Positions 1 through 37,443 of a stretch of DNA of 37,443 nt are shown here, piece by piece (the stretch's first letter is position 1; each line of letters starts with the position of its first letter). Under the pieces are notes generated by a model, which was not told the origin of the DNA, searched no databases, and worked only from the letters and a program-made list of their open reading frames with translations. The position numbers and the translations under genes were made by a program. The stretch is from Candidatus Saccharimonadales bacterium (lineage in GTDB: Bacteria; Patescibacteriota; Saccharimonadia; Saccharimonadales; JBPEXE01): positions 1 through 37,443 of the forward strand of contig JBPEXE010000136.1 in assembly GCA_052031955.1 (NCBI GenBank), written 5' to 3'.

Positions 1-100
1 ACTTCTTTCGCTCAACGTATTTGTGAATATAAAAGCTGTCGAGATAAAACATACGCATATTGTACGACAGCCGTCGTGTGCAAACCATGCAAAAAAGGGG

Positions 101-106
101 TACAAT
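101..106 (+). promoter_or_regulatory. candidate -10 box (TACAAT) for the 120..1601 gene
   Basis: TACAAT lies 13 nt upstream of the ATG at 120. There is no convincing -35 (GTGCAA at 78-83). A short or absent leader is implied. Confidence 0.3.
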
Positions 107-119
107 ATAGGGGCATCCA

Positions 120-1601
120 ATGCACACAAAAACCAAAACAAAACTACGTATCGGGCTTCTTCTTGGCATACTCATAATGCCGTTAGTTTGGGTTGGTCGA
201 ACACACGCTGCAGCCCTTACTTCAAACATCAGCCAGTTTACCTTGTATGAAGATCCTGCCTCCGGCAAAAATGAAACACGCTTCTTCTTATCGCTCATCC
301 CCGAGCCAATTGCATCTGTTACGACTACCTTCTCCACAAATGGACAGTGCAGTATCGGCCATAATTACGAAAATTACGCCACCGGTGGTGCTATTGTCAC
401 ACCAAACGACAAGCTTGGCATAGGCGTGAGGGCAATCGACGACACCGATGGCGAAGGCACGCACACCTGCGAGGTGCGTTTTAGCGCGGTCAGCAATGGC
501 GACTCTGCGTATGCCACACCGGTAGTGCTCGACTACTCATTTAAAATTATCGACAACGACATCCAGCTCAAGCATGAATTTTCGACCTCCACACTAACGT
601 TGTCGCGCCTTAAGGAAGCCACCTCAATCATCGAACAGTATGAGCTCGACATTTCACATGCGCCGCAAGAGGATATTTATATAACTGCCAGCGTGGGGAA
701 TCAGTGCGACCTGCTAATCGGAACACCACAAAGGCGAAGCAAGACCGCTGAGGGAGTCTTTCGGGCCGGAGAGGAGGATACCATTAAGTTTTCGTTGATA
801 GCTGTTGATGACTCCGTATACGAAGGAATCCATCAATGCTCTGTGCAACACTCTGCATCGACTCTAGACGTTGATTTTAAAGGAGTTGCAGTGCCAACCT
901 ATTCAACGTCTATTCTTGATAATGAGACCAACCCTGACATACCGGACCAACGCGAGTATGAGGGCGGTCTGATTTATTACAAAGACGCGAACTATGACGG
1001 AGTCGATGACGATAAACAACCACAAGTTGTAAGTTTTATGAATCAGGTCCGCAAGAAACGACAGGGGCTGGTACTGCTCGATAGGCGAGGCGAGCTATCT
1101 GAGAGCTGTCGGTTTGTGAGTGCGGTGACGTCGACCGAGGCAAACGAAGAGAGCTCGTCGCTCCAATCAACGCATGGCGTGATTAATGTTAGCGTGGCTT
1201 GCGAGGGCGAGCGGGACTACACGCTGATGTGGCTACTTGATGCATACGATGAATATGCCAAAGATTGGAATATCTATGATGTTGCCGGTGACTCGACGCT
1301 GAACCGAATCCCGCATTCAGCCGGGATCTACAACCTGGGTGAGCAGTTTACTACGATGGTTACAATCGATTTATCGGCTGGCGGCGAGATTGCCCTTTTG
1401 CAAGCTCAGCCGGCGGTTGGCGATATTGAGCTCACCGAGCAGCAGGCGCTTGTGGCTGATGTAAATAACTCTCGTCTTAACCCAATTGCAACACTTTCTG
1501 CGGCATCTGCGCTGATGACTGTGCTATGGCTTGTTTATAGGCGTTATTTTGGCGGTGTGCAGACGGTGAAATCACGCTATCCGCGCGTCGACCACTTCTA
1601 A
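120..1601 (+). CDS. secreted, C-terminally membrane-anchored surface protein with Calx-beta-like repeats
   Basis: N-terminal signal peptide (LRIGLLLGILIMPLVWVGRTHAAA). C-terminal hydrophobic anchor (LSAASALMTVLWLVYRRYF). Three internal segments each carry a Cys pair. Two of them show Calx-beta-like strings (DDTDGEGTHTCEVRF...FKIIDND; DDSVYEGIHQCSV...TSILDNE). Family assignment is by motif only. Confidence 0.6.
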   Translation: MHTKTKTKLRIGLLLGILIMPLVWVGRTHAAALTSNISQFTLYEDPASGKNETRFFLSLIPEPIASVTTTFSTNGQCSIGHNYENYATGGAIVTPNDKLGIGVRAIDDTDGEGTHTCEVRFSAVSNGDSAYATPVVLDYSFKIIDNDIQLKHEFSTSTLTLSRLKEATSIIEQYELDISHAPQEDIYITASVGNQCDLLIGTPQRRSKTAEGVFRAGEEDTIKFSLIAVDDSVYEGIHQCSVQHSASTLDVDFKGVAVPTYSTSILDNETNPDIPDQREYEGGLIYYKDANYDGVDDDKQPQVVSFMNQVRKKRQGLVLLDRRGELSESCRFVSAVTSTEANEESSSLQSTHGVINVSVACEGERDYTLMWLLDAYDEYAKDWNIYDVAGDSTLNRIPHSAGIYNLGEQFTTMVTIDLSAGGEIALLQAQPAVGDIELTEQQALVADVNNSRLNPIATLSAASALMTVLWLVYRRYFGGVQTVKSRYPRVDHF

Positions 1602-2152
1602 ATTGGTTTATCTTTGAGGCCAAGCTTCCAGCCAATCACGGTGGCTATAGGGTGTAAGGAAATGCCAACTAGTGCGGCAGCGGCGTATTGTGATATCGAC
1701 AAGGCGCCAACCGGAATACTAAAAATCAAGGCGCCGATGACATAATCAATTTGGTCAAATGGCACCCATGCTTCACCGGGCTTGATGTTGATTTGTCGCT
1801 TCAAGAAACTCTCAAAGGCATCGCCAACCAGGGCGCCAAGCCCAATGAGTAGTGCTAGTTCAACATACTCACTGACGCCCATATCAAAGAATTCGAGTCT
1901 GTTTAGCACGTCAAACTGCTCACTTAAACCATATTGCACGAGGGCGATTGATACGGCGAAAATGAGGCCGGCTACGATGCCACGATAGGTCTTGTTGCGA
2001 CCAAAAATCGGGTGACCTCGGAATGTTTTGCCACCATCAAGTGGAATATCTAATGTGTCGAGAAAGGGAATCTTTTTTGCCCAAATCGGCGCCATGTTGC
2101 TGAACATCGCCGGCAACAGGAACCAAAATCCTTGAGCAATTAAGTAAAACAT
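1598..2152 (-). CDS. carS: CDP-archaeol synthase (CarS/DUF46)-family membrane cytidylyltransferase
   Basis: 184-aa multi-pass hydrophobic protein. LLPAMFSNMAP...LDGGKTFRGHPIFGRNKTYRG and GDAFESFLKRQ...PFDQIDY match the conserved CarS blocks as I recall them. It starts 12 nt downstream of the PHP gene and shares a 4-nt stop-stop overlap with 120..1601. Confidence 0.7.
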   Translation of the reverse strand: MFYLIAQGFWFLLPAMFSNMAPIWAKKIPFLDTLDIPLDGGKTFRGHPIFGRNKTYRGIVAGLIFAVSIALVQYGLSEQFDVLNRLEFFDMGVSEYVELALLIGLGALVGDAFESFLKRQINIKPGEAWVPFDQIDYVIGALIFSIPVGALSISQYAAAALVGISLHPIATVIGWKLGLKDKPI

Positions 2153-2164
2153 AGAATCAGAATA

Positions 2165-2824
2165 TCACACCCGTCGCCAGAGCTTGGCGACACGATTATA
2201 CTTCGGCGAGAAATAGGTTCTCAGTGGAGGCCGGTCGTAGACCGTTCTTGCTCCCCGTTGGAATGCCTCACGAAGCTCAGCAGCATTTTTGGGGATAGAC
2301 TCCAGCAGAGTAAATGTCCAGCCGACACCCCCGGGCGAGTGTGCATCCGAACTGGCAACAATCGGAATGGTATGCTGCTTCGCCCACAAACGTAGTTCGG
2401 GGTTTGGCTTGTGGAGTTGGCGACCGTTGTATACCTCCAAAGCGTCGATGTCATGAACGATTGTTTCCATGTCTTCGCGACTCATGCCGCTTCTGTGCGG
2501 GTCTTCGGGGTGGGGGATAATGATAAATCCATGTTGCTTCTTTATGGCGGCGATGGTGTCTTCGGCCGATTGCCCATCCTCAACCTTGGCCTTTAGAAAC
2601 AGGCCGATAATTTCGCCCTCAGTACTTTTTATCTCTTGACCAACAATGATTGCCTCGGCAATCGTGGCGTCGCGTTTGGCGGTTTTGGCGTATTCAATTG
2701 TTTTGTGGTCGGTGATGGCGACGGCGTCGAGTGTGCCATGCTCAAGCATGCGCGTGTAGTGTGTCAGCGATATACCACCGTCGTGAGACGCTCGAGAGTG
2801 AGTGTGCAAATCAATCTTTATCAT
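2165..2824 (-). CDS. PHP-domain metal-dependent phosphoesterase
   Basis: Track ORF 2165..2929 trimmed to Met36 (ATG 2822-2824), giving a 14-nt overlap with the upstream gene. IDLHTHSRASHDG, AITDH, IIIPHP and SSDAHS give the His/Asp ligand pattern of PHP phosphatases. Confidence 0.75.
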   Translation of the reverse strand: MIKIDLHTHSRASHDGGISLTHYTRMLEHGTLDAVAITDHKTIEYAKTAKRDATIAEAIIVGQEIKSTEGEIIGLFLKAKVEDGQSAEDTIAAIKKQHGFIIIPHPEDPHRSGMSREDMETIVHDIDALEVYNGRQLHKPNPELRLWAKQHTIPIVASSDAHSPGGVGWTFTLLESIPKNAAELREAFQRGARTVYDRPPLRTYFSPKYNRVAKLWRRV

Positions 2825-3458
2825 TGAGTCGAGCGAGGATACTTGAAAAACGGATAAGATAGGTTGCCATCGAACCAATCGCAACCACCAGAACTCCCCA
2901 GAGGAGTTGGCCGGTAAAGAACGCAACAATCAAAACGAACATGCGAACCTCGTATCCAAAAATGCCATCTTCAAATTCACGGTTAATGTCGGCCTTTTTG
3001 CGTTTGGCATTTGCTTCTGCCAGTGCGACTTCTCCCTTTGCTTTGACATAGCTCACGCTTATCGAGAGGCCGAGTGCCAACGTCGCATACAGTGCACCAA
3101 GTGGGTCACCGTGGTTGGCAAACCAATAGGCGATACCGGCGTAGAGGAGGGACTCCTTTATCCTGTCGGTAGTGCTATCGAGTAACATACCTTTGAATCC
3201 GGTCGTCCCCTGATGCCGTGCCACGGCACCATCGAGCGCATCTAGCAAACCAAAGCCAATCAAAAGTATGCCGGCTTCGATGAGCATGTCTTCGGTCAGG
3301 GCGAACAAGATGACGACATGTCCAAGCAGCGACAGCATTGAAATGTGCCAGGCTTCGATGAAGCCATTGCTCACAAAGTCGAGGAGTTTCGCTACCTCGT
3401 CCATCATGCCGCGAATAGTTGACTTTATTTTGTCTAAGATGTCTTTCACTGATACCAT
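2811..3458 (-). CDS. CDP-alcohol phosphatidyltransferase family protein
   Basis: DALDGAVARHQGTTGFKGMLLDSTTD fits the signature D-x2-D-G-x2-A-R-x8-G-x3-D-x3-D. Amphipathic N-terminus followed by several hydrophobic spans. First gene of a three-gene lipid module. Confidence 0.85.
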   Translation of the reverse strand: MVSVKDILDKIKSTIRGMMDEVAKLLDFVSNGFIEAWHISMLSLLGHVVILFALTEDMLIEAGILLIGFGLLDALDGAVARHQGTTGFKGMLLDSTTDRIKESLLYAGIAYWFANHGDPLGALYATLALGLSISVSYVKAKGEVALAEANAKRKKADINREFEDGIFGYEVRMFVLIVAFFTGQLLWGVLVVAIGSMATYLIRFSSILARLNDKD

Positions 3459-3481
3459 TGTAACAGATAAGAGAACAATAA

Positions 3482-3820
3482 ATGAGCAACACGATTTCGT
3501 GGGAAGATTTTGAAAAAGTAGATATCCGTGTGGGTAAGATTATTGCCGTTGAAGATTTTCCTGAAGCTCACAAGCCGGCCTATAAATTACAGATTGATTT
3601 TGGTGATGGTATTGGCGTTAAGCGCTCATCGGCGCGAATCACCAGCATCCCAAAAGATGAGCTGATGGGGCAACTCGTCGCAGCTGTAGTCAACTTTCCT
3701 CCAAAACAGGTCGGGCCCTTTATGTCCGAGGTGCTAACGGTCGGTTTTGGCGATGAGGCCGAAAACTGGATTGTTGTATCGCCAATTCGTGACGTACCAC
3801 TTGGTGGGAAGCTGCAATGA
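3482..3820 (+). CDS. csaA: tRNA-binding domain protein (CsaA/EMAP-type)
   Basis: 112 aa. FEKVDIRVGKIIAVEDFPEAHKPAYKLQIDFG...VNFPPKQVGPFMSEVL closely parallels Bacillus CsaA. Confidence 0.85.
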   Translation: MSNTISWEDFEKVDIRVGKIIAVEDFPEAHKPAYKLQIDFGDGIGVKRSSARITSIPKDELMGQLVAAVVNFPPKQVGPFMSEVLTVGFGDEAENWIVVSPIRDVPLGGKLQ

Positions 3821-4470
3821 GCCGAAAGACCCTCATAATTCTTGATTTTGATGGCACGATTGCCGACACTGCTGCCATTGTTATGGAAGTTGGCAATACC
3901 GTTCTCGAGCAATATGGCATTCCAAAGCTTGATGAAGATAGATTTGAAGAGATGCGCGGCAAGACGGCGCCGGAACTCCTCAAGGAGTTTCATATTCCAT
4001 TCTATAAAATTCCAAGCATAGTGGCATCGGTTCGACATAACCTAAAGAGCCACATGGATGACTTGGAGCCGATCGAGGGTATGCTCGAACTTATTAAAGA
4101 CTACTCGGCGCGCGAGAACGTTGAGCTTGCTGTGTTATCGTCAAATAGCCTCGAGAACGTTTCATTCTTTCTAAACAAGTATGAAGTGCGGGATTGCTTT
4201 GCCTTTTTGTACGGCGATGTCGGTGTCTTTAGCAAGTACACAAAGATTCGGCGCATAAGCCGTAGTGAAGGCAAAGGCGCGCGTGTTATCAGCATCGGCG
4301 ATGAGGTGCGCGATGTCGAGGCTGGCAAGATTGCACGCGTTGATTCTATTGCGGTAACGTGGGGCATGAACTCTGCCGAACGGCTGAAGGCGGCCGGCGC
4401 GAGCCACGTCGTCAATACGGTGAAAGACTTAGCCAAAACGCTTGATGAACTGATACAGACCAAGGAATAG
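3817..4470 (+). CDS. HAD-superfamily hydrolase (phosphoglycolate phosphatase-like)
   Basis: LIILDFDGTIADT (DxDxT motif I) and a later GDEVRD motif. ATGA start/stop overlap with csaA. Confidence 0.75.
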   Translation: MSRKTLIILDFDGTIADTAAIVMEVGNTVLEQYGIPKLDEDRFEEMRGKTAPELLKEFHIPFYKIPSIVASVRHNLKSHMDDLEPIEGMLELIKDYSARENVELAVLSSNSLENVSFFLNKYEVRDCFAFLYGDVGVFSKYTKIRRISRSEGKGARVISIGDEVRDVEAGKIARVDSIAVTWGMNSAERLKAAGASHVVNTVKDLAKTLDELIQTKE

Positions 4471-4486
4471 GTGTTAAAATAGACAC

Positions 4487-5566
4487 ATGATTGAAGCAGG
4501 GTTGGTTGCGGTAATTATTATCCAGATTGTTATGATCTTTTTTTTGACGAGCTCGCGCGGCAAGAAGAACGACTCGGAGTCAGCGGCTCTGCTGAAAGCA
4601 GACATGACTAAGCTGTCGGACGACATGAACAAGCTGCGAGAGGGCTTGGGAGACAAACTGAGTGATGGGCTGTATAAAAATCAGGAAATGATGGTCAAAA
4701 GTCTGCAAAAGCAGTTTGCCCAAAGCTCCAAGCTAATCTCTGAAGTGACGACCAACTTGACCGAGATTAAGGAGTCTAACAAGCAAGTTGTTTCGGTGAC
4801 CGACGAGCTGAAGACATTGCAGAATATTTTGCAGAATCCAAAACAGCGCGGTGTGCTCGGCGAGTATTATCTACAGACCGTACTTGAAAACGTCCTGCCC
4901 GCCGATCGATTTGCCATGCAGTACAAATTTAAGGACGGCAACATTGTTGATGCCGTTATCTTCTTGGACAAAAATAAAATTCTGCCGGTTGACTCTAAGT
5001 TTAGTCTTGAGAACTACAACCGCTTTGTTGAGTCCAAGAGCAAAGTAGAGCGCGAGCGACTGGCGAAGCTCTTCAAAGCAGACTTAAAGGCTCGTATCGA
5101 TGAAACTGCGAAATACGTACGCCCGCAAGAAAACACGCTCGACCATGCTTTTATGTTTATACCCTCAGAGGCAATTTATTATGACTTGCTATCTGGTGAC
5201 AATAGTATTGGCGTCGGTGTGTCGTCACGCGATTTGCTTGAGTACGCCTTCCGTGAAAAGAAGGTTATTATTGTCAGCCCGACGACGTTCATGGCCTATC
5301 TCCAGACAGTTATACAGGGCTTACGCAGCCTGCAGATTGAAGAGAAGGCAAAAGATATTCAGAAACGAGTTGGCGAGCTTGGGCGCCACATCACGGTGTA
5401 TGAGGATTACATGCAAAAGCTTGGCAAATCGCTTGGCACGACCGTCAATCACTACAACAATGCTCACAAAGAACTTGGCAAGATTGATAAAGACGTTGTG
5501 CGTATCGCTGATGCATCACCCGGCGTCGAACCGCTTCTCGTGGATAGGCCTAGCGAGCAAGAATAA
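4487..5566 (+). CDS. rmuC: DNA recombination protein RmuC
   Basis: N-terminal TM helix, then a coiled-coil-like region, then NPKQRGVLGEYYLQTVLENVLP and FIPSEAIYYDLL, as in RmuC family proteins. Confidence 0.85.
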   Translation: MIEAGLVAVIIIQIVMIFFLTSSRGKKNDSESAALLKADMTKLSDDMNKLREGLGDKLSDGLYKNQEMMVKSLQKQFAQSSKLISEVTTNLTEIKESNKQVVSVTDELKTLQNILQNPKQRGVLGEYYLQTVLENVLPADRFAMQYKFKDGNIVDAVIFLDKNKILPVDSKFSLENYNRFVESKSKVERERLAKLFKADLKARIDETAKYVRPQENTLDHAFMFIPSEAIYYDLLSGDNSIGVGVSSRDLLEYAFREKKVIIVSPTTFMAYLQTVIQGLRSLQIEEKAKDIQKRVGELGRHITVYEDYMQKLGKSLGTTVNHYNNAHKELGKIDKDVVRIADASPGVEPLLVDRPSEQE

Positions 5567-6920
5567 GTTTCTTACGATGGATGTGGTAGCGATGGCGCAG
5601 CCATATGGCGAGCAATATGATGCCACCGGCAATGCCAAAGAACCAGCGGTTATCGAGCGGTTTTTCTATCACAGATACAGAAAAGTAGCGGGTATACTGA
5701 CAACCTGTATCATCGGCAATCGAAATACTGCCTGAGTAGTTGCCCGTGCGCTGATAGACATGGTGCAGGCTATAGCTTTGGGCCGAATTACGGTTAAAGC
5801 GTTCGGTTATCGAGTCGCCCCAGTCGAGGATGACTTCGTAGGGCGGTGTGCCGCTGACGCCGGTGATGTTTAGATCAATGCCATCGCCTTCGTCCACCCC
5901 CCAGTAACGGTACTCTGACAGCCAGAAACGATGTGTCGAACAGCGTTCCGGGTCGCCTGTAAACAGCACGGTTGTGAGGTTGGAAAAGTCGCTACACACA
6001 TCGCCGTCGCAGGCTATGGCACGAATATCTTGCGAGGTTGCGCTGACATCTAAATTGAAGAACCAATTTCCGTCGGCATTAGTAAATGTTGAGCCAATTG
6101 GCTCACCGTTGAGATAGATAATAATCTGGGTGTTTGGTGGGCCGGTGCCACGAATCAATATTGGTGTCTCACCAGATTCTATTTCGCCATCGATTGATGT
6201 GATGATTGGAGGGGTCAGTGCACCACTGTTGTTACCGGCATTAGACTGGACCGGCAGAATAATGAACTTCTCTTTGAGTGTTTGGTGTGAGGTGAGTCCA
6301 CCTTGTGAGCTGGTGGCTGTTGCGTTGTGCTCGCCAAAGTAATAGCCGGTGGTATCGACTGAAATTGAGTACCGCCCGTCAGGACCGCTTTGCGGACGCA
6401 ACACGGTCACGCCGCCATCAAGTGAAATCTCTACAATTGCATTTGGGATAGTTGAGCCCGAGAAAGTTACGAGTTCGCCTTCAGTAGCACTGACCGGCCT
6501 TGCAGCCAGTGTTGGTGGTAAGAAGTACTCAACAGCAGTGTCTGATTGTGCTCGCACATTGACAGTCTGCACAAGAGGATCCGACGTTAGTCCGTCACGG
6601 TCCTGGTATGTAATGCGGAATCTGTGTAGGCCGGCACGCATGGCGCTAAAATTCTTTTCAAATACGCCGTTGCTGTCAGCCAGCACGGTACCAACCAGGG
6701 CATTCCCGTCAACAATTTGCACAAAGGCGCCGGGTGAGGCAAATCCCTTAATTGTCAGCCTGGTGTTCGGAATCGTGAATTGGACAGGGGCAGAGGATGC
6801 AGAAACAGGACTATGTGCCACGAAAACAGGCAATAGCATAACAAGCACTGCGACTAGTATTTTAGAAATGTTTTTGAGCAAGCTTTTTGTTTTTTCGCTT
6901 ACGCTTTTATTGTAGCGCAA
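5550..6920 (-). CDS. surface protein: signal peptide, three Ig-like repeats, PKD-like domain, C-terminal TM anchor
   Basis: TTG start at 6918-6920, preceded by AGGAG. Signal peptide ILVAVLVMLLPVFVAHSPVSA. Three similar beta-sandwich-type segments (aa ~45-122, 140-215, 236-320). PKD-like LDWGDS...HHVYQRTGNYSGSISI. C-terminal WFFGIAGGIILLAIWL followed by RHRYHIHRKK. Last gene of the envelope locus. Confidence 0.7.
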   Translation of the reverse strand: MRYNKSVSEKTKSLLKNISKILVAVLVMLLPVFVAHSPVSASSAPVQFTIPNTRLTIKGFASPGAFVQIVDGNALVGTVLADSNGVFEKNFSAMRAGLHRFRITYQDRDGLTSDPLVQTVNVRAQSDTAVEYFLPPTLAARPVSATEGELVTFSGSTIPNAIVEISLDGGVTVLRPQSGPDGRYSISVDTTGYYFGEHNATATSSQGGLTSHQTLKEKFIILPVQSNAGNNSGALTPPIITSIDGEIESGETPILIRGTGPPNTQIIIYLNGEPIGSTFTNADGNWFFNLDVSATSQDIRAIACDGDVCSDFSNLTTVLFTGDPERCSTHRFWLSEYRYWGVDEGDGIDLNITGVSGTPPYEVILDWGDSITERFNRNSAQSYSLHHVYQRTGNYSGSISIADDTGCQYTRYFSVSVIEKPLDNRWFFGIAGGIILLAIWLRHRYHIHRKKLILAR

Positions 6921-6955
6921 ATGCTCCTAATTTTCGACAGATTGACGACAGATGT

Positions 6956-7912
6956 CTAATTCTTACCGGCCAGGACCTTGAAGGCAGCGCCCAGGCGTGA
7001 GCGGAATTTCACAAGAATGAAGAGCAATACGATGACCACGACTGCGATTGGCAGGATGGTTTGCCATGGGAAGATAATGAAGGTCGTTTCAGCGTGAATT
7101 TGGTTATCATCTTCACCATACACGAGGTCAAGCTCGGCTGTGTAGCGGCCAACCGCAAAGCCAGGGTCGCTCCATTCGGTTTCAAGCTTCCGAATCGTGT
7201 CCGGTAGAACATTGCGCTCTTCAACCACAATTTTGGTTACTTCGTTGCCGAACATATTCTTGATTGTGATGGTGCCGGTCGGCTTGTAGTGGACATTCCC
7301 TGTGTTGTTCAGGCGGGTTTCAAACAGGATTGGTTTCTCGTTTGTCCAGAAGCTCTTGGTTGAGGCGAATGACTCAATACCGCCCTCTTCAACAATATCG
7401 CCAGCCACACTGGCTAAGATAACCGGTGCGAGACGTTGTACAACTGATGCGCCGGCGCCTTCGGTGGAGTCGCCTGGTACGGTTTCGAATGTGACAGTAC
7501 CATAGTGACCACCCGGTTCGGCGTTGCCTGGTACGGCTATCGTCACGGTAAAGTCCTGTGTGGTGTTTGGTGCCACGCTGACTGCTTCCGGCTCAACGGT
7601 AATCCATGCAGCCAATGAGAACGATGTCTCGTCTTCGGTTGGTACAGAGCCACCTTCTTCACCGGTTGGTACGATGTTTTGCGGTGTTGCGAGGAGTTCA
7701 ACGGGGAGGTCGCTGTTATTGGTGATGCGAATGGTGTTAACGATTGGTTCGTCACCAGGATTTGCGGTGACTTCAATGAGTTGCGGTGACATAGTCAGCG
7801 ATACTTGATCAGCCTCTTGTGCGCGGACAATCTGCCATGCGAATAACGAAATTAATGCTGCAGCCAACACAGCGACACTCAACACCCACCGAAAATTAAG
7901 CCGTGAAGTCAT
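6956..7912 (-). CDS. type-I membrane 'anchor 2', DUF916/DUF3324-like (CscA-type) or NEW3/CARDB-like ectodomain
   Basis: Signal peptide; VSLTMSPQLIEVTANPGD, AAWITVEPE, AEPGGHYGTVTFE, NNTGNVHYKP; C-terminal TM (ILPIAVVVIVLLFILV) with a 17-aa basic tail. Clear paralog of 9240..10790. Strong SD (TAAGGAGGG). Confidence 0.6.
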   Translation of the reverse strand: MTSRLNFRWVLSVAVLAAALISLFAWQIVRAQEADQVSLTMSPQLIEVTANPGDEPIVNTIRITNNSDLPVELLATPQNIVPTGEEGGSVPTEDETSFSLAAWITVEPEAVSVAPNTTQDFTVTIAVPGNAEPGGHYGTVTFETVPGDSTEGAGASVVQRLAPVILASVAGDIVEEGGIESFASTKSFWTNEKPILFETRLNNTGNVHYKPTGTITIKNMFGNEVTKIVVEERNVLPDTIRKLETEWSDPGFAVGRYTAELDLVYGEDDNQIHAETTFIIFPWQTILPIAVVVIVLLFILVKFRSRLGAAFKVLAGKN

Positions 7913-7943
7913 AAAATGACACCCTCCTTACGAATTTACAACT

Positions 7944-7972
7944 ATTGTAATAGACATCTGTTGTAACCACAA
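7944..7972 (-). promoter_or_regulatory. internal promoter for anchor-2 / Ig-PKD genes
   Basis: Minus strand reads TTGTGG (7967-7972), a 17-nt spacer, then TACAAT (7944-7949), about 30 nt upstream of the ATG at 7912. Confidence 0.5.
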
Positions 7973-7996
7973 GAGACAGAGGGGTGGAATATGAAA

Positions 7997-8022
7997 ACCC
8001 CCGAGGCTTATTCCCCGGGGGT
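7997..8022 (-). terminator. rho-independent terminator/attenuator after the 352-aa gene
   Basis: Minus-strand RNA: ACCCCCG - 12-nt loop - CGGGGGU, followed by UUUC. GC-rich 6-7 bp stem, 43 nt downstream of the stop at 8065. Confidence 0.45.
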
Positions 8023-8064
8023 ACATATCTTTCGTCGTTTAATTTTTAGAGTACGTCGTCGTGT

Positions 8065-9123
8065 TTAGAATGATGCAACAACTGTGTAGACAATGTTGGT
8101 TGTGTAGGTACCTGCTTCGGTACTTGATGCTACACCAACTTGATGCGCTACTGTTGTGGTGCCTGCTTCGTCCGTCATTACCTCTTCGTTAGTCGTCGTG
8201 AAGCCAGCCCATTCACCACCTGGGTTTGTAAAGCGGTCGGCGCCATCGCCAACTGCGCTAAGTGATGAGTCGCTTGTTGCGTAGCCCCATGCTTCCGTGC
8301 CCACGGCTGGGAATGAAGTTGGAGCTGAGTTTGTGCCTGTATGGTTATCGATTGTGTCACTGTTAGAGTTTGTTAGGGATCCTGTGTGTCGAATATAGAC
8401 GGTATAGCCGCCGGATGCATTAGTCGTAACATCCAAGTTATGAGCTGAAACACCATTCTGTGATGCGGTCACGTCATTTAGATAGTCGATAGAAGATGCG
8501 GTCGATGCGTGAGTTGTATTGGTGCCAGAAACTGCGGTAGATGCTGCAACGCCGGATACAGTAAATGTCAGATTAGGGTCGATGGTCAAGGAAACTTGGG
8601 TACCGGTCTTGGTGGCAAATGCGATTACGACTGTGTCGACAGGGGTTGTACATGCATCATCAGTGTAGGTCGTGAGGGTCGCAAAGAATGTGTCGTCGGT
8701 ATTCGGGTTAGTCACACCGGTAAATACGAGTGTGCCGTTTGCTGCAGGTGTTTCACCTGGGTTGAATGTTATTTCGAGAAGACCATCGGTAGCAAAGTCT
8801 TCTGTCCAACTGGCCTCTGTAATCAGAGTTCCAGATGCGTCGAGTGCAGCTCCTGTGGTACTCATGCCTGCTGGTGTACCGCCAGAACCGTCTGCGTTGA
8901 CCGTGAATAGCGTTTGAATACATTGTATCGTCGTACCCGCATCATAGCCGGATGCGTCAACCGTGTATGTCACGCCAGTCTCACTTGGTCTTGGATCGCT
9001 CATCGTCACGGATGCTGAGCTTAGGGCTGCAACTGAAGCCACATTGCCAATCACCATTGCTGATGCCGCAAATCCAATAGCAAGACCACGAATTCGCTTT
9101 TTAAAGCGAGAGATCTTGAACAT
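8065..9123 (-). CDS. secreted Thr/Ser/Ala-rich protein with the shared C-terminal (WxL-like) docking domain; putative abundant surface subunit
   Basis: Signal peptide (RGLAIGFAASAMVIGNVASVAA). No TM and no LPXTG at the C-terminus. aa ~176-352 are homologous to the last ~169 aa of the giant protein. Excellent SD (AAGGAGAG) and its own downstream terminator. Confidence 0.65.
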   Translation of the reverse strand: MFKISRFKKRIRGLAIGFAASAMVIGNVASVAALSSASVTMSDPRPSETGVTYTVDASGYDAGTTIQCIQTLFTVNADGSGGTPAGMSTTGAALDASGTLITEASWTEDFATDGLLEITFNPGETPAANGTLVFTGVTNPNTDDTFFATLTTYTDDACTTPVDTVVIAFATKTGTQVSLTIDPNLTFTVSGVAASTAVSGTNTTHASTASSIDYLNDVTASQNGVSAHNLDVTTNASGGYTVYIRHTGSLTNSNSDTIDNHTGTNSAPTSFPAVGTEAWGYATSDSSLSAVGDGADRFTNPGGEWAGFTTTNEEVMTDEAGTTTVAHQVGVASSTEAGTYTTNIVYTVVASF

Positions 9124-9239
9124 ACGTTCTCTCCTTATGTTTGTTTTTTATTAGTTTTTTGTTTTCCAGCGCACCAAACCCATGAGGCGCTTGCTAGAAT
9201 GCATATATTTAAGCATAAGCCACATCAAGAGGCAAGGGG

Positions 9240-10790
9240 TTATTTGGTTGTCTTCTTCTTTGCTGTGGATGACTTGGCTTTGGGTTTTGTTGTCTGGGTG
9301 GCTTTTTTTGCGGTTGATTTCTTAGTTGGCGCTTTGGTTGAAGTAGATTTCTTAGATGTCATGGCTGTTTTCTTTACAGGAGATTTCTTTGTAGTCGTCT
9401 TCTTTGCGGCCGGTTTTTTAGAGGCCCTATTCTTCTTAGCGACAGCTTTTTTTGTGGCTGCTTTTTGCTGAGCAGTGGTTTTCTTAGTCTGCTCAACAGG
9501 CTCAACGTCTTCATGGTCGCGTACTTGAATTGATTTTTTCGGACTCTGCTTGAGCGGTTCTTCATCCGGGTCAAAGAATGGCGATTTCTCACGCACAATG
9601 GTGCTGGCGCTGGTTTGGGTGATGAAGGTTGTACTGTCGTTATTATTCTTCACGCGCGTTTCGCTAATGACTTTCGGCTTTGGTGTGGGCGTTTGGTGTG
9701 TCATTGTCTTGATTTCATCAGACTCTTTTTTGTGAAGCATATCGGGTAGCCCAAAAATTGTTTTTGGCCGATTTTCTTCTTCAATCGCCCGCGCAACTTT
9801 TTCGAGTTCTTTGGTGTCCGGTGCTGATTCCGGTAACTTTTCGTCGCCACTGTAGCGCGTGTAATTCCGTCCGCTAAAGTTGGCATGCCCACGCAGCACC
9901 GCCATGGTGCGCGGGATATTCTTTCGCTTCACAAACAACAACAGGATACCCACAGCCAGGAATATCCAGACAGCGATTAACAAATAATTTGGCACAACCA
10001 GGAACTCATGCTCGGTGGTGGCGAGCGGAATACTTTGGTTGCCATAGGTTGCTTCAGCTCGAATTTGATACGTACCATAATCGACGTCTGCCAGCCACGT
10101 CGGAACTTCAAAGACTTTTTCGGTATTTGGCAGGATTAACTGTGGTTGCAGGCTGAAAATCTCAACAATTTCGCCATCTTTAGAAATAGTCACCCGCGGG
10201 GCAGGGAGGATGTGCACATTGCCAAGGTTTCGAATTCGGAAACTAAGATTAAGCTCATCGCCACGGGTTATGTTTGATATCGCCAAATCATCATCGACAA
10301 TTTCGGCACTCTCGTTTATGTCGCCCGACACGGTGATGAGCAGGGATGCGCTTAGCTGGGGAGAAACCGTTGTAGCGTCGCGTGGTGCATCAATAACTCC
10401 CGGCGTAAGCGTGATTAATGCGTAGTGCCCACCCGGGCTGGCTTCTTCTGGGATTGTGACGGTAAAGTTGAGGGTCTTGCGTTGCTCGGCATCGAAGGCA
10501 ATGGTTTTTTCTTCTAGCTCAATCCAGGCCGAAGCATCAAAGTTGCTACGGCGAGCTTGGTCGATGAAGTTATCAACCGGAACAAGTGCTTCGGTGCCCA
10601 AGAAACCTGCAATCGGCTCGTTGCCTGTGTTTTGGAAGGTGACCGTGCTGGAGAAACTTTGGCCGGGGTCGCCGGACAGCTCTATAATTGCCGGGCTGAC
10701 GGCCAGGCTCAAGTCGGCCTGCTGCTGAGCACGGACAGAGACGGGCGCCAAGAGGCTGGCAAGGAGTGTGAACAGGAGGAGCTTTTTCAT
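9240..10790 (-). CDS. type-I membrane 'anchor 1', DUF916/DUF3324-like ectodomain plus a 229-aa cytoplasmic tail with a Lys-rich end
   Basis: Signal peptide; LSLAVSPAIIELSGDPGQ, ASAWIELEE, ASPGGHYALITLT, RNLGNVHILP; TM at aa ~268-287 followed by KRK; tail aa 288-516. ATG 10788-10790 abuts the giant gene stop (10791-10793). Confidence 0.65.
   Translation of the reverse strand: MKKLLLFTLLASLLAPVSVRAQQQADLSLAVSPAIIELSGDPGQSFSSTVTFQNTGNEPIAGFLGTEALVPVDNFIDQARRSNFDASAWIELEEKTIAFDAEQRKTLNFTVTIPEEASPGGHYALITLTPGVIDAPRDATTVSPQLSASLLITVSGDINESAEIVDDDLAISNITRGDELNLSFRIRNLGNVHILPAPRVTISKDGEIVEIFSLQPQLILPNTEKVFEVPTWLADVDYGTYQIRAEATYGNQSIPLATTEHEFLVVPNYLLIAVWIFLAVGILLLFVKRKNIPRTMAVLRGHANFSGRNYTRYSGDEKLPESAPDTKELEKVARAIEEENRPKTIFGLPDMLHKKESDEIKTMTHQTPTPKPKVISETRVKNNNDSTTFITQTSASTIVREKSPFFDPDEEPLKQSPKKSIQVRDHEDVEPVEQTKKTTAQQKAATKKAVAKKNRASKKPAAKKTTTKKSPVKKTAMTSKKSTSTKAPTKKSTAKKATQTTKPKAKSSTAKKKTTK
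9243..9488 (-). repeat. low-complexity Lys/Thr/Ala/Ser-rich coding repeats (histone-H1-like tail)
   Basis: aa 435-516: TKKTTAQQKAATKKAVAKKNRASKKPAAKKTTTKKSPVKKTAMTSKKSTSTKAPTKKSTAKKATQTTKPKAKSSTAKKKTTK. At DNA level, gatttctt(a/t)g-type units recur imperfectly. Confidence 0.8.
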
Positions 10791-13700
10791 CTAAAACCTC
10801 GCCGTAATGTTATAGATTATCGTTGTTGTAAACTCGCCGATGGCTGTTACATTCGGAACCGTTACTCGATGTGTGATAATGAATGACTCGTTCACAATTG
10901 GGGTGCCGCTGACGGTCGAAGTGTGATCGGCAATAATATCACCCGGCGCACTGAGGCTCCACGGGGCATAGCAAGGCGGGTTGCCGCCACCGGCACATGG
11001 TGCGCCACCGAATTTATTTGAGCCCTGCACATCGGTGTCTGAACTGGTATAGCCAAAGCCAAAGTCACCCACCAGCCACTCGTCGGGACTGACATAGGTC
11101 CCACCGTCAAACATGCTGACATTATCTGTGCCATTTGTTAGCACGCCGGTCGCATAGCCACGCACCACGTAGCCGTTGTAGGCATTGGTGGATGTCGTAA
11201 TCGTCGTGTTGCCGGTGGCCGTGTAATTGTTGCCCGGGTTAAGATTTCCCAGGTCGAGTGCGCTGCCACTGAGTGAGAAGTTGAGGGTAGGTGCCACAAA
11301 CTGGCCATCTGATGAGATCACGCTTTCAGACCCAGCGTTATCAGTTGTTCGTATATTCACGAAATACGGTTGGGATGTTGTGAGTGTTAGTGATGAGTCA
11401 CTAAACGAAGTTGAGGTACCGACGCTTGTCCATGCCTTGACGTCTGTTGCCCCGGCGACGGTTCCAATCGAGTACTCGTAGCCAACCAAGCCTGATGATG
11501 AACTGTCAATATTCCAGTTTGCTTCGAGTGTATCTAGGGCGCCTGAGTTATATTCGACATCGACACCTACAGACGAGCCGTCATAAACCGTGCCGGTTGG
11601 CGGTGAAGAATCAATAGCAAAGTCACGCGCGCTCTCGGCATTTGCGCCAAAGCTTACCCAGCCTGAATATGCACCCAAACTATCTTTGGTGCGGGCTTGC
11701 CAATGGTACTCTTCACCATCGGTCAGACTGGATAACGTTACACTGGCAGCCACTGGGGAGCCGGTATAGGAAGCGCCGGTACCACAGCTGGTCTCGGAAT
11801 TGGTAAAAGGTGTGCCAAGTGGCTGTATTTCGACGCACAATGCAACTGAGTCGGGGTTATCTGAGTCTGAAACTTGCGCCGTGAAGACAACGCTTGATTC
11901 ATTCGTCCAGTTTCCGACGCTAATTGCATCGGTGTTGGTCTTTTCTTGCCCAAGTGAGCTCGGATTATCAGGAGCTGTGTTGTTGGTAGGTGACTGATAG
12001 AAAATCATATTGATGTAGGGTGGGAGGTGGTTTTCGGTAGAGAATCCGGTTACATCGATGCTGTGCGTGTGCACAGCCTCATCACCAACACTACCCGAGC
12101 GCCCATCAATCGTCTGATTGGCGGCGCCAGACGCGATTCCGGTCACATCACTATGCGTATGTGTGCTCGCACCACCAGTCGTGCCGTAGCCATTGGCGGC
12201 CTTGAAGAATCGTTGATACAAATCGTCGCCACCTGTGCACGACACGCATGTCCATGTGCCACCTGGATTATCAGTCCACATTGATATGAGGCCGCCAGGG
12301 ATCGAGGTGTCGGTCGTGGCCTGACCGAGAACCATCTCTATGAAAGGCGGTTGTTTGTCGACGCTTCCCGTATTGCCGCTAACGGTATGATCGTGCGAAT
12401 TTGTAGCTCGCGGGGCGGTACTACCGTTGGTGCGCGGACTTGCTGTCGTAGGGCTATTTGCACTCGACGTATTTCCGGTAATACTGTGGCTATCACTATT
12501 ATTCCCACCGGTCGTACCGATGGTATTCTCACCATAAGTAAAGTTTCCGTCCTGAGCACTGTATCGTGTGAAATCTGTCGGCATAGTTGTGGTCGTAAAG
12601 AGTCCAATCGCCCCGTTTGGAATCGTCGAAGGGGTGCCACCGTTAAACTGGATGATTTGTAGTTGTCGGTACGCCGGCAGGTTGCTCTCGGAGCTGATTA
12701 TTGGTGAGTAAGTGTGCGTGTGTGTTGGTGTAGACACGGTTGCACCTCCCTGATCTTCACTTGTAGCTGCCGTGCCAGTTGCGCTCACAGCGCCAGAGGC
12801 AGTATGGCTATGCGTTGCTGAGCCGCCGGTGCCGCCATAGGTCGCGGCTCCACGAATCATGCGTTGAAATGCTTCATCACCACCACTACACGAGATACAG
12901 GTCCATCCCGACGGAATCGATGCGCCATCGTACAACAAAATCATTTTGGGCGGTGGGGGAGGGGTTGTGAGTTCGGGAATTGCCGTATACGTATCGAGAG
13001 GCGTACCGTCACTCTTCACGATGCGTAGACAATAGGTTGTTTCTGACGGTGCGTTCACGTCAATCAAAGCAAAGTCCCATAGCCCATCCTCGCCAATCCC
13101 GATGCCAGACTGCGCGTTGGTGAAGTTGTTTGTTTCCTCGTATGTTTGGATGTTGACCGTATCTGCACCGTGCGTTGGATCGTTTGCGTTCACAGTAGCC
13201 GCTGCAGCGTCACTTATACCACTGTTGTCGTAATAGCGAATGTCCCCACTTGCAGTGCCGACGTCAAAGAACGTCTCGCCGGTGAAGGTCGGGTCACAGG
13301 TTCCACTTTGAACGGCATATTGTAGTTTAAAGTTTTCGCCACTTGAGCTTAATGCGACCTCCGAAATGTGCAGATTCATACGTAACCGGAAAGGGGTTCC
13401 TTGGGTCGGTGTTGTGATCGCTGTGTCCTGTGTATCGATTGGGGCGCCAACATCTGTTGAGACATCATTCTCATAGAATCGATAAGCACTCTGCTCATAC
13501 TTTGTGACTGGGTTGTACTTGGCGAAGTAGGCGTTAAAGTGGGGCGGCTCGTGGTTGAGGGTGCTATAACCGGTAACGCTCACGTTGTGGGTATGTACGT
13601 TTGAGGCGCCAGCCGTTCCGGATCGGGCCGAAGAAGTTGCTGATGGCTGGGTAGACACAATGCCCGTTGTGTTGGTGTGGGTGTGAGTGGCCGAGCCACC

Positions 13701-16400
13701 GGTCGCACCATACGTGGCAGCCGGCTTGATATATCTTCCGTTGAGCGGCTTACCGCTGCCGGAGTAATCATCCCAGCCGACAGGTGCGTCTGCATTCCAG
13801 ATGCCAACAAAACCTAGCGGTACCGGCTGAGCGCTGGCGTTGGTTGCCAAAACCATTTCCAGATATGGTGGCTCATTGCTGGCGCTAGCGCTCGTACCGC
13901 TAAATGTGTGCGTGTGTCCTGTTGATGCGCCATCTGTCTGTGTGCCACCGCCACGCGATGCCTGATCGGTGGCTGTACTTGCCGCTAGCAAACTGCCAGT
14001 AAACGAAGTGGTATGTGTATTCGAACCACCCGTGCTGCCAACAGTATTTTCTCCACGTATGTAGTTTCCGGTCTGCACGCCATACGACGTCCAACCGGCT
14101 GGCAGTGAGGTTGTGTCGAATACGCCCACCGTGCCAGCTGGCAACGTGGCGGGCATTCCGGTCGTGTCATAGCGAATCAAGCGCAGTTGTCGATAGGCAG
14201 GCAGGTTGTTAGACGGGTCAATCGTTACGTTGGCGGTATGGGTGTGAGCGACACCCGACACGGCATTACCGCTTCTGGGCTCTGTGGTTGCGAGTGTGGA
14301 TGCTGCAGCTGAGGCAGCCGCAGTATGGGTATGGGTTGCCGCACCGGCATTGCCCCCGTATGTCGCGGCGCCTTTCGCGAAGCGCTGGAAGAAGTCATTA
14401 CCGGTTGTGCATGATACGCAGCTCCAGCCCGCCGGCATCGCACCGGTGCCACTGTAGAAAACGATAAGATTTCCAACGGCGTCTCCGGCAATCTGCCATG
14501 ACCTTTGTTCGCTAAATTCTGGCGAGTTTATTTCTCCAACCACGAGCGGGCCGAGTGTGTAGAACTCCGGCGAAATATCAGGCGCGTCAAAAATATATCC
14601 GAGCGCAACGCTTTGACCAGCCGGAATATCGACATCCCAAGTGATAATCTGCTGATTGCCAACAATACTAATCTCATTGTAAGTTTGACTGTTGTTATCC
14701 GGAGCGATGTCGAAATCAACAGGCACAACTTCATGCACTCTACCCCGGTAGCCGTCTTTTGAGAAAACCTGCAGCCGCATTGGGTATTCAAGAATCGGGA
14801 AAACACGCGTTGGTCCGACACGGCTGACCTCGAACGAAGGGTCATCTATCACATCAAGACTTGAGTAGACTGTGTAGCTGCCATTTTGGGTGTTGGCTTC
14901 GAGCTCAAATGCATACGCACCCGTTTCTTCTAGCACTTGCTGAGCAATGTAATCAGGATCAATCTGCGCGCCATACTCCGGACAGGTTTCGGTGACTTGG
15001 ATCGAGTCGTTCTCAGTCGATAACGTAAAACTTCGGCTCGGAGTGGTAATGACAAGCCGAAGGTCGGCATCGCAGATGGTGCGTCCTTGCTCGTCAAGCA
15101 CGGCCATCTGAATCTGAGCGGTTTCATCAGGGCGATAGGATGACTTATCGAAGTTTAAGGCCAGCACACCCCAGACAAAGTCCTGGGTAACGGTCTGAGT
15201 GGTGCCACTCCCATCATCAAGCGATAACTCAATTGAGTATTCGCCGGGGTCAAGTGACTGTGGCACAATACCGGCATCTACCGTCCATATGTGTCGGTTG
15301 CTCGTATCTGATTTGATAAAGTCGCCTTCCACTGTTTGGCGTGCGACTTCATAGCCGTCGTTGTCGTAAATGGTAGCTTCGACGCTGAGTGGCAGTGAAC
15401 GGTCGCCGACGGTTTCGGTGGCTTTGCTTCGCAGCCCTTGCCAGATTCCGTCATTGGGGTCTTTAATGCCAACTTCAAACTGCAGGTCTGCCGGGTCAGA
15501 GATAGCGGGCTTGGCTTCACCGCGCGGTGAATTATCGACCGGATTAATCAGGTGAGCGCTGACCTCACGTTGTGGTCCGGCCTCATAGGTCCAGGCGAGA
15601 GACTCGGCAAAGACAGTGATTGAGTTCGAGTCTGCAACGGTTGCCAGGCGGAACGATAGGTCTTCCGATGATGAGATGAGTTCCACGGGCAAAGCAATAT
15701 CGTACACGGTTGTTTCAGTGGCCGTGAGTTCAGTGCCAAAGGTGTGCAGTGTATGCCACGATCCACCCCCGTCATTTGACATGCTGAGCTGCAGGAATGC
15801 ATCGGTGCTCACAATTGATGCATCCGGGGCGTACGCATTTGGTTCAAGCAACTCACCGCGATCATCCAGGCGCTCGTTGAGGATTGCGCCGTCTTGCAGC
15901 GTAGCGCTGATTGTTTCTGCACTGGAACTGTCGCTGACCACATCAATTTCCTGAGGGGCTTGATTCACGGCCTTGAGTACCACTCGCACACCATGATTGA
16001 GTCGAGAATGCTCTAGGATTGGCGAGTAGCCGCCACAGGTAATCACTCCTGCCGTTCCGGTGCTGACCGCTGCATTTTCGGTTGTGATGTCATCGCGAGT
16101 GGGACTGGTTCGTACCGATTGTTGCCCCGTTGTGTGTTCGGGGTATTGCCATTCAGGACCGCTCGAACATTGGGTTGGAGCGACAGCAAAGATAGAGCCT
16201 TCGTCGCCAACGTCGGCAACAATACGAGGTGCTGCCAGGAGCGAAATAAAACCTAAAATAAGCACACTGTAAACCACCCGCTCGCGAACGTTCAGCGGAG
16301 TGATGATTGTGCTCATTTTGCGCTTTATTTTTCTAGGGGTGGCCGCGACTCGTGCGGTGATTCCCTTGCTGCGCTTTGGCATGCGTGAAACCCCATTCAC
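10791..16400 (-). CDS. giant secreted surface protein (1869 aa) with 2 x 3 tail-collar/HxH modules and a shared C-terminal docking domain
   Basis: Uninterrupted 5.6-kb ORF. Basic N-terminus then a hydrophobic signal/anchor (VVYSVLILGFISLLAAPRIVA). The start is ambiguous: GTG 16400, ATG 16382 or ATG 16316. Ig/MG-like region (FVWGVLALNFDKSSYRPDETAQIQMAVLD). Two module triplets with a spacer domain and a PPPPP linker. Two beta-sandwich modules (EEYHWQARTKDSLGAYSGW; SGLVGYEYSIGT). C-terminal ~169 aa homologous to the end of the 352-aa protein. I found no LPXTG. Confidence 0.85.
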   Translation of the reverse strand: MNGVSRMPKRSKGITARVAATPRKIKRKMSTIITPLNVRERVVYSVLILGFISLLAAPRIVADVGDEGSIFAVAPTQCSSGPEWQYPEHTTGQQSVRTSPTRDDITTENAAVSTGTAGVITCGGYSPILEHSRLNHGVRVVLKAVNQAPQEIDVVSDSSSAETISATLQDGAILNERLDDRGELLEPNAYAPDASIVSTDAFLQLSMSNDGGGSWHTLHTFGTELTATETTVYDIALPVELISSSEDLSFRLATVADSNSITVFAESLAWTYEAGPQREVSAHLINPVDNSPRGEAKPAISDPADLQFEVGIKDPNDGIWQGLRSKATETVGDRSLPLSVEATIYDNDGYEVARQTVEGDFIKSDTSNRHIWTVDAGIVPQSLDPGEYSIELSLDDGSGTTQTVTQDFVWGVLALNFDKSSYRPDETAQIQMAVLDEQGRTICDADLRLVITTPSRSFTLSTENDSIQVTETCPEYGAQIDPDYIAQQVLEETGAYAFELEANTQNGSYTVYSSLDVIDDPSFEVSRVGPTRVFPILEYPMRLQVFSKDGYRGRVHEVVPVDFDIAPDNNSQTYNEISIVGNQQIITWDVDIPAGQSVALGYIFDAPDISPEFYTLGPLVVGEINSPEFSEQRSWQIAGDAVGNLIVFYSGTGAMPAGWSCVSCTTGNDFFQRFAKGAATYGGNAGAATHTHTAAASAAASTLATTEPRSGNAVSGVAHTHTANVTIDPSNNLPAYRQLRLIRYDTTGMPATLPAGTVGVFDTTSLPAGWTSYGVQTGNYIRGENTVGSTGGSNTHTTSFTGSLLAASTATDQASRGGGTQTDGASTGHTHTFSGTSASASNEPPYLEMVLATNASAQPVPLGFVGIWNADAPVGWDDYSGSGKPLNGRYIKPAATYGATGGSATHTHTNTTGIVSTQPSATSSARSGTAGASNVHTHNVSVTGYSTLNHEPPHFNAYFAKYNPVTKYEQSAYRFYENDVSTDVGAPIDTQDTAITTPTQGTPFRLRMNLHISEVALSSSGENFKLQYAVQSGTCDPTFTGETFFDVGTASGDIRYYDNSGISDAAAATVNANDPTHGADTVNIQTYEETNNFTNAQSGIGIGEDGLWDFALIDVNAPSETTYCLRIVKSDGTPLDTYTAIPELTTPPPPPKMILLYDGASIPSGWTCISCSGGDEAFQRMIRGAATYGGTGGSATHSHTASGAVSATGTAATSEDQGGATVSTPTHTHTYSPIISSESNLPAYRQLQIIQFNGGTPSTIPNGAIGLFTTTTMPTDFTRYSAQDGNFTYGENTIGTTGGNNSDSHSITGNTSSANSPTTASPRTNGSTAPRATNSHDHTVSGNTGSVDKQPPFIEMVLGQATTDTSIPGGLISMWTDNPGGTWTCVSCTGGDDLYQRFFKAANGYGTTGGASTHTHSDVTGIASGAANQTIDGRSGSVGDEAVHTHSIDVTGFSTENHLPPYINMIFYQSPTNNTAPDNPSSLGQEKTNTDAISVGNWTNESSVVFTAQVSDSDNPDSVALCVEIQPLGTPFTNSETSCGTGASYTGSPVAASVTLSSLTDGEEYHWQARTKDSLGAYSGWVSFGANAESARDFAIDSSPPTGTVYDGSSVGVDVEYNSGALDTLEANWNIDSSSSGLVGYEYSIGTVAGATDVKAWTSVGTSTSFSDSSLTLTTSQPYFVNIRTTDNAGSESVISSDGQFVAPTLNFSLSGSALDLGNLNPGNNYTATGNTTITTSTNAYNGYVVRGYATGVLTNGTDNVSMFDGGTYVSPDEWLVGDFGFGYTSSDTDVQGSNKFGGAPCAGGGNPPCYAPWSLSAPGDIIADHTSTVSGTPIVNESFIITHRVTVPNVTAIGEFTTTIIYNITARF
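11994..12944 (-). repeat. intragenic protein repeat: triplet B of tail-collar/HxH modules (aa 1153-1469)
   Basis: B1 GWTCISC..YGGTGGSATHSHT..PTHTHTYSP..NLPAYRQLQIIQF. B2 GTTGGNNSDSHS..NSHDHTVSG..KQPPFIEMVLG. B3 TWTCVSC..YGTTGGASTHTHS..AVHTHSIDV..HLPPYINMIFYQ. Confidence 0.8.
13515..14480 (-). repeat. intragenic protein repeat: triplet A of tail-collar/HxH modules (aa ~641-962)
   Basis: A1 GWSCVSC..YGGNAGAATHTHT..VAHTHTANV..NNLPAYRQLRLIRY. A2 GSTGGSNTHTTS..TGHTHTFSG..NEPPYLEMVLA. A3 YGATGGSATHTHT..NVHTHNVSV..HEPPHFNAYFAKY. Confidence 0.8.
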
Positions 16401-16542
16401 TGCTTGGTATTAGTGAGATGTGTGTGTTAAGGCTTGGGGTTTTTGTGTTTACAGCTAAAGAATACGCATAACAAATACGGATCCTGGCCGGGATCCATGT
16501 CGTATTGATATGCTTACAAAAGTCTCTTTAACTCTAATGCTT

Positions 16543-16571
16543 AGTCTACTGGTTATAACAGATAAAAACAA
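16543..16571 (-). promoter_or_regulatory. possible promoter for the giant gene
   Basis: Minus strand reads TTGTTT (16566-16571), a 17-nt spacer, then TAGACT (16543-16548). It lies downstream of the micro-ORF terminator and would give a ~140-nt leader. Weak match. Confidence 0.25.
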
Positions 16572-16607
16572 GCGTTTTGCTGTGGATAGACAAAGGGGAT
16601 TTCTGGA

Positions 16608-16643
16608 AATAAAAAACCCTCTTGCGAGTGAAGAGGGTTTTTT
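16608..16643 (-). terminator. rho-independent (sequence-symmetric) terminator
   Basis: CCCTCTT (16617-16623), 7-nt loop, AAGAGGG (16631-16637). Flanked by an A-run (16608-16616) and a T-run (16638-16643), so it reads as hairpin plus U-tract on either strand. It sits 16 nt downstream of the micro-ORF stop. Confidence 0.7.
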
Positions 16644-16658
16644 ATCTGGTTGTCTTGA

Positions 16659-16766
16659 TTAAGCGCCAGTTACAGTCGAGATGATGTTACCAAGCATCAT
16701 GATGATAGCTATGGTAGTAACAGCGATTGACCGTGCATTCTTAGGTAGAGAGAGTTCTTTTACCAC
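16659..16766 (-). CDS. unannotated 35-codon hydrophobic micro-ORF (small membrane peptide?)
   Basis: GTG start (16764-16766), 6 nt after AGAAAGG. Peptide (M)VKELSLPKNARSIAVTTIAIIMMLGNIISTVTGA, stop TAA 16659-16661. Bracketed by a consensus promoter and a strong terminator. Too short for the ORF track. It could instead be a non-coding RNA. Confidence 0.35.
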   Translation of the reverse strand: MVKELSLPKNARSIAVTTIAIIMMLGNIISTVTGA

Positions 16767-16827
16767 GGGATGCCTTTCTTTTTGTTTTATTTGTTAAAGT
16801 TTTTGTTTGTTGATTTACAACAACAAC

Positions 16828-16856
16828 ATAGTAACATGCTTATGCTAAATTGTCAA
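16828..16856 (-). promoter_or_regulatory. near-consensus sigma70-type promoter
   Basis: Minus strand reads TTGACA (16851-16856), exactly 17 nt, then TACTAT (16828-16833), about 60 nt upstream of the micro-ORF start. Confidence 0.6.
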
Positions 16857-16899
16857 CATTATGATTAGCTAAATCATGAAATACAGATAGCGCAAGTTA

Positions 16900-18240
16900 T
16901 CAATCTTTTGCTTTGCTCGGAGTGATATGGGTTGATGCGAGGTCGAGCGCCAGGGCTGCTGTCCAGGAGAAAGGCGCAATGCCAGCGCCAAAACCATCAA
17001 TCGGGGAGAAGTACTCGCTAAAGCCGGCCTTCTCGACCATTTGTAGGGTTCGATGTTTTAAGTCTTCGGCCTCCTCGGTAAAGCCATAGCGTTGCAAGCC
17101 GTCAATAATCAGCCAGTTGGTGTTTACCCAGGTTGGCCCCTGCCAGTAGCGGCGATGGTTAAAGTACGGTGAGTTGAGTGGCACGCTCGGCACGGGGAAG
17201 TTAGCGCCGAATTGCTCGTCGTCTTTGATGAGTTTTACCAACTCTTTGGCGCGCGTCTTGGTAATGGCGCCGGAATAGAGGGGAAGGAGAGTAGACACAG
17301 TCGGCTCCTTAATGTGCTCCCTCGTTATGAACAGGCGAGAGTAGTACATGCCAGTCTCCTCATCCCACAGCTCATCGAGTGCCTTAGAGGCCTTATTCAT
17401 ATATGACAATGTGTGGCGGGGGATGGTTTCGCCAATCTCTTCGGCAATGTCTTTGACGTGCTGGTTGGCACGAATCAAAACCGAGTTAAAGAAGAGATCC
17501 TCAATAATAAAGTGCGAATGCAACAGGATGCGGTTTGTTTCGTACTGCTTGCGGCGTAGTCGTCGGACAACACTGAACAGCATCAAGCCTTCGACTGTGG
17601 TCATGCGTTCATCGGGGGGCACCTGTCGCGTGTCCTTGCGGAATCGCTCAATAATCTTGTCGGCGCTCGACCACTCAACCATCTTTATCCAGAGTGGCTT
17701 TTGGTGTTCATGCATCATGCGCATCCAGGGAGGGGTGTTATCAAGGCCTGTCTCCCAAGGATGGATTAAGACCACCAGCCCTTCGGCATGCGGATTGCGT
17801 TCACGATACAACCATTCATGGTAGGCAAGTAGATTTGGCCAGACTTTCCGGTACCAAGCGCGTCGATCGGCTGCTTTCATGTGCGACCCAACCCGAACAA
17901 TCGCCTCAGCCAACATTGGCGGTTGAGTGATGCCACTGGTTGCGACATCGTCTGGAGCATAAATCGACTGTCGGCTATCCCACATGTCAGGATTGTGATG
18001 GCCCTTGGCGTCAGTGAAGATCATGTTTGGAATCATGCCGTTGGTCCATTGGCCACGGAAGAGCGATAAAATCTCTTGTTGAGCCCGGCGTTGGGAGTAA
18101 TGTGCGATGCCGATTGCTGTGAAGCAACTGTCCCACAGCCATTGATGTGGATAGAGGTCGGGCGCGGGACGCGTCCACTTGCCGACGTCGTTATATTTAA
18201 GGACGTCTTTAGCGCCGGCGATGAGCTCGTCATGTTTCAT
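16900..18240 (-). CDS. (alpha/alpha)6-barrel glycoside hydrolase, GH63/MGH1-like (glucosyl-/mannosylglycerate hydrolase-like)
   Basis: 446 aa. YPHQWLWDSCF, HPWETGLDNTPPW and YWQGPTWVNTNWLIIDGLQRYG resemble conserved GH63/trehalase-like blocks. Substrate not inferable. Confidence 0.65.
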   Translation of the reverse strand: MKHDELIAGAKDVLKYNDVGKWTRPAPDLYPHQWLWDSCFTAIGIAHYSQRRAQQEILSLFRGQWTNGMIPNMIFTDAKGHHNPDMWDSRQSIYAPDDVATSGITQPPMLAEAIVRVGSHMKAADRRAWYRKVWPNLLAYHEWLYRERNPHAEGLVVLIHPWETGLDNTPPWMRMMHEHQKPLWIKMVEWSSADKIIERFRKDTRQVPPDERMTTVEGLMLFSVVRRLRRKQYETNRILLHSHFIIEDLFFNSVLIRANQHVKDIAEEIGETIPRHTLSYMNKASKALDELWDEETGMYYSRLFITREHIKEPTVSTLLPLYSGAITKTRAKELVKLIKDDEQFGANFPVPSVPLNSPYFNHRRYWQGPTWVNTNWLIIDGLQRYGFTEEAEDLKHRTLQMVEKAGFSEYFSPIDGFGAGIAPFSWTAALALDLASTHITPSKAKD

Positions 18241-18263
18241 GGACTTAAGTATACCGCAAGTGC

Positions 18264-18764
18264 TTAGCGGAAATTCTCAAACTGAATCGGGAAGTCAAAA
18301 TCACTTCCGCGCAACAGTTGCATGATGGCTTGGAGCTCGTCTTTACTCGGGCTTGAGACACGGATAGTCTCGCCTTGAATTTGCGGTTTGGCCTTGGGGT
18401 AATTATCGCGAATGAGTTTGCTTAATTTCTTCGCTTTCTCCTGGTCCAAACCGCGCGCAAACGGTACTATTTGGCGCAAAATCATGCCGGCCTGCTCACG
18501 CTTTTCGGTTGTGACGAGTATCTTTTGCGACAGGTTGCGCTTGGCCAGCTTGCCACGCACCATATCAATGATTGCGTCGAGCTGGTATTCGCTTTCGCCT
18601 TCAATTTTCAAGCCGTTACGCTTATCATCGCTGTATTCGAGCGTTGCCGCTGTACCTTTAAAGTCATAGCGATTCTGAAGTTCTCGCTTGGATTGGTCGA
18701 TTGCGTGGTCAAGCTCGGACGCGTCAAAGTCTGATGTCACGTCAAAAGTAAATGTTTTAGCCAT
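18264..18764 (-). CDS. yajQ: YajQ-family nucleotide-binding protein (UPF0234)
   Basis: Track ORF trimmed to Met26 (ATG 18762-18764), preceded by AGGAG. MAKTFTFDVTSDFDASELDHAIDQSKRELQNRYDFKG is typical YajQ, and the ~166-aa length fits. Confidence 0.85.
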   Translation of the reverse strand: MAKTFTFDVTSDFDASELDHAIDQSKRELQNRYDFKGTAATLEYSDDKRNGLKIEGESEYQLDAIIDMVRGKLAKRNLSQKILVTTEKREQAGMILRQIVPFARGLDQEKAKKLSKLIRDNYPKAKPQIQGETIRVSSPSKDELQAIMQLLRGSDFDFPIQFENFR

Positions 18765-18848
18765 AACCTGCTCCTGTTTATAAAAACAGTATAAAACATC
18801 TTGCAAATGATGGGCGAAAAGGGGGTATTTGGTATACAATACTTGGGT

Positions 18849-19889
18849 ATGAATTTCAGATTTGATGATATCGCAGAGGCGTATTCCGACCTAACCGCCA
18901 AGCTGGCTGATGTAGACGAGCCGGCTAAGTTACTTAAGGACCCAGTTCTTAAGTCTTTGTATGCAAATATTCCAAAGCAGTCTAACGAGGACAAGGCGGC
19001 CTACGGTCAAGAGGTAAACCAACTCAAGCAGTGGCTTGAATCAGAGGTTGAAAAGTCTCAGACGCACGCTCAAGAAGCGTCACTGACACCGATTGATATC
19101 ACAGCCCCGTTTGATGATAATTGCAGCGCTCAGGACGTGAGCCTGTTGCCGGCCAGTGAAGGCAGTGTGCATCCACTGAACAGTGAGCTGGAACGAGTCT
19201 TGTCGATTTTTGAGGCGATGGGCTTCTCGGCTATTGAGTCGCGTCAATTGGATGATGACTATCACATGTTTGGCGCACTTAATTTCCCGGAAGATCACCC
19301 GGCTCGCGATGATTACGATACCTTTGTGACCGAAGAGGGCTTGATTGCGCCGGCCCATACCTCAACCATGCAGAATCGCGTATTACTTGAGAACAAAGAC
19401 AAGCTTAAGACAGGCGAGAACATTCAAGTTGTCGTGCCGGGCCGATGCTTCCGCAACGAAGACGTTGATGCGCGTCACGAGCATACATTGCACCAAGTTG
19501 AAGGCGTCATGGTGGGCAAGGGGATTAACGTCGGTAACCTTATCGGTACCCTGCAAACCTTTCTTGAGGCGTTTTATGGCACCAAGCTCGAGGTTAAGAC
19601 TCAGCCAGCCTACTTCCCGTTTGTGGAGCCTGGCTTTGAGTTCTCAATGTCTTGTCCGTTCTGTAACAAGCAGGGCTGCAAGGTTTGTTCGCACGAGGGC
19701 TGGATTGAAATCTTGGGTTGCGGCATGATTCATCCGAACGTGCTTAAGGAAGCTGGCATCGACCCAAATGAATTTACCGGCTTTGCGTGGGGCTTCGGTC
19801 TCGATCGACTCGTAATGATGCAGTACAACATTGATGACATTCGGTGGTTCCACAGTGGCCGAATCGAATTTCTGGAGCAGTTTTCATGA
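18849..19889 (+). CDS. pheS: phenylalanine--tRNA ligase alpha subunit
   Basis: FPEDHPARD, HTSTMQ, PGRCFRNE, HQVEG, YFPFVEPG and GWIEILGCGMIHPNVL class II motifs. Start chosen at Met17 of the track ORF (ATG 18849). ATG 18801 is possible but would leave only 36 nt to the divergent yajQ. Confidence 0.9.
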   Translation: MNFRFDDIAEAYSDLTAKLADVDEPAKLLKDPVLKSLYANIPKQSNEDKAAYGQEVNQLKQWLESEVEKSQTHAQEASLTPIDITAPFDDNCSAQDVSLLPASEGSVHPLNSELERVLSIFEAMGFSAIESRQLDDDYHMFGALNFPEDHPARDDYDTFVTEEGLIAPAHTSTMQNRVLLENKDKLKTGENIQVVVPGRCFRNEDVDARHEHTLHQVEGVMVGKGINVGNLIGTLQTFLEAFYGTKLEVKTQPAYFPFVEPGFEFSMSCPFCNKQGCKVCSHEGWIEILGCGMIHPNVLKEAGIDPNEFTGFAWGFGLDRLVMMQYNIDDIRWFHSGRIEFLEQFS

Positions 19890-22339
19890 AGTTAAGTATT
19901 AAGTGGATTGAGCAATATACTGATGTAAAACTCGAGCGTGACGAGTTGGTTAAGCGCGTTGGCGCGCAGCTCGGTGCCGTTGAGGGCGTGGAAGATTGGG
20001 GCTCATACTATGATGATGCAATTGTAGTTGCCGAGATTATTGAAGCCAACGATCACCCTGACGCCGACAAACTTGGCGTCTACCGATTAAAGACAGGCGA
20101 TGGGGAGGTCACGGTTTGCGCAGGCGATAAAACACTCAAAGTGGGTGATCGGGTGGGCTATATAGCACCAGGCGCACATGTACCGGAGTCGGTCCGCGCA
20201 GGTGAGCCATTCAAAATTACCGAGCGTGAGCTCCGAGGTGTTCTCAGCCAGGGAATGATGGGGTCGGCTAAGGAGTTAATAATGAGTGACAGTCACGAAG
20301 GTGTCTTAAAGCTCGATACCGACTCGCCTATTGGCACTCCCCTCTCTGAAGCCTATGAACTGGACGACTTGATTATCGACGTTGAGAATAAAATGTTCAC
20401 ACACCGACCGGATTTATTCGGCATTCTTGGACTGGCCCGTGAAATTGCCGGTATTCAAGATATTGCATTTACATCACCCGAGTGGTACGTAGAGGCAGCT
20501 AACTTGCCTGAGCCAACCGCCGAGCTACCACTTCATGTTGAGATTAAAATACCAGAGCTCTGCCCGCGATTCAGTGCGCTGACCTTCAAGGACGTATCAA
20601 TCAAACCGTCGCCGATTCAGATGCAAAGTTATCTGACGCGGGTCGGAATGCGGCCAATAAATAATGTTGTGGATATTACAAACTATGGCATGTATTTAAC
20701 AGGTCAGCCAACACACGCATTCGATTACGATAAAGTTGCGGAACGAAGCAAGGGAACACCGACAATCGTCGTGCGAAACCCGAACGAGGATGAAGAAATT
20801 ACCTTGCTCGATGGACGCACCATCAAGCCACACTCGAATGCGGCCATGGTGGCGACCAATCAAGAACTGATCTCGGTAGGCGGCAGCATGGGCGGGGCGG
20901 ACACGGAAGTAGACGAGAATACCAAGAATATTATTCTTGAAGCCGCCAGTTGGGACCTGTATTCAATTCGGCGCACATCCTTTACACACGGCATCTTTAC
21001 GGATGCAGTTACCCGCTTTAATAAAGGTCAGAGTCCGCGCCAGACGATTGCTGCGCTTGGGCTACTCAGCTCAATGCTCTGTGAACAGGCTGAGGCGTCG
21101 GTCGCATCCAGCGTCGTAGATGTCTACCCTCGACCCGCCGATACCGCGCAGATAGAAGTGACGAATGAGTTTGTGAATGAGCGTCTTGGCAGCGATTTTG
21201 AAATGCGCGACGTGGCGCACATTCTGAAAAATGTTGAAATTCAAACATCTGAAGAAGGTGGTGCGCTCAAAGCAGAAGTGCCATTCTGGCGAACAGATCT
21301 CGAGCTGGCAGAGGACTTGGTTGAAGAGGTCGGGCGCTTACATGGGTACGACAACTTGCCGATAGTTGTACCAAGCCGATTGAGCAAGCCAAACTTTAGA
21401 TCTGATGAATTTCGTCTGAAAGCGCAGATTCGTAATGTTCTGGCGGCTGCCGGTGCGCGCGACACGCTCACCTACAATTTTGTATCCAGCGGATTGTTGG
21501 GCAAGGCTGGTTTTAGCGAAGATTTAATCGACACTGCATATCGCATTCGAAACTCTCTCTCACCTGAACTTGAATGTATGCGTATCTCTCTCCTACCGTC
21601 CTTGATCGAGAAGGTGAACCCGAACCTCCGAAGTGGCTATGGCACTTTCGCGTTATTCGAAATTAACAAGGTGCACAATAAGCTTGAATTGGACAGCGAG
21701 AAACTTCCAATCGAGCATACGAATGTTGCCGGAGTCGTTGTGTCGGATGCCGAACAGAATGGCTCCGCCTACTACCAGGCCAAGGCCTACGTTGACTATC
21801 TTTGTAAAGAGCTCGGCGTAACGGTCACCTATCGACCTGCCACCGATGGCGACTCATCCTTGACGCAAGGTCGGGCCGCAAAGGCGATTATGAGCAACGC
21901 CCGCATGGCGGCTGTCTACATAAATGACCGTATGGCTGGTTTTGTGGGTGAGTTTGCTTCAGCCACCAAGCAACGCTTTAAATTGCCCGCCTATTCGGCT
22001 GGATTTGAGCTGGATGTTGCATTATTGCAGCCACAACCACACACCTATATGCCGATATCGCGTTTCCCATCAACCTCACAGGACGTTACACTCGAAACCC
22101 CTGATGAAATTGACTATGCCGACCTTGAAAAAATGGTCGAACGCGCGCTCCAGAACGAATCATTTAGCGTAGCAGTGGTACCGGCTGGAATTTATAGAGC
22201 AAATCCGGAAGCACCCCGAAGAATTACTTTCCGCATAACCTTCCAATCAGCTGAACACACTCTTAAAACCGCCGAAATAAATGAGGTAATTGCAGAATTA
22301 GTAGCCCGGGTCAAAGACATGGGTGTGACGCAAATCTAA
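19886..22339 (+). CDS. pheT: phenylalanine--tRNA ligase beta subunit
   Basis: MKLSIKWIEQY N-terminus; tRNA-binding OB domain (EANDHPDADKLGVYRLKTGDG); B3/4 and B5 regions; C-terminal FDX-ACB-like end. ATGA overlap with the pheS stop. Confidence 0.9.
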   Translation: MKLSIKWIEQYTDVKLERDELVKRVGAQLGAVEGVEDWGSYYDDAIVVAEIIEANDHPDADKLGVYRLKTGDGEVTVCAGDKTLKVGDRVGYIAPGAHVPESVRAGEPFKITERELRGVLSQGMMGSAKELIMSDSHEGVLKLDTDSPIGTPLSEAYELDDLIIDVENKMFTHRPDLFGILGLAREIAGIQDIAFTSPEWYVEAANLPEPTAELPLHVEIKIPELCPRFSALTFKDVSIKPSPIQMQSYLTRVGMRPINNVVDITNYGMYLTGQPTHAFDYDKVAERSKGTPTIVVRNPNEDEEITLLDGRTIKPHSNAAMVATNQELISVGGSMGGADTEVDENTKNIILEAASWDLYSIRRTSFTHGIFTDAVTRFNKGQSPRQTIAALGLLSSMLCEQAEASVASSVVDVYPRPADTAQIEVTNEFVNERLGSDFEMRDVAHILKNVEIQTSEEGGALKAEVPFWRTDLELAEDLVEEVGRLHGYDNLPIVVPSRLSKPNFRSDEFRLKAQIRNVLAAAGARDTLTYNFVSSGLLGKAGFSEDLIDTAYRIRNSLSPELECMRISLLPSLIEKVNPNLRSGYGTFALFEINKVHNKLELDSEKLPIEHTNVAGVVVSDAEQNGSAYYQAKAYVDYLCKELGVTVTYRPATDGDSSLTQGRAAKAIMSNARMAAVYINDRMAGFVGEFASATKQRFKLPAYSAGFELDVALLQPQPHTYMPISRFPSTSQDVTLETPDEIDYADLEKMVERALQNESFSVAVVPAGIYRANPEAPRRITFRITFQSAEHTLKTAEINEVIAELVARVKDMGVTQI

Positions 22340-22377
22340 AAAAGTCTTCAAATTCCTTCAGTTATCAGATGATTTTA

Positions 22378-22386
22378 TGGTATAAT
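22378..22386 (+). promoter_or_regulatory. extended -10 promoter element for L25
   Basis: TGgTATAAT (TG 22378-22379, TATAAT 22381-22386), 34 nt upstream of the ATG at 22420. The -35 is weak. Confidence 0.45.
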
Positions 22387-22419
22387 CCGACTCGAAGAAT
22401 AATGGAGTAATACTGTTAC

Positions 22420-23076
22420 ATGGACGCAAAGTTAACTTTGAGTCGAAGAGAGGTATTTGGCAAAAAAGCTAAATCCCTGACATCTGAAGGCAAAACATTA
22501 GCAAATATTTTTGGTAAGGGTCGCAATTCAATTGCAGCCTTTGGCGAAGCGACAACTGTTGAGAGGGTTGTGGGTGAAGCCGGTAAAAACCACCCAATTA
22601 CAATCACTCTTGATGACGGCAAGGAATTGCTGGCATTGGTGCATGAAGTCGAACGTGACTACAAGACAAATCATATTCACCACGTATCATTCCAGGTTGT
22701 AATTAAGGGCCAAAAAGTAACAACCGAAGTACCGATTCGCTTAACCGGTGAAGCGCCCGCACAACGGGTTGGTCTTATCGTGGTGACATATCTTGATAGC
22801 ATCGAAATCGAAGCTATCCCTTCAAAGATCCCAGATGCTCTCGAAGTGTCAGTGGATAGTCTTGTTGAAGATGGCGACGCAGTACACCTCAGTGACTTAA
22901 AAGTCCCTGAAGATGTACAGGTTAAGGTTGAAGACGACCGCTTAATTGCCAAGGTTGAAACACCTCGATCACAAATTGAAGAAGAAGATGAAGACGACAC
23001 GGCTGAAGATGCAGCAGATGTTCCGAGCGAACACGGTGGCGATGACGAGTCATCAGAAGACGAAGAAAAAGAATAA
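22420..23076 (+). CDS. rplY: 50S ribosomal protein L25 / general stress protein Ctc
   Basis: KLTLSRREVFGKKAKSLTSEGKTLANIFGKG... two-domain Ctc-length protein with an acidic C-terminal tail. Confidence 0.85.
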   Translation: MDAKLTLSRREVFGKKAKSLTSEGKTLANIFGKGRNSIAAFGEATTVERVVGEAGKNHPITITLDDGKELLALVHEVERDYKTNHIHHVSFQVVIKGQKVTTEVPIRLTGEAPAQRVGLIVVTYLDSIEIEAIPSKIPDALEVSVDSLVEDGDAVHLSDLKVPEDVQVKVEDDRLIAKVETPRSQIEEEDEDDTAEDAADVPSEHGGDDESSEDEEKE

Positions 23077-23100
23077 CGATACGACAACTAGGAGGGTTTG

Positions 23101-25836
23101 GTGGCTAAGTCTAAGAAAAAATCGAGCAATCAGCGCGATGGGTGGCTTGAGACGATTGCAAAGTTCGTTGTAACGCGATGGAAGGCGGCGCTTGCTGTCT
23201 GGATTGCCATCATACTGGCCGGGGCGTACGTATATACAACGGCCATTCCACGGGAAGGCTTTCCGCCAATCTCATTCCCAGTCAGCTTTGTAAGTGGTCA
23301 ATATGTTGGCCACGATGCCGAAGCTGTTGATCGCGATATCCTCATACCAATAAGCAATGCGCTTGGCGATGAGGACGGTGTAACAGGCGTGATGACCTTT
23401 GCGAACGATAACTTCTTCCAAATCCAGGTTGAGTTTACTCAGGATTATGACTCCATTTCAGGTACTGAGCTGGTACGCGACACAATTGCCGAGGAAGTAT
23501 CAATTCCGACCAGTGCGCAACTCAACTACATTCCAATCGATCCAGCCAGCTTCCTCTATGAATACGACATGCTCTTGCAGGTATATACAACCGGTGACGA
23601 AACGGCGACGGAAGTTGATGAGGCAGCCACTGCAGTTGCGGAGGGTGTCCTGGAGCTTGATGTCGTTGGGCGTGCCGATGTTAAGAGTAATGTGACGCTG
23701 GCGGCAGATGGCCCAGCCGGCCCTCAAGATATACAGTCGAACTTCTCACGTATTGGCATACCAAATGACGACGGCAGCATCACCTTCTACTCATCAACAA
23801 CTATTGGGGTTGATAGCACTGGTGACATAGACATCATTGAGCTGTCGGAGACCGTTAACGAGTATCTTGAAACAGTCGATTTGCAGACACTTGGCGTCCC
23901 GTCAACCGTTTATGTTGCCGTTGGCGCCGACTTTGCACCTACTATTGAGTCACAGATTAGCTTCCTGCAAGACAACATGGTCACCGGCTTGATTGCCGTA
24001 TCGATCATAAGTTTACTGCTGATTACGTGGCGAGCATCAATCATTACGGCACTTTTCATGCTCACGGTCATGGTTGCGACAATCATTACTCTGTACGTGA
24101 TTGGCTACACACTGAATACCATCACACTGTTTGCGCTCATCTTGAGCCTCGGCTTGTTTGTCGATGATGCCACGATAGTGGTCGAAGCGATAGATGTTGG
24201 CAAGAGAAATCGAAAACTCAAGAAACTTCAGGTAGTTGGCGATGCGGTTCGTCGAGTTGGCCGGGCCAGTCTATCGGGTACATTAACGACAATTTTGGTC
24301 TTTGCTATTTTGGCAACACCAACCGGCATCTTGGGCGAATTCATTCGTCTGATTCCAATTACGGTAATTGTTGCTTTGATATTGAGCTTCATTCTGTCGA
24401 TTACATTAATTCCACTGCTCTCGCGGTTCATAATTTTGCGTCATCGCGATCCAAGCTGGCTGACAAGAAACAACCCGGTGCTAAAAATTGAGGATTGGCT
24501 ATCGAACTTCATCGAAAGTCGCATTCTCGAGGTTCGTACAGCCAAAGGAAAGGTGCTTGGTGCACTTGCACTGCTTCTCAGTATCGGTTTGATTATGGCG
24601 GGTGGTTACATCTTTGGTTTCAAAGTGGACAGCAACACCTTCCCACCATCGAAGGATACTGATCAAATTGGTGTTGAGATTCGATACACACCCGGCACTG
24701 ACATGGAAACAGCCCAAGCGGTAGCTGATGAAGTTGATGCCATTATGAGCGATGCAATAGGCGACCAAATCGTGTTGGCAAACTATGGTACACAGCAACA
24801 AGCTGATAACCGGTCGGCTGTAATCTATATCGACCTTGTGCCCTTTACCGAACGAGACGAAACTGCACCACAGATTGTCGAAGAGCTGCAGGCGGCTTTT
24901 GACGCTGAATTGCCAAAGGATATCCCTGCCACAGTGCTGGCTGCACAACTGGACTTAGGTCCGCCGGCGGCACAGTATCCATTTGGTTTGCGGGTAGTGA
25001 GTGAGGATACGGAAGTCCTGCGAACGGCAACCAACGATATCTCTACAACCTTCATGGGCCAACAGTTTGAGGCAATGAATGGAACTGAAGTTAACGTCAT
25101 CGACTATCGTATCGAAGCGGTTGACGGTCAGATTTGGCGAACCGATGGCGAACGCTATGCTGTCGTGCGGTTTGCCTATGACAACAGTAACCCAACTCTC
25201 GTAACCCTGCTCAGTGAGGAGTACTACGAGGAAGTGTACACTGATGAAAAGCTTGCCGAACTCGGCCTCACGTCTGAGCAGGTGACATTTGACGCCGGCG
25301 AGGAAGGTGAGTTCCAGGATTCATTCAATACCTTGCTACTCGCAATTCCGATTTCTCTCTTCCTCATGTACGTTTTGCTAGTCATCCAGTTCCGCTCAAT
25401 CATGCAACCGTTCCTGATTCTTCTGGCTATTCCATTTACCCTGTTTGGTGTTGCCGGTGGCCTTTACATAACCGACAACGCAGCCAGCTTCTTTGCGCTG
25501 ACGGGCTTCATTGGATTGATTGGTATTGCAGTAAACAACACAATCATGCTGACCGATTACGCAAATCAAGAACGCCGCGATGGCAAGGGGGCAGTCGATG
25601 CAATTGCGGCCGCTTCGCGCAAACGTTTGCGCCCACTGATTGCAACCTCGCTGACAACAGTCATGGCGCTCTTGCCGCTGGCGTTGTCAGATCCATTCTG
25701 GGAAGGCTTGGCATTCACCATCATCTTCGGATTGCTGTCATCAACCTTCCTAGTCATCATTTCGTTCCCATACTACTACCTGCTACTTGAAGTAATCCGA
25801 CGTGGTTTCATGAAGCTATTCAGAAGGGCAGGCTAA
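23101..25836 (+). CDS. RND-superfamily (AcrB-like) transporter permease
   Basis: ~911 aa with two bundles of TM helices separated by large loops. GLFVDDATIVVEAI resembles AcrB GLLVDDAIVVVEN. GTG 23101 is preferred (5 nt after AGGAGG); the track start TTG 23098 is the alternative. Confidence 0.8.
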   Translation: MAKSKKKSSNQRDGWLETIAKFVVTRWKAALAVWIAIILAGAYVYTTAIPREGFPPISFPVSFVSGQYVGHDAEAVDRDILIPISNALGDEDGVTGVMTFANDNFFQIQVEFTQDYDSISGTELVRDTIAEEVSIPTSAQLNYIPIDPASFLYEYDMLLQVYTTGDETATEVDEAATAVAEGVLELDVVGRADVKSNVTLAADGPAGPQDIQSNFSRIGIPNDDGSITFYSSTTIGVDSTGDIDIIELSETVNEYLETVDLQTLGVPSTVYVAVGADFAPTIESQISFLQDNMVTGLIAVSIISLLLITWRASIITALFMLTVMVATIITLYVIGYTLNTITLFALILSLGLFVDDATIVVEAIDVGKRNRKLKKLQVVGDAVRRVGRASLSGTLTTILVFAILATPTGILGEFIRLIPITVIVALILSFILSITLIPLLSRFIILRHRDPSWLTRNNPVLKIEDWLSNFIESRILEVRTAKGKVLGALALLLSIGLIMAGGYIFGFKVDSNTFPPSKDTDQIGVEIRYTPGTDMETAQAVADEVDAIMSDAIGDQIVLANYGTQQQADNRSAVIYIDLVPFTERDETAPQIVEELQAAFDAELPKDIPATVLAAQLDLGPPAAQYPFGLRVVSEDTEVLRTATNDISTTFMGQQFEAMNGTEVNVIDYRIEAVDGQIWRTDGERYAVVRFAYDNSNPTLVTLLSEEYYEEVYTDEKLAELGLTSEQVTFDAGEEGEFQDSFNTLLLAIPISLFLMYVLLVIQFRSIMQPFLILLAIPFTLFGVAGGLYITDNAASFFALTGFIGLIGIAVNNTIMLTDYANQERRDGKGAVDAIAAASRKRLRPLIATSLTTVMALLPLALSDPFWEGLAFTIIFGLLSSTFLVIISFPYYYLLLEVIRRGFMKLFRRAG

Positions 25837-26180
25837 TGCGAGAACGTTTGACACTATTCGCTCAAATGGCTTTTGTTGCAGCCTTCTCGGTTGTGCTCGT
25901 GAACCAAATACCGTTCATGACCGAGACTGATGTTGAATCCGGCTCACGCACAGAAGATTTGATTGATTCGCAACTGAATGGGCAAACGCTTGAAGTTCGC
26001 CCGGCTGAGGGACGACCGGTGCCCTTGGATCAGTCCCTGCAGGCACCCCGCGACAATAGCAACCAAGAGGCTGTGGGTGATTTACAGCGCCAACAAGATG
26101 ACAATTTGCAACCACAAGGACAGGACAGCTTGCAGCAAAGCGCGGGTGTTGATGACCTGCCCGAAGACTACCAACTATAG
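25836..26180 (+). CDS. small membrane-anchored Gln/acid-rich protein, coupled to the RND gene
   Basis: TAATG stop/start overlap with the RND gene. N-terminal TM (LFAQMAFVAAFSVVLV), then a disordered Q/D/E-rich region. No family recognised. Confidence 0.5.
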   Translation: MRERLTLFAQMAFVAAFSVVLVNQIPFMTETDVESGSRTEDLIDSQLNGQTLEVRPAEGRPVPLDQSLQAPRDNSNQEAVGDLQRQQDDNLQPQGQDSLQQSAGVDDLPEDYQL

Positions 26181-26287
26181 TAGAGTCTGCACTCCACTGG
26201 GGTGAAAAAAATACATCATTTTTTGGCTGAAAGCTGCCAATAAGTACGCTATAATACCGCTAAAGCATAACGGAGGGCTACATTCCA

Positions 26288-26878
26288 ATGGGCAAAAGCC
26301 AAAGGGTCATGATATTTGTTGTCATCGGTGTATTTGCCATGAGTGTATTTGGTGGAGCAATTGCGCTGCTGGCAGGCAGTGAAAACAACGATGCAGCCGA
26401 TGCAAATGCCGAACTTGCAGAACAGATTGCCGATGCGCAGCAGCAACAGCAGGAAATAGATCAACAGATTCAGGCATGTCGTCTTTTGCCAACGCCTGAG
26501 GCGCCTGCAAACCCGCCCGAGGTTCCAGAGTATGAGCTGCCAACCGGTGCCGTATCCGAACTTGAAGTCATCGACCTTGAAGAAGGTACGGGTGCTGAAG
26601 CGACCGAAGGGTCTTGTGTTGTAGCTTACTATCACGGTACGTTGACTGACGGCACCGTATTTGACAGCGCCTTTGAGCGTGGCGCACCATCTCGATTTTC
26701 ACTTCTCGGCGTAATTCAAGGGTGGCAACTTGGCGTGCCAGGCATGAAGGAAGGTGGGGTTCGCGTCCTTTACATTCCTTCAGAACTCGCCTATGGCGAA
26801 GCCGGTAGCTCACCTGTAATTGGCCCGAACGAGGATCTTGTCTTCGTTATCGAGCTTGTCGAAGTTGTGGAAATATAA
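26288..26878 (+). CDS. membrane-anchored FKBP-type peptidyl-prolyl cis-trans isomerase
   Basis: N-terminal TM, Gln-rich linker, then YHGTLTDGTVFDSAFERG...GVIQGWQLGVPGMKEGGVRVLYIPSELAYGE. Confidence 0.85.
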   Translation: MGKSQRVMIFVVIGVFAMSVFGGAIALLAGSENNDAADANAELAEQIADAQQQQQEIDQQIQACRLLPTPEAPANPPEVPEYELPTGAVSELEVIDLEEGTGAEATEGSCVVAYYHGTLTDGTVFDSAFERGAPSRFSLLGVIQGWQLGVPGMKEGGVRVLYIPSELAYGEAGSSPVIGPNEDLVFVIELVEVVEI

Positions 26879-26908
26879 AAAACAACAACACATTATGTGG
26901 TGTAGTTC

Positions 26909-26937
26909 TTGAAAACGCTGCGCTACATATGTAGAAT
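26909..26937 (+). promoter_or_regulatory. promoter for the glutaredoxin-like gene
   Basis: TTGAAA (26909-26914), 17 nt, then TAGAAT (26932-26937). Confidence 0.55.
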
Positions 26938-26996
26938 AAAACTATTCGCACCACACAACAAAAATAACAATTCAAACAAAGTAATAGAGGTATAAA

Positions 26997-27245
26997 GTGG
27001 CTAAAACAATAACAGTCTATACATCAAATAACTGCGGTTACTGCGTCATGGTGAAGAAGTATCTTCAGATGAAGGGTGCTTCATACAATGAAGTAAACAT
27101 CGAGACGGAGCCAGCGCGGCAAAAAGAAATGATGGAGCTTAGCGGACAGCAACGCGTGCCAGTTACGGTTATCGAATCAGACAACGGCGCACGAGACATC
27201 TCGGTTGGCTACAACCTAGCATCACTGTCAGCGGCATTGAACTAA
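26997..27245 (+). CDS. glutaredoxin-family protein (NrdH/YruB-like)
   Basis: 82 aa, GTG start. ITVYTSNNCGYCVMVKKYL has a CxxC motif in a thioredoxin-fold context. Confidence 0.75.
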   Translation: MAKTITVYTSNNCGYCVMVKKYLQMKGASYNEVNIETEPARQKEMMELSGQQRVPVTVIESDNGARDISVGYNLASLSAALN

Positions 27246-27262
27246 AGAACGCGATTAAGAAA

Positions 27263-27290
27263 AGTTTAAGCATGTACTTAAACTTTTTTT
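27263..27290 (+). terminator. rho-independent terminator
   Basis: AGTTTAAG (27263-27270), loop CATGTA, CTTAAACT (27277-27284), then TTTTTT (27285-27290). Confidence 0.7.
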
Positions 27291-27355
27291 AATGGTAAAC
27301 TACATTACGAATCAACCAACAACATACATATTCACTTTGGAATAGGGGAGTACTC

Positions 27356-28315
27356 ATGGCCGAGGATGTCAAACAAATCGAAGTAGCAATGATAGGTGCA
27401 GGCCCAAGCGCATTGGCGGCAGCCGTATATACATCGCGCGAAAACATCCAGACTGTGTTATTCGAGAAGGGTGTCATAGGTGGCTTGGCAGCGATTACTG
27501 ACCAAGTTGATAATTACCCAGGATTTGATCAAGGCATCGAGGGCATGGAGCTGGCTATGAAACTGCAAAACCAAGCGGAGCGGTTTGGAGCCACAATCGA
27601 GCTCGCAGAAGTATCGAACATTGAATCCATGCCGAATGGTGATGTGAAGCTTGAAACCAGCTCTGGTACGTATGAGGCGAAAGCGGTTCTTATTGCTACT
27701 GGAAGCGACTATCGTAAAATTGGTGTTCCGGGCGAAGAACAGATGTATGGTCGAGGAGTCCATTACTGCGCTACGTGCGATGGTGCATTTTATAAAGATC
27801 GCAAGCTTGTGGTTGTGGGCGGTGGCAACTCGGCAGCTCAAGAATCATTGTTCCTGACGCGTTTCGCCAGCGAGATCACCGTGCTCGTCCGCTCTGACTG
27901 GCGGGCATCCGAAGTGCTTGTAGAAGAGGTTGAAGCCAACGACAAAATAAAGGTTATCAAGGGAGTCACAACCGACGAGATTGTTGGTGATGCTGATGGC
28001 AAGGTTGTTGGTGTAAGGGCCACCTACACTGAGAGCGGCGAGAAACTTGAACTTGATACCGATGGGGTATTTATCTTTGTTGGTCTCGATCCGAACACGG
28101 GCTTTCTGAAGCACACCGCTGTTGAGCTCGATGAGCATGAGTTTATCAAGACGAGCGCATCCCTTGAAACCAGTATGAAAGGTGTTTTTGCCAGTGGTGA
28201 CGTGCGAAGCGGTGCAACGATGCAGATTGCTTCAGCAGTCGGCGAAGGTGCGACAGCCGCACTCAAGATTCGTGAGTATCTTGAAGACCGCGAACGAGCC
28301 GAGCGATCTTCTTAA
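27356..28315 (+). CDS. trxB: thioredoxin-disulfide reductase
   Basis: GAGPSALAAAVY FAD motif, CATCDG redox centre, GGGNSAAQE NADPH motif. Confidence 0.9.
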   Translation: MAEDVKQIEVAMIGAGPSALAAAVYTSRENIQTVLFEKGVIGGLAAITDQVDNYPGFDQGIEGMELAMKLQNQAERFGATIELAEVSNIESMPNGDVKLETSSGTYEAKAVLIATGSDYRKIGVPGEEQMYGRGVHYCATCDGAFYKDRKLVVVGGGNSAAQESLFLTRFASEITVLVRSDWRASEVLVEEVEANDKIKVIKGVTTDEIVGDADGKVVGVRATYTESGEKLELDTDGVFIFVGLDPNTGFLKHTAVELDEHEFIKTSASLETSMKGVFASGDVRSGATMQIASAVGEGATAALKIREYLEDRERAERSS

Positions 28316-29070
28316 TTTTGTTCAGTTGGAAACTGGTCGGGGAGCGTGACGCTATCCGTCCAGAATGATTCAACGCCAAACAGTTGGAGAAATTTAACCG
28401 TCATTATGTTGTTGACGGTGTAGACACCACGGTGCTGAACGCCAAACAAGACCGCAATTGGCGAGAGAACAGGTGCAAGCCATTTATTGAACGTAATCCA
28501 GCGCGCGCCGAGGTTGTGATACGGTCGACCGAAACTTCGAGGCAGATTGCGCCAACTGTATAACATCGCAACACCCGCTTCGGGTACGCGTTGCTTAATT
28601 TCCATCAGTGCATCCCAGTCAAAACATGAGAATACGATTTTCTCCCACGACCATTCATCGTACTTGTCAATCATGTCACTTAAGACCTCAAGCACCGGCT
28701 CAACGGCTTCCTTTGTCTTTAACTCGAGGTTTAATGGGTGTCCTTCGGCGGCTCTCAGGCCTTCGGCCAACGTCGAGAGTTCAATTTCCTCCGAGCGAAT
28801 GATATCGATAGTAAGACCAAGCACAGGCTGTCCGAGGCGGTGTCGCTTTGATTTAGGAATGCTGTACAGCTCATACAGTCGATCAAGTGTTGGATCATGA
28901 ATGAGTATTGGTGTTTGCGTTGCACTGTCATCGCTACGTGACCGGCGAACGTCGACCTCGATGTACGCGAAGCGGCCGGACTTAGCGGCACGTTCAATCG
29001 CGCCAGCAGTGTTTTCGCGACGCCCAGTACTCCACGCACCTCGATGCGCTACAAAGATTGGCTTCTTCAT
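28312..29070 (-). CDS. glycerophosphodiester phosphodiesterase (GDPD) family protein
   Basis: IFVAHRGAWS..RENTAGAIERAAKSG..YIEVDVR is the GDPD N-terminal catalytic pattern (HRG / EN / E.D). Confidence 0.75.
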   Translation of the reverse strand: MKKPIFVAHRGAWSTGRRENTAGAIERAAKSGRFAYIEVDVRRSRSDDSATQTPILIHDPTLDRLYELYSIPKSKRHRLGQPVLGLTIDIIRSEEIELSTLAEGLRAAEGHPLNLELKTKEAVEPVLEVLSDMIDKYDEWSWEKIVFSCFDWDALMEIKQRVPEAGVAMLYSWRNLPRSFGRPYHNLGARWITFNKWLAPVLSPIAVLFGVQHRGVYTVNNIMTVKFLQLFGVESFWTDSVTLPDQFPTEQN

Positions 29071-29110
29071 ACCGGTAATTATAGCAAATCGCGTACTTCG
29101 GCCACCTGTA

Positions 29111-29119
29111 TGCTACAAT
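29111..29119 (+). promoter_or_regulatory. extended -10 promoter element for ppa
   Basis: TGcTACAAT, 26 nt upstream of the ATG at 29146, with a GAGGAG SD in between. Confidence 0.45.
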
Positions 29120-29145
29120 TTGTCTGAAAACGAAGAGGAGAAATC

Positions 29146-29670
29146 ATGACATTTGACTTTAATAACATTCCGTTTGGTGAAGATAAAAAATTTGTAAACA
29201 CAGTTATCGAGATTTCTAAAGGTAGCATGCTGAAGGTTGAGTGGGACCGCGAAAAGAATTACTTTGCACTTGATAGAGTAGAACCGGGTATTTTTGCGAA
29301 GCCATGTAACTACGGATTTATTCCTGGCACGCTTGATGAGGATGGTGATGAGCTTGATACGCTGGTTATCACTGCCGAAGCGCTACCAATGGGCTTGGTT
29401 CTTGAAGAGGCGCGGGTGATTGGTGTGTTGAACTTTGAAGACGATGGTGAGATGGACCATAAAGTCATTGTGGTGCCTGGCGATGACCGACATTACGGCG
29501 AAATTTCACATTACTCGGAGCTTGGGGAGCGGTGGGCGCAGCAAATCGAGCACCACTTTAACCACTATAAGGACCTGAAGAAACCAGGCACAACAAAAGT
29601 GCTGGGCTTTGGTGATGCAGATGAGGCGTGGACAGTCATCAATGACTGTATTGCGCGAGCCAAGAACTAG
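29146..29670 (+). CDS. ppa: inorganic pyrophosphatase (family I)
   Basis: VIEISKGS..K.E.D, NYGFIPGTLDEDGDELDTLVI and HYKDLKK are typical family I PPase blocks. Confidence 0.9.
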   Translation: MTFDFNNIPFGEDKKFVNTVIEISKGSMLKVEWDREKNYFALDRVEPGIFAKPCNYGFIPGTLDEDGDELDTLVITAEALPMGLVLEEARVIGVLNFEDDGEMDHKVIVVPGDDRHYGEISHYSELGERWAQQIEHHFNHYKDLKKPGTTKVLGFGDADEAWTVINDCIARAKN

Positions 29671-30515
29671 TCTCGCGCAGCTAAAATATTATTGGCTTCA
29701 AGCCAACTCTCAGGGGTACCGCAATCGTAGAAGATGCCCCTGATTGTATGTAGTGTAAGTGCGTTTGAGCTTGCGAGAATGTTGATAGCGTCTGTGATGT
29801 AATACTCGCCGCTTGTCGCGTCTATCGGGGTTTGCTTCAGCGCGTCCAGCAGGTGCGAGGTTGGCAGAAGGTAGCAGCCCAAGTTGATGAGTCGCGACTC
29901 GGGTGCAATGTCCGCTGTCGGCTTTTCGATTATTTGCGCCAGGTATCCAGGGTTTTGCGTGTCGGCAATGAGAACGCCATAGCGCTCGCGTTCCTCGAGA
30001 GGCACCTCGGTGCCCATGAGCAGACCGTCCGAGGCTGAATCAAGCATTGCATGTACCCCGGCACGCAACTCGCCAAACACGGTTTCACCGTGCAAGATAA
30101 AGCCGTCACCGTTTTGAATCAGCACATGTGTATATGACGAATCAATTGTCGGTAGCACATAACCAACGGCCGCCGCCGTTCCATAGTCACCTGTAGCTGG
30201 CTGTTCGATAATTTGAATCCTGTCACTGTACGCATCAATGGGCGCGACGTGTGTGTCGTATAAATCAGCTTTCCCAACCGCCTCAAGCCGAGTGCGTAGG
30301 GTTGGATTTGGCGTGAAGTGGTCTCTAACCTGCTCATCTCCCTCGGGCACTAGGATATAGATTGCTTCGGCTCCCGCATCAAGACAATCCTCAACCACAT
30401 ACTGCAAGGCGGGTTTGCCAAGCACCGGCATCATGCATTTGTTTATTGATTTGGCTGCTGGTAAAAATCTGCCACCCATACCACCGGCGAGGATAATTGC
30501 TGCGGTCTTTGTCAT
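29667..30515 (-). CDS. galU: sugar-1-phosphate nucleotidyltransferase, GalU-like
   Basis: Track ORF trimmed to Met28 (ATG 30513-30515). AAIILAGGMGGRFLPAAKSINKCMMPV parallels GalU G-x-G-T-R-F-L-P-A-T-K. ~282 aa. Confidence 0.6.
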   Translation of the reverse strand: MTKTAAIILAGGMGGRFLPAAKSINKCMMPVLGKPALQYVVEDCLDAGAEAIYILVPEGDEQVRDHFTPNPTLRTRLEAVGKADLYDTHVAPIDAYSDRIQIIEQPATGDYGTAAAVGYVLPTIDSSYTHVLIQNGDGFILHGETVFGELRAGVHAMLDSASDGLLMGTEVPLEERERYGVLIADTQNPGYLAQIIEKPTADIAPESRLINLGCYLLPTSHLLDALKQTPIDATSGEYYITDAINILASSNALTLHTIRGIFYDCGTPESWLEANNILAARD

Positions 30516-30625
30516 GTAACGATGATAGCATGCACCACCCTTGAGAATGGTATTGAATCGATACCTTTGAATCCGTACAATGAAAGCATTAAGCACTAGC
30601 TTTAATCATCTGGGAGGGTGACTTT

Positions 30626-31654
30626 ATGAAAACAAAGATTGCAATTAATGGTTTTGGCCGTATTGGACGAAATGTCTTTAAGGTGCTTTTCGAGCGAGGT
30701 GATGTTGAAGTCGTGGCAATTAATGACCTGACTGATAACAAGACATTAGCTCATCTATTGAAATACGATACCAACTACGGAACATATCAACATGAGGTGG
30801 TTGCAACCGAAAATGGCATCTCAGTGAAGGGGCAAGAGATTACAATTCTGAGTGAACGCGATCCGGCTGCGTTGCCATGGGGTGATCTGGGTGTGGATGT
30901 GGTAATTGAGAGCACCGGGTTTTTTGTAAATCCTGACGATGCTCGCAAGCACATTCAGGCGGGCGCAAAGAAGGTGGTTATTTCAGCACCAGCAAAAGGG
31001 GACAGCGCCGACAGCGCTACAACCATTGTCTTAGGTGTGAATGATGACGCTCTCGATACTTCAAGCGATGTTATTTCTAACGCATCATGCACGACTAACT
31101 GTATTAGCCCGGTGGTCGCAGTACTACACAACAAATTTGGTATCGAAAAAGCCATGATGACAACTGTGCACAGCTACACCGCTGATCAAAGCCTGCAGGA
31201 TGGCCCACACAAAGATTTGCGTCGAGCCCGAGCAGCAGCCCAAAACATTGTGCCAACCAGCTCCGGTGCCACGATTGCTGCGGCCGAAGTGATTCCCGAT
31301 CTCGCAGGTGTGTTTGATGGACTTGCCTTGCGCGTGCCAACATCGGTTGTTTCACTGAGTGATTTAACCTTCATTCTCAAGAAAGACACAACTGTTGACG
31401 AAGTTAATCAGGCACTTCGTGACGCTGCTCAGCAACCGTTCTATCAAGGTATCTTGGAGTGTGTTGAAGACCCAGTTGTATCAAGCGACTTGAAGGGTAA
31501 TTCACACTCATCAATCGTCGATACGCAACTGACACAAGTTACGGCCGGTAACATGGTGAAGGTCATTGTCTGGTATGACAACGAATGGGGCTACTCAAAC
31601 CGTTTGGCTGAGCTTGCCTCTGATGCGGGTAAAGCGCTTCACAAGGAGGCCTAA
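30626..31654 (+). CDS. gap: type I glyceraldehyde-3-phosphate dehydrogenase
   Basis: INGFGRIGR, SNASCTTNC, WYDNEWGYS. Confidence 0.95.
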   Translation: MKTKIAINGFGRIGRNVFKVLFERGDVEVVAINDLTDNKTLAHLLKYDTNYGTYQHEVVATENGISVKGQEITILSERDPAALPWGDLGVDVVIESTGFFVNPDDARKHIQAGAKKVVISAPAKGDSADSATTIVLGVNDDALDTSSDVISNASCTTNCISPVVAVLHNKFGIEKAMMTTVHSYTADQSLQDGPHKDLRRARAAAQNIVPTSSGATIAAAEVIPDLAGVFDGLALRVPTSVVSLSDLTFILKKDTTVDEVNQALRDAAQQPFYQGILECVEDPVVSSDLKGNSHSSIVDTQLTQVTAGNMVKVIVWYDNEWGYSNRLAELASDAGKALHKEA

Positions 31655-32106
31655 TGAAAGTTTTTCTTGGAGCTGACCATGGTGGATTTGAGTGGAAGCA
31701 AAAAGTATCTGAGTATCTTGCCAAGAACGGCTACGACGTAGAAGACGTCGGTGCTCGCGCGCTTGATCCGGAGGACGATTATCCGGAATTCGCACAACAG
31801 GCAGCCATGCAGGTGATTGGCTCCCAGGACGATGACCCGCGAGCAATACTGATTTGTCGAGGTGGCCAAGGTATGGCAATCGCCGCCAATCGTCATCCGG
31901 GAATTCGCGCATCGGTTATCTGGACGGCTCACGAAGCGAAAATGACTCGGGCCGACAATGATTCAAATGTTCTGTGCTTGCCTGCTGACCATATTCCATG
32001 GGAGGAAATTCCAGGCATCATTGAAACGTGGCTTTCGACGCCATTCACACAGGCGCCACGTCACATCCGACGACTGAAACAAATTGACGACTTCTACCCA
32101 AACTAA
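31654..32106 (+). CDS. rpiB: ribose-5-phosphate isomerase B
   Basis: GADHGGFEWKQKV and ILICRGGQGMAIAANRHPGIRA. TAATG overlap with gap. Confidence 0.9.
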   Translation: MKVFLGADHGGFEWKQKVSEYLAKNGYDVEDVGARALDPEDDYPEFAQQAAMQVIGSQDDDPRAILICRGGQGMAIAANRHPGIRASVIWTAHEAKMTRADNDSNVLCLPADHIPWEEIPGIIETWLSTPFTQAPRHIRRLKQIDDFYPN

Positions 32107-32738
32107 TGAAGGTTGCTATCGCCCCCACCATTACTGCACTTAACCCCCACACCTATCGCGAGCAGATGGAGCGGGTTATGGAGTTTGCGACGCGCATTCA
32201 CGTGGATTATGCCGATGGGCTGTTTGCGCCAACCCAAATGGTTTCACCTGAGCAGTCTTGGTTGCCCGAGGGCTATGAGGTTGATTTGCATGTCATGTAT
32301 CGACGACCAGCCGAACACATGGAGACACTTATTTCCCTGAAGCCAAACTTGGTTATTTTGCACGCCGAGGCTGACGGTAACGTAATCGGGATGATGCGTG
32401 AGTTAAAAGCGGTTGGAATTAGAGCCGGCATCGGTTTATTGCAAAGCACCCAGCCAGAAATATATGCTAACGAAATCGAGGAGGCTGATCATGTACTGAT
32501 CTTTAGCGGTAGCTTAGGCCACCATGGTGGCGTGGCGGACTTGTCGCATCTCGCTAAAGTTGAGCGAATCAAGGAAATTAACCCCTTAGTCGAGGTGGGC
32601 TGGGACGGTGGCATAAATGACGAAAACGTCGGCAAATTAGTGCAGGGCGGGATTAACGTTCTGGACGTGGGTGGATTCATTCATAAATCAGATGACCCAA
32701 AAAATGCTTATGGTATACTGAGCACAGTAGTAAATTAA
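32106..32738 (+). CDS. divergent ribulose-phosphate 3-epimerase-like TIM-barrel protein
   Basis: IHVDYADGLFAP (compare H-x-D-x-M-D-G-x-F-V-P), DLHVMY, VLIFSGSLGHHGG, VGWDGGIN. TAATG overlap with rpiB. Divergent from canonical Rpe. Confidence 0.6.
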   Translation: MKVAIAPTITALNPHTYREQMERVMEFATRIHVDYADGLFAPTQMVSPEQSWLPEGYEVDLHVMYRRPAEHMETLISLKPNLVILHAEADGNVIGMMRELKAVGIRAGIGLLQSTQPEIYANEIEEADHVLIFSGSLGHHGGVADLSHLAKVERIKEINPLVEVGWDGGINDENVGKLVQGGINVLDVGGFIHKSDDPKNAYGILSTVVN

Positions 32739-32765
32739 CGTTTTGACGGATGTATTTATTGCCTT

Positions 32766-33623
32766 ATGGCAACAAAAAAATCAATTGAAGAACTAGAAAA
32801 AATCGCCAATGACATGCGCCGAGACATCATCAAGATGCTGGAGCATGCCAAAAGTGGTCACTCGGCAGGACCGCTTGGCCTGTCTGACATCTTTGCGGCG
32901 CTCTATTTTGACGTCATGAAGCATGACCCGAAGAATCCTGAATGGGATGACCGCGACTTGCTGGTATTGTCAGCCGGTCACACTGTCCCGGTTCAGTATG
33001 TGGCCATGGCGCATTCCGGTTATTTCCCCAAGAAAGAGCTAATGACATTGCGTCAGTTCGGCACCCGATTGCAAGGGCATCCGGAACGAAAGAAGCTGCC
33101 CGGTCTTGAAACAACCAGCGGCCCTTTGGGTGAAGGGCTTTCACAAGCGGCGGGTATGGCCTATGTGCTTCGCATGAATCAGGAACATCACCGCTGGGTT
33201 TACTGTGTGACCGGCGATGGCGAGCTCAACGAGGGTAATATTTGGGAGGCGGCCATGTTTGCCGGCAAAAATAAGTTATATAACCTGACGGCCATTGTTG
33301 ATCGAAACAATATCCAGATCGACGGTAACACTGAGGACGTTATGCCACTTGAAGATTTGCGAGGCAAATGGGAAGCCTTTGGCTGGCATGTCATTGAAAT
33401 CGACGGCAACAACATCGAAGCCGTCATTGATGCTTGTGCCATGGGGCGTGCAATTGTTGAGAAGCCGGTTGTTATCCTCGCTCACACGGTTCCGGGCAAG
33501 GGAGTGGACTTTATGGAATATGACTTTCACTGGCACGGGGCACAACCGGATACGGCGCAGGCGAAGGTTGCCCTGAAGCAGCTTCGTTCGCTCGACGGTA
33601 AAATATCAGGAGACCACGACTAA
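32766..33623 (+). CDS. tkt: transketolase, N-terminal (TPP-binding) subunit
   Basis: HSAGPLGLSDIFAALYF, SAGHTVPVQY, GDGELNEGNIWEAAMFA. Confidence 0.9.
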   Translation: MATKKSIEELEKIANDMRRDIIKMLEHAKSGHSAGPLGLSDIFAALYFDVMKHDPKNPEWDDRDLLVLSAGHTVPVQYVAMAHSGYFPKKELMTLRQFGTRLQGHPERKKLPGLETTSGPLGEGLSQAAGMAYVLRMNQEHHRWVYCVTGDGELNEGNIWEAAMFAGKNKLYNLTAIVDRNNIQIDGNTEDVMPLEDLRGKWEAFGWHVIEIDGNNIEAVIDACAMGRAIVEKPVVILAHTVPGKGVDFMEYDFHWHGAQPDTAQAKVALKQLRSLDGKISGDHD

Positions 33624-34615
33624 TGAGCCATCCCGCACTCTATCTCAACCCAAAGCTCTACGACAAAGATATCGAGAAAGACACCAATCGCGGTGGCTTT
33701 GGTAAGGGCTTAGCTGAAGCTGCCCGTCGGAACGACCAAGTGGTTGGGCTGGCTGCCGATTTGACCGACTCGACCAAGATGAGCATTTTTGCCGAGGAGT
33801 TTCCGGAGCGTTTTATCCAAATCGGCATCGCTGAACAGAACCTGGCTACTGTTGCCAGCGGTATGGCGGCGATGGGCAAGATTCCGTTCATTGCCTCATA
33901 CGCGGCCTTTAGCCCCGGTCGAAACTGGGAGCAAATTAAGACGACCGTCGCGCTAAACGACCAACCCGTTAAGGTGATGGGCGCCCACGCAGGGTTATAC
34001 ACCGGTATGGATGGCGCAACTCACCAGATGCTCGAAGACTTTGCCATTATGCGCGCCATGCCAAACATGGTGGTCCTTGCACCGGCCGACGCGATTGAAG
34101 CACATAAAGTAGCCCTCGCCATGGCTGAAGATCCACGCCCAAACTACGTTCGGCTGACACGCGAGCCACTGGCCACAATTACGACCGAAAAAACACCTTT
34201 CAAGCTCGACCGAGCCTACATTTATAGCCCAGGCAAAGATTTAACTATGGTTGCGACCGGATCAATGACCTATCCGGCTCTGATGGCTGCCGAGGCACTG
34301 TACAAAGACGGTATTGATGTCGAGGTAATTCACATGCCTGTAATCAAGCCTATGGATACGATTACCTTGCTGCATAGTGTTGAGAAGACCGGAGCGGTTA
34401 TGACCATCGAAGAGCACCAAATTAATGGTGGTTTGGGTGGTGCGGTTGCAGAATTCCTCGTTGAGCATCACCCGTCGCCAATGCGTCGTATTGGTGTACG
34501 GGATCGATTTGGTGAGTCGGGTGCGCCTGAGGATCTACTCGAAGCGCACGGCCTGACACCGAAACATATTCAAATACAAGTACATAAATTCTTCCAAGAA
34601 ATTGGTCGGCAATAA
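33623..34615 (+). CDS. tkt: transketolase, C-terminal (pyrimidine-binding) subunit
   Basis: FIQIGIAEQNLATVASGMA and GATHQMLEDFAIMRAMPNM. TAATG overlap with the N-terminal subunit. Confidence 0.9.
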   Translation: MSHPALYLNPKLYDKDIEKDTNRGGFGKGLAEAARRNDQVVGLAADLTDSTKMSIFAEEFPERFIQIGIAEQNLATVASGMAAMGKIPFIASYAAFSPGRNWEQIKTTVALNDQPVKVMGAHAGLYTGMDGATHQMLEDFAIMRAMPNMVVLAPADAIEAHKVALAMAEDPRPNYVRLTREPLATITTEKTPFKLDRAYIYSPGKDLTMVATGSMTYPALMAAEALYKDGIDVEVIHMPVIKPMDTITLLHSVEKTGAVMTIEEHQINGGLGGAVAEFLVEHHPSPMRRIGVRDRFGESGAPEDLLEAHGLTPKHIQIQVHKFFQEIGRQ

Positions 34616-34634
34616 CTCCGGAAAGGGTGGGAAC

Positions 34635-35546
34635 ATGTCACATACAATTGCAGAAATGAGAAAGAACACGGCTCGTGCACGCGAGCTCATGGAGCGTGCC
34701 CGTAAAGACCATTTTGCGGTTGGCGCGTTTAATATCGACAACCAAGAAACAATGATTGCGGTGGCAGAAGCGGCTAAGGCCAAGAACTCCCCTGTTTTGG
34801 TAGAGGTGAGCCACGGTGAAGTTCAGCAGCTAGGTGCCGACATTGTGCGCGAAATGGTTGACCACTATAAAGAAGAAATGGGTATCGAGATGTTTGTAAA
34901 TCTCGACCACAGTCCATCAGTTGAAGCTGCAAAGCGTGGCGTTGATGCCGGCTTTGAGTTTATTCATATTGATATTTCGCAAGCCCGGAAAGATGCAACC
35001 CACGAAGAAATCGTCAACGAAACACGAGAAGTCGTGCAATACGCAACCTTTACCGGCGCTTTGGTTGAGAGCGAACCCCACTACTTTGGTGGTAGCTCAA
35101 ACCTGCACGATGAGGCGATTGATTACGACGAGATTCGTAAGACATTTTCAACACCGGAAGGCATGCGGGAGTTTGTTGATGCGACAGGCATCGATACCTA
35201 TGCAGCGGCAATCGGCAACCTACACGGTAAATATCCGGTGCCAAAACAGCTTGATATCGATTTGCTCAAGCGCCTGAACGAGGCAAGTGATGTGAACATA
35301 AGTCTGCATGGCGGAAGCGGTACCCCAGGACACTTCTTTGAGGAAGCCGCACGCGTTGGTGTCGAAAAGATTAACATCAACTCTGATTTGCGTATTGCTT
35401 TCCGCACAACGCTTGAGAAAGTTCTCAAAGAAAACCCAGACGAATATGCAGTGATGAAGCTCATGCCCGAGGTGTGGGGCGCCGTCCGTGAGGTTGTCGA
35501 GAGTAAGATTGATATGTTCGGTTCAGCCGGAAAGGCGAAGGGCTGA
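34635..35546 (+). CDS. fba: class II fructose-bisphosphate aldolase
   Basis: Start at Met12 of the track ORF, after GGAAAGGGTGGG. AVGAFNIDNQETMIAVAEAA, NLDHS, HIDIS, LHGGSG. Confidence 0.85.
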   Translation: MSHTIAEMRKNTARARELMERARKDHFAVGAFNIDNQETMIAVAEAAKAKNSPVLVEVSHGEVQQLGADIVREMVDHYKEEMGIEMFVNLDHSPSVEAAKRGVDAGFEFIHIDISQARKDATHEEIVNETREVVQYATFTGALVESEPHYFGGSSNLHDEAIDYDEIRKTFSTPEGMREFVDATGIDTYAAAIGNLHGKYPVPKQLDIDLLKRLNEASDVNISLHGGSGTPGHFFEEAARVGVEKININSDLRIAFRTTLEKVLKENPDEYAVMKLMPEVWGAVREVVESKIDMFGSAGKAKG

Positions 35547-36517
35547 TGAGTAAGACCGATATTACAGTAGTCAGTATCGGTGGAGCAGTACAGGATGTAT
35601 TGCTCGTGGGCGAAGTTTTTAAAGCTCAGGACGAAGATGGGCAGCTGGTTGAAGAGTTTAAACTGGGTGAAAAATACGAGGTTGACGAGGTTACGTTTTC
35701 GACTGGCGGTGGCGCCACAAACGGCGCCGTTACATTTGCTCGCCAGGGTTTAAAGTCTGTTTTTGTTGGAAAGATTGGTCATGATCCGGCCGGTGAAGCC
35801 GTTCTGGATGATCTGAAGAAAGACCACGTTGATGCAACACGAGTTGCCTATTCAAAAGACTTCAATACCGGGTATTCAACCATTCTGATTTCACCACGTG
35901 GCGAGCGTGTTGTTCTGACCTATCGAGGGGCATCGACTCACTACGACAAAAGCGACTTTAATGTCACAAAGATTCACGGTGACTGGATGTTCATAACCAG
36001 CATGGCCGGAAACATGGAAGTCATTAAGATGTTTATAGATCATGCCAAGGCAACGCACATGAAGGTAGCTCTCATCCCTGGCAAGGGTGAACTTGCGCAC
36101 GTGGAAGAACTCAAAGAGATGGCGCGCGGACTCCAGATATTCAGTGCTAATAAAGAAGAAACCCAGACATTGGTTGAGGGTGACTCAATTGAAGAGCTGG
36201 CCATCAATATGTCTGCGCTTACCGGGGGTATTGCGGTGGTAACTGATGGGCCAAATGGCGTAGCGACATCAGACGGCCAAACGGTTTGTCGCGCTGGTAT
36301 GTATGAGGACGTGCCTGTGATTGATCGACTCGGCGCCGGTGACGCGTTTGCGTCCGGATTTGTTGCGGCCATCGCCAAGGGTGGCACCATGCACGACGGC
36401 ATCATTTTGGGCTCTGCTAACTCAACCTCAGTAGTGAGCTACGTCGGCGCCAAGACCGGCATCTTAAGGGCTGATGCCGACATCCACGATATGGAAATTC
36501 AGACGTGGGCTGTGTAG
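35546..36517 (+). CDS. PfkB-family carbohydrate kinase
   Basis: GGGATNGAV near the N-terminus and DRLGAGDAFASGFVAAI (PfkB signature 2). TGATG overlap with fba. Substrate unknown. Confidence 0.8.
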   Translation: MSKTDITVVSIGGAVQDVLLVGEVFKAQDEDGQLVEEFKLGEKYEVDEVTFSTGGGATNGAVTFARQGLKSVFVGKIGHDPAGEAVLDDLKKDHVDATRVAYSKDFNTGYSTILISPRGERVVLTYRGASTHYDKSDFNVTKIHGDWMFITSMAGNMEVIKMFIDHAKATHMKVALIPGKGELAHVEELKEMARGLQIFSANKEETQTLVEGDSIEELAINMSALTGGIAVVTDGPNGVATSDGQTVCRAGMYEDVPVIDRLGAGDAFASGFVAAIAKGGTMHDGIILGSANSTSVVSYVGAKTGILRADADIHDMEIQTWAV

Positions 36518-36543
36518 AATAGGAATAAAATAGGGAAACAAAC

Positions 36544-37443
36544 ATGTCAAAATTATTACATGAATTACTACAAGCCAAAGAGCCACTGTTCGATAACTCA
36601 CTTGAGCAACTTGAGAAGGCAAGTGGCCACACTGGCGCAGATGTAAAGCTGACTGCCGATATCATCGAGCGCTTCAAGGCGAAGGTTCGCGAGCTCGGTC
36701 TCGACCCGAACGATTCAACGGGCATTGAGATTTATAACGCGCTCCTCAACCTCGCCAAGGAGCACGACCACCATCTTGCCAAGCAAATTGGCGGCAAAGA
36801 CCCTGAAGACGTGCATGAGATGATTCCGTTGGTGATTGATATCGTCAACAAGACTGATATGCCACGCAAAATCTGGGCGATCAAGAAGAGTGTTGCCAAG
36901 TCCTTCCTGAAAGAAACGCCGCCCACCAGTATTATGGAACGCCTGGGCTATACATCGGTCGATTCCATGCTCAAGAAGGAAAACATCTTTGAGTTAATGG
37001 GCGCACTGCGATTTGCGGAGAGCGATGAGTGGCTGAACGAATTCAACACGCATTATGAGCGTCTGACGCCAAGCGATTTCGAAACGCGCGATATTACACT
37101 TGTGCAGATGCCGAAAGATCGCTGGGGTGACATTGCAGAGCATTTCATCCAAAAGAAACGTCACTTCAATACGCATCTTAAGGAGATGGGCGCCGTTTTG
37201 ATTCTGCCTCCAACCCAAGATCGCATGCCTGGCGTAACCACCAAACTATTCTCGCTGACGTTCCACTATTACAACGAGGTTCGACTTTACAGTGCATTCT
37301 TTAAACTGCAGCAGGTTAAGAAAGACTTTGGCAAGATATTCGTTGAAACCTTGTTGGCCGATCCTGATAGCTCGGCAGTCATTGCCGGTCAAAACATTCA
37401 TTGGCGTGTGATTCAGCGCTACTACGGCAAGCTCAAGGATGAG
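36544..37443 (+). CDS. hypothetical protein, 5' partial (runs off the window end)
   Basis: I read ATG 36544 followed by 300 sense codons with no stop to position 37443 (MSKLLHELLQAKEPLFDNS...). It is absent from the ORF track because it has no stop in the window. Three antisense track ORFs lie within it. No family recognised. Confidence 0.6.
   Translation, partial: MSKLLHELLQAKEPLFDNSLEQLEKASGHTGADVKLTADIIERFKAKVRELGLDPNDSTGIEIYNALLNLAKEHDHHLAKQIGGKDPEDVHEMIPLVIDIVNKTDMPRKIWAIKKSVAKSFLKETPPTSIMERLGYTSVDSMLKKENIFELMGALRFAESDEWLNEFNTHYERLTPSDFETRDITLVQMPKDRWGDIAEHFIQKKRHFNTHLKEMGAVLILPPTQDRMPGVTTKLFSLTFHYYNEVRLYSAFFKLQQVKKDFGKIFVETLLADPDSSAVIAGQNIHWRVIQRYYGKLKDE

Follow-up and report, generated by a model that had tools for sequence, protein, structure and literature searches.

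The three minus-strand genes near the start of the window, by which we mean the whole 37,443-nucleotide stretch of Candidatus Saccharimonadales DNA analyzed here, are best read, with a confidence slightly better than even, as an operon that builds inositol-phosphate-like polar head groups on host-salvaged lipid in three steps. The trio would form a single translationally coupled operon in a Saccharimonadales-type (CPR) bacterium. In the first step, a CarS-like membrane enzyme would use CTP to turn salvaged phosphatidic acid into CDP-lipid; in the second, a transferase resembling AIP and PIP synthases would join CDP-lipid to a phosphorylated alcohol, yielding CMP and a lipid whose head group is phosphorylated; in the third, a PHP metallo-phosphoesterase, held at the membrane via a basic C-terminal tail, would strip the head-group phosphate. 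The end product would be a phosphatidylinositol-like lipid.

All three reading frames lie where the preliminary description placed them: a CDP-alcohol phosphatidyltransferase of the AIP/PIP-synthase-like clade (3458 to 2811, minus strand; 215 aa; PF01066), a PHP-family metal-dependent phosphoesterase (2824 to 2165, minus strand; 219 aa; PF02811 and PF13263), and a CarS-like CTP:lipid-phosphate cytidylyltransferase of the archaeal CDP-archaeol synthase family (2152 to 1598, minus strand; 184 aa; PF01864). In a mechanical ORF list the PHP gene begins with a TTG (2929); the ATG at 2824 (MIKIDLHTHS) is favored by comparison with 29 aligned orthologs, and it is because the gene starts there (ATG at 2824-2822) that it overlaps the transferase stop (TGA at 2813-2811) by 14 nt on the minus strand (2811-2824). 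This overlap suggests that transferase and PHP protein may be translationally coupled. Between the PHP stop and the CarS-like start there is a gap of 12 nt, again exactly as first described, and the GDPD gene reported farther along at 28312-29070 is also real (PF03009, E 2.6e-14).

By profile, sequence and fold, the 184-aa protein scores as CarS and not as CdsA, in agreement with the original reading. It matches PF01864 over residues 2-182 of 184 and nearly the whole model (E 5.6e-30, 105.1 bits, cut-off 22), and a phmmer comparison with the CarS of A. pernix (ApCarS, 5GUF) gives E 7.5e-11. When its AlphaFold model (pLDDT 94.1) is compared with the PDB, 5GUF is the sole fold match at E <= 0.001 (TM 0.71/0.82, rmsd 2.1 Å over 166 columns), such that the predicted structure and ApCarS have in common the compact helical bundle as well as the Pfam family over its full length and both sequence motifs. 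These motifs, G-D-x3-S-F-x-K-R and D-Q-x-D, are common to CdsA; to judge from CdsA and CarS structures, their residues are presumably catalytic. Across 33 bacterial and archaeal sequences G110, K118, R119, D133 and D136 are invariant, and D111, S115, F116 and Q134 are kept in at least 90%. Assignment as CdsA was rejected: PF01148 is matched in the catalytic core only (positions 168-231 of 264, 36 bits), and no CdsA structure is found among the fold matches. CdsA is of the same superfamily, and its reaction, in which CTP and a lipid phosphate give CDP-lipid and pyrophosphate, is probably shared by the CarS-like protein; it differs in size, since the PF01148 model alone has 264 positions and the CarS-like protein is a compact bundle of 184 residues.

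Kinship with an archaeal enzyme raises the question of whether the locus makes an archaeal-type isoprenoid ether lipid, by way of CDP-archaeol-like and then archaetidylinositol-phosphate-like products, on backbones either scavenged or supplied by unrecognized enzymes. Both membrane enzymes score best on archaeal models (NF003114 and NF040950), the CarS-like model has no structural match other than ApCarS, and the PHP-CarS pair occurs in DPANN archaea; against these points stand several that make an ether lipid very improbable. A search of 21 genomes of the order for GGGP synthase (PcrB family) gave no match above cut-off, on which ground a place for the CarS-like protein in an archaeol pathway was rejected and the ether-lipid option of the preliminary description finds no support. 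The window protein, unlike archaeal CarS, comes from a bacterium in which neither GGGP synthase nor any other sign of ether-lipid synthesis was detected, and it misses the NF003114 equivalog cut-off (125.6 bits versus 148). In a CarS tree, one branch (SH-aLRT 97) separates it and the other bacterial sequences from the sampled archaeal ones, a split that indicates long separate evolution of bacterial and archaeal CarS with no recent acquisition. The genome also encodes a PlsC-type acyltransferase in which H-x4-D and FPEGTR motifs are seen, and cultivated Saccharibacteria have Actinobacteria as their growth hosts. Fatty acids, moreover, are reported to be abundant in CPR membranes (PMC10939385). 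Family and fold of the CarS-like enzyme are established; its substrate would be host-derived phosphatidic acid, probably in the diacyl form. Jain et al. are said to have found in 2014 that archaeal CarS acts specifically on unsaturated archaetidic acid and shows no activity with phosphatidic acid, so use of phosphatidic acid here assumes a changed specificity.

The transferase matches PF01066 (E 3.2e-9, 37.8 bits, cut-off 22) and bears the full CDP-alcohol signature with which it had been credited, D73-x2-D76-G77-x2-A80-R81-x8-G90-x3-D94-x3-D98, invariant in 29 orthologs except for R81, which is nearly so. Its placement in a clade making phosphorylated head groups also stands, with AIP and PIP synthases closest and both curated cut-offs unreached: AIP synthase (NF040950) is the top NCBIfam model at 80.5 bits (cut-off 180) and PIP synthase (NF045883) the second at 63.5 bits (cut-off 170), the BT_1523 model is matched weakly (45.4 bits), and no NCBIfam PgsA model matches at E 0.01. 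The PIP synthases 6H53, 6WM5 and 5D92 are the top PDB matches by sequence and by profile; the family profile best matches PIP synthases, AF2299 and DIPP synthase, and finds no PgsA structure at E 0.01. Family-conserved S136, Y137, K139, R99 and R203 align with S132, Y133, K135, R94 and R195 of MtPIPS, and the invariant R172, in a stretch left unaligned by HMMER, is probably the counterpart of R155. Roles in inositol-phosphate binding have been described for these MtPIPS residues (PMC4634129, PMC6506517). At the level of sequence, both the clade of the transferase and its conservation of predicted phosphate- and inositol-binding residues are established; that inositol-1-phosphate is the actual acceptor is a tentative proposal, to which we give somewhat less than an even chance.

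Scores so far under the AIPS and PIPS equivalog cut-offs mean that the acceptor may differ. The same pathway could work with glycerol-1-phosphate, glycerol-3-phosphate or a sugar phosphate, the PHP protein again removing the phosphate, to give a PG-like or novel lipid; we consider this rather unlikely. It would fit with the distribution of MIPS, for which PF01658 is absent from the source genome and PF07994 from 41 genomes of the order (the source genome and 40 relatives), so that an inositol-1-phosphate acceptor would need to be supplied by the host. It would fit as well with Woesearchaeota loci in which PHP and CarS lie beside a PgsA-like transferase (182-184 bits), an association showing that PHP is not tied to inositol. 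The known hosts of Saccharibacteria, however, are Actinobacteria, which make inositol-1-phosphate, and two PgsA-like paralogs are already available in the genome for PGP. The preference of the family profile for PIP synthases, AF2299 and DIPP synthase over PgsA structures, together with the conserved counterparts of MtPIPS S132, Y133, K135 and R195, likewise argues for an inositol-type acceptor.

The PHP protein is recognized by PF02811 (27.4 bits, cut-off 26.4) and PF13263 (34 bits, cut-off 21.3), and all of its metal ligands are present: H7, H9, D39, H40, E64, H105 and H162 are invariant among 30 orthologs, and D160 nearly so. Its AlphaFold model (pLDDT 96.9) matches the uncharacterized PHP phosphoesterases 3E38 and 2ANU, then RNase AM (7UG9 also matched), with a probability of 1.0 for 3E38, 2ANU and 7UG9. 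The C-terminal tail is strongly basic, the last 20 residues having a mean net charge of +5.8 across orthologs. Membership in the characterized subfamilies (histidinol phosphatase, 3',5'-nucleoside bisphosphate phosphatase, RNase AM) was rejected, all NCBIfam matches being far under cut-off, for example 33 against 400 for the nucleoside bisphosphate phosphatase model and 31 against 375 for the RNase RNM model. As PHP enzymes include diesterases and nucleases, and the closest structures are uncharacterized, the fold gives no pointer to a lipid substrate.

Conservation was counted over the 80 best CarS-like related loci, which, being drawn from related genomes, should not be taken as independent events. 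A PHP gene is present at 45 of the 50 loci with an AIPS/PIPS-like transferase and at 3 of the 30 without one; four loci have an AIPS-like transferase and CarS with no PHP. PgpA (PF04608) has no match in the source genome and 20 relatives (21 Saccharimonadales genomes), in keeping with the earlier argument that a dedicated phosphatase is needed, and a head-group phosphatase, if there is one, must then be of another family. That the PHP protein fills this role is, from gene linkage, an evenly balanced proposition with the comparative data in its favor. The divergent neighbor of the trio, a HAD-family phosphatase (3817-4470, plus strand; 217 aa; PF13419, E 7.7e-26), is an alternative candidate: it is loosely syntenic, 11 of the 80 loci having a homolog no farther than about 3 kb from CarS, one of them adjacent in a locus that has no PHP (L044), and it is syntenic in the closest relative. 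Because no inositol-phosphate synthase, PgpA or GGGP synthase was detected, the head group and the PHP role are both put forward here in conditional terms.

PHP could instead serve CarS and not the product, either as a phosphodiesterase that removes the head groups of scavenged phospholipids and so supplies CarS with lipid phosphate to activate, or as a pyrophosphatase or nucleotidase pulling the CTP-dependent reaction. Such a role would fit with PHP-CarS adjacency being what the module has in common in CPR bacteria and in DPANN archaea, regardless of the transferase beside it, and it draws on PHP relatives that include diesterases, nucleases (RNase AM) and a nucleoside bisphosphate phosphatase, as well as on the lack of a detectable DAG kinase in the source genome to feed CarS. 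We judge it quite improbable: at the bacterial loci, PHP follows the type of transferase and not CarS, as the counts above show; PHP is missing from variant loci in which CarS is accompanied by a lipid kinase and a transferase of another type; and each transferase found beside PHP makes a phosphorylated head group.

The preferred reading of the trio as one operon is in line with its distribution. Its co-conservation is strong and beyond chance, the same order on one strand being found in 42 of the 80 loci, where the genes overlap or abut, mostly with overlaps of 1-14 nt. Five further loci in Levy- and Roizmanbacteria have all three families in another arrangement, the Levybacteria partner transferase reaching 151-153 bits on the AIP synthase model, and 68 of the 80 loci have a CDP-alcohol transferase within 3.5 kb of the CarS-like gene. 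Of 21 family-level relatives, about 16 have transferase and CarS on the same strand with 650-1,100 bp between them, a spacing that leaves room for PHP and from which we infer that these genomes carry the trio; in one more the two genes abut. In some variant loci of other CPR bacteria a DAGK_cat/YegS-type lipid kinase adjoins CarS, an arrangement in keeping with conversion of diacylglycerol, by way of phosphatidic acid, to CDP-lipid.

The rest of the source genome bears on how far the trio could act alone. A CdsA-like gene lies on another contig (C32:215-928; PF01148, 103 bits), and a counterpart with 44% identity lies, in the closest relative, 157 bp past the surface-protein gene that flanks the trio. 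The earlier view that CarS stands in place of CdsA thus fails for this genome and holds for most of the order: canonical CdsA is found in 3 of 41 genomes and CarS-like genes in 30-31, and most of its other families have no cytidylyltransferase-superfamily member besides the CarS-like enzyme. Given the CdsA-like gene, the CarS-like enzyme need not be the activator of phosphatidic acid here. Two PgsA-like transferases and the PlsC-like acyltransferase are also encoded, so that to call the cassette self-contained was an overstatement, and the operon would be one of several head-group routes. Ketoacyl synthase, PlsY and DAGK_cat were not detected in the source genome, and synthesis genes for fatty acids or phosphatidic acid did not turn up. 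De novo lipid synthesis does look absent, as had been presumed, and the missing ketoacyl synthase, PlsY, DAGK_cat, PgpA and GGGP synthase are consistent with salvage.

Among the known systems that resemble the trio is the actinobacterial and archaeal inositol-lipid pathway, which consists of CdsA or CarS, a PIP synthase (M. tuberculosis PgsA1, 6H53; Renibacterium, 5D92) or AIP synthase, and a PIP/AIP phosphatase. The order of activation, transfer to a phospho-alcohol and dephosphorylation is the same, and the window transferase is closest to the enzymes of this pathway; the differences here are that no MIPS is detected, that scores fall under the cut-offs, that the genes form one operon and that a PHP protein is the phosphatase candidate. 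The Bacteroides thetaiotaomicron cluster BT_1522-BT_1526 likewise couples a PIP synthase (BT_1523) with a dedicated PIP phosphatase (BT_1525), and includes a MIPS (BT_1526) (PMC9246714). Its phosphatase, however, is of the PgpA family not detected in the 21 Saccharimonadales genomes, and it has MIPS and no cytidylyltransferase, whereas the window locus has a CarS-like gene and no MIPS. In the Woesearchaeota (DPANN) loci (L085-L088), PHP and CarS are adjacent on one strand, 2-10 bp apart, beside CDP-alcohol transferases, and the PHP protein is 29% identical to that of the window. There the partner transferase is divergently oriented and has two fused domains, one of them PgsA-like, and its product too carries a phosphate; a serine transferase and PS decarboxylase are nearby, with a PAP2 phosphatase too in L088.

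The idea that Saccharibacteria salvage and re-head lipids has already been published (Starr et al. 2018, PMC6031116). The CarS type and the link to a PHP protein, unlike the salvage idea, are apparently undescribed in the literature searched. Outside Bacteroides, the PIP phosphatase has remained unidentified (PMC9385802, PMC6506517, PMC9246714), and the PHP family is not assigned to the PIP/AIP phosphatase step in PMC9385802 or PMC6506517; it is apparently a family with no earlier connection to lipids.

Three minus-strand genes of the window (contig C42), in a genome of 885 kb (145 contigs, 92.7% complete), are best read as a salvage and re-heading operon. A CarS-like enzyme would turn lipid phosphate and CTP into a CDP-lipid; an enzyme resembling archaetidyl- and phosphatidylinositol phosphate synthases (AIPS/PIPS) would combine this with a phospho-alcohol, giving a lipid whose head group is phosphorylated; and a PHP protein would take the phosphate off that head group. 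The enzyme families and folds are recognizable, the active-site motifs are intact, the linkage is tight and widely conserved, and detectable genes for de novo lipid synthesis are absent. Related loci and close homologues carry the labels Saccharibacteria or Saccharimonadales.

The ORF list of the window contains the trio as the preliminary description had it: the transferase (3458->2811, 215 aa, stop TGA at 2813-2811), the PHP protein (219 aa, start ATG at 2824-2822, stop at 2167-2165), and the CarS-like protein (2152->1598, 184 aa). The 14-nt overlap between the transferase and PHP genes can be read directly from the sequence, and the CarS-like ATG at 2152 follows the PHP stop after 12 nt, as claimed. 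An upstream TTG start for PHP in the mechanical ORF list is disfavored, since the ATG is backed by 30 aligned orthologues. The database gene call gives the CarS-like protein 169 aa; the 184-aa form aligns with orthologues from residue 1. A promoter and terminator scan of positions 1-4600 yielded nothing beyond shuffled expectation, and the window gave no hits in tRNA or Rfam scans.

Assignment of the 184-aa protein to CarS is well founded. PF01864 is matched along its whole length (profile search, E 5.6e-30), and CarS of Aeropyrum pernix (5GUF) is matched both at the sequence level (E 7.5e-11) and by fold, as the sole significant PDB match to a confident model (pLDDT 94.1; TM 0.71/0.82, rmsd 2.1 Å). 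The match to the CdsA family PF01148 covers the catalytic core only (36 bits), and the score on the NCBIfam CarS equivalog is 125.6 bits, under the cut-off of 148. Motifs around D111, K118-R119, and D133-Q134-x-D136 are kept across aligned bacterial and archaeal members, and public annotation already labels these proteins CDP-archaeol synthase. The substrate here would be phosphatidic acid.

The transferase carries the full CDP-alcohol signature. Among curated models it scores highest on AIP synthase (80.5 bits) and PIP synthase (63.5 bits), in each case far under the cut-off, and its closest solved relatives, whether ranked by sequence or by family profile, are the PIP synthases of Mycobacterium tuberculosis, M. 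kansasii, and Renibacterium, followed by AF2299 and DIPP synthase; no PgsA curated model, and no PgsA structure in either kind of search, reached E 0.01. In the M. tuberculosis enzyme (MtPIPS), S132, K135, and R195 have been shown to bind inositol phosphate (PMC4634129). These align with S136, K139, and R203 of the transferase, as do MtPIPS R94 and Y133 (PMC6506517) with R99 and Y137, and all five positions are conserved in the family; the invariant R172, in a stretch outside the alignment, is probably the counterpart of MtPIPS R155. The proposed acceptor is inositol-1-phosphate. MIPS was not found in this genome or in 40 relatives, so such an acceptor would need to originate from the host.

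A pattern scan of species-representative genomes returned 560 loci with a CarS-like gene. The best 80 of them show co-conservation of the trio: the same-strand order transferase-PHP-CarS is found in 42 of these 80, mostly with 1-14-nt overlaps. Five further loci of the best 80, from Levybacteria and Roizmanbacteria, have all three families in another arrangement. CarS has just a transferase beside it in 12 of the best 80 and stands alone in 20, some of them on short contigs; a CDP-alcohol transferase lies within 3.5 kb of CarS in 68. Across the order, sampled as 41 family-level representatives, a CarS-like gene is present in 30-31 and canonical CdsA in only 3. Among the first 21 of these representatives, transferase and CarS lie on the same strand 650-1,100 bp apart in about 16, a spacing that would leave room for PHP, and abut in 1 more. 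A relative of the same order (700 kb in one contig, 99% complete) has no CarS-like gene, CdsA, or CDP-alcohol transferase that could be found; head-group chemistry dependent on CDP seems to be missing altogether from part of the Saccharimonadales.

Variant loci may be informative about what feeds the pathway. In Levybacteria and Roizmanbacteria, an AIPS-like transferase, which scores 151-153 bits against the AIP synthase model, is divergent from PHP, which is followed by a lipid kinase of the DAGK_cat/YegS type and then CarS; in some Saccharibacteria, PHP is absent, and CarS has a lipid kinase in divergent and a different transferase in convergent orientation. These kinase loci support a flow in which neutral or salvaged lipid would become lipid phosphate and then CDP-lipid. 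DAG kinase is rejected as a feeder step here: 14 other loci pair DAGK_cat with CarS, but it was not detected in this genome.

The PHP protein retains all its metal ligands in the orthologue alignment, and its structural model is very confident (pLDDT 96.9). The nearest structures are uncharacterized PHP phosphoesterases (3E38, TM0559/2ANU), RNase AM, and a nucleoside bisphosphate phosphatase; the fold thus indicates a metal phosphoesterase and nothing finer. In all orthologues the C-terminal 20 residues form a strongly basic tail (mean +5.8; the whole window protein has net charge 0), which fits docking on an anionic membrane. This strong positive charge is the only exceptional property of the C-terminus; the hydrophobic moment is unexceptional, and an amphipathic membrane helix is not favored.

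PHP could act on the product of the transferase or could instead be a helper of CarS. Woesearchaeota have a PHP-CarS pair spaced by 2-10 bp; next to it lies a fused transferase, one domain of which is PgsA-like (182-184 bits), and the loci also hold a serine transferase, a PS decarboxylase and, in a single case, a PAP2 phosphatase. This archaeal pairing is compatible with a helper role. Among the 80 loci, however, 50 have an AIPS/PIPS-like transferase and 45 of these carry PHP, against 3 of the 30 others, counts that are not phylogenetically independent. Because PHP thus tracks transferase type, the helper role is the less favored one, and PHP would be the product phosphatase, carrying out the dephosphorylation step. 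Separately, in a DPANN archaeon (locus L029), a PlsC-type acyltransferase gene (4330-4887, minus strand; PF01553, 72.6 bits) lies between PHP and CarS, a bacterial-type ester-lipid enzyme within an archaeal head-group locus.

A genome search found no ketoacyl synthase, PlsY, or DAGK_cat in this genome; PgpA and GGGP synthase were found neither here nor in 20 relatives. What the genome does encode elsewhere comprises two PgsA-like transferases (contigs C90 and C89), an acyltransferase of the PlsC type showing the motifs H-x4-D and FPEGTR (contig C62), and a CdsA-like protein at 215-928 (minus strand) of the 3.2-kb contig C32. Composition of C32 is somewhat atypical (GC 51.9% versus 49.6%; tetranucleotide correlation 0.67, fourth lowest among 46 similar-size contigs). 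Despite this, contamination is rejected and the gene is treated as native to the lineage, because its best whole-database homologue (44% identity) sits beside the syntenic trio on an 83-kb contig of the closest relative. That contig is syntenic with window positions 120-5566 (protein identity 53-79%), and the CdsA-like counterpart (L091:4008-4697) lies 157 bp past the surface-protein gene flanking CarS. By this arrangement, C32 may border the window on its left, but no overlap links the two contig ends. The preliminary description had CarS standing in place of CdsA. Its CarS identification stands and the trio is co-conserved, but the replacement does not hold in this lineage, where both enzymes coexist.

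Several neighbors deserve mention. A secreted, anchored surface protein (120-1601, plus strand, 493 aa, no Pfam match) adjoins the CarS-like gene and is kept at the same position in the closest relative at 53% identity (L092:6552-7985). On the other side, 23 nt from the transferase start and on the opposite strand, begins a gene for a CsaA-type tRNA-binding protein (3482-3820, plus strand; NF007495, 146 bits), which shares 4 nt with a HAD phosphatase gene (3817-4470, plus strand). Both genes are in synteny in the closest relative, and 11 of the best 80 of 560 loci carry the HAD gene near CarS. The GDPD gene noted previously is real (28312-29070, minus strand; PF03009, E 2.6e-14) and lies 25 kb from the trio.

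In the CarS tree, one branch (SH-aLRT 97) parts bacteria from archaea. CPR sequences do not nest within DPANN, and the tree, with an unplaced root and many unresolved forks, gives no direction of transfer between the two. CarS-like genes from bins labeled Chloroflexia, Ktedonobacteraceae, and Gammaproteobacteria (L058, L078, P0057) group with Levybacteria, reflecting either an outward transfer from CPR bacteria or binning errors. A cluster of 385-aa proteins (P0251, 13 members) matches both PF01864 and PF01148 and may, from these domain matches, join both cytidylyltransferase types in one fused protein.

Salvage and re-heading is already a published idea for Saccharibacteria: a soil member without fatty acid synthesis was proposed to convert acquired phosphatidic acid through CDP-diacylglycerol to PGP, cardiolipin, and PI (Starr et al. 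2018, PMC6031116). According to reviews, PIP phosphatase is unidentified (PMC9385802, PMC6506517), with the exception of the PgpA-like BT_1525 of Bacteroides (PMC9246714). In the literature searched, we found no discussion of a CarS-type enzyme in Saccharibacteria or other CPR bacteria, nor of a PHP protein in a lipid head-group pathway. A wider reading, tentative and somewhat doubtful as a whole, is that PHP founds a new class of membrane-lipid head-group phosphatase, that PHP-CarS is a re-heading kit common to CPR and DPANN, and that archaeal-lineage CarS displaced CdsA in CDP-diacylglycerol synthesis in most Saccharimonadales. PHP would then be the PIP/AIP (perhaps PGP/AGP) phosphatase missing outside Bacteroides, and PHP-CarS would link CPR bacteria with DPANN archaea, the two radiations of prokaryotes that are ultra-small and host-dependent.

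For the problem of how membranes arise in CPR bacteria that lack genes for making lipids, this operon offers three small, expressible test genes. The co-occurrence of CarS-like and CdsA-like genes here, near one another in the closest relative, provides a natural setting in which to compare the roles of the two enzymes. If PHP is a head-group phosphatase, it would supply a candidate family for a step unassigned in Actinobacteria, mycobacteria included, and in Archaea. If diacyl phosphatidic acid is a substrate of the CarS-like enzyme, a family taken as a marker for archaeal ether-lipid synthesis would be a normal CDP-diacylglycerol synthase in a large bacterial lineage, and the reading of CarS matches in metagenomes would be affected. 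The main value lies in a directly testable candidate for a missing lipid phosphatase and for bacterial use of the CarS family.

Follow-up and report, generated by a model that had tools for sequence, protein, structure and literature searches.

What do five neighbouring genes, all on the minus strand and running from position 16400 down to 5550, build at the surface of this Saccharibacteria-like CPR bacterium? The window, by which we mean the whole analysed stretch of 37,443 nucleotides, had been interpreted in a sequence-only reading as holding two secreted cargo proteins, each docked statically and non-covalently on its own membrane anchor. Our analysis lends better support to chaperone-assisted donor-strand polymerisation, as deduced from the cryo-EM structures of homologous Pam filaments. 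The locus is quite likely a divergent Pam-type pilus operon, which would encode a thin, usher-less donor-strand-exchange fibre on a single membrane. The Pam pilus was described in Candidatus Mycosynbacter amalyticus (Troman et al., bioRxiv 10.64898/2026.03.03.709456, 2026 preprint). The PamA and PamB filaments were solved by cryo-EM, the incomplete Ig-like domain of the pilins being completed by a donated strand, and roles were proposed for TM-anchored chaperones (PamC, PamD) and for PamR. Together with the NCBIfam models NF058578 (PamR), NF058579 (PamT) and NF058581 (Pam pilin C-terminal domain), this preprint outdates the assumption that no such locus had been described in a CPR genome. Since all matches in the window to these curated models lie below the cut-offs, we speak of a divergent variant and not of a plain Pam member.

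The five ORFs were found where the sequence-only reading had placed them. They encode a giant secreted protein of up to 1869 aa (10791..16400), a 516-aa membrane protein (9240..10790), a 352-aa secreted protein (8065..9123), a 318-aa membrane protein (6956..7912) and a 456-aa membrane protein (5550..6920). The lack of a spacer between the first two genes was confirmed as well, the stop codon at 10791-10793 abutting the ATG at 10788-10790. Topology analysis predicted an N-terminal signal or hydrophobic segment in all five proteins, a C-terminal TM helix in the 516-aa (residues 269-287), the 318-aa (residues 285-303) and the 456-aa proteins, and none in the giant or the 352-aa protein. No LPXTG motif was found in any of the five by motif search, and the description of two secreted proteins devoid of both features thus stands. 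The genes are not chance ORFs, since each of the four families tested has tens to hundreds of conserved homologues.

Several putative regulatory signals accompany the genes on the same strand. The best promoter candidate upstream of the giant gene, a sigma-70-like site TTGACA-17-TACTAT with a TG extension (16828..16856), agrees with the consensus at 10 of 12 positions; it is putative, being a consensus match alone. Directly 3' of the 352-aa gene lies a hairpin resembling an intrinsic terminator (7997..8022), with a 10-bp stem containing 8 GC pairs, a 6-nt loop and the T-rich tail TTTCATATTC, which ranked first among the sites in our terminator scan. It is followed by the promoter-like site TTGTGG-17-TACAAT (7944..7972), and 3' of this by a ribosome-binding site AAGGAGG (7929-7923) and the ATG at 7912. 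Hairpin and internal site had both been noted before and both are present. The internal site, known from direct reading of the letters, scored below the threshold of the consensus scan and is a merely plausible promoter.

The 352-aa protein is most likely the pilin, i.e. the subunit of the fibre. This Thr/Ser/Ala-rich, secreted protein comprises a signal peptide, an N-terminal beta-sandwich, then a linker strand and, at the C-terminus, a Pam-type domain. Against NF058581 (CPR_Pam_pilin_C) it obtained an E-value of 7e-5 and 22.9 bits, below the cut-off of 55, over profile positions 8-148 of 148; the same model was matched by 55 of 65 relatives, with a best E-value of 4e-10. Its AF2 model (pLDDT 89) showed two beta domains, with a coil of low confidence connecting them at aa 172-184, and a Foldseek search with the whole model returned generic two-domain Ig-like adhesins, without a Pam entry among the top matches. 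Remote homology of the C-terminal domain to bona fide Pam pilins was found with an iterated profile of the window family, which matched the pilins of five other loci (L082, L068, L072, L065 and L063) with E-values of 1e-15 to 1e-19. The pilins of L082 and L068 score 139-165 bits on NF058581 (cut-off 55), and their N-terminal domain also matches that of the window pilin.

The same C-terminal domain is carried by the giant. Its C-terminal ~250 aa aligned with the 352-aa protein in a pairwise comparison (E 4e-5), and the iterated profile matched residues 1696-1869 (10794..11315) with an E-value of 1.6e-23, in agreement with the earlier claim of a homologous domain common to the two secreted proteins. 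One round of iteration of this profile joined bona fide Pam pilins to the pilin and the giant of the window and to other giants, and in all 74 first-round matches the domain was located at the extreme C-terminus. The previous proposal that the 352-aa protein is an abundant fibre subunit is compatible with our findings; abundance is probable.

Between the two domains of the pilin, the segment T175-QVSLTIDP-N184 (8572..8601) is a coil with a dip in pLDDT in the monomer model. Residues V177, L179, T180 and P183 are almost invariant in the pilin family, and a segment G-Q-x-V-S-[LM]-T-V-[DE]-P recurs across loci. By analogy with the Pam cryo-EM structures, this linker is a candidate donor strand.

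The gene context points in the same direction. In a search for related loci, based on an alignment of 28 sequences and yielding 80 loci, the order giant, chaperone, pilin, chaperone, PamR was the commonest pattern, with 13 exact cases plus variants distributed over many CPR lineages; the variant locus was found in Saccharibacteria, WWE3, Uhrbacteria, Parcubacteria and other lineages. The PamR-like gene directly followed the class-2 chaperone gene, that of the 318-aa type, in 51 of the 74 loci with enough sequence, and a pilin gene preceded this chaperone gene in 44 of 71. What lies between pilin and PamR in L082 and L068 is a gene for a member of the 318-aa family (E 3e-84), and PamR itself reaches 261-295 bits there against a cut-off of 300. 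In the window, the pilin, chaperone and PamR genes adjoin each other on one strand in the same order as in these two loci.

The 516-aa and 318-aa proteins had been considered paralogs with common motifs and a C-terminal TM helix, and BLASTP bore this out: the two align over 305 aa at 26% identity (E 6e-22), with the PGGHY and GNVH motifs inside the aligned stretch. A family HMM matched the 516-aa protein with an E-value of 1e-73. The AF2 model of the 318-aa protein (pLDDT 93.4) consists of two beta-sandwich domains and a C-terminal helix at 283-302. Foldseek ranked the Enterococcus faecium WxLIP first (9i25_C, E 2.8e-11), a structure in which WxLIP is bound to a long WxL protein, then 9i1y, followed by the chaperones CfaA, FimC, CsuC and Caf1M; E-values to WxLIP and these four ranged from 1e-11 to 1e-8. 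The Foldseek probability was 1.00 for CfaA, FimC, CsuC, Caf1M, FaeE and SfaE, with target-normalised TM-scores of 0.47-0.56. By model and homology, both proteins of the window are thus predicted to have a PapD/FimC chaperone fold followed by a C-terminal TM helix. Their proposed equivalence to PamC and PamD rests on the bridge through L082 and L068 and on the fold.

Sequence profiles also link this family to WxLIP, whereas searches of Pfam, NCBIfam and the PDB with single sequences had yielded sub-threshold matches only. Pfam DUF916/WxLIP_PGBD (PF06030) was matched by 47 of 70 family members, the window protein itself reaching 18.2 bits against a cut-off of 27.3. When PDB sequences were searched with the family profile, EfmWxLIP1 was the sole match (E 5e-5), and an hhalign comparison of the family with five Firmicutes WxLIPs gave a probability of 98.8% (E 1.1e-16) over 235 columns covering both domains, compared with 4% for the reversed control. 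Judging from sequence and model together, the 516- and 318-aa proteins are real homologues of the Firmicutes WxLIP (DUF916/DUF3324).

Each of the two chaperone classes remained with its own client (13 of 17 and 75 of 80). For 13 of the 17 chaperones that follow a giant, the nearest neighbour was another after-giant chaperone, and all 54 chaperones followed by PamR belong to the 318-aa class. This co-conservation of the pairs in relatives, an expectation already attached to the sequence-only reading, suggests that class 1, the 516-aa type, would serve the giant, and the 318-aa type the pilin. The 516-aa protein further carries a cytoplasmic tail of 226 aa (9243..9920), which is Lys/Thr/Ala-rich (19% K, net charge +28) and gave a weak histone H1-like HC2 match below the cut-off (E 1.5e-6).

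These results bring us back to the Firmicutes WxL/Csc clusters, in which a WxLIP (DUF916 + DUF3324 + TM helix) occurs with small and large WxL proteins, the latter being described as peptidoglycan-bound surface proteins and not as pili (Hassan et al. 2023, PMC10599100). The Csc/WxL-like logic that had been proposed holds on the side of the anchors, which share with WxLIP (PDB 9i1y, 9i25) sequence, fold, domain order and C-terminal TM helix. The layout is comparable too: of the two proteins encoded beside the TM partner, the long one has N-terminal binding domains, and it has a C-terminal domain in common with the short one. On the side of the cargo, no detectable match to the WxL domain emerged. 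PF13731 (WxL) gave no match at E <= 1 in Pfam scans of 65 + 33 cargo sequences, and the profile of the C-terminal domain found no match among PDB sequences. In hhalign comparisons of this domain with WxL, probabilities were 4-10% at P 0.003-0.01, over the last strand only; the best values (P 0.003, probability 10%) were obtained with 9 WxL sequences, and deeper profiles of 129 sequences on each side did not improve them (P 0.01). Unfiltered HMM cross-searches between the two domains, run with reversed controls, gave no significant support either. The final strands are similar (YTTTLTW.L in WxL, YTTT[VI][IV]Y in the cargo domain here), the motifs that correspond to WxL carrying Tyr instead of Trp. 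The C-terminal domain of the pilin is not proven to be homologous to WxL. The clusters differ further in that there is no small LPXTG protein of the CscD/Lwp type among the five proteins and no sortase in the window, both of which are present in the Enterococcus cluster L083, and in that a fifth, PamR-like gene is conserved in window-type loci.

In a static WxL-type display, one secreted cargo would be kept permanently at the cell surface by each WxLIP-like protein through non-covalent complementation of a strand, and polymers would not arise. Several of these observations would fit: the true homology of the partners to WxLIP, the solved structure of a WxLIP-WxL complex (9i25), the arrangement of long cargo, short cargo and TM partner, which mirrors the Firmicutes clusters, and the co-conservation of cargo-partner pairs. 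We nevertheless consider it unlikely, as the cargo domain has no detectable WxL match but does match the pilin domain of the Pam family, in which filaments are documented by cryo-EM. The pilin has a conserved donor-like linker, the hairpin 3' of its gene suits the gene of a major subunit, and the fifth conserved gene, PamR-like and with a TM helix of its own, would be left without a role.

The Thr/Ser/Ala-rich composition, secretion and probable abundance of the 352-aa protein might also suit a non-filamentous envelope layer, an S-layer or sheath, with the other genes as unrelated neighbours. Such a layer is very improbable given that the five-gene synteny is conserved across distant CPR lineages, that giant and pilin share their C-terminal domain, that the neighbouring genes encode proteins with a chaperone fold, and that the 352-aa protein is homologous to proven pilins. 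Host binding by means of type IV pili is known from Saccharibacteria. For a locus of type IV or sortase-dependent pili, however, there is next to no probability left: neither LPXTG nor a prepilin motif G|F(T/S)L(I/L)E occurs in the five proteins, and genes for a sortase, a prepilin peptidase or an assembly ATPase are absent from the window. With defining motifs or genes absent and the synteny conserved, sortase pili, type IV pili and an S-layer were rejected.

Within the Pam-type pilus that we favour, the giant is the probable tip adhesin and a candidate for the host-binding protein, tip placement being our inference. Its real start may be ATG 16382 or ATG 16316 instead of GTG 16400, and an exact-sequence look-up did not find the GTG-start version in the public protein collection. 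A single N-terminal hydrophobic segment was predicted at aa 46-64. Two super-repeats, aa 645-960 (13521..14468) with three sub-repeats containing P.GW...GG..THxH motifs, and aa 1153-1467 (12000..12944), are 44% identical (BLASTP, E 2e-75). The protein ends with ...GEFTTTIIYNITARF-COOH. It had no above-cut-off match in Pfam and no match in PHROGs or among PDB sequences. Among giants, the C-terminal pilin-type domain is the best-conserved region. The window giant has a variable N-terminal part of ~350 aa and HxH-rich repeats, which may resemble those of tail-fibre or collar proteins. A neighbouring 'tail fibre-like protein' is mentioned in passing in the preprint (bioRxiv 10.64898/2026.03.03.709456). 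Giants of 900-2700 aa hold the equivalent position in related CPR loci; the adhesin role proposed beforehand is compatible with our findings.

The 456-aa protein has a signal peptide, Ig-like (Big_6) domains, an RbmA/PamR-like region at aa 237-406 and a C-terminal TM helix. It had been described as an Ig/PKD membrane protein; the Ig part (Big_6, E 1.3e-16) and the TM helix were recovered in our analysis, while PKD_4 gave just a weak match (E 0.002). NF058578 (CPR_pilus_PamR) matched aa 237-406 at profile positions 55-227 of 297, with an E-value of 2.7e-17 and 62.6 bits, below the equivalog cut-off of 300. Judged by this profile match, the protein is a domain-level relative of PamR and not an equivalog. 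In the preprint, the tandem Fn3/Ig-like fold of RbmA, a biofilm matrix scaffold of Vibrio cholerae, is the structural match of PamR (bioRxiv 10.64898/2026.03.03.709456). The likeness of the 456-aa protein to RbmA comes from the sequence profile, through the domain-level match to the PamR model; RbmA differs in being secreted, as a matrix protein, and in having no TM helix. By analogy with Pam, the 456-aa protein probably terminates the fibre and would be its actual anchor in the membrane. Mature PamR-like proteins contain, within their first 40 residues, a strand similar to the pilin linker, with a score of 13.2 compared with 9.1 +/- 0.56 after shuffling and 7.3-9.7 in other segments of these proteins. 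In the 456-aa protein this strand, PVQFTIP (aa 45-51), sits within the first predicted Big_6 domain and could be nothing more than the A-strand of an Ig domain. Locus-specific covariation between pilin linker and PamR N-terminus was marginal (92 of 5000 permutations); shared ancestry is a confounder here, and our reading does not draw on this result.

Put together, assembly might proceed as follows. All five proteins, which carry signal peptides in their sequences, would be exported by Sec. Each membrane-anchored chaperone would then lend a strand to the incomplete C-terminal Ig-like domain of its client, the 516-aa class serving the giant and the 318-aa class the pilin. As deduced from the PamA and PamB cryo-EM structures, the pilin linker QVSLTIDP would take the place of the strand lent by the chaperone to the preceding subunit's C-terminal domain, and the fibre would therefore grow from its base. 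The giant, with its acceptor domain, variable N-terminal region and HxH-rich repeats, would be found at the distal tip as host-binding adhesin. Following the Pam model and the gene order, the PamR-like protein would end elongation and tie the fibre to the cytoplasmic membrane via its C-terminal TM helix. The hairpin after the pilin gene and the internal promoter could uncouple expression of the pilin from that of the downstream genes.

The window system and the Pam system are alike in belonging to CPR bacteria, in the Sec export of all components, predicted for the window, and in the absence of usher and sortase. Both have two PapD/FimC-like chaperones with a C-terminal TM helix and, downstream, an RbmA-like protein with a TM helix, and the order pilin, chaperone, PamR in the window is that of loci whose proteins reach or approach the NCBI Pam cut-offs. 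There are also clear differences. Pam has PamA, PamB and PamE whereas the window has a single pilin gene, and its pilin domain and PamR stay far under the curated cut-offs. At the tip, which belongs to the small PamT in the published model, the window would have an 1869-aa giant with a pilin domain. The window PamR-like protein has extra Big_6 domains and one of the chaperones a 226-aa basic cytoplasmic tail. Finally, the ATP synthase, CorB and MFS neighbourhood is missing, no ATP synthase subunit having been found among the 20 flanking ORFs scanned; a conserved ATP synthase neighbourhood is reported for pam operons but is not strictly defining (bioRxiv 10.64898/2026.03.03.709456).

With the classical, alternate and archaic chaperone-usher pili of Gram-negative bacteria (Pap/Fim, CFA/I, Csu, Caf1), the locus has in common the two-domain chaperone fold (Foldseek E 1e-10 to 1e-8), an incomplete Ig-like subunit domain completed by a strand, as established for Pam pilins, and a tip adhesin logic comparable to FimH and PapG. 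Pam-type systems, however, have no outer membrane and no usher, and an usher-like gene was not found in the locus; their chaperones are TM-anchored and not soluble. In the Pam type, the strand is donated by a linker inside the protein that connects two domains, in contrast to an N-terminal extension in chaperone-usher pili, and Pam filaments are extended whereas chaperone-usher pili are coiled.

Could all these systems have a common origin? Tentatively, and with more doubt than belief, Pam pili and WxL/Csc clusters may be seen as two branches of one ancient usher-less, chaperone-assisted donor-strand system of single-membrane bacteria related to the Gram-negative chaperone-usher pili, a scenario that includes homology of the pilin C-terminal and WxL domains and giants as interchangeable tip adhesins. 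WxLIP would be a membrane-tethered chaperone in this scenario, rather than a peptidoglycan- or host-binding anchor, and the CPR proteins would have GY.V and.IY. as counterparts of the two 'WxL' motifs. Which hosts a CPR episymbiont can use would be decided by the giants, whose N-termini vary. The partner-protein half of this scenario is well supported by our analysis, the cargo-domain half is not.

The link between Pam and WxLIP is absent from the Pam preprint and from the searchable literature. Homology of the Pam-type chaperones to WxLIP joins three literatures, those on Gram-negative chaperone-usher pili, on Firmicutes WxL/Csc virulence and adhesion clusters and on CPR pili, and suggests the role of WxLIP as a membrane-tethered chaperone as a testable reinterpretation. 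Much of bacterial diversity belongs to the CPR/Patescibacteria, and every cultivated member lives attached to host cells. For these organisms, the locus would represent a compact, widespread variant of the newly found Pam pilus, and its giant, variable at the N-terminus but conserved and pilin-like at the C-terminus, is a concrete candidate for the host-binding tip.

The window carries a probable pilus locus that is of the Pam type by architecture, remote homology and synteny. Its five consecutive genes lie on the - strand exactly where the sequence-only reading had placed them: the giant (1869 aa; 10791-16400), the class-1 chaperone (516 aa; 9240-10790), the pilin (352 aa; 8065-9123), the class-2 chaperone (318 aa; 6956-7912) and the PamR-like protein (456 aa; 5550-6920). 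The giant and the 516-aa gene adjoin, stop codon to ATG, as had been claimed; translation of the giant may truly begin at ATG 16382 or 16316 instead of GTG 16400. Hydrophobicity and motif scans also bore out the topology proposed for the five proteins. All of them start with a signal or hydrophobic segment, and the 516-, 318- and 456-aa proteins end in a transmembrane (TM) helix. No C-terminal TM helix was detected by hydrophobicity in the giant and the pilin, nor did the motif scan find LPXTG or type IV prepilin motifs in any of the five. The hairpin announced behind the pilin gene was located immediately 3' of it (8022-7997, -; 10-bp GC-rich stem and T-rich tail), as was, beyond it, the promoter-like TTGTGG-17-TACAAT (7972-7944, -), followed by AAGGAGG and ATG 7912; together they would make the expression level of the pilin separable from that of the downstream genes. 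The neighbour immediately upstream of the locus is a GH63/MGH1-like glycoside hydrolase (16900-18240, -; PF22422, E 2.4e-89).

The two membrane partners are homologues of WxLIP, the DUF916/DUF3324 partner of Firmicutes WxL proteins, so that the sequence-only reading guessed their family correctly. Their paralogy was evident (E 6e-22, 26% identity over 305 aa, PGGHY and GNVH common to both). The Pfam WxLIP_PGBD/DUF916 match of the 318-aa protein was itself sub-threshold (E 0.0027). Its family comprises more than 130 relatives, the named ones from Saccharibacteria/Saccharimonadales, and 47 of 70 members matched PF06030. Searched against the PDB, the family profile had EfmWxLIP1 as its only significant match (E 5e-5). 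In hhalign, the family aligned with five WxLIPs from annotated plasmid clusters of Enterococcus, Lactococcus and Lactiplantibacillus over 235 columns spanning DUF916 and DUF3324 (98.8% probability, E 1.1e-16; reversed control, 4%). The AF2 model, built on a 70-sequence alignment (pLDDT 93.4), had two beta-sandwich domains and then a TM helix (283-302). Foldseek ranked first among PDB structures E. faecium WxLIP, alone (9i1y) or bound to a long WxL protein (9i25_C), with E ~3e-11; RbmA was also among the first-ranked matches, and the chaperone-usher chaperones CfaA, FimC, CsuC, Caf1M, FaeE and SfaE were found at E 1e-10 to 1e-8. The class-1 chaperone further bears a Lys/Thr/Ala-rich cytoplasmic tail of 226 aa (aa 291-516; 9243-9920, -; 19% K, net charge +28), whereas measurable tails of related chaperones are mostly 14-40 aa long. 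Its histone H1-like HC2 match is below cut-off (E 1.5e-6); binding to DNA, RNA or a membrane surface would be guesses.

The giant and the pilin share a C-terminal domain (CTD), as previously noticed: the pilin aligns with the C-terminal ~250 aa of the giant (E 4e-5). This CTD is the Pam pilin domain. The pilin covered the whole NCBIfam profile NF058581, "Pam pilus system pilin subunit" (E 7e-5), at 22.9 bits, below the curated cut-off of 55, and among its more than 170 close relatives 55 of 65 matched this C-terminal model and none of the 65 Pfam WxL. A CTD profile, iterated once on the ORFs of 80 related loci, recovered 132 ORFs, with the domain at the extreme C-terminus in all 74 first-round hits. 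Since it united the giant of the window (aa 1696-1869, E 1.6e-23) with further giants, 900-2700 aa long, and with pilins above the NCBI cut-off, we consider the shared domain real. In the AF2 model of the pilin (pLDDT 89), two beta domains are separated by a low-confidence coil (aa 172-184) that contains the strongly conserved QVSLTIDP.

The CTD profile also recovered proteins of ~210 aa with little beyond the CTD itself, the remainder being just a signal peptide and a V-x-V-x-A-x-V strand. They replace the ~350-aa pilin in many Parcubacteria-type loci, ORFs of ~200-215 aa lying directly upstream of the class-2 chaperone in L020, L022, L023, L029, L032, L034, L036, L051, L052, L056, L067, L069 and L074; the order short protein, chaperone, PamR occurred in 18 loci. 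The ~210-aa protein could be a minimal pilin devoid of the N-terminal domain. It may not be the counterpart of PamT as published, which reportedly has no donor strand (10.64898/2026.03.03.709456). Three Saccharimonadia loci whose pilins are bona fide Pam pilins have an opposite-strand ORF of ~180-190 aa between first chaperone and pilin (L082:8259-8795, L072:8292-8861, L065:8289-8861; all -). It matched the CTD profile weakly (E 1e-7 to 1e-8) and NF058581 over its last 33 residues (E 5.6e-5), and may be a genuine gene in inverse orientation, a remnant or an artefact.

The 456-aa protein matched Pfam Big_6 sub-threshold (E 1.3e-16) and NF058578, "pilus system RbmA-like protein PamR", with E 2.7e-17 and 62.6 bits, below the curated cut-off of 300 bits. 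Mature PamR-like proteins have, among their first 40 residues, a segment similar to the pilin linker; its best score averaged 13.2, compared to 9.1 +/- 0.56 for shuffled sequences, 7.3-9.7 in other stretches of these proteins and 6.4-11.5 in stretches of the chaperones. This is a hint in favour of a role of PamR-like proteins in ending and tethering the fibre. For the window itself the hint is weak, since the strand concerned, PVQFTIP, sits within the first predicted Big_6 domain. Locus-specific matching of pilin linker and PamR was marginal (92 of 5000 permutations reached the observed value).

Synteny connects the window with bona fide pam operons. Among GTDB species representatives, 231 stretches turned out to encode relatives of the 318-aa protein; the best 80 of them come, by their source names, from Saccharibacteria, WWE3, Uhrbacteria, Terrybacteria, Berkelbacteria, Parcubacteria/Paceibacterota, Moranbacteria, Wolfebacteria and Gracilibacteria. 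Two of these loci, L082 and L068, bridge to the published system: their pilins scored 139-165 bits on NF058581 (cut-off 55), their PamR 261-295 bits (cut-off 300), and the gene in between belongs to the 318-aa family (E 3e-84). Giant-chaperone-pilin-chaperone-PamR was the commonest order in the best 80 (13 exact, plus variants). Where flanking sequence sufficed, the seed chaperone, the 318-aa relative by which the locus was found, was directly followed by a PamR-like gene in 51 of 74 loci, directly preceded by a pilin in 44 of 71 and accompanied by a second, upstream chaperone in 39 of 56. Each of the 54 chaperones that precede PamR was of the 318-aa class. Co-conservation of cargo and partner, a check proposed from the sequence alone, was confirmed: counting only neighbours outside the own locus, the nearest one was another after-giant chaperone for 13 of 17 after-giant chaperones and another after-pilin chaperone for 75 of 80 after-pilin chaperones.

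The Pam NCBIfam models trace to a 2026 bioRxiv preprint on the Saccharibacteria-type CPR parasite Ca. Mycosynbacter amalyticus, whose filaments it solved by cryo-EM. The pilins polymerise in that each subunit donates its linker strand to a neighbour; the operon further encodes PamC and PamD, two chaperones that resemble PapD/FimC and end in a TM helix, as well as the tip protein PamT and PamR, an RbmA-like TM protein proposed as fibre end and anchor (10.64898/2026.03.03.709456). Each of these parts has its counterpart, one-to-one, among the five genes of the window. Signal peptides, TM topology, chaperone fold, shared pilin-type CTD, conserved linker, and conserved gene order and pairing are shown by the analysis. 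Compared to the M. amalyticus operon as described, the window has a single pilin gene, a giant bearing a pilin domain, a PamR-like protein with extra Ig-like domains and a chaperone with a 226-aa basic cytoplasmic tail, and has no ATP-synthase neighbourhood. Judging from the Pam structures and chaperone-usher biology, the TM-anchored chaperones would cap the incomplete CTD of newly exported subunits, the pilin linker would displace the chaperone strand of the previous subunit, and the PamR-like protein would terminate the fibre and tether it to the membrane.

The locus is not a classical chaperone-usher system, since it encodes no usher and its chaperones are TM-anchored. The Csc/WxL analogy drawn by the sequence-only reading held for the partners, which are WxLIP homologues, and is unproven for the cargo domain. 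As the Firmicutes WxL cluster family is defined, the locus falls outside it, having neither a WxL domain match nor an LPXTG protein nor a sortase. Some resemblance between the domains is visible: WxL proteins end in ...YTTTLTW.L..TP, the CPR domains in ...GTYTTT[VI][IV]Y....[YF], and a permissive hhalign alignment was collinear over 144 columns and placed the two WxL motifs opposite GY.I.I and TLTY. Statistical support was weak, with 10% probability and P 0.003 against 9 WxL sequences (controls P 0.06-0.6), 4% and P 0.01 with deep profiles (129 sequences each side), and unfiltered HMM cross-searches barely above reversed sequences; homology of CTD and WxL domain is thus unproven. The end of the pilin N-terminal-domain alignment, including the linker (aa ~140-179, window ~8587-8706), also matched the start of the deep WxL profile (first 37 columns) in hhalign (P 0.002), equal in quality to the C-terminal strand match. 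The WxL N-terminal strand (GPLSI) may correspond to the pilin linker, or this is noise. As far as we can tell, the link between WxLIP and Pam chaperones is new to the literature, since neither WxL nor DUF916 is mentioned in the accessible part of the Pam preprint (10.64898/2026.03.03.709456), and our searches of the literature returned no connection of WxL to chaperone-usher or pilus assembly, or of DUF916 to CPR.

For the giant, Pfam gave no match above cut-off, and sequence searches of PHROGs and the PDB gave none at all. It contains two tandem super-repeats of ~315 aa (aa 645-960, 13521-14468; aa 1153-1467, 12000-12944; both -) with 44% identity (E 2e-75), each composed of three sub-repeats with P.GW...GG..THxH motifs. 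The regularly spaced GG..THxH and HTH motifs are accompanied by CxxC pairs (C661/C664, C1168/C1171, C1385/C1388). The repeat motifs resemble metal-binding HxH motifs of phage tail fibres, a likeness that found no confirmation in the profile libraries. With its 31 homologues among the ORFs of related loci, the giant shares residues 400-640 and 1450-1869; the N-terminal ~350 aa found no counterpart in them. A variable distal part joined to a conserved pilus-joining module is what we would expect of a tip adhesin. Having an acceptor domain without a preceding V-x-[LM]-x-V pattern, the giant would sit at the tip of the fibre. In the preprint, a "tail fibre-like protein" is a central node of pam neighbourhoods, with no pilus role given in the part accessible to us (10.64898/2026.03.03.709456).

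Elsewhere in the window, a 184-aa ORF (1598-2152, -) matched CDP-archaeol synthase (CarS-like, PF01864; E 5.6e-30, 105 bits, cut-off 22), an archaeal-type lipid-synthesis family in an apparently bacterial (CPR) genome. Transketolase is split into two adjacent ORFs (32766-34615, +), one with the N-terminal thiamine-diphosphate domain (285 aa), the other with the pyrimidine-binding and C-terminal domains (330 aa), within a glycolysis/pentose-phosphate run with GAPDH, class II aldolase and PfkB kinase.

Several related loci bear non-CPR labels (Gammaproteobacteria, Pseudomonadales, Clostridia, Nanoarchaeia: L006, L014, L019, L030, L035, L039, L042-L044, L046, L047, L066, L073, L078, L080). Their gene content and order match those of the CPR loci, and the labels are therefore probably mis-assigned MAG taxonomy. 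Should they be correct, the system would not be restricted to CPR.

What the first reader, a model, noticed from the sequence alone, without database searches (positions are those of the whole stretch)
10794..11300. Shared C-terminal domain on the giant and the 352-aa protein: a Tyr-for-Trp ('YxV/YxI') relative of the WxL domain?
Seen in sequence: the last 169 aa of the giant (nt 10794-11300) align block by block with aa ~176-352 of the 352-aa protein (nt 8068-8598). The matching blocks are:
- L(N/T)F(S/T)(L/V)SG
- GY(V/T)V (TNAYNGYVVRG versus NASGGYTVYIRH)
- LTN(G/S)x(D/S)
- (F/W)GY(T/A)(S/T)SD(T/S)
- W(S/A)(L/G)
- a near-identical C-terminus, G(E/T)(F/Y)TTxI(I/V)Yxx(T/V)A(R/S)F-COOH

The N-terminal parts of the two proteins are unrelated.

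Established knowledge: WxL domains are C-terminal, non-covalent cell-surface targeting modules with two W-x-L motifs, one in a G-W-x-L context and one near the C-terminus.

Inference: the GY-x-V and Y-x-(I/V) strings here sit where those motifs would be. This may be a divergent WxL-type targeting domain used as a common docking handle.
Basis: partly seen in the sequence, partly recalled or inferred. Interest (0 to 1): 0.7.

Follow-up and report, generated by a model that had tools for sequence, protein, structure and literature searches.

The report
Pilin domain shared by pilin and giant adhesin
The domain shared by the giant protein and the 352-aa protein is real and is best read as the strand-accepting pilin domain of the recently described 'Pam' pilus of Saccharibacteria, not a recognisable WxL domain, although the neighbouring membrane-anchored proteins are relatives of the WxL-interacting proteins of Gram-positive bacteria.

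Summary
The last ~170 aa of the giant and aa ~176-352 of the 352-aa protein are homologous (BLASTP E=2e-6; profile-profile 98.9-99.2%, E about 1e-17 to 1e-19).

Both match NCBIfam NF058581, the C-terminal domain of Pam pilus pilins, over its full length (E=1.9e-6 and 7e-5, below the curated cut-off). The five-gene minus-strand operon matches the Pam operon described in Ca. Mycosynbacter amalyticus:
- a giant with a C-terminal pilin domain
- a two-domain pilin (352 aa)
- two membrane-anchored PapD-like chaperone paralogs (516 and 318 aa)
- a PamR-like membrane anchor (456 aa)

The giant lacks the 4-residue core of the pilin's linker strand. That strand is mimicked by the N-terminus of the PamR-like protein. 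I therefore infer that the giant is an acceptor-only tip adhesin.

Direct WxL membership is not supported: no Pfam WxL hit in 84 family members, and profile-profile probability 2.7% (P=0.017). The context, however, is WxL-like. The 318/516-aa proteins are homologs of WxLIP (DUF916-DUF3324-TM): hhalign 97-98%, and the top PDB hits by sequence and by fold are E. faecium WxLIP 9I1Y/9I25, followed by chaperone-usher chaperones.

This is a new variant of a known kind. The Pam-WxL link appears in none of the papers I could search.

The parts
10791..16400 (-). Giant surface protein (1869 aa from a GTG; a more likely start is the ATG at 16316, M29, followed by a signal-peptide-like stretch). It is a candidate tip adhesin. 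It has three GW(S/T)C(V/I)SC CxxC modules with His-Thr-rich strings, then an FN3-like module, then the shared C-terminal domain.
   Evidence: Only weak Pfam hits (MG2 E=4e-6) and no PHROG family. Syntenic giants of 740-2470 aa occur in related loci.
10794..11297 (-). The giant's C-terminal Pam-pilin-type domain (168 aa, VAPTLNFSLSG...ITARF). The NF058581 match covers 10794-11270. It lacks the 'x-L-T-I-[DE]' core of the pilin linker strand. It carries a Cys pair, C1802/C1810.
   Evidence: NF058581 E=1.9e-6, 28 bits, profile 2-148/148. hhalign to the pilin domain 99.2%. Spacing analysis. 1801 cluster representatives match the domain profile, and nearly all of the top 150 carry it at the extreme C-terminus of 700-4000-aa proteins.
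9240..10790 (-). 516-aa chaperone-like paralog. It has a signal peptide, a two-Ig-domain ectodomain (aa ~20-260), a TM helix (aa 263-290) and a ~230-aa Lys-rich cytoplasmic tail. It is a WxLIP/PapD-like protein, the counterpart of PamC/PamD.
   Evidence: Paralog of the 318-aa family (hhalign 100%, E=5e-44) and match to WxLIP at 97.0%, E=8e-11. TM segment. HC2-like tail hits.
8065..9123 (-). 352-aa two-domain pilin (PamB-like): signal peptide, N-terminal beta-sandwich (about 8614-9024), linker, and C-terminal acceptor domain. It has an invariant Cys pair, C68/C158.
   Evidence: 172 homologs of ~350 aa, all in Saccharibacteria. AF2 model pLDDT 90.1 with two beta domains. NF058581 E=7e-5 for aa 215-352, and 71 of 84 family members hit it.
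8572..8604 (-). Pilin linker, the putative donor strand (aa 174-184, TQVSLTIDPN). It is the most conserved stretch of the family ('LTIDPTLTF'), and it is unstructured with the lowest pLDDT in the monomer model.
   Evidence: Nearly invariant V177, L179, P183, L185, F187. DSSP coil for 171-184 and pLDDT 79 for block 171-180. The donated linker is described in the paper.
8068..8571 (-). Pilin C-terminal domain (aa 185-352), homologous to the giant's C-terminal domain.
6956..7912 (-). 318-aa chaperone-like protein: signal peptide or N-terminal helix, two Ig-like domains, and a C-terminal TM helix (aa 283-302). It is a homolog of WxLIP (DUF916-DUF3324-TM) with a PapD/FimC-like fold.
   Evidence: AF2 pLDDT 92.3. 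Foldseek top hits 9i1y_A and 9i25_C (E=8e-11), then CfaA, CsuC, FimC, Caf1M. HMM against PDB E=1.1e-4 to EfmWxLIP1. hhalign 97.3%, E=1.7e-11. PF06030 in 36 of 54 members.
5550..6920 (-). 456-aa PamR-like protein: signal peptide, Ig-like (Big_6) domains, and a C-terminal TM helix (aa 422-444). It is the putative pilus terminator and membrane anchor.
   Evidence: NF058578 CPR_pilus_PamR E=2.7e-17 (62.6 bits, below the cut-off of 300) and Big_6 E=1.3e-16. TM segment. Role as proposed in the paper.
6762..6791 (-). N-terminal strand of the mature PamR-like protein (APVQFTIPNT). It mimics the pilin linker segment V-x-L-T-I-D-P.
   Evidence: The same P-V-x-L-T-[IV]-P motif directly follows the signal peptide in the window protein and in most of the 12 related loci, in degenerate form in two.

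Best explanation
The shared C-terminal domain is the C-terminal domain of Pam-type pilins of Saccharibacteria (CPR).

**What the domain is.** It is an incomplete Ig-like beta-barrel whose groove is completed by a beta-strand donated by another protein.

**The parts of the operon.**
- The 352-aa protein is the polymerising pilin. It has an N-terminal beta-sandwich, a conserved linker strand (V-x-L-T-I-D-P) that it donates to the subunit ahead of it, and the acceptor domain.
- The giant carries only the acceptor domain at its extreme C-terminus and lacks the core of the donor linker. It can therefore be joined to a pilin but cannot itself be added behind another subunit. That places its ~1700-aa adhesin-like body at the distal tip of the filament.
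- The 318- and 516-aa proteins are membrane-anchored PapD/WxLIP-like chaperones. They are proposed to hold the open domain by strand complementation until exchange.
- The 456-aa PamR-like protein is proposed to cap the base with its N-terminal linker-mimic strand and to tether the fibre by its TM helix.

**Shown versus inferred.**
- Shown here: homology of the two domains; their match to the Pam pilin domain model; the operon composition; the chaperone fold and its homology to WxLIP; and the motif differences between pilin, giant and PamR-like proteins.
- Taken from Troman et al. 2026: donor-strand assembly.
- Inferred: the tip position of the giant, and which chaperone serves which client.
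For: **Domain homology.** BLASTP E=2e-6. hhalign 98.9% and 99.2%.

**Match to the Pam pilin domain model NF058581.**
- Giant domain: E=1.9e-6, covering profile positions 2-148 of 148.
- Pilin: E=7e-5.
- 18 of 21 and 71 of 84 family members match.

**Operon composition.**
- PamR model NF058578 matches the 456-aa protein at E=2.7e-17.
- The five-gene synteny is conserved in the related Saccharibacteria loci wherever the contig extends far enough.
- All homologs come from Saccharibacteria/CPR.
- Troman et al. 2026 (doi 10.64898/2026.03.03.709456) describe a two-domain pilin, a donated linker, TM-anchored PapD-like chaperones, and PamR.

**Structure models.**
- The AF2 pilin model has two beta domains with a disordered linker at aa 171-184.
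- The AF2 318-aa model (pLDDT 92.3) hits WxLIP and the chaperone-usher chaperones CfaA, CsuC, FimC and Caf1M.

**Evidence for an acceptor-only giant.**
- The DG-to-P.L.F spacing is 8 residues in 89 of 120 pilins and 4 in giants. None of 137 giants has the pilin-type linker motif.
- PamR-like N-termini carry the P-V-x-L-T-I-P mimic.
- The domain sits at the extreme C-terminus in nearly all of the top 150 representatives, most of which are 700-4000 aa long.
Against: - NCBIfam scores are below the curated cut-offs (28 and 22.9 bits against 55; PamR 62.6 against 300), so this is a divergent branch.
- I could not obtain the M. amalyticus PamA, PamB or PamT sequences or structures for direct comparison. 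They were not among the genome-contig hits and not in the PDB copy.
- The preprint's tip subunit PamT is a single small domain, and no giant tip is described there.
- The giant retains the 'P-T-L-x-F' half of the linker region. Without a complex model I cannot prove which residues are donated in trans.
- Foldseek of the whole pilin model gave only generic two-Ig-domain hits.
Confidence: 0.72

Rival explanations
1. The domain is a divergent WxL domain, with Tyr in place of Trp. It holds both proteins non-covalently on the cell wall (peptidoglycan), as proposed for WxL proteins of Lactobacillales and Bacillales.
For: - The cluster layout parallels WxL clusters: a small protein plus a large protein with the same C-terminal domain, plus DUF916/DUF3324-type TM proteins.
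- The chaperone-like proteins are WxLIP homologs.
- A greedy alignment is colinear, with GY-x-V over GW-x-L and I-I-Y over T-W-x-L.
- The hhalign score of 21.3 exceeds all 40 block-shuffled controls, whose maximum is 19.2.
- The WxL HMM scores pilin domains a median 4.7 bits, against 0.5 for reversed and 0.2 for shuffled sequences.
Against: - No Pfam WxL hit in 84 members.
- hhalign probability is 2.7-4%, P about 0.01-0.02, confined to the last strand in default mode.
- Both Trp residues that define the motif are absent.
- There is no LPXTG partner in the operon.
- The Pam homologs of this domain were seen by cryo-EM as filament subunits, not wall-bound modules.
Confidence: 0.12
2. Chaperone-anchored display. 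The giant is not part of a pilus. It is held permanently on the cell surface by stable strand complementation from the membrane-anchored 516-aa (or 318-aa) WxLIP-like protein, as in the crystallised WxLIP:long-WxL complex.
For: - PDB 9I25 is a stable WxLIP:long-WxL complex, and its WxLIP chain is the closest solved relative of the 318-aa protein.
- The 516-aa gene lies immediately downstream of the giant.
- Published AF2 models show a WxLIP strand completing the WxL sandwich.
Against: - The same operon encodes a polymerising pilin with a conserved donor linker and a PamR-like cap.
- A 1700-aa adhesin tethered directly at the membrane would have to cross the wall.
- The Pam preprint's predictions place acceptor-only subunits at the tip.
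Confidence: 0.13
3. The giant is an ordinary, or occasional, in-line pilus subunit that both donates and accepts a strand, so that it decorates the shaft.
For: The giant retains a conserved V-A-P-T-L-x-F strand that aligns to the second half of the pilin linker region.
Against: - The 4-residue 'L-T-I-[DE]' core, which is also the part mimicked by the PamR-like N-terminus, is missing in 137 of 137 giants.
- The retained strand is modelled as an ordered strand of the domain itself in the pilin monomer: E185-191, block pLDDT 91.
Confidence: 0.06

Closest known systems
Pam pilus of Candidate Phyla Radiation bacteria (PamA/PamB pilins, PamC/PamD chaperones, PamT tip, PamR anchor; Troman et al., bioRxiv 2026, doi 10.64898/2026.03.03.709456; NCBIfam NF058581, NF058578)
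   Same: - The same C-terminal pilin domain family by HMM.
- The same two-domain pilin with a conserved linker.
- Two TM-anchored PapD-like chaperone paralogs.
- A PamR-like TM protein with an N-terminal strand.
- A Saccharibacteria host.
- Paired cysteines.
   Different: - This is a minimal five-gene operon with one pilin type, and no separate PamA, PamE or PamT.
- The acceptor-only domain is fused to the end of a 1869-aa protein instead of being a single-domain PamT.
- Scores are below NCBIfam's curated cut-offs.
- The preprint mentions only a co-localised 'tail fibre-like protein'. It does not mention WxL or DUF916 at all.
WxL / csc clusters of Bacillota (small WxL, large WxL with C-terminal WxL, WxLIP = DUF916-DUF3324-TM, small LPXTG protein; Siezen 2006; Hassan & Williamson 2022, 2023; PDB 9I1Y, 9I25)
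   Same: - The TM-anchored two-Ig-domain protein is homologous (97-98% hhalign, and top PDB hits by both sequence and fold).
- Both have a small protein plus a large protein sharing a strictly C-terminal ~170-aa beta domain.
- In both, a strand from the TM protein is predicted to complete the open sandwich.
   Different: - No W-x-L motifs and no Pfam WxL match. Domain-level homology is unproven (P about 0.01-0.02).
- No LPXTG protein or sortase.
- The WxLIP signature NQIDKxxxYFDLK is absent.
- WxL proteins are described as peptidoglycan-bound platforms, not filaments.
Chaperone-usher pili of Gram-negative bacteria (FimH/PapG two-domain tip adhesins; FimC/PapD, CfaA, CsuC, Caf1M chaperones)
   Same: - An incomplete Ig-like pilin domain completed by a donated strand.
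- An adhesin with a receptor-binding part followed by an acceptor-only pilin domain at the tip.
- A two-domain chaperone fold (Foldseek E about 1e-9 to 1e-8, TM 0.5-0.55 on the target).
   Different: - No usher and no outer membrane.
- The chaperones are membrane-anchored.
- The donor strand is an inter-domain linker, not an N-terminal extension.
- The pilin has an extra N-terminal domain.
- The tip protein is about 6 times larger than FimH.

Membership tests
Pam pilin C-terminal domain (NCBIfam NF058581 CPR_Pam_pilin_C) | Significant, full-length match to the family HMM | tested here: met
   Giant domain E=1.9e-6, profile positions 2-148 of 148. Pilin E=7e-5, positions 8-148 of 148. 18 of 21 and 71 of 84 family members match.
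Pam pilin C-terminal domain (NCBIfam NF058581 CPR_Pam_pilin_C) | Score reaches NCBI's curated cut-off (55 bits) | tested here: not met
   28.0 and 22.9 bits. This is a divergent branch of the superfamily, so it would not be auto-named by the model.
Pam pilus system | Operon with TM-anchored PapD/FimC-like chaperones and a PamR-like TM protein | tested here: met
   The 318-aa model hits CfaA, CsuC, FimC and Caf1M, and has a C-terminal TM helix. The 516-aa protein is a paralog. NF058578 PamR matches at E=2.7e-17, with a TM segment.
Pam pilus system | [quoted passage not shown] | tested here: met
   AF2 model with pLDDT 90.1. Strands 36-170, coil linker 171-184, strands 185-350. Linker conservation. 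The 'truncated' state of the fold could not be inspected because no coordinates are available.
Pam pilus system | Restricted to CPR (Saccharimonadia/Microgenomatia) | tested here: met
   All named homologs are Candidatus Saccharibacteria/Saccharimonadales.
Pam pilus system | Assembly into filaments by donor-strand exchange | not testable with these tools
   This needs multimer prediction, cryo-EM or biochemistry. Only the motif logic is available.
WxL domain (Pfam PF13731) | Two conserved Trp-x-Leu motifs | tested here: not met
   The sequence has G-Y-V-V and I-I-Y-N (giant), and G-Y-T-V and I-V-Y-T (pilin) at the aligned positions.
WxL domain (Pfam PF13731) | Match to the Pfam model, or a significant profile-profile match to WxL domains | tested here: not met
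   0 of 84 members at E<=10. hhalign 2.7%, P=0.017, 24 columns. There is a weak excess over decoys only.
WxL domain (Pfam PF13731) | Same fold as a solved WxL domain (9I25 chain A) | not testable with these tools
   9I25_A was identified as a WxL domain, but no pairwise structure comparison of a domain-only model was available.
WxL cluster (csc-type) | At least one WxLIP (DUF916-DUF3324-TM) gene next to genes for a small and a large protein sharing the C-terminal domain | tested here: met
   WxLIP homology. Gene order giant-516-352-318.
WxL cluster (csc-type) | Small LPXTG protein (frequent, but not obligatory) | tested here: not met
   No LPXTG sorting signal in any real ORF of the window.
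WxLIP (PF06030 DUF916 + PF11797 DUF3324 + TM), for the 318/516-aa proteins | Pfam gathering score for PF06030, and the NQIDKxxxYFDLK signature | tested here: not met
   The window protein scores 18.2 bits against 27.3, and the signature region is deleted in the alignment. Superfamily-level homology is nevertheless strong: 36 of 54 members at E<=0.01, and NCBI names P0196 a DUF916 protein.
Chaperone-usher pilus | Outer-membrane usher | tested here: not met
   No usher-like gene among the five operon genes or the flanking genes. The organism belongs to a lineage described as lacking an outer membrane.

The most novel reading that the evidence does not exclude
The Pam operons of CPR bacteria and the WxL (csc) clusters of Bacillota may be two branches of one ancient, usher-less, donor-strand surface-assembly system of bacteria without an outer membrane.

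On this reading:
- The WxL domain is the Trp-bearing homolog of the Pam pilin acceptor domain.
- WxLIP is a membrane-anchored PapD-like chaperone.
- The short N-terminal strand plus Pro-rich linker of small WxL proteins is a donor strand.
- WxL proteins therefore assemble by strand complementation or exchange, rather than simply sticking to peptidoglycan.

The chaperone half of this claim is shown here. The domain half is only weakly indicated.
Probability: 0.35. Interest if true: 0.85.

Novelty: new variant of a known kind. Interest (0 to 1): 0.62.

Why it matters
**Host attachment in Saccharibacteria.** Saccharibacteria live attached to host bacteria, and what decides host attachment is largely unknown. 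If the giant, highly variable proteins that end in an acceptor-only Pam pilin domain sit at pilus tips, they are the obvious candidates for host-recognition adhesins. More than 130 clusters at 50% identity appear among the top hits alone. The conserved C-terminal handle gives a simple way to find them in any CPR genome.

**The WxL system.** The demonstrated homology between the Pam chaperones and WxLIP links a newly discovered CPR pilus to the long-enigmatic WxL surface-protein clusters of enterococci, listeriae and lactobacilli. It makes a concrete hypothesis directly testable with structures that already exist (9I25 and the Pam cryo-EM models): that WxL proteins are assembled or held by donor-strand complementation.

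Tried and rejected
- **Pfam and NCBIfam on the full-length giant.** These gave nothing useful for the C-terminus. Only the excised domain hit NF058581.
- **PHROGs on the giant.** No family, so the 'tail-fibre-like' label could not be checked.
- **HMM searches of the domain and pilin profiles against PDB sequences.** No hits. The Pam structures are not in that copy.
- **Foldseek of the whole pilin model.** Only generic two-Ig-domain hits with low TM scores (integrins, MSCRAMMs, cohesins, FimH, Saf).
- **The search for related loci in genome contigs.** This returned 11 Saccharibacteria MAG loci but not M. amalyticus, so there was no direct comparison with the characterised Pam proteins.
- **hhalign in global mode.** The output was meaningless.
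- **Enlarging the domain profile with 147 more giants.** This did not raise the WxL score.
- **NCBIfam on the 318-aa family.** No PamC or PamD model hit.
- **Chance or compositional similarity between the two domains.** Rejected.
- **Chaperone-WxLIP match as a generic beta-sandwich artefact.** Rejected. The real score is 105 against 20.8 for the reversed profile and at most 27.8 in 20 block shuffles. Matches to other beta domains of the operon were at most 4% probability.
- **Literature.** No paper in the library links WxL with Saccharibacteria or with donor-strand exchange.
Full report
**Observation**

The window carries a minus-strand operon of five genes:
- a giant ORF, 10791-16400, 1869 aa
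- a 516-aa ORF, 9240-10790
- a 352-aa ORF, 8065-9123
- a 318-aa ORF, 6956-7912
- a 456-aa ORF, 5550-6920

The coordinates in the finding are correct. Nt 10794-11300 encode the last 169 aa of the giant, and nt 8068-8598 encode aa 176-352 of the 352-aa protein.

- BLASTP of the giant's last 202 aa against the 352-aa protein gives one HSP: 33.5 bits, E=2e-6, 27% identity over 138 aa, ending at both C-termini.
- I collected 172 homologs of the 352-aa protein and 23 homologs of the giant's C-terminus, and aligned them (A1 and A2).
- Profile-profile comparison of the two families gives probability 98.9%, E=3.3e-17 over 223 columns.
- Domain-only alignments give 99.2%, E=3e-19.

**What the domain is**

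Pfam gives nothing for either domain. NCBIfam does.
- The 352-aa protein matches NF058581 'CPR_Pam_pilin_C, Pam pilus system pilin subunit' over aa 215-352 (profile positions 8-148 of 148, E=7e-5).
- The 456-aa protein matches NF058578 'pilus system RbmA-like protein PamR' (E=2.7e-17).
- The excised giant C-terminus matches NF058581 end to end (profile positions 2-148 of 148, E=1.9e-6, 28 bits).
- 18 of 21 members of the giant-domain family and 71 of 84 members of the combined set also match.
- All scores are below NCBI's curated cut-offs (55 and 300 bits), so this is a divergent branch.

The models derive from Troman et al., bioRxiv 2026 (doi 10.64898/2026.03.03.709456). That study used cryo-EM on filaments of the saccharibacterium Ca. 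Mycosynbacter amalyticus. Its main points are:
[quoted passage not shown] - The operon also encodes PamC and PamD, which are FimC/PapD-like and carry a C-terminal TM helix.
- It encodes PamT, an acceptor-only single domain proposed to sit at the tip.
- It encodes PamR, which is RbmA-like, has a TM helix, and has an N-terminal strand proposed to cap the base.

**Fit of the window to that system**

- All named homologs are Candidatus Saccharibacteria/Saccharimonadales.
- The order giant, ~300-500-aa protein, ~350-aa protein, ~315-aa protein, ~450-aa Big_6 protein is conserved in the related loci wherever the contig extends far enough. The flanks are the same as in the window: a trehalase-like GH upstream, and RmuC, HAD and CarS downstream.
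- AF2 on the 352-aa protein (84-sequence alignment, pLDDT 90.1) gives two beta domains. These are separated by an unstructured, lower-confidence segment at aa 171-184, which contains the most conserved motif of the family, 'LTIDPTLTF'.
- The 318- and 516-aa proteins are paralogs (hhalign 100%, E=5e-44). Each has a signal sequence, a two-domain ectodomain and a TM helix.
- The AF2 model of the 318-aa protein (pLDDT 92.3) finds the chaperone-usher chaperones CfaA, CsuC, FimC, SfaE, Caf1M and FaeE at E about 1e-9 to 1e-8, with TM 0.5-0.55 on the target.

**Role of the giant (inference)**

Three sequence observations point to an acceptor-only subunit.
1. Pilins read DG-x-L-V-x-L-T-I-[DE]-P-T-L-T-F, with 8 residues between DG and P.L.F in 89 of 120 pilins. 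Giants read DG-Q-x-V-A-P-T-L-x-F, with 4 residues in every giant where the pattern is found. None of 137 giants has the pilin-type motif.
2. The mature N-terminus of the PamR-like protein is P-V-x-L-T-[IV]-P in the window and in most of the 12 related loci. This is a mimic of exactly the segment that giants lack, and which is disordered in the pilin monomer model.
3. The retained 'P-T-L-x-F' is modelled as an ordered strand of the domain itself (E185-191).

A profile of the domain alone (A4) finds 1801 cluster representatives at E<=1e-3. Nearly all of the top 150 carry the domain at the extreme C-terminus, and most are proteins of 700-4000 aa.

The simplest reading is that the giant is joined to the first pilin through its groove and forms the distal tip. 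This is like FimH or PapG in chaperone-usher pili, or like a PamT fused to a very large adhesin. The preprint mentions only that a 'tail fibre-like protein' co-localises with pam operons. It does not describe this fusion.

**The WxL question**

Domain-level membership fails.
- No member of the 84-sequence set hits Pfam WxL at E<=10.
- I fetched eight real WxL clusters from plasmids of Bacillus, Enterococcus, Listeria, Latilactobacillus, Companilactobacillus and Melissococcus and built WxL and WxLIP alignments from them.
- The domain profile against 19 WxL domains gives probability 2.7-4%, P=0.01-0.02. In default mode the match covers only the last strand.
- A greedy alignment is colinear and places LTIDPTLTF over G-x-L-t-I-D-y, GY-x-V over GW-x-L, and I-I-Y-T over L-T-W-t-L.
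- The real score (21.3) exceeds all 40 block-shuffled controls, whose maximum is 19.2.
- A WxL HMM scores pilin domains a median 4.7 bits. The comparisons are 0.5 for reversed sequences, 0.2 for shuffled sequences and -0.2 for the N-terminal domain.

This is a weak, consistent signal. It is not proof.

The neighbours are a different matter.
- The 318/516-aa family matches WxLIP (DUF916-DUF3324-TM) across both domains. hhalign gives 98.1%, E=7.8e-14 and 97.3%, E=1.7e-11 with the session tool.
- Controls: reversed profile score 20.8, shuffles at most 27.8, real score 105.
- PF06030 is found in 36 of 54 family members, best E=1.4e-7.
- Ten of the 120 listed homologs already carry a precomputed PF06030 annotation. 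One of them is named a DUF916 protein by NCBI.
- The family HMM's top PDB hits are EfmWxLIP1 (9i25_C and 9i1y_A, E=1e-4).
- Foldseek's top hits are 9i1y_A and 9i25_C (E=8e-11), ahead of the chaperone-usher chaperones.
- Hassan et al. 2023 (PMC10599100) reported that AF2 predicts a WxLIP strand filling a gap in the WxL sandwich. PDB 9I25 is a WxLIP:long-WxL complex whose chain A is a WxL domain.

The operon is a relative of WxL clusters. The shared domain does serve as a common handle that most likely contacts the 318/516-aa ectodomains. Its best-supported identity, however, is a Pam pilin acceptor domain, and its likely job is polymer assembly, not wall binding.

**Novelty and limits**

- The Pam system is known from a 2026 preprint and from NCBIfam.
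- The giant fusion, the motif logic, and the Pam-WxLIP homology appear in none of the papers I could search.
- I could not compare directly with the M. amalyticus proteins or structures.
- I could not predict complexes, and I could not superpose a domain-only model on 9I25 chain A.
- The tip role of the giant and the chaperone-client pairs are inferences.

Noticed in passing
window 9240-9930 (-), aa ~291-516 of the 516-aa protein: After its TM helix, the 516-aa chaperone paralog has a ~230-aa Lys/Thr/Ala-rich, presumably cytoplasmic tail with weak histone-H1/HC2-like hits. The orthologs in L001 and L002 share it. Other loci have 305-373-aa versions without it.
   Followed up: partly
window 6762-6791 (-), and the PamR-like genes of L001-L013: The mature N-terminus of the PamR-like proteins carries a conserved P-V-x-L-T-[IV]-P strand that mimics the pilin linker V-x-L-T-I-D-P. 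This fits the capping role proposed for PamR.
   Followed up: partly
window 10791-16400 (-), giant aa 661/664, 1168/1171 and 1385/1388: There are three repeated modules, GW(S/T)C(V/I)SC (CxxC), each followed by His-Thr-rich 'THTHT' strings. The protein has 16 cysteines in all, apparently in pairs. No Pfam or PHROG family matches.
   Followed up: no
P0264-P0410 (representatives found with the domain profile): All 147 C-terminal domains end with an aromatic last residue (125 Tyr, 22 Phe), as do the window's two proteins (Phe).
   Followed up: partly
L009 9992-11047 and 11300-12355; L012 3-3749 and 3947-9007: Some related loci carry two tandem pilin genes or two giant genes, each giant with the C-terminal domain. 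This suggests exchangeable shaft or tip subunits.
   Followed up: no
L014-L021 (WxL clusters on Bacillota plasmids): Small WxL proteins have a short beta-strand after the signal peptide (for example GVVEFIP, ATVKFKAG), then a Pro/Asp-rich flexible linker before the WxL domain. This looks like the N-terminal donor extension of chaperone-usher pilins.
   Followed up: no
P0397 aa 161-283, P0368 aa 163-282, P0291 aa 294-419, P0345 aa 401-511: A WxL HMM gives weak hits to N-terminal regions of some giants rather than to their C-terminal domain (best i-E 0.0018 in a 581-sequence set). It is unclear whether this is a further related module or a composition effect.
   Followed up: no
window 6956-7912 (-), aa 145-163 of the 318-aa protein: The only low-confidence loop inside the folded part of the model (pLDDT 74-86) precedes the conserved 'GAxVxQxxGxLIL' strand. 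It aligns to the WxLIP region containing the hairpin that is reported to insert into WxL, so it is a candidate complementing strand.
   Followed up: no
window 16900-18240 (-), and L001 and L002 upstream of the giants: A trehalase/MGH1-like glycoside hydrolase gene is conserved immediately upstream of the giant gene in the window and in two distant relatives.
   Followed up: no
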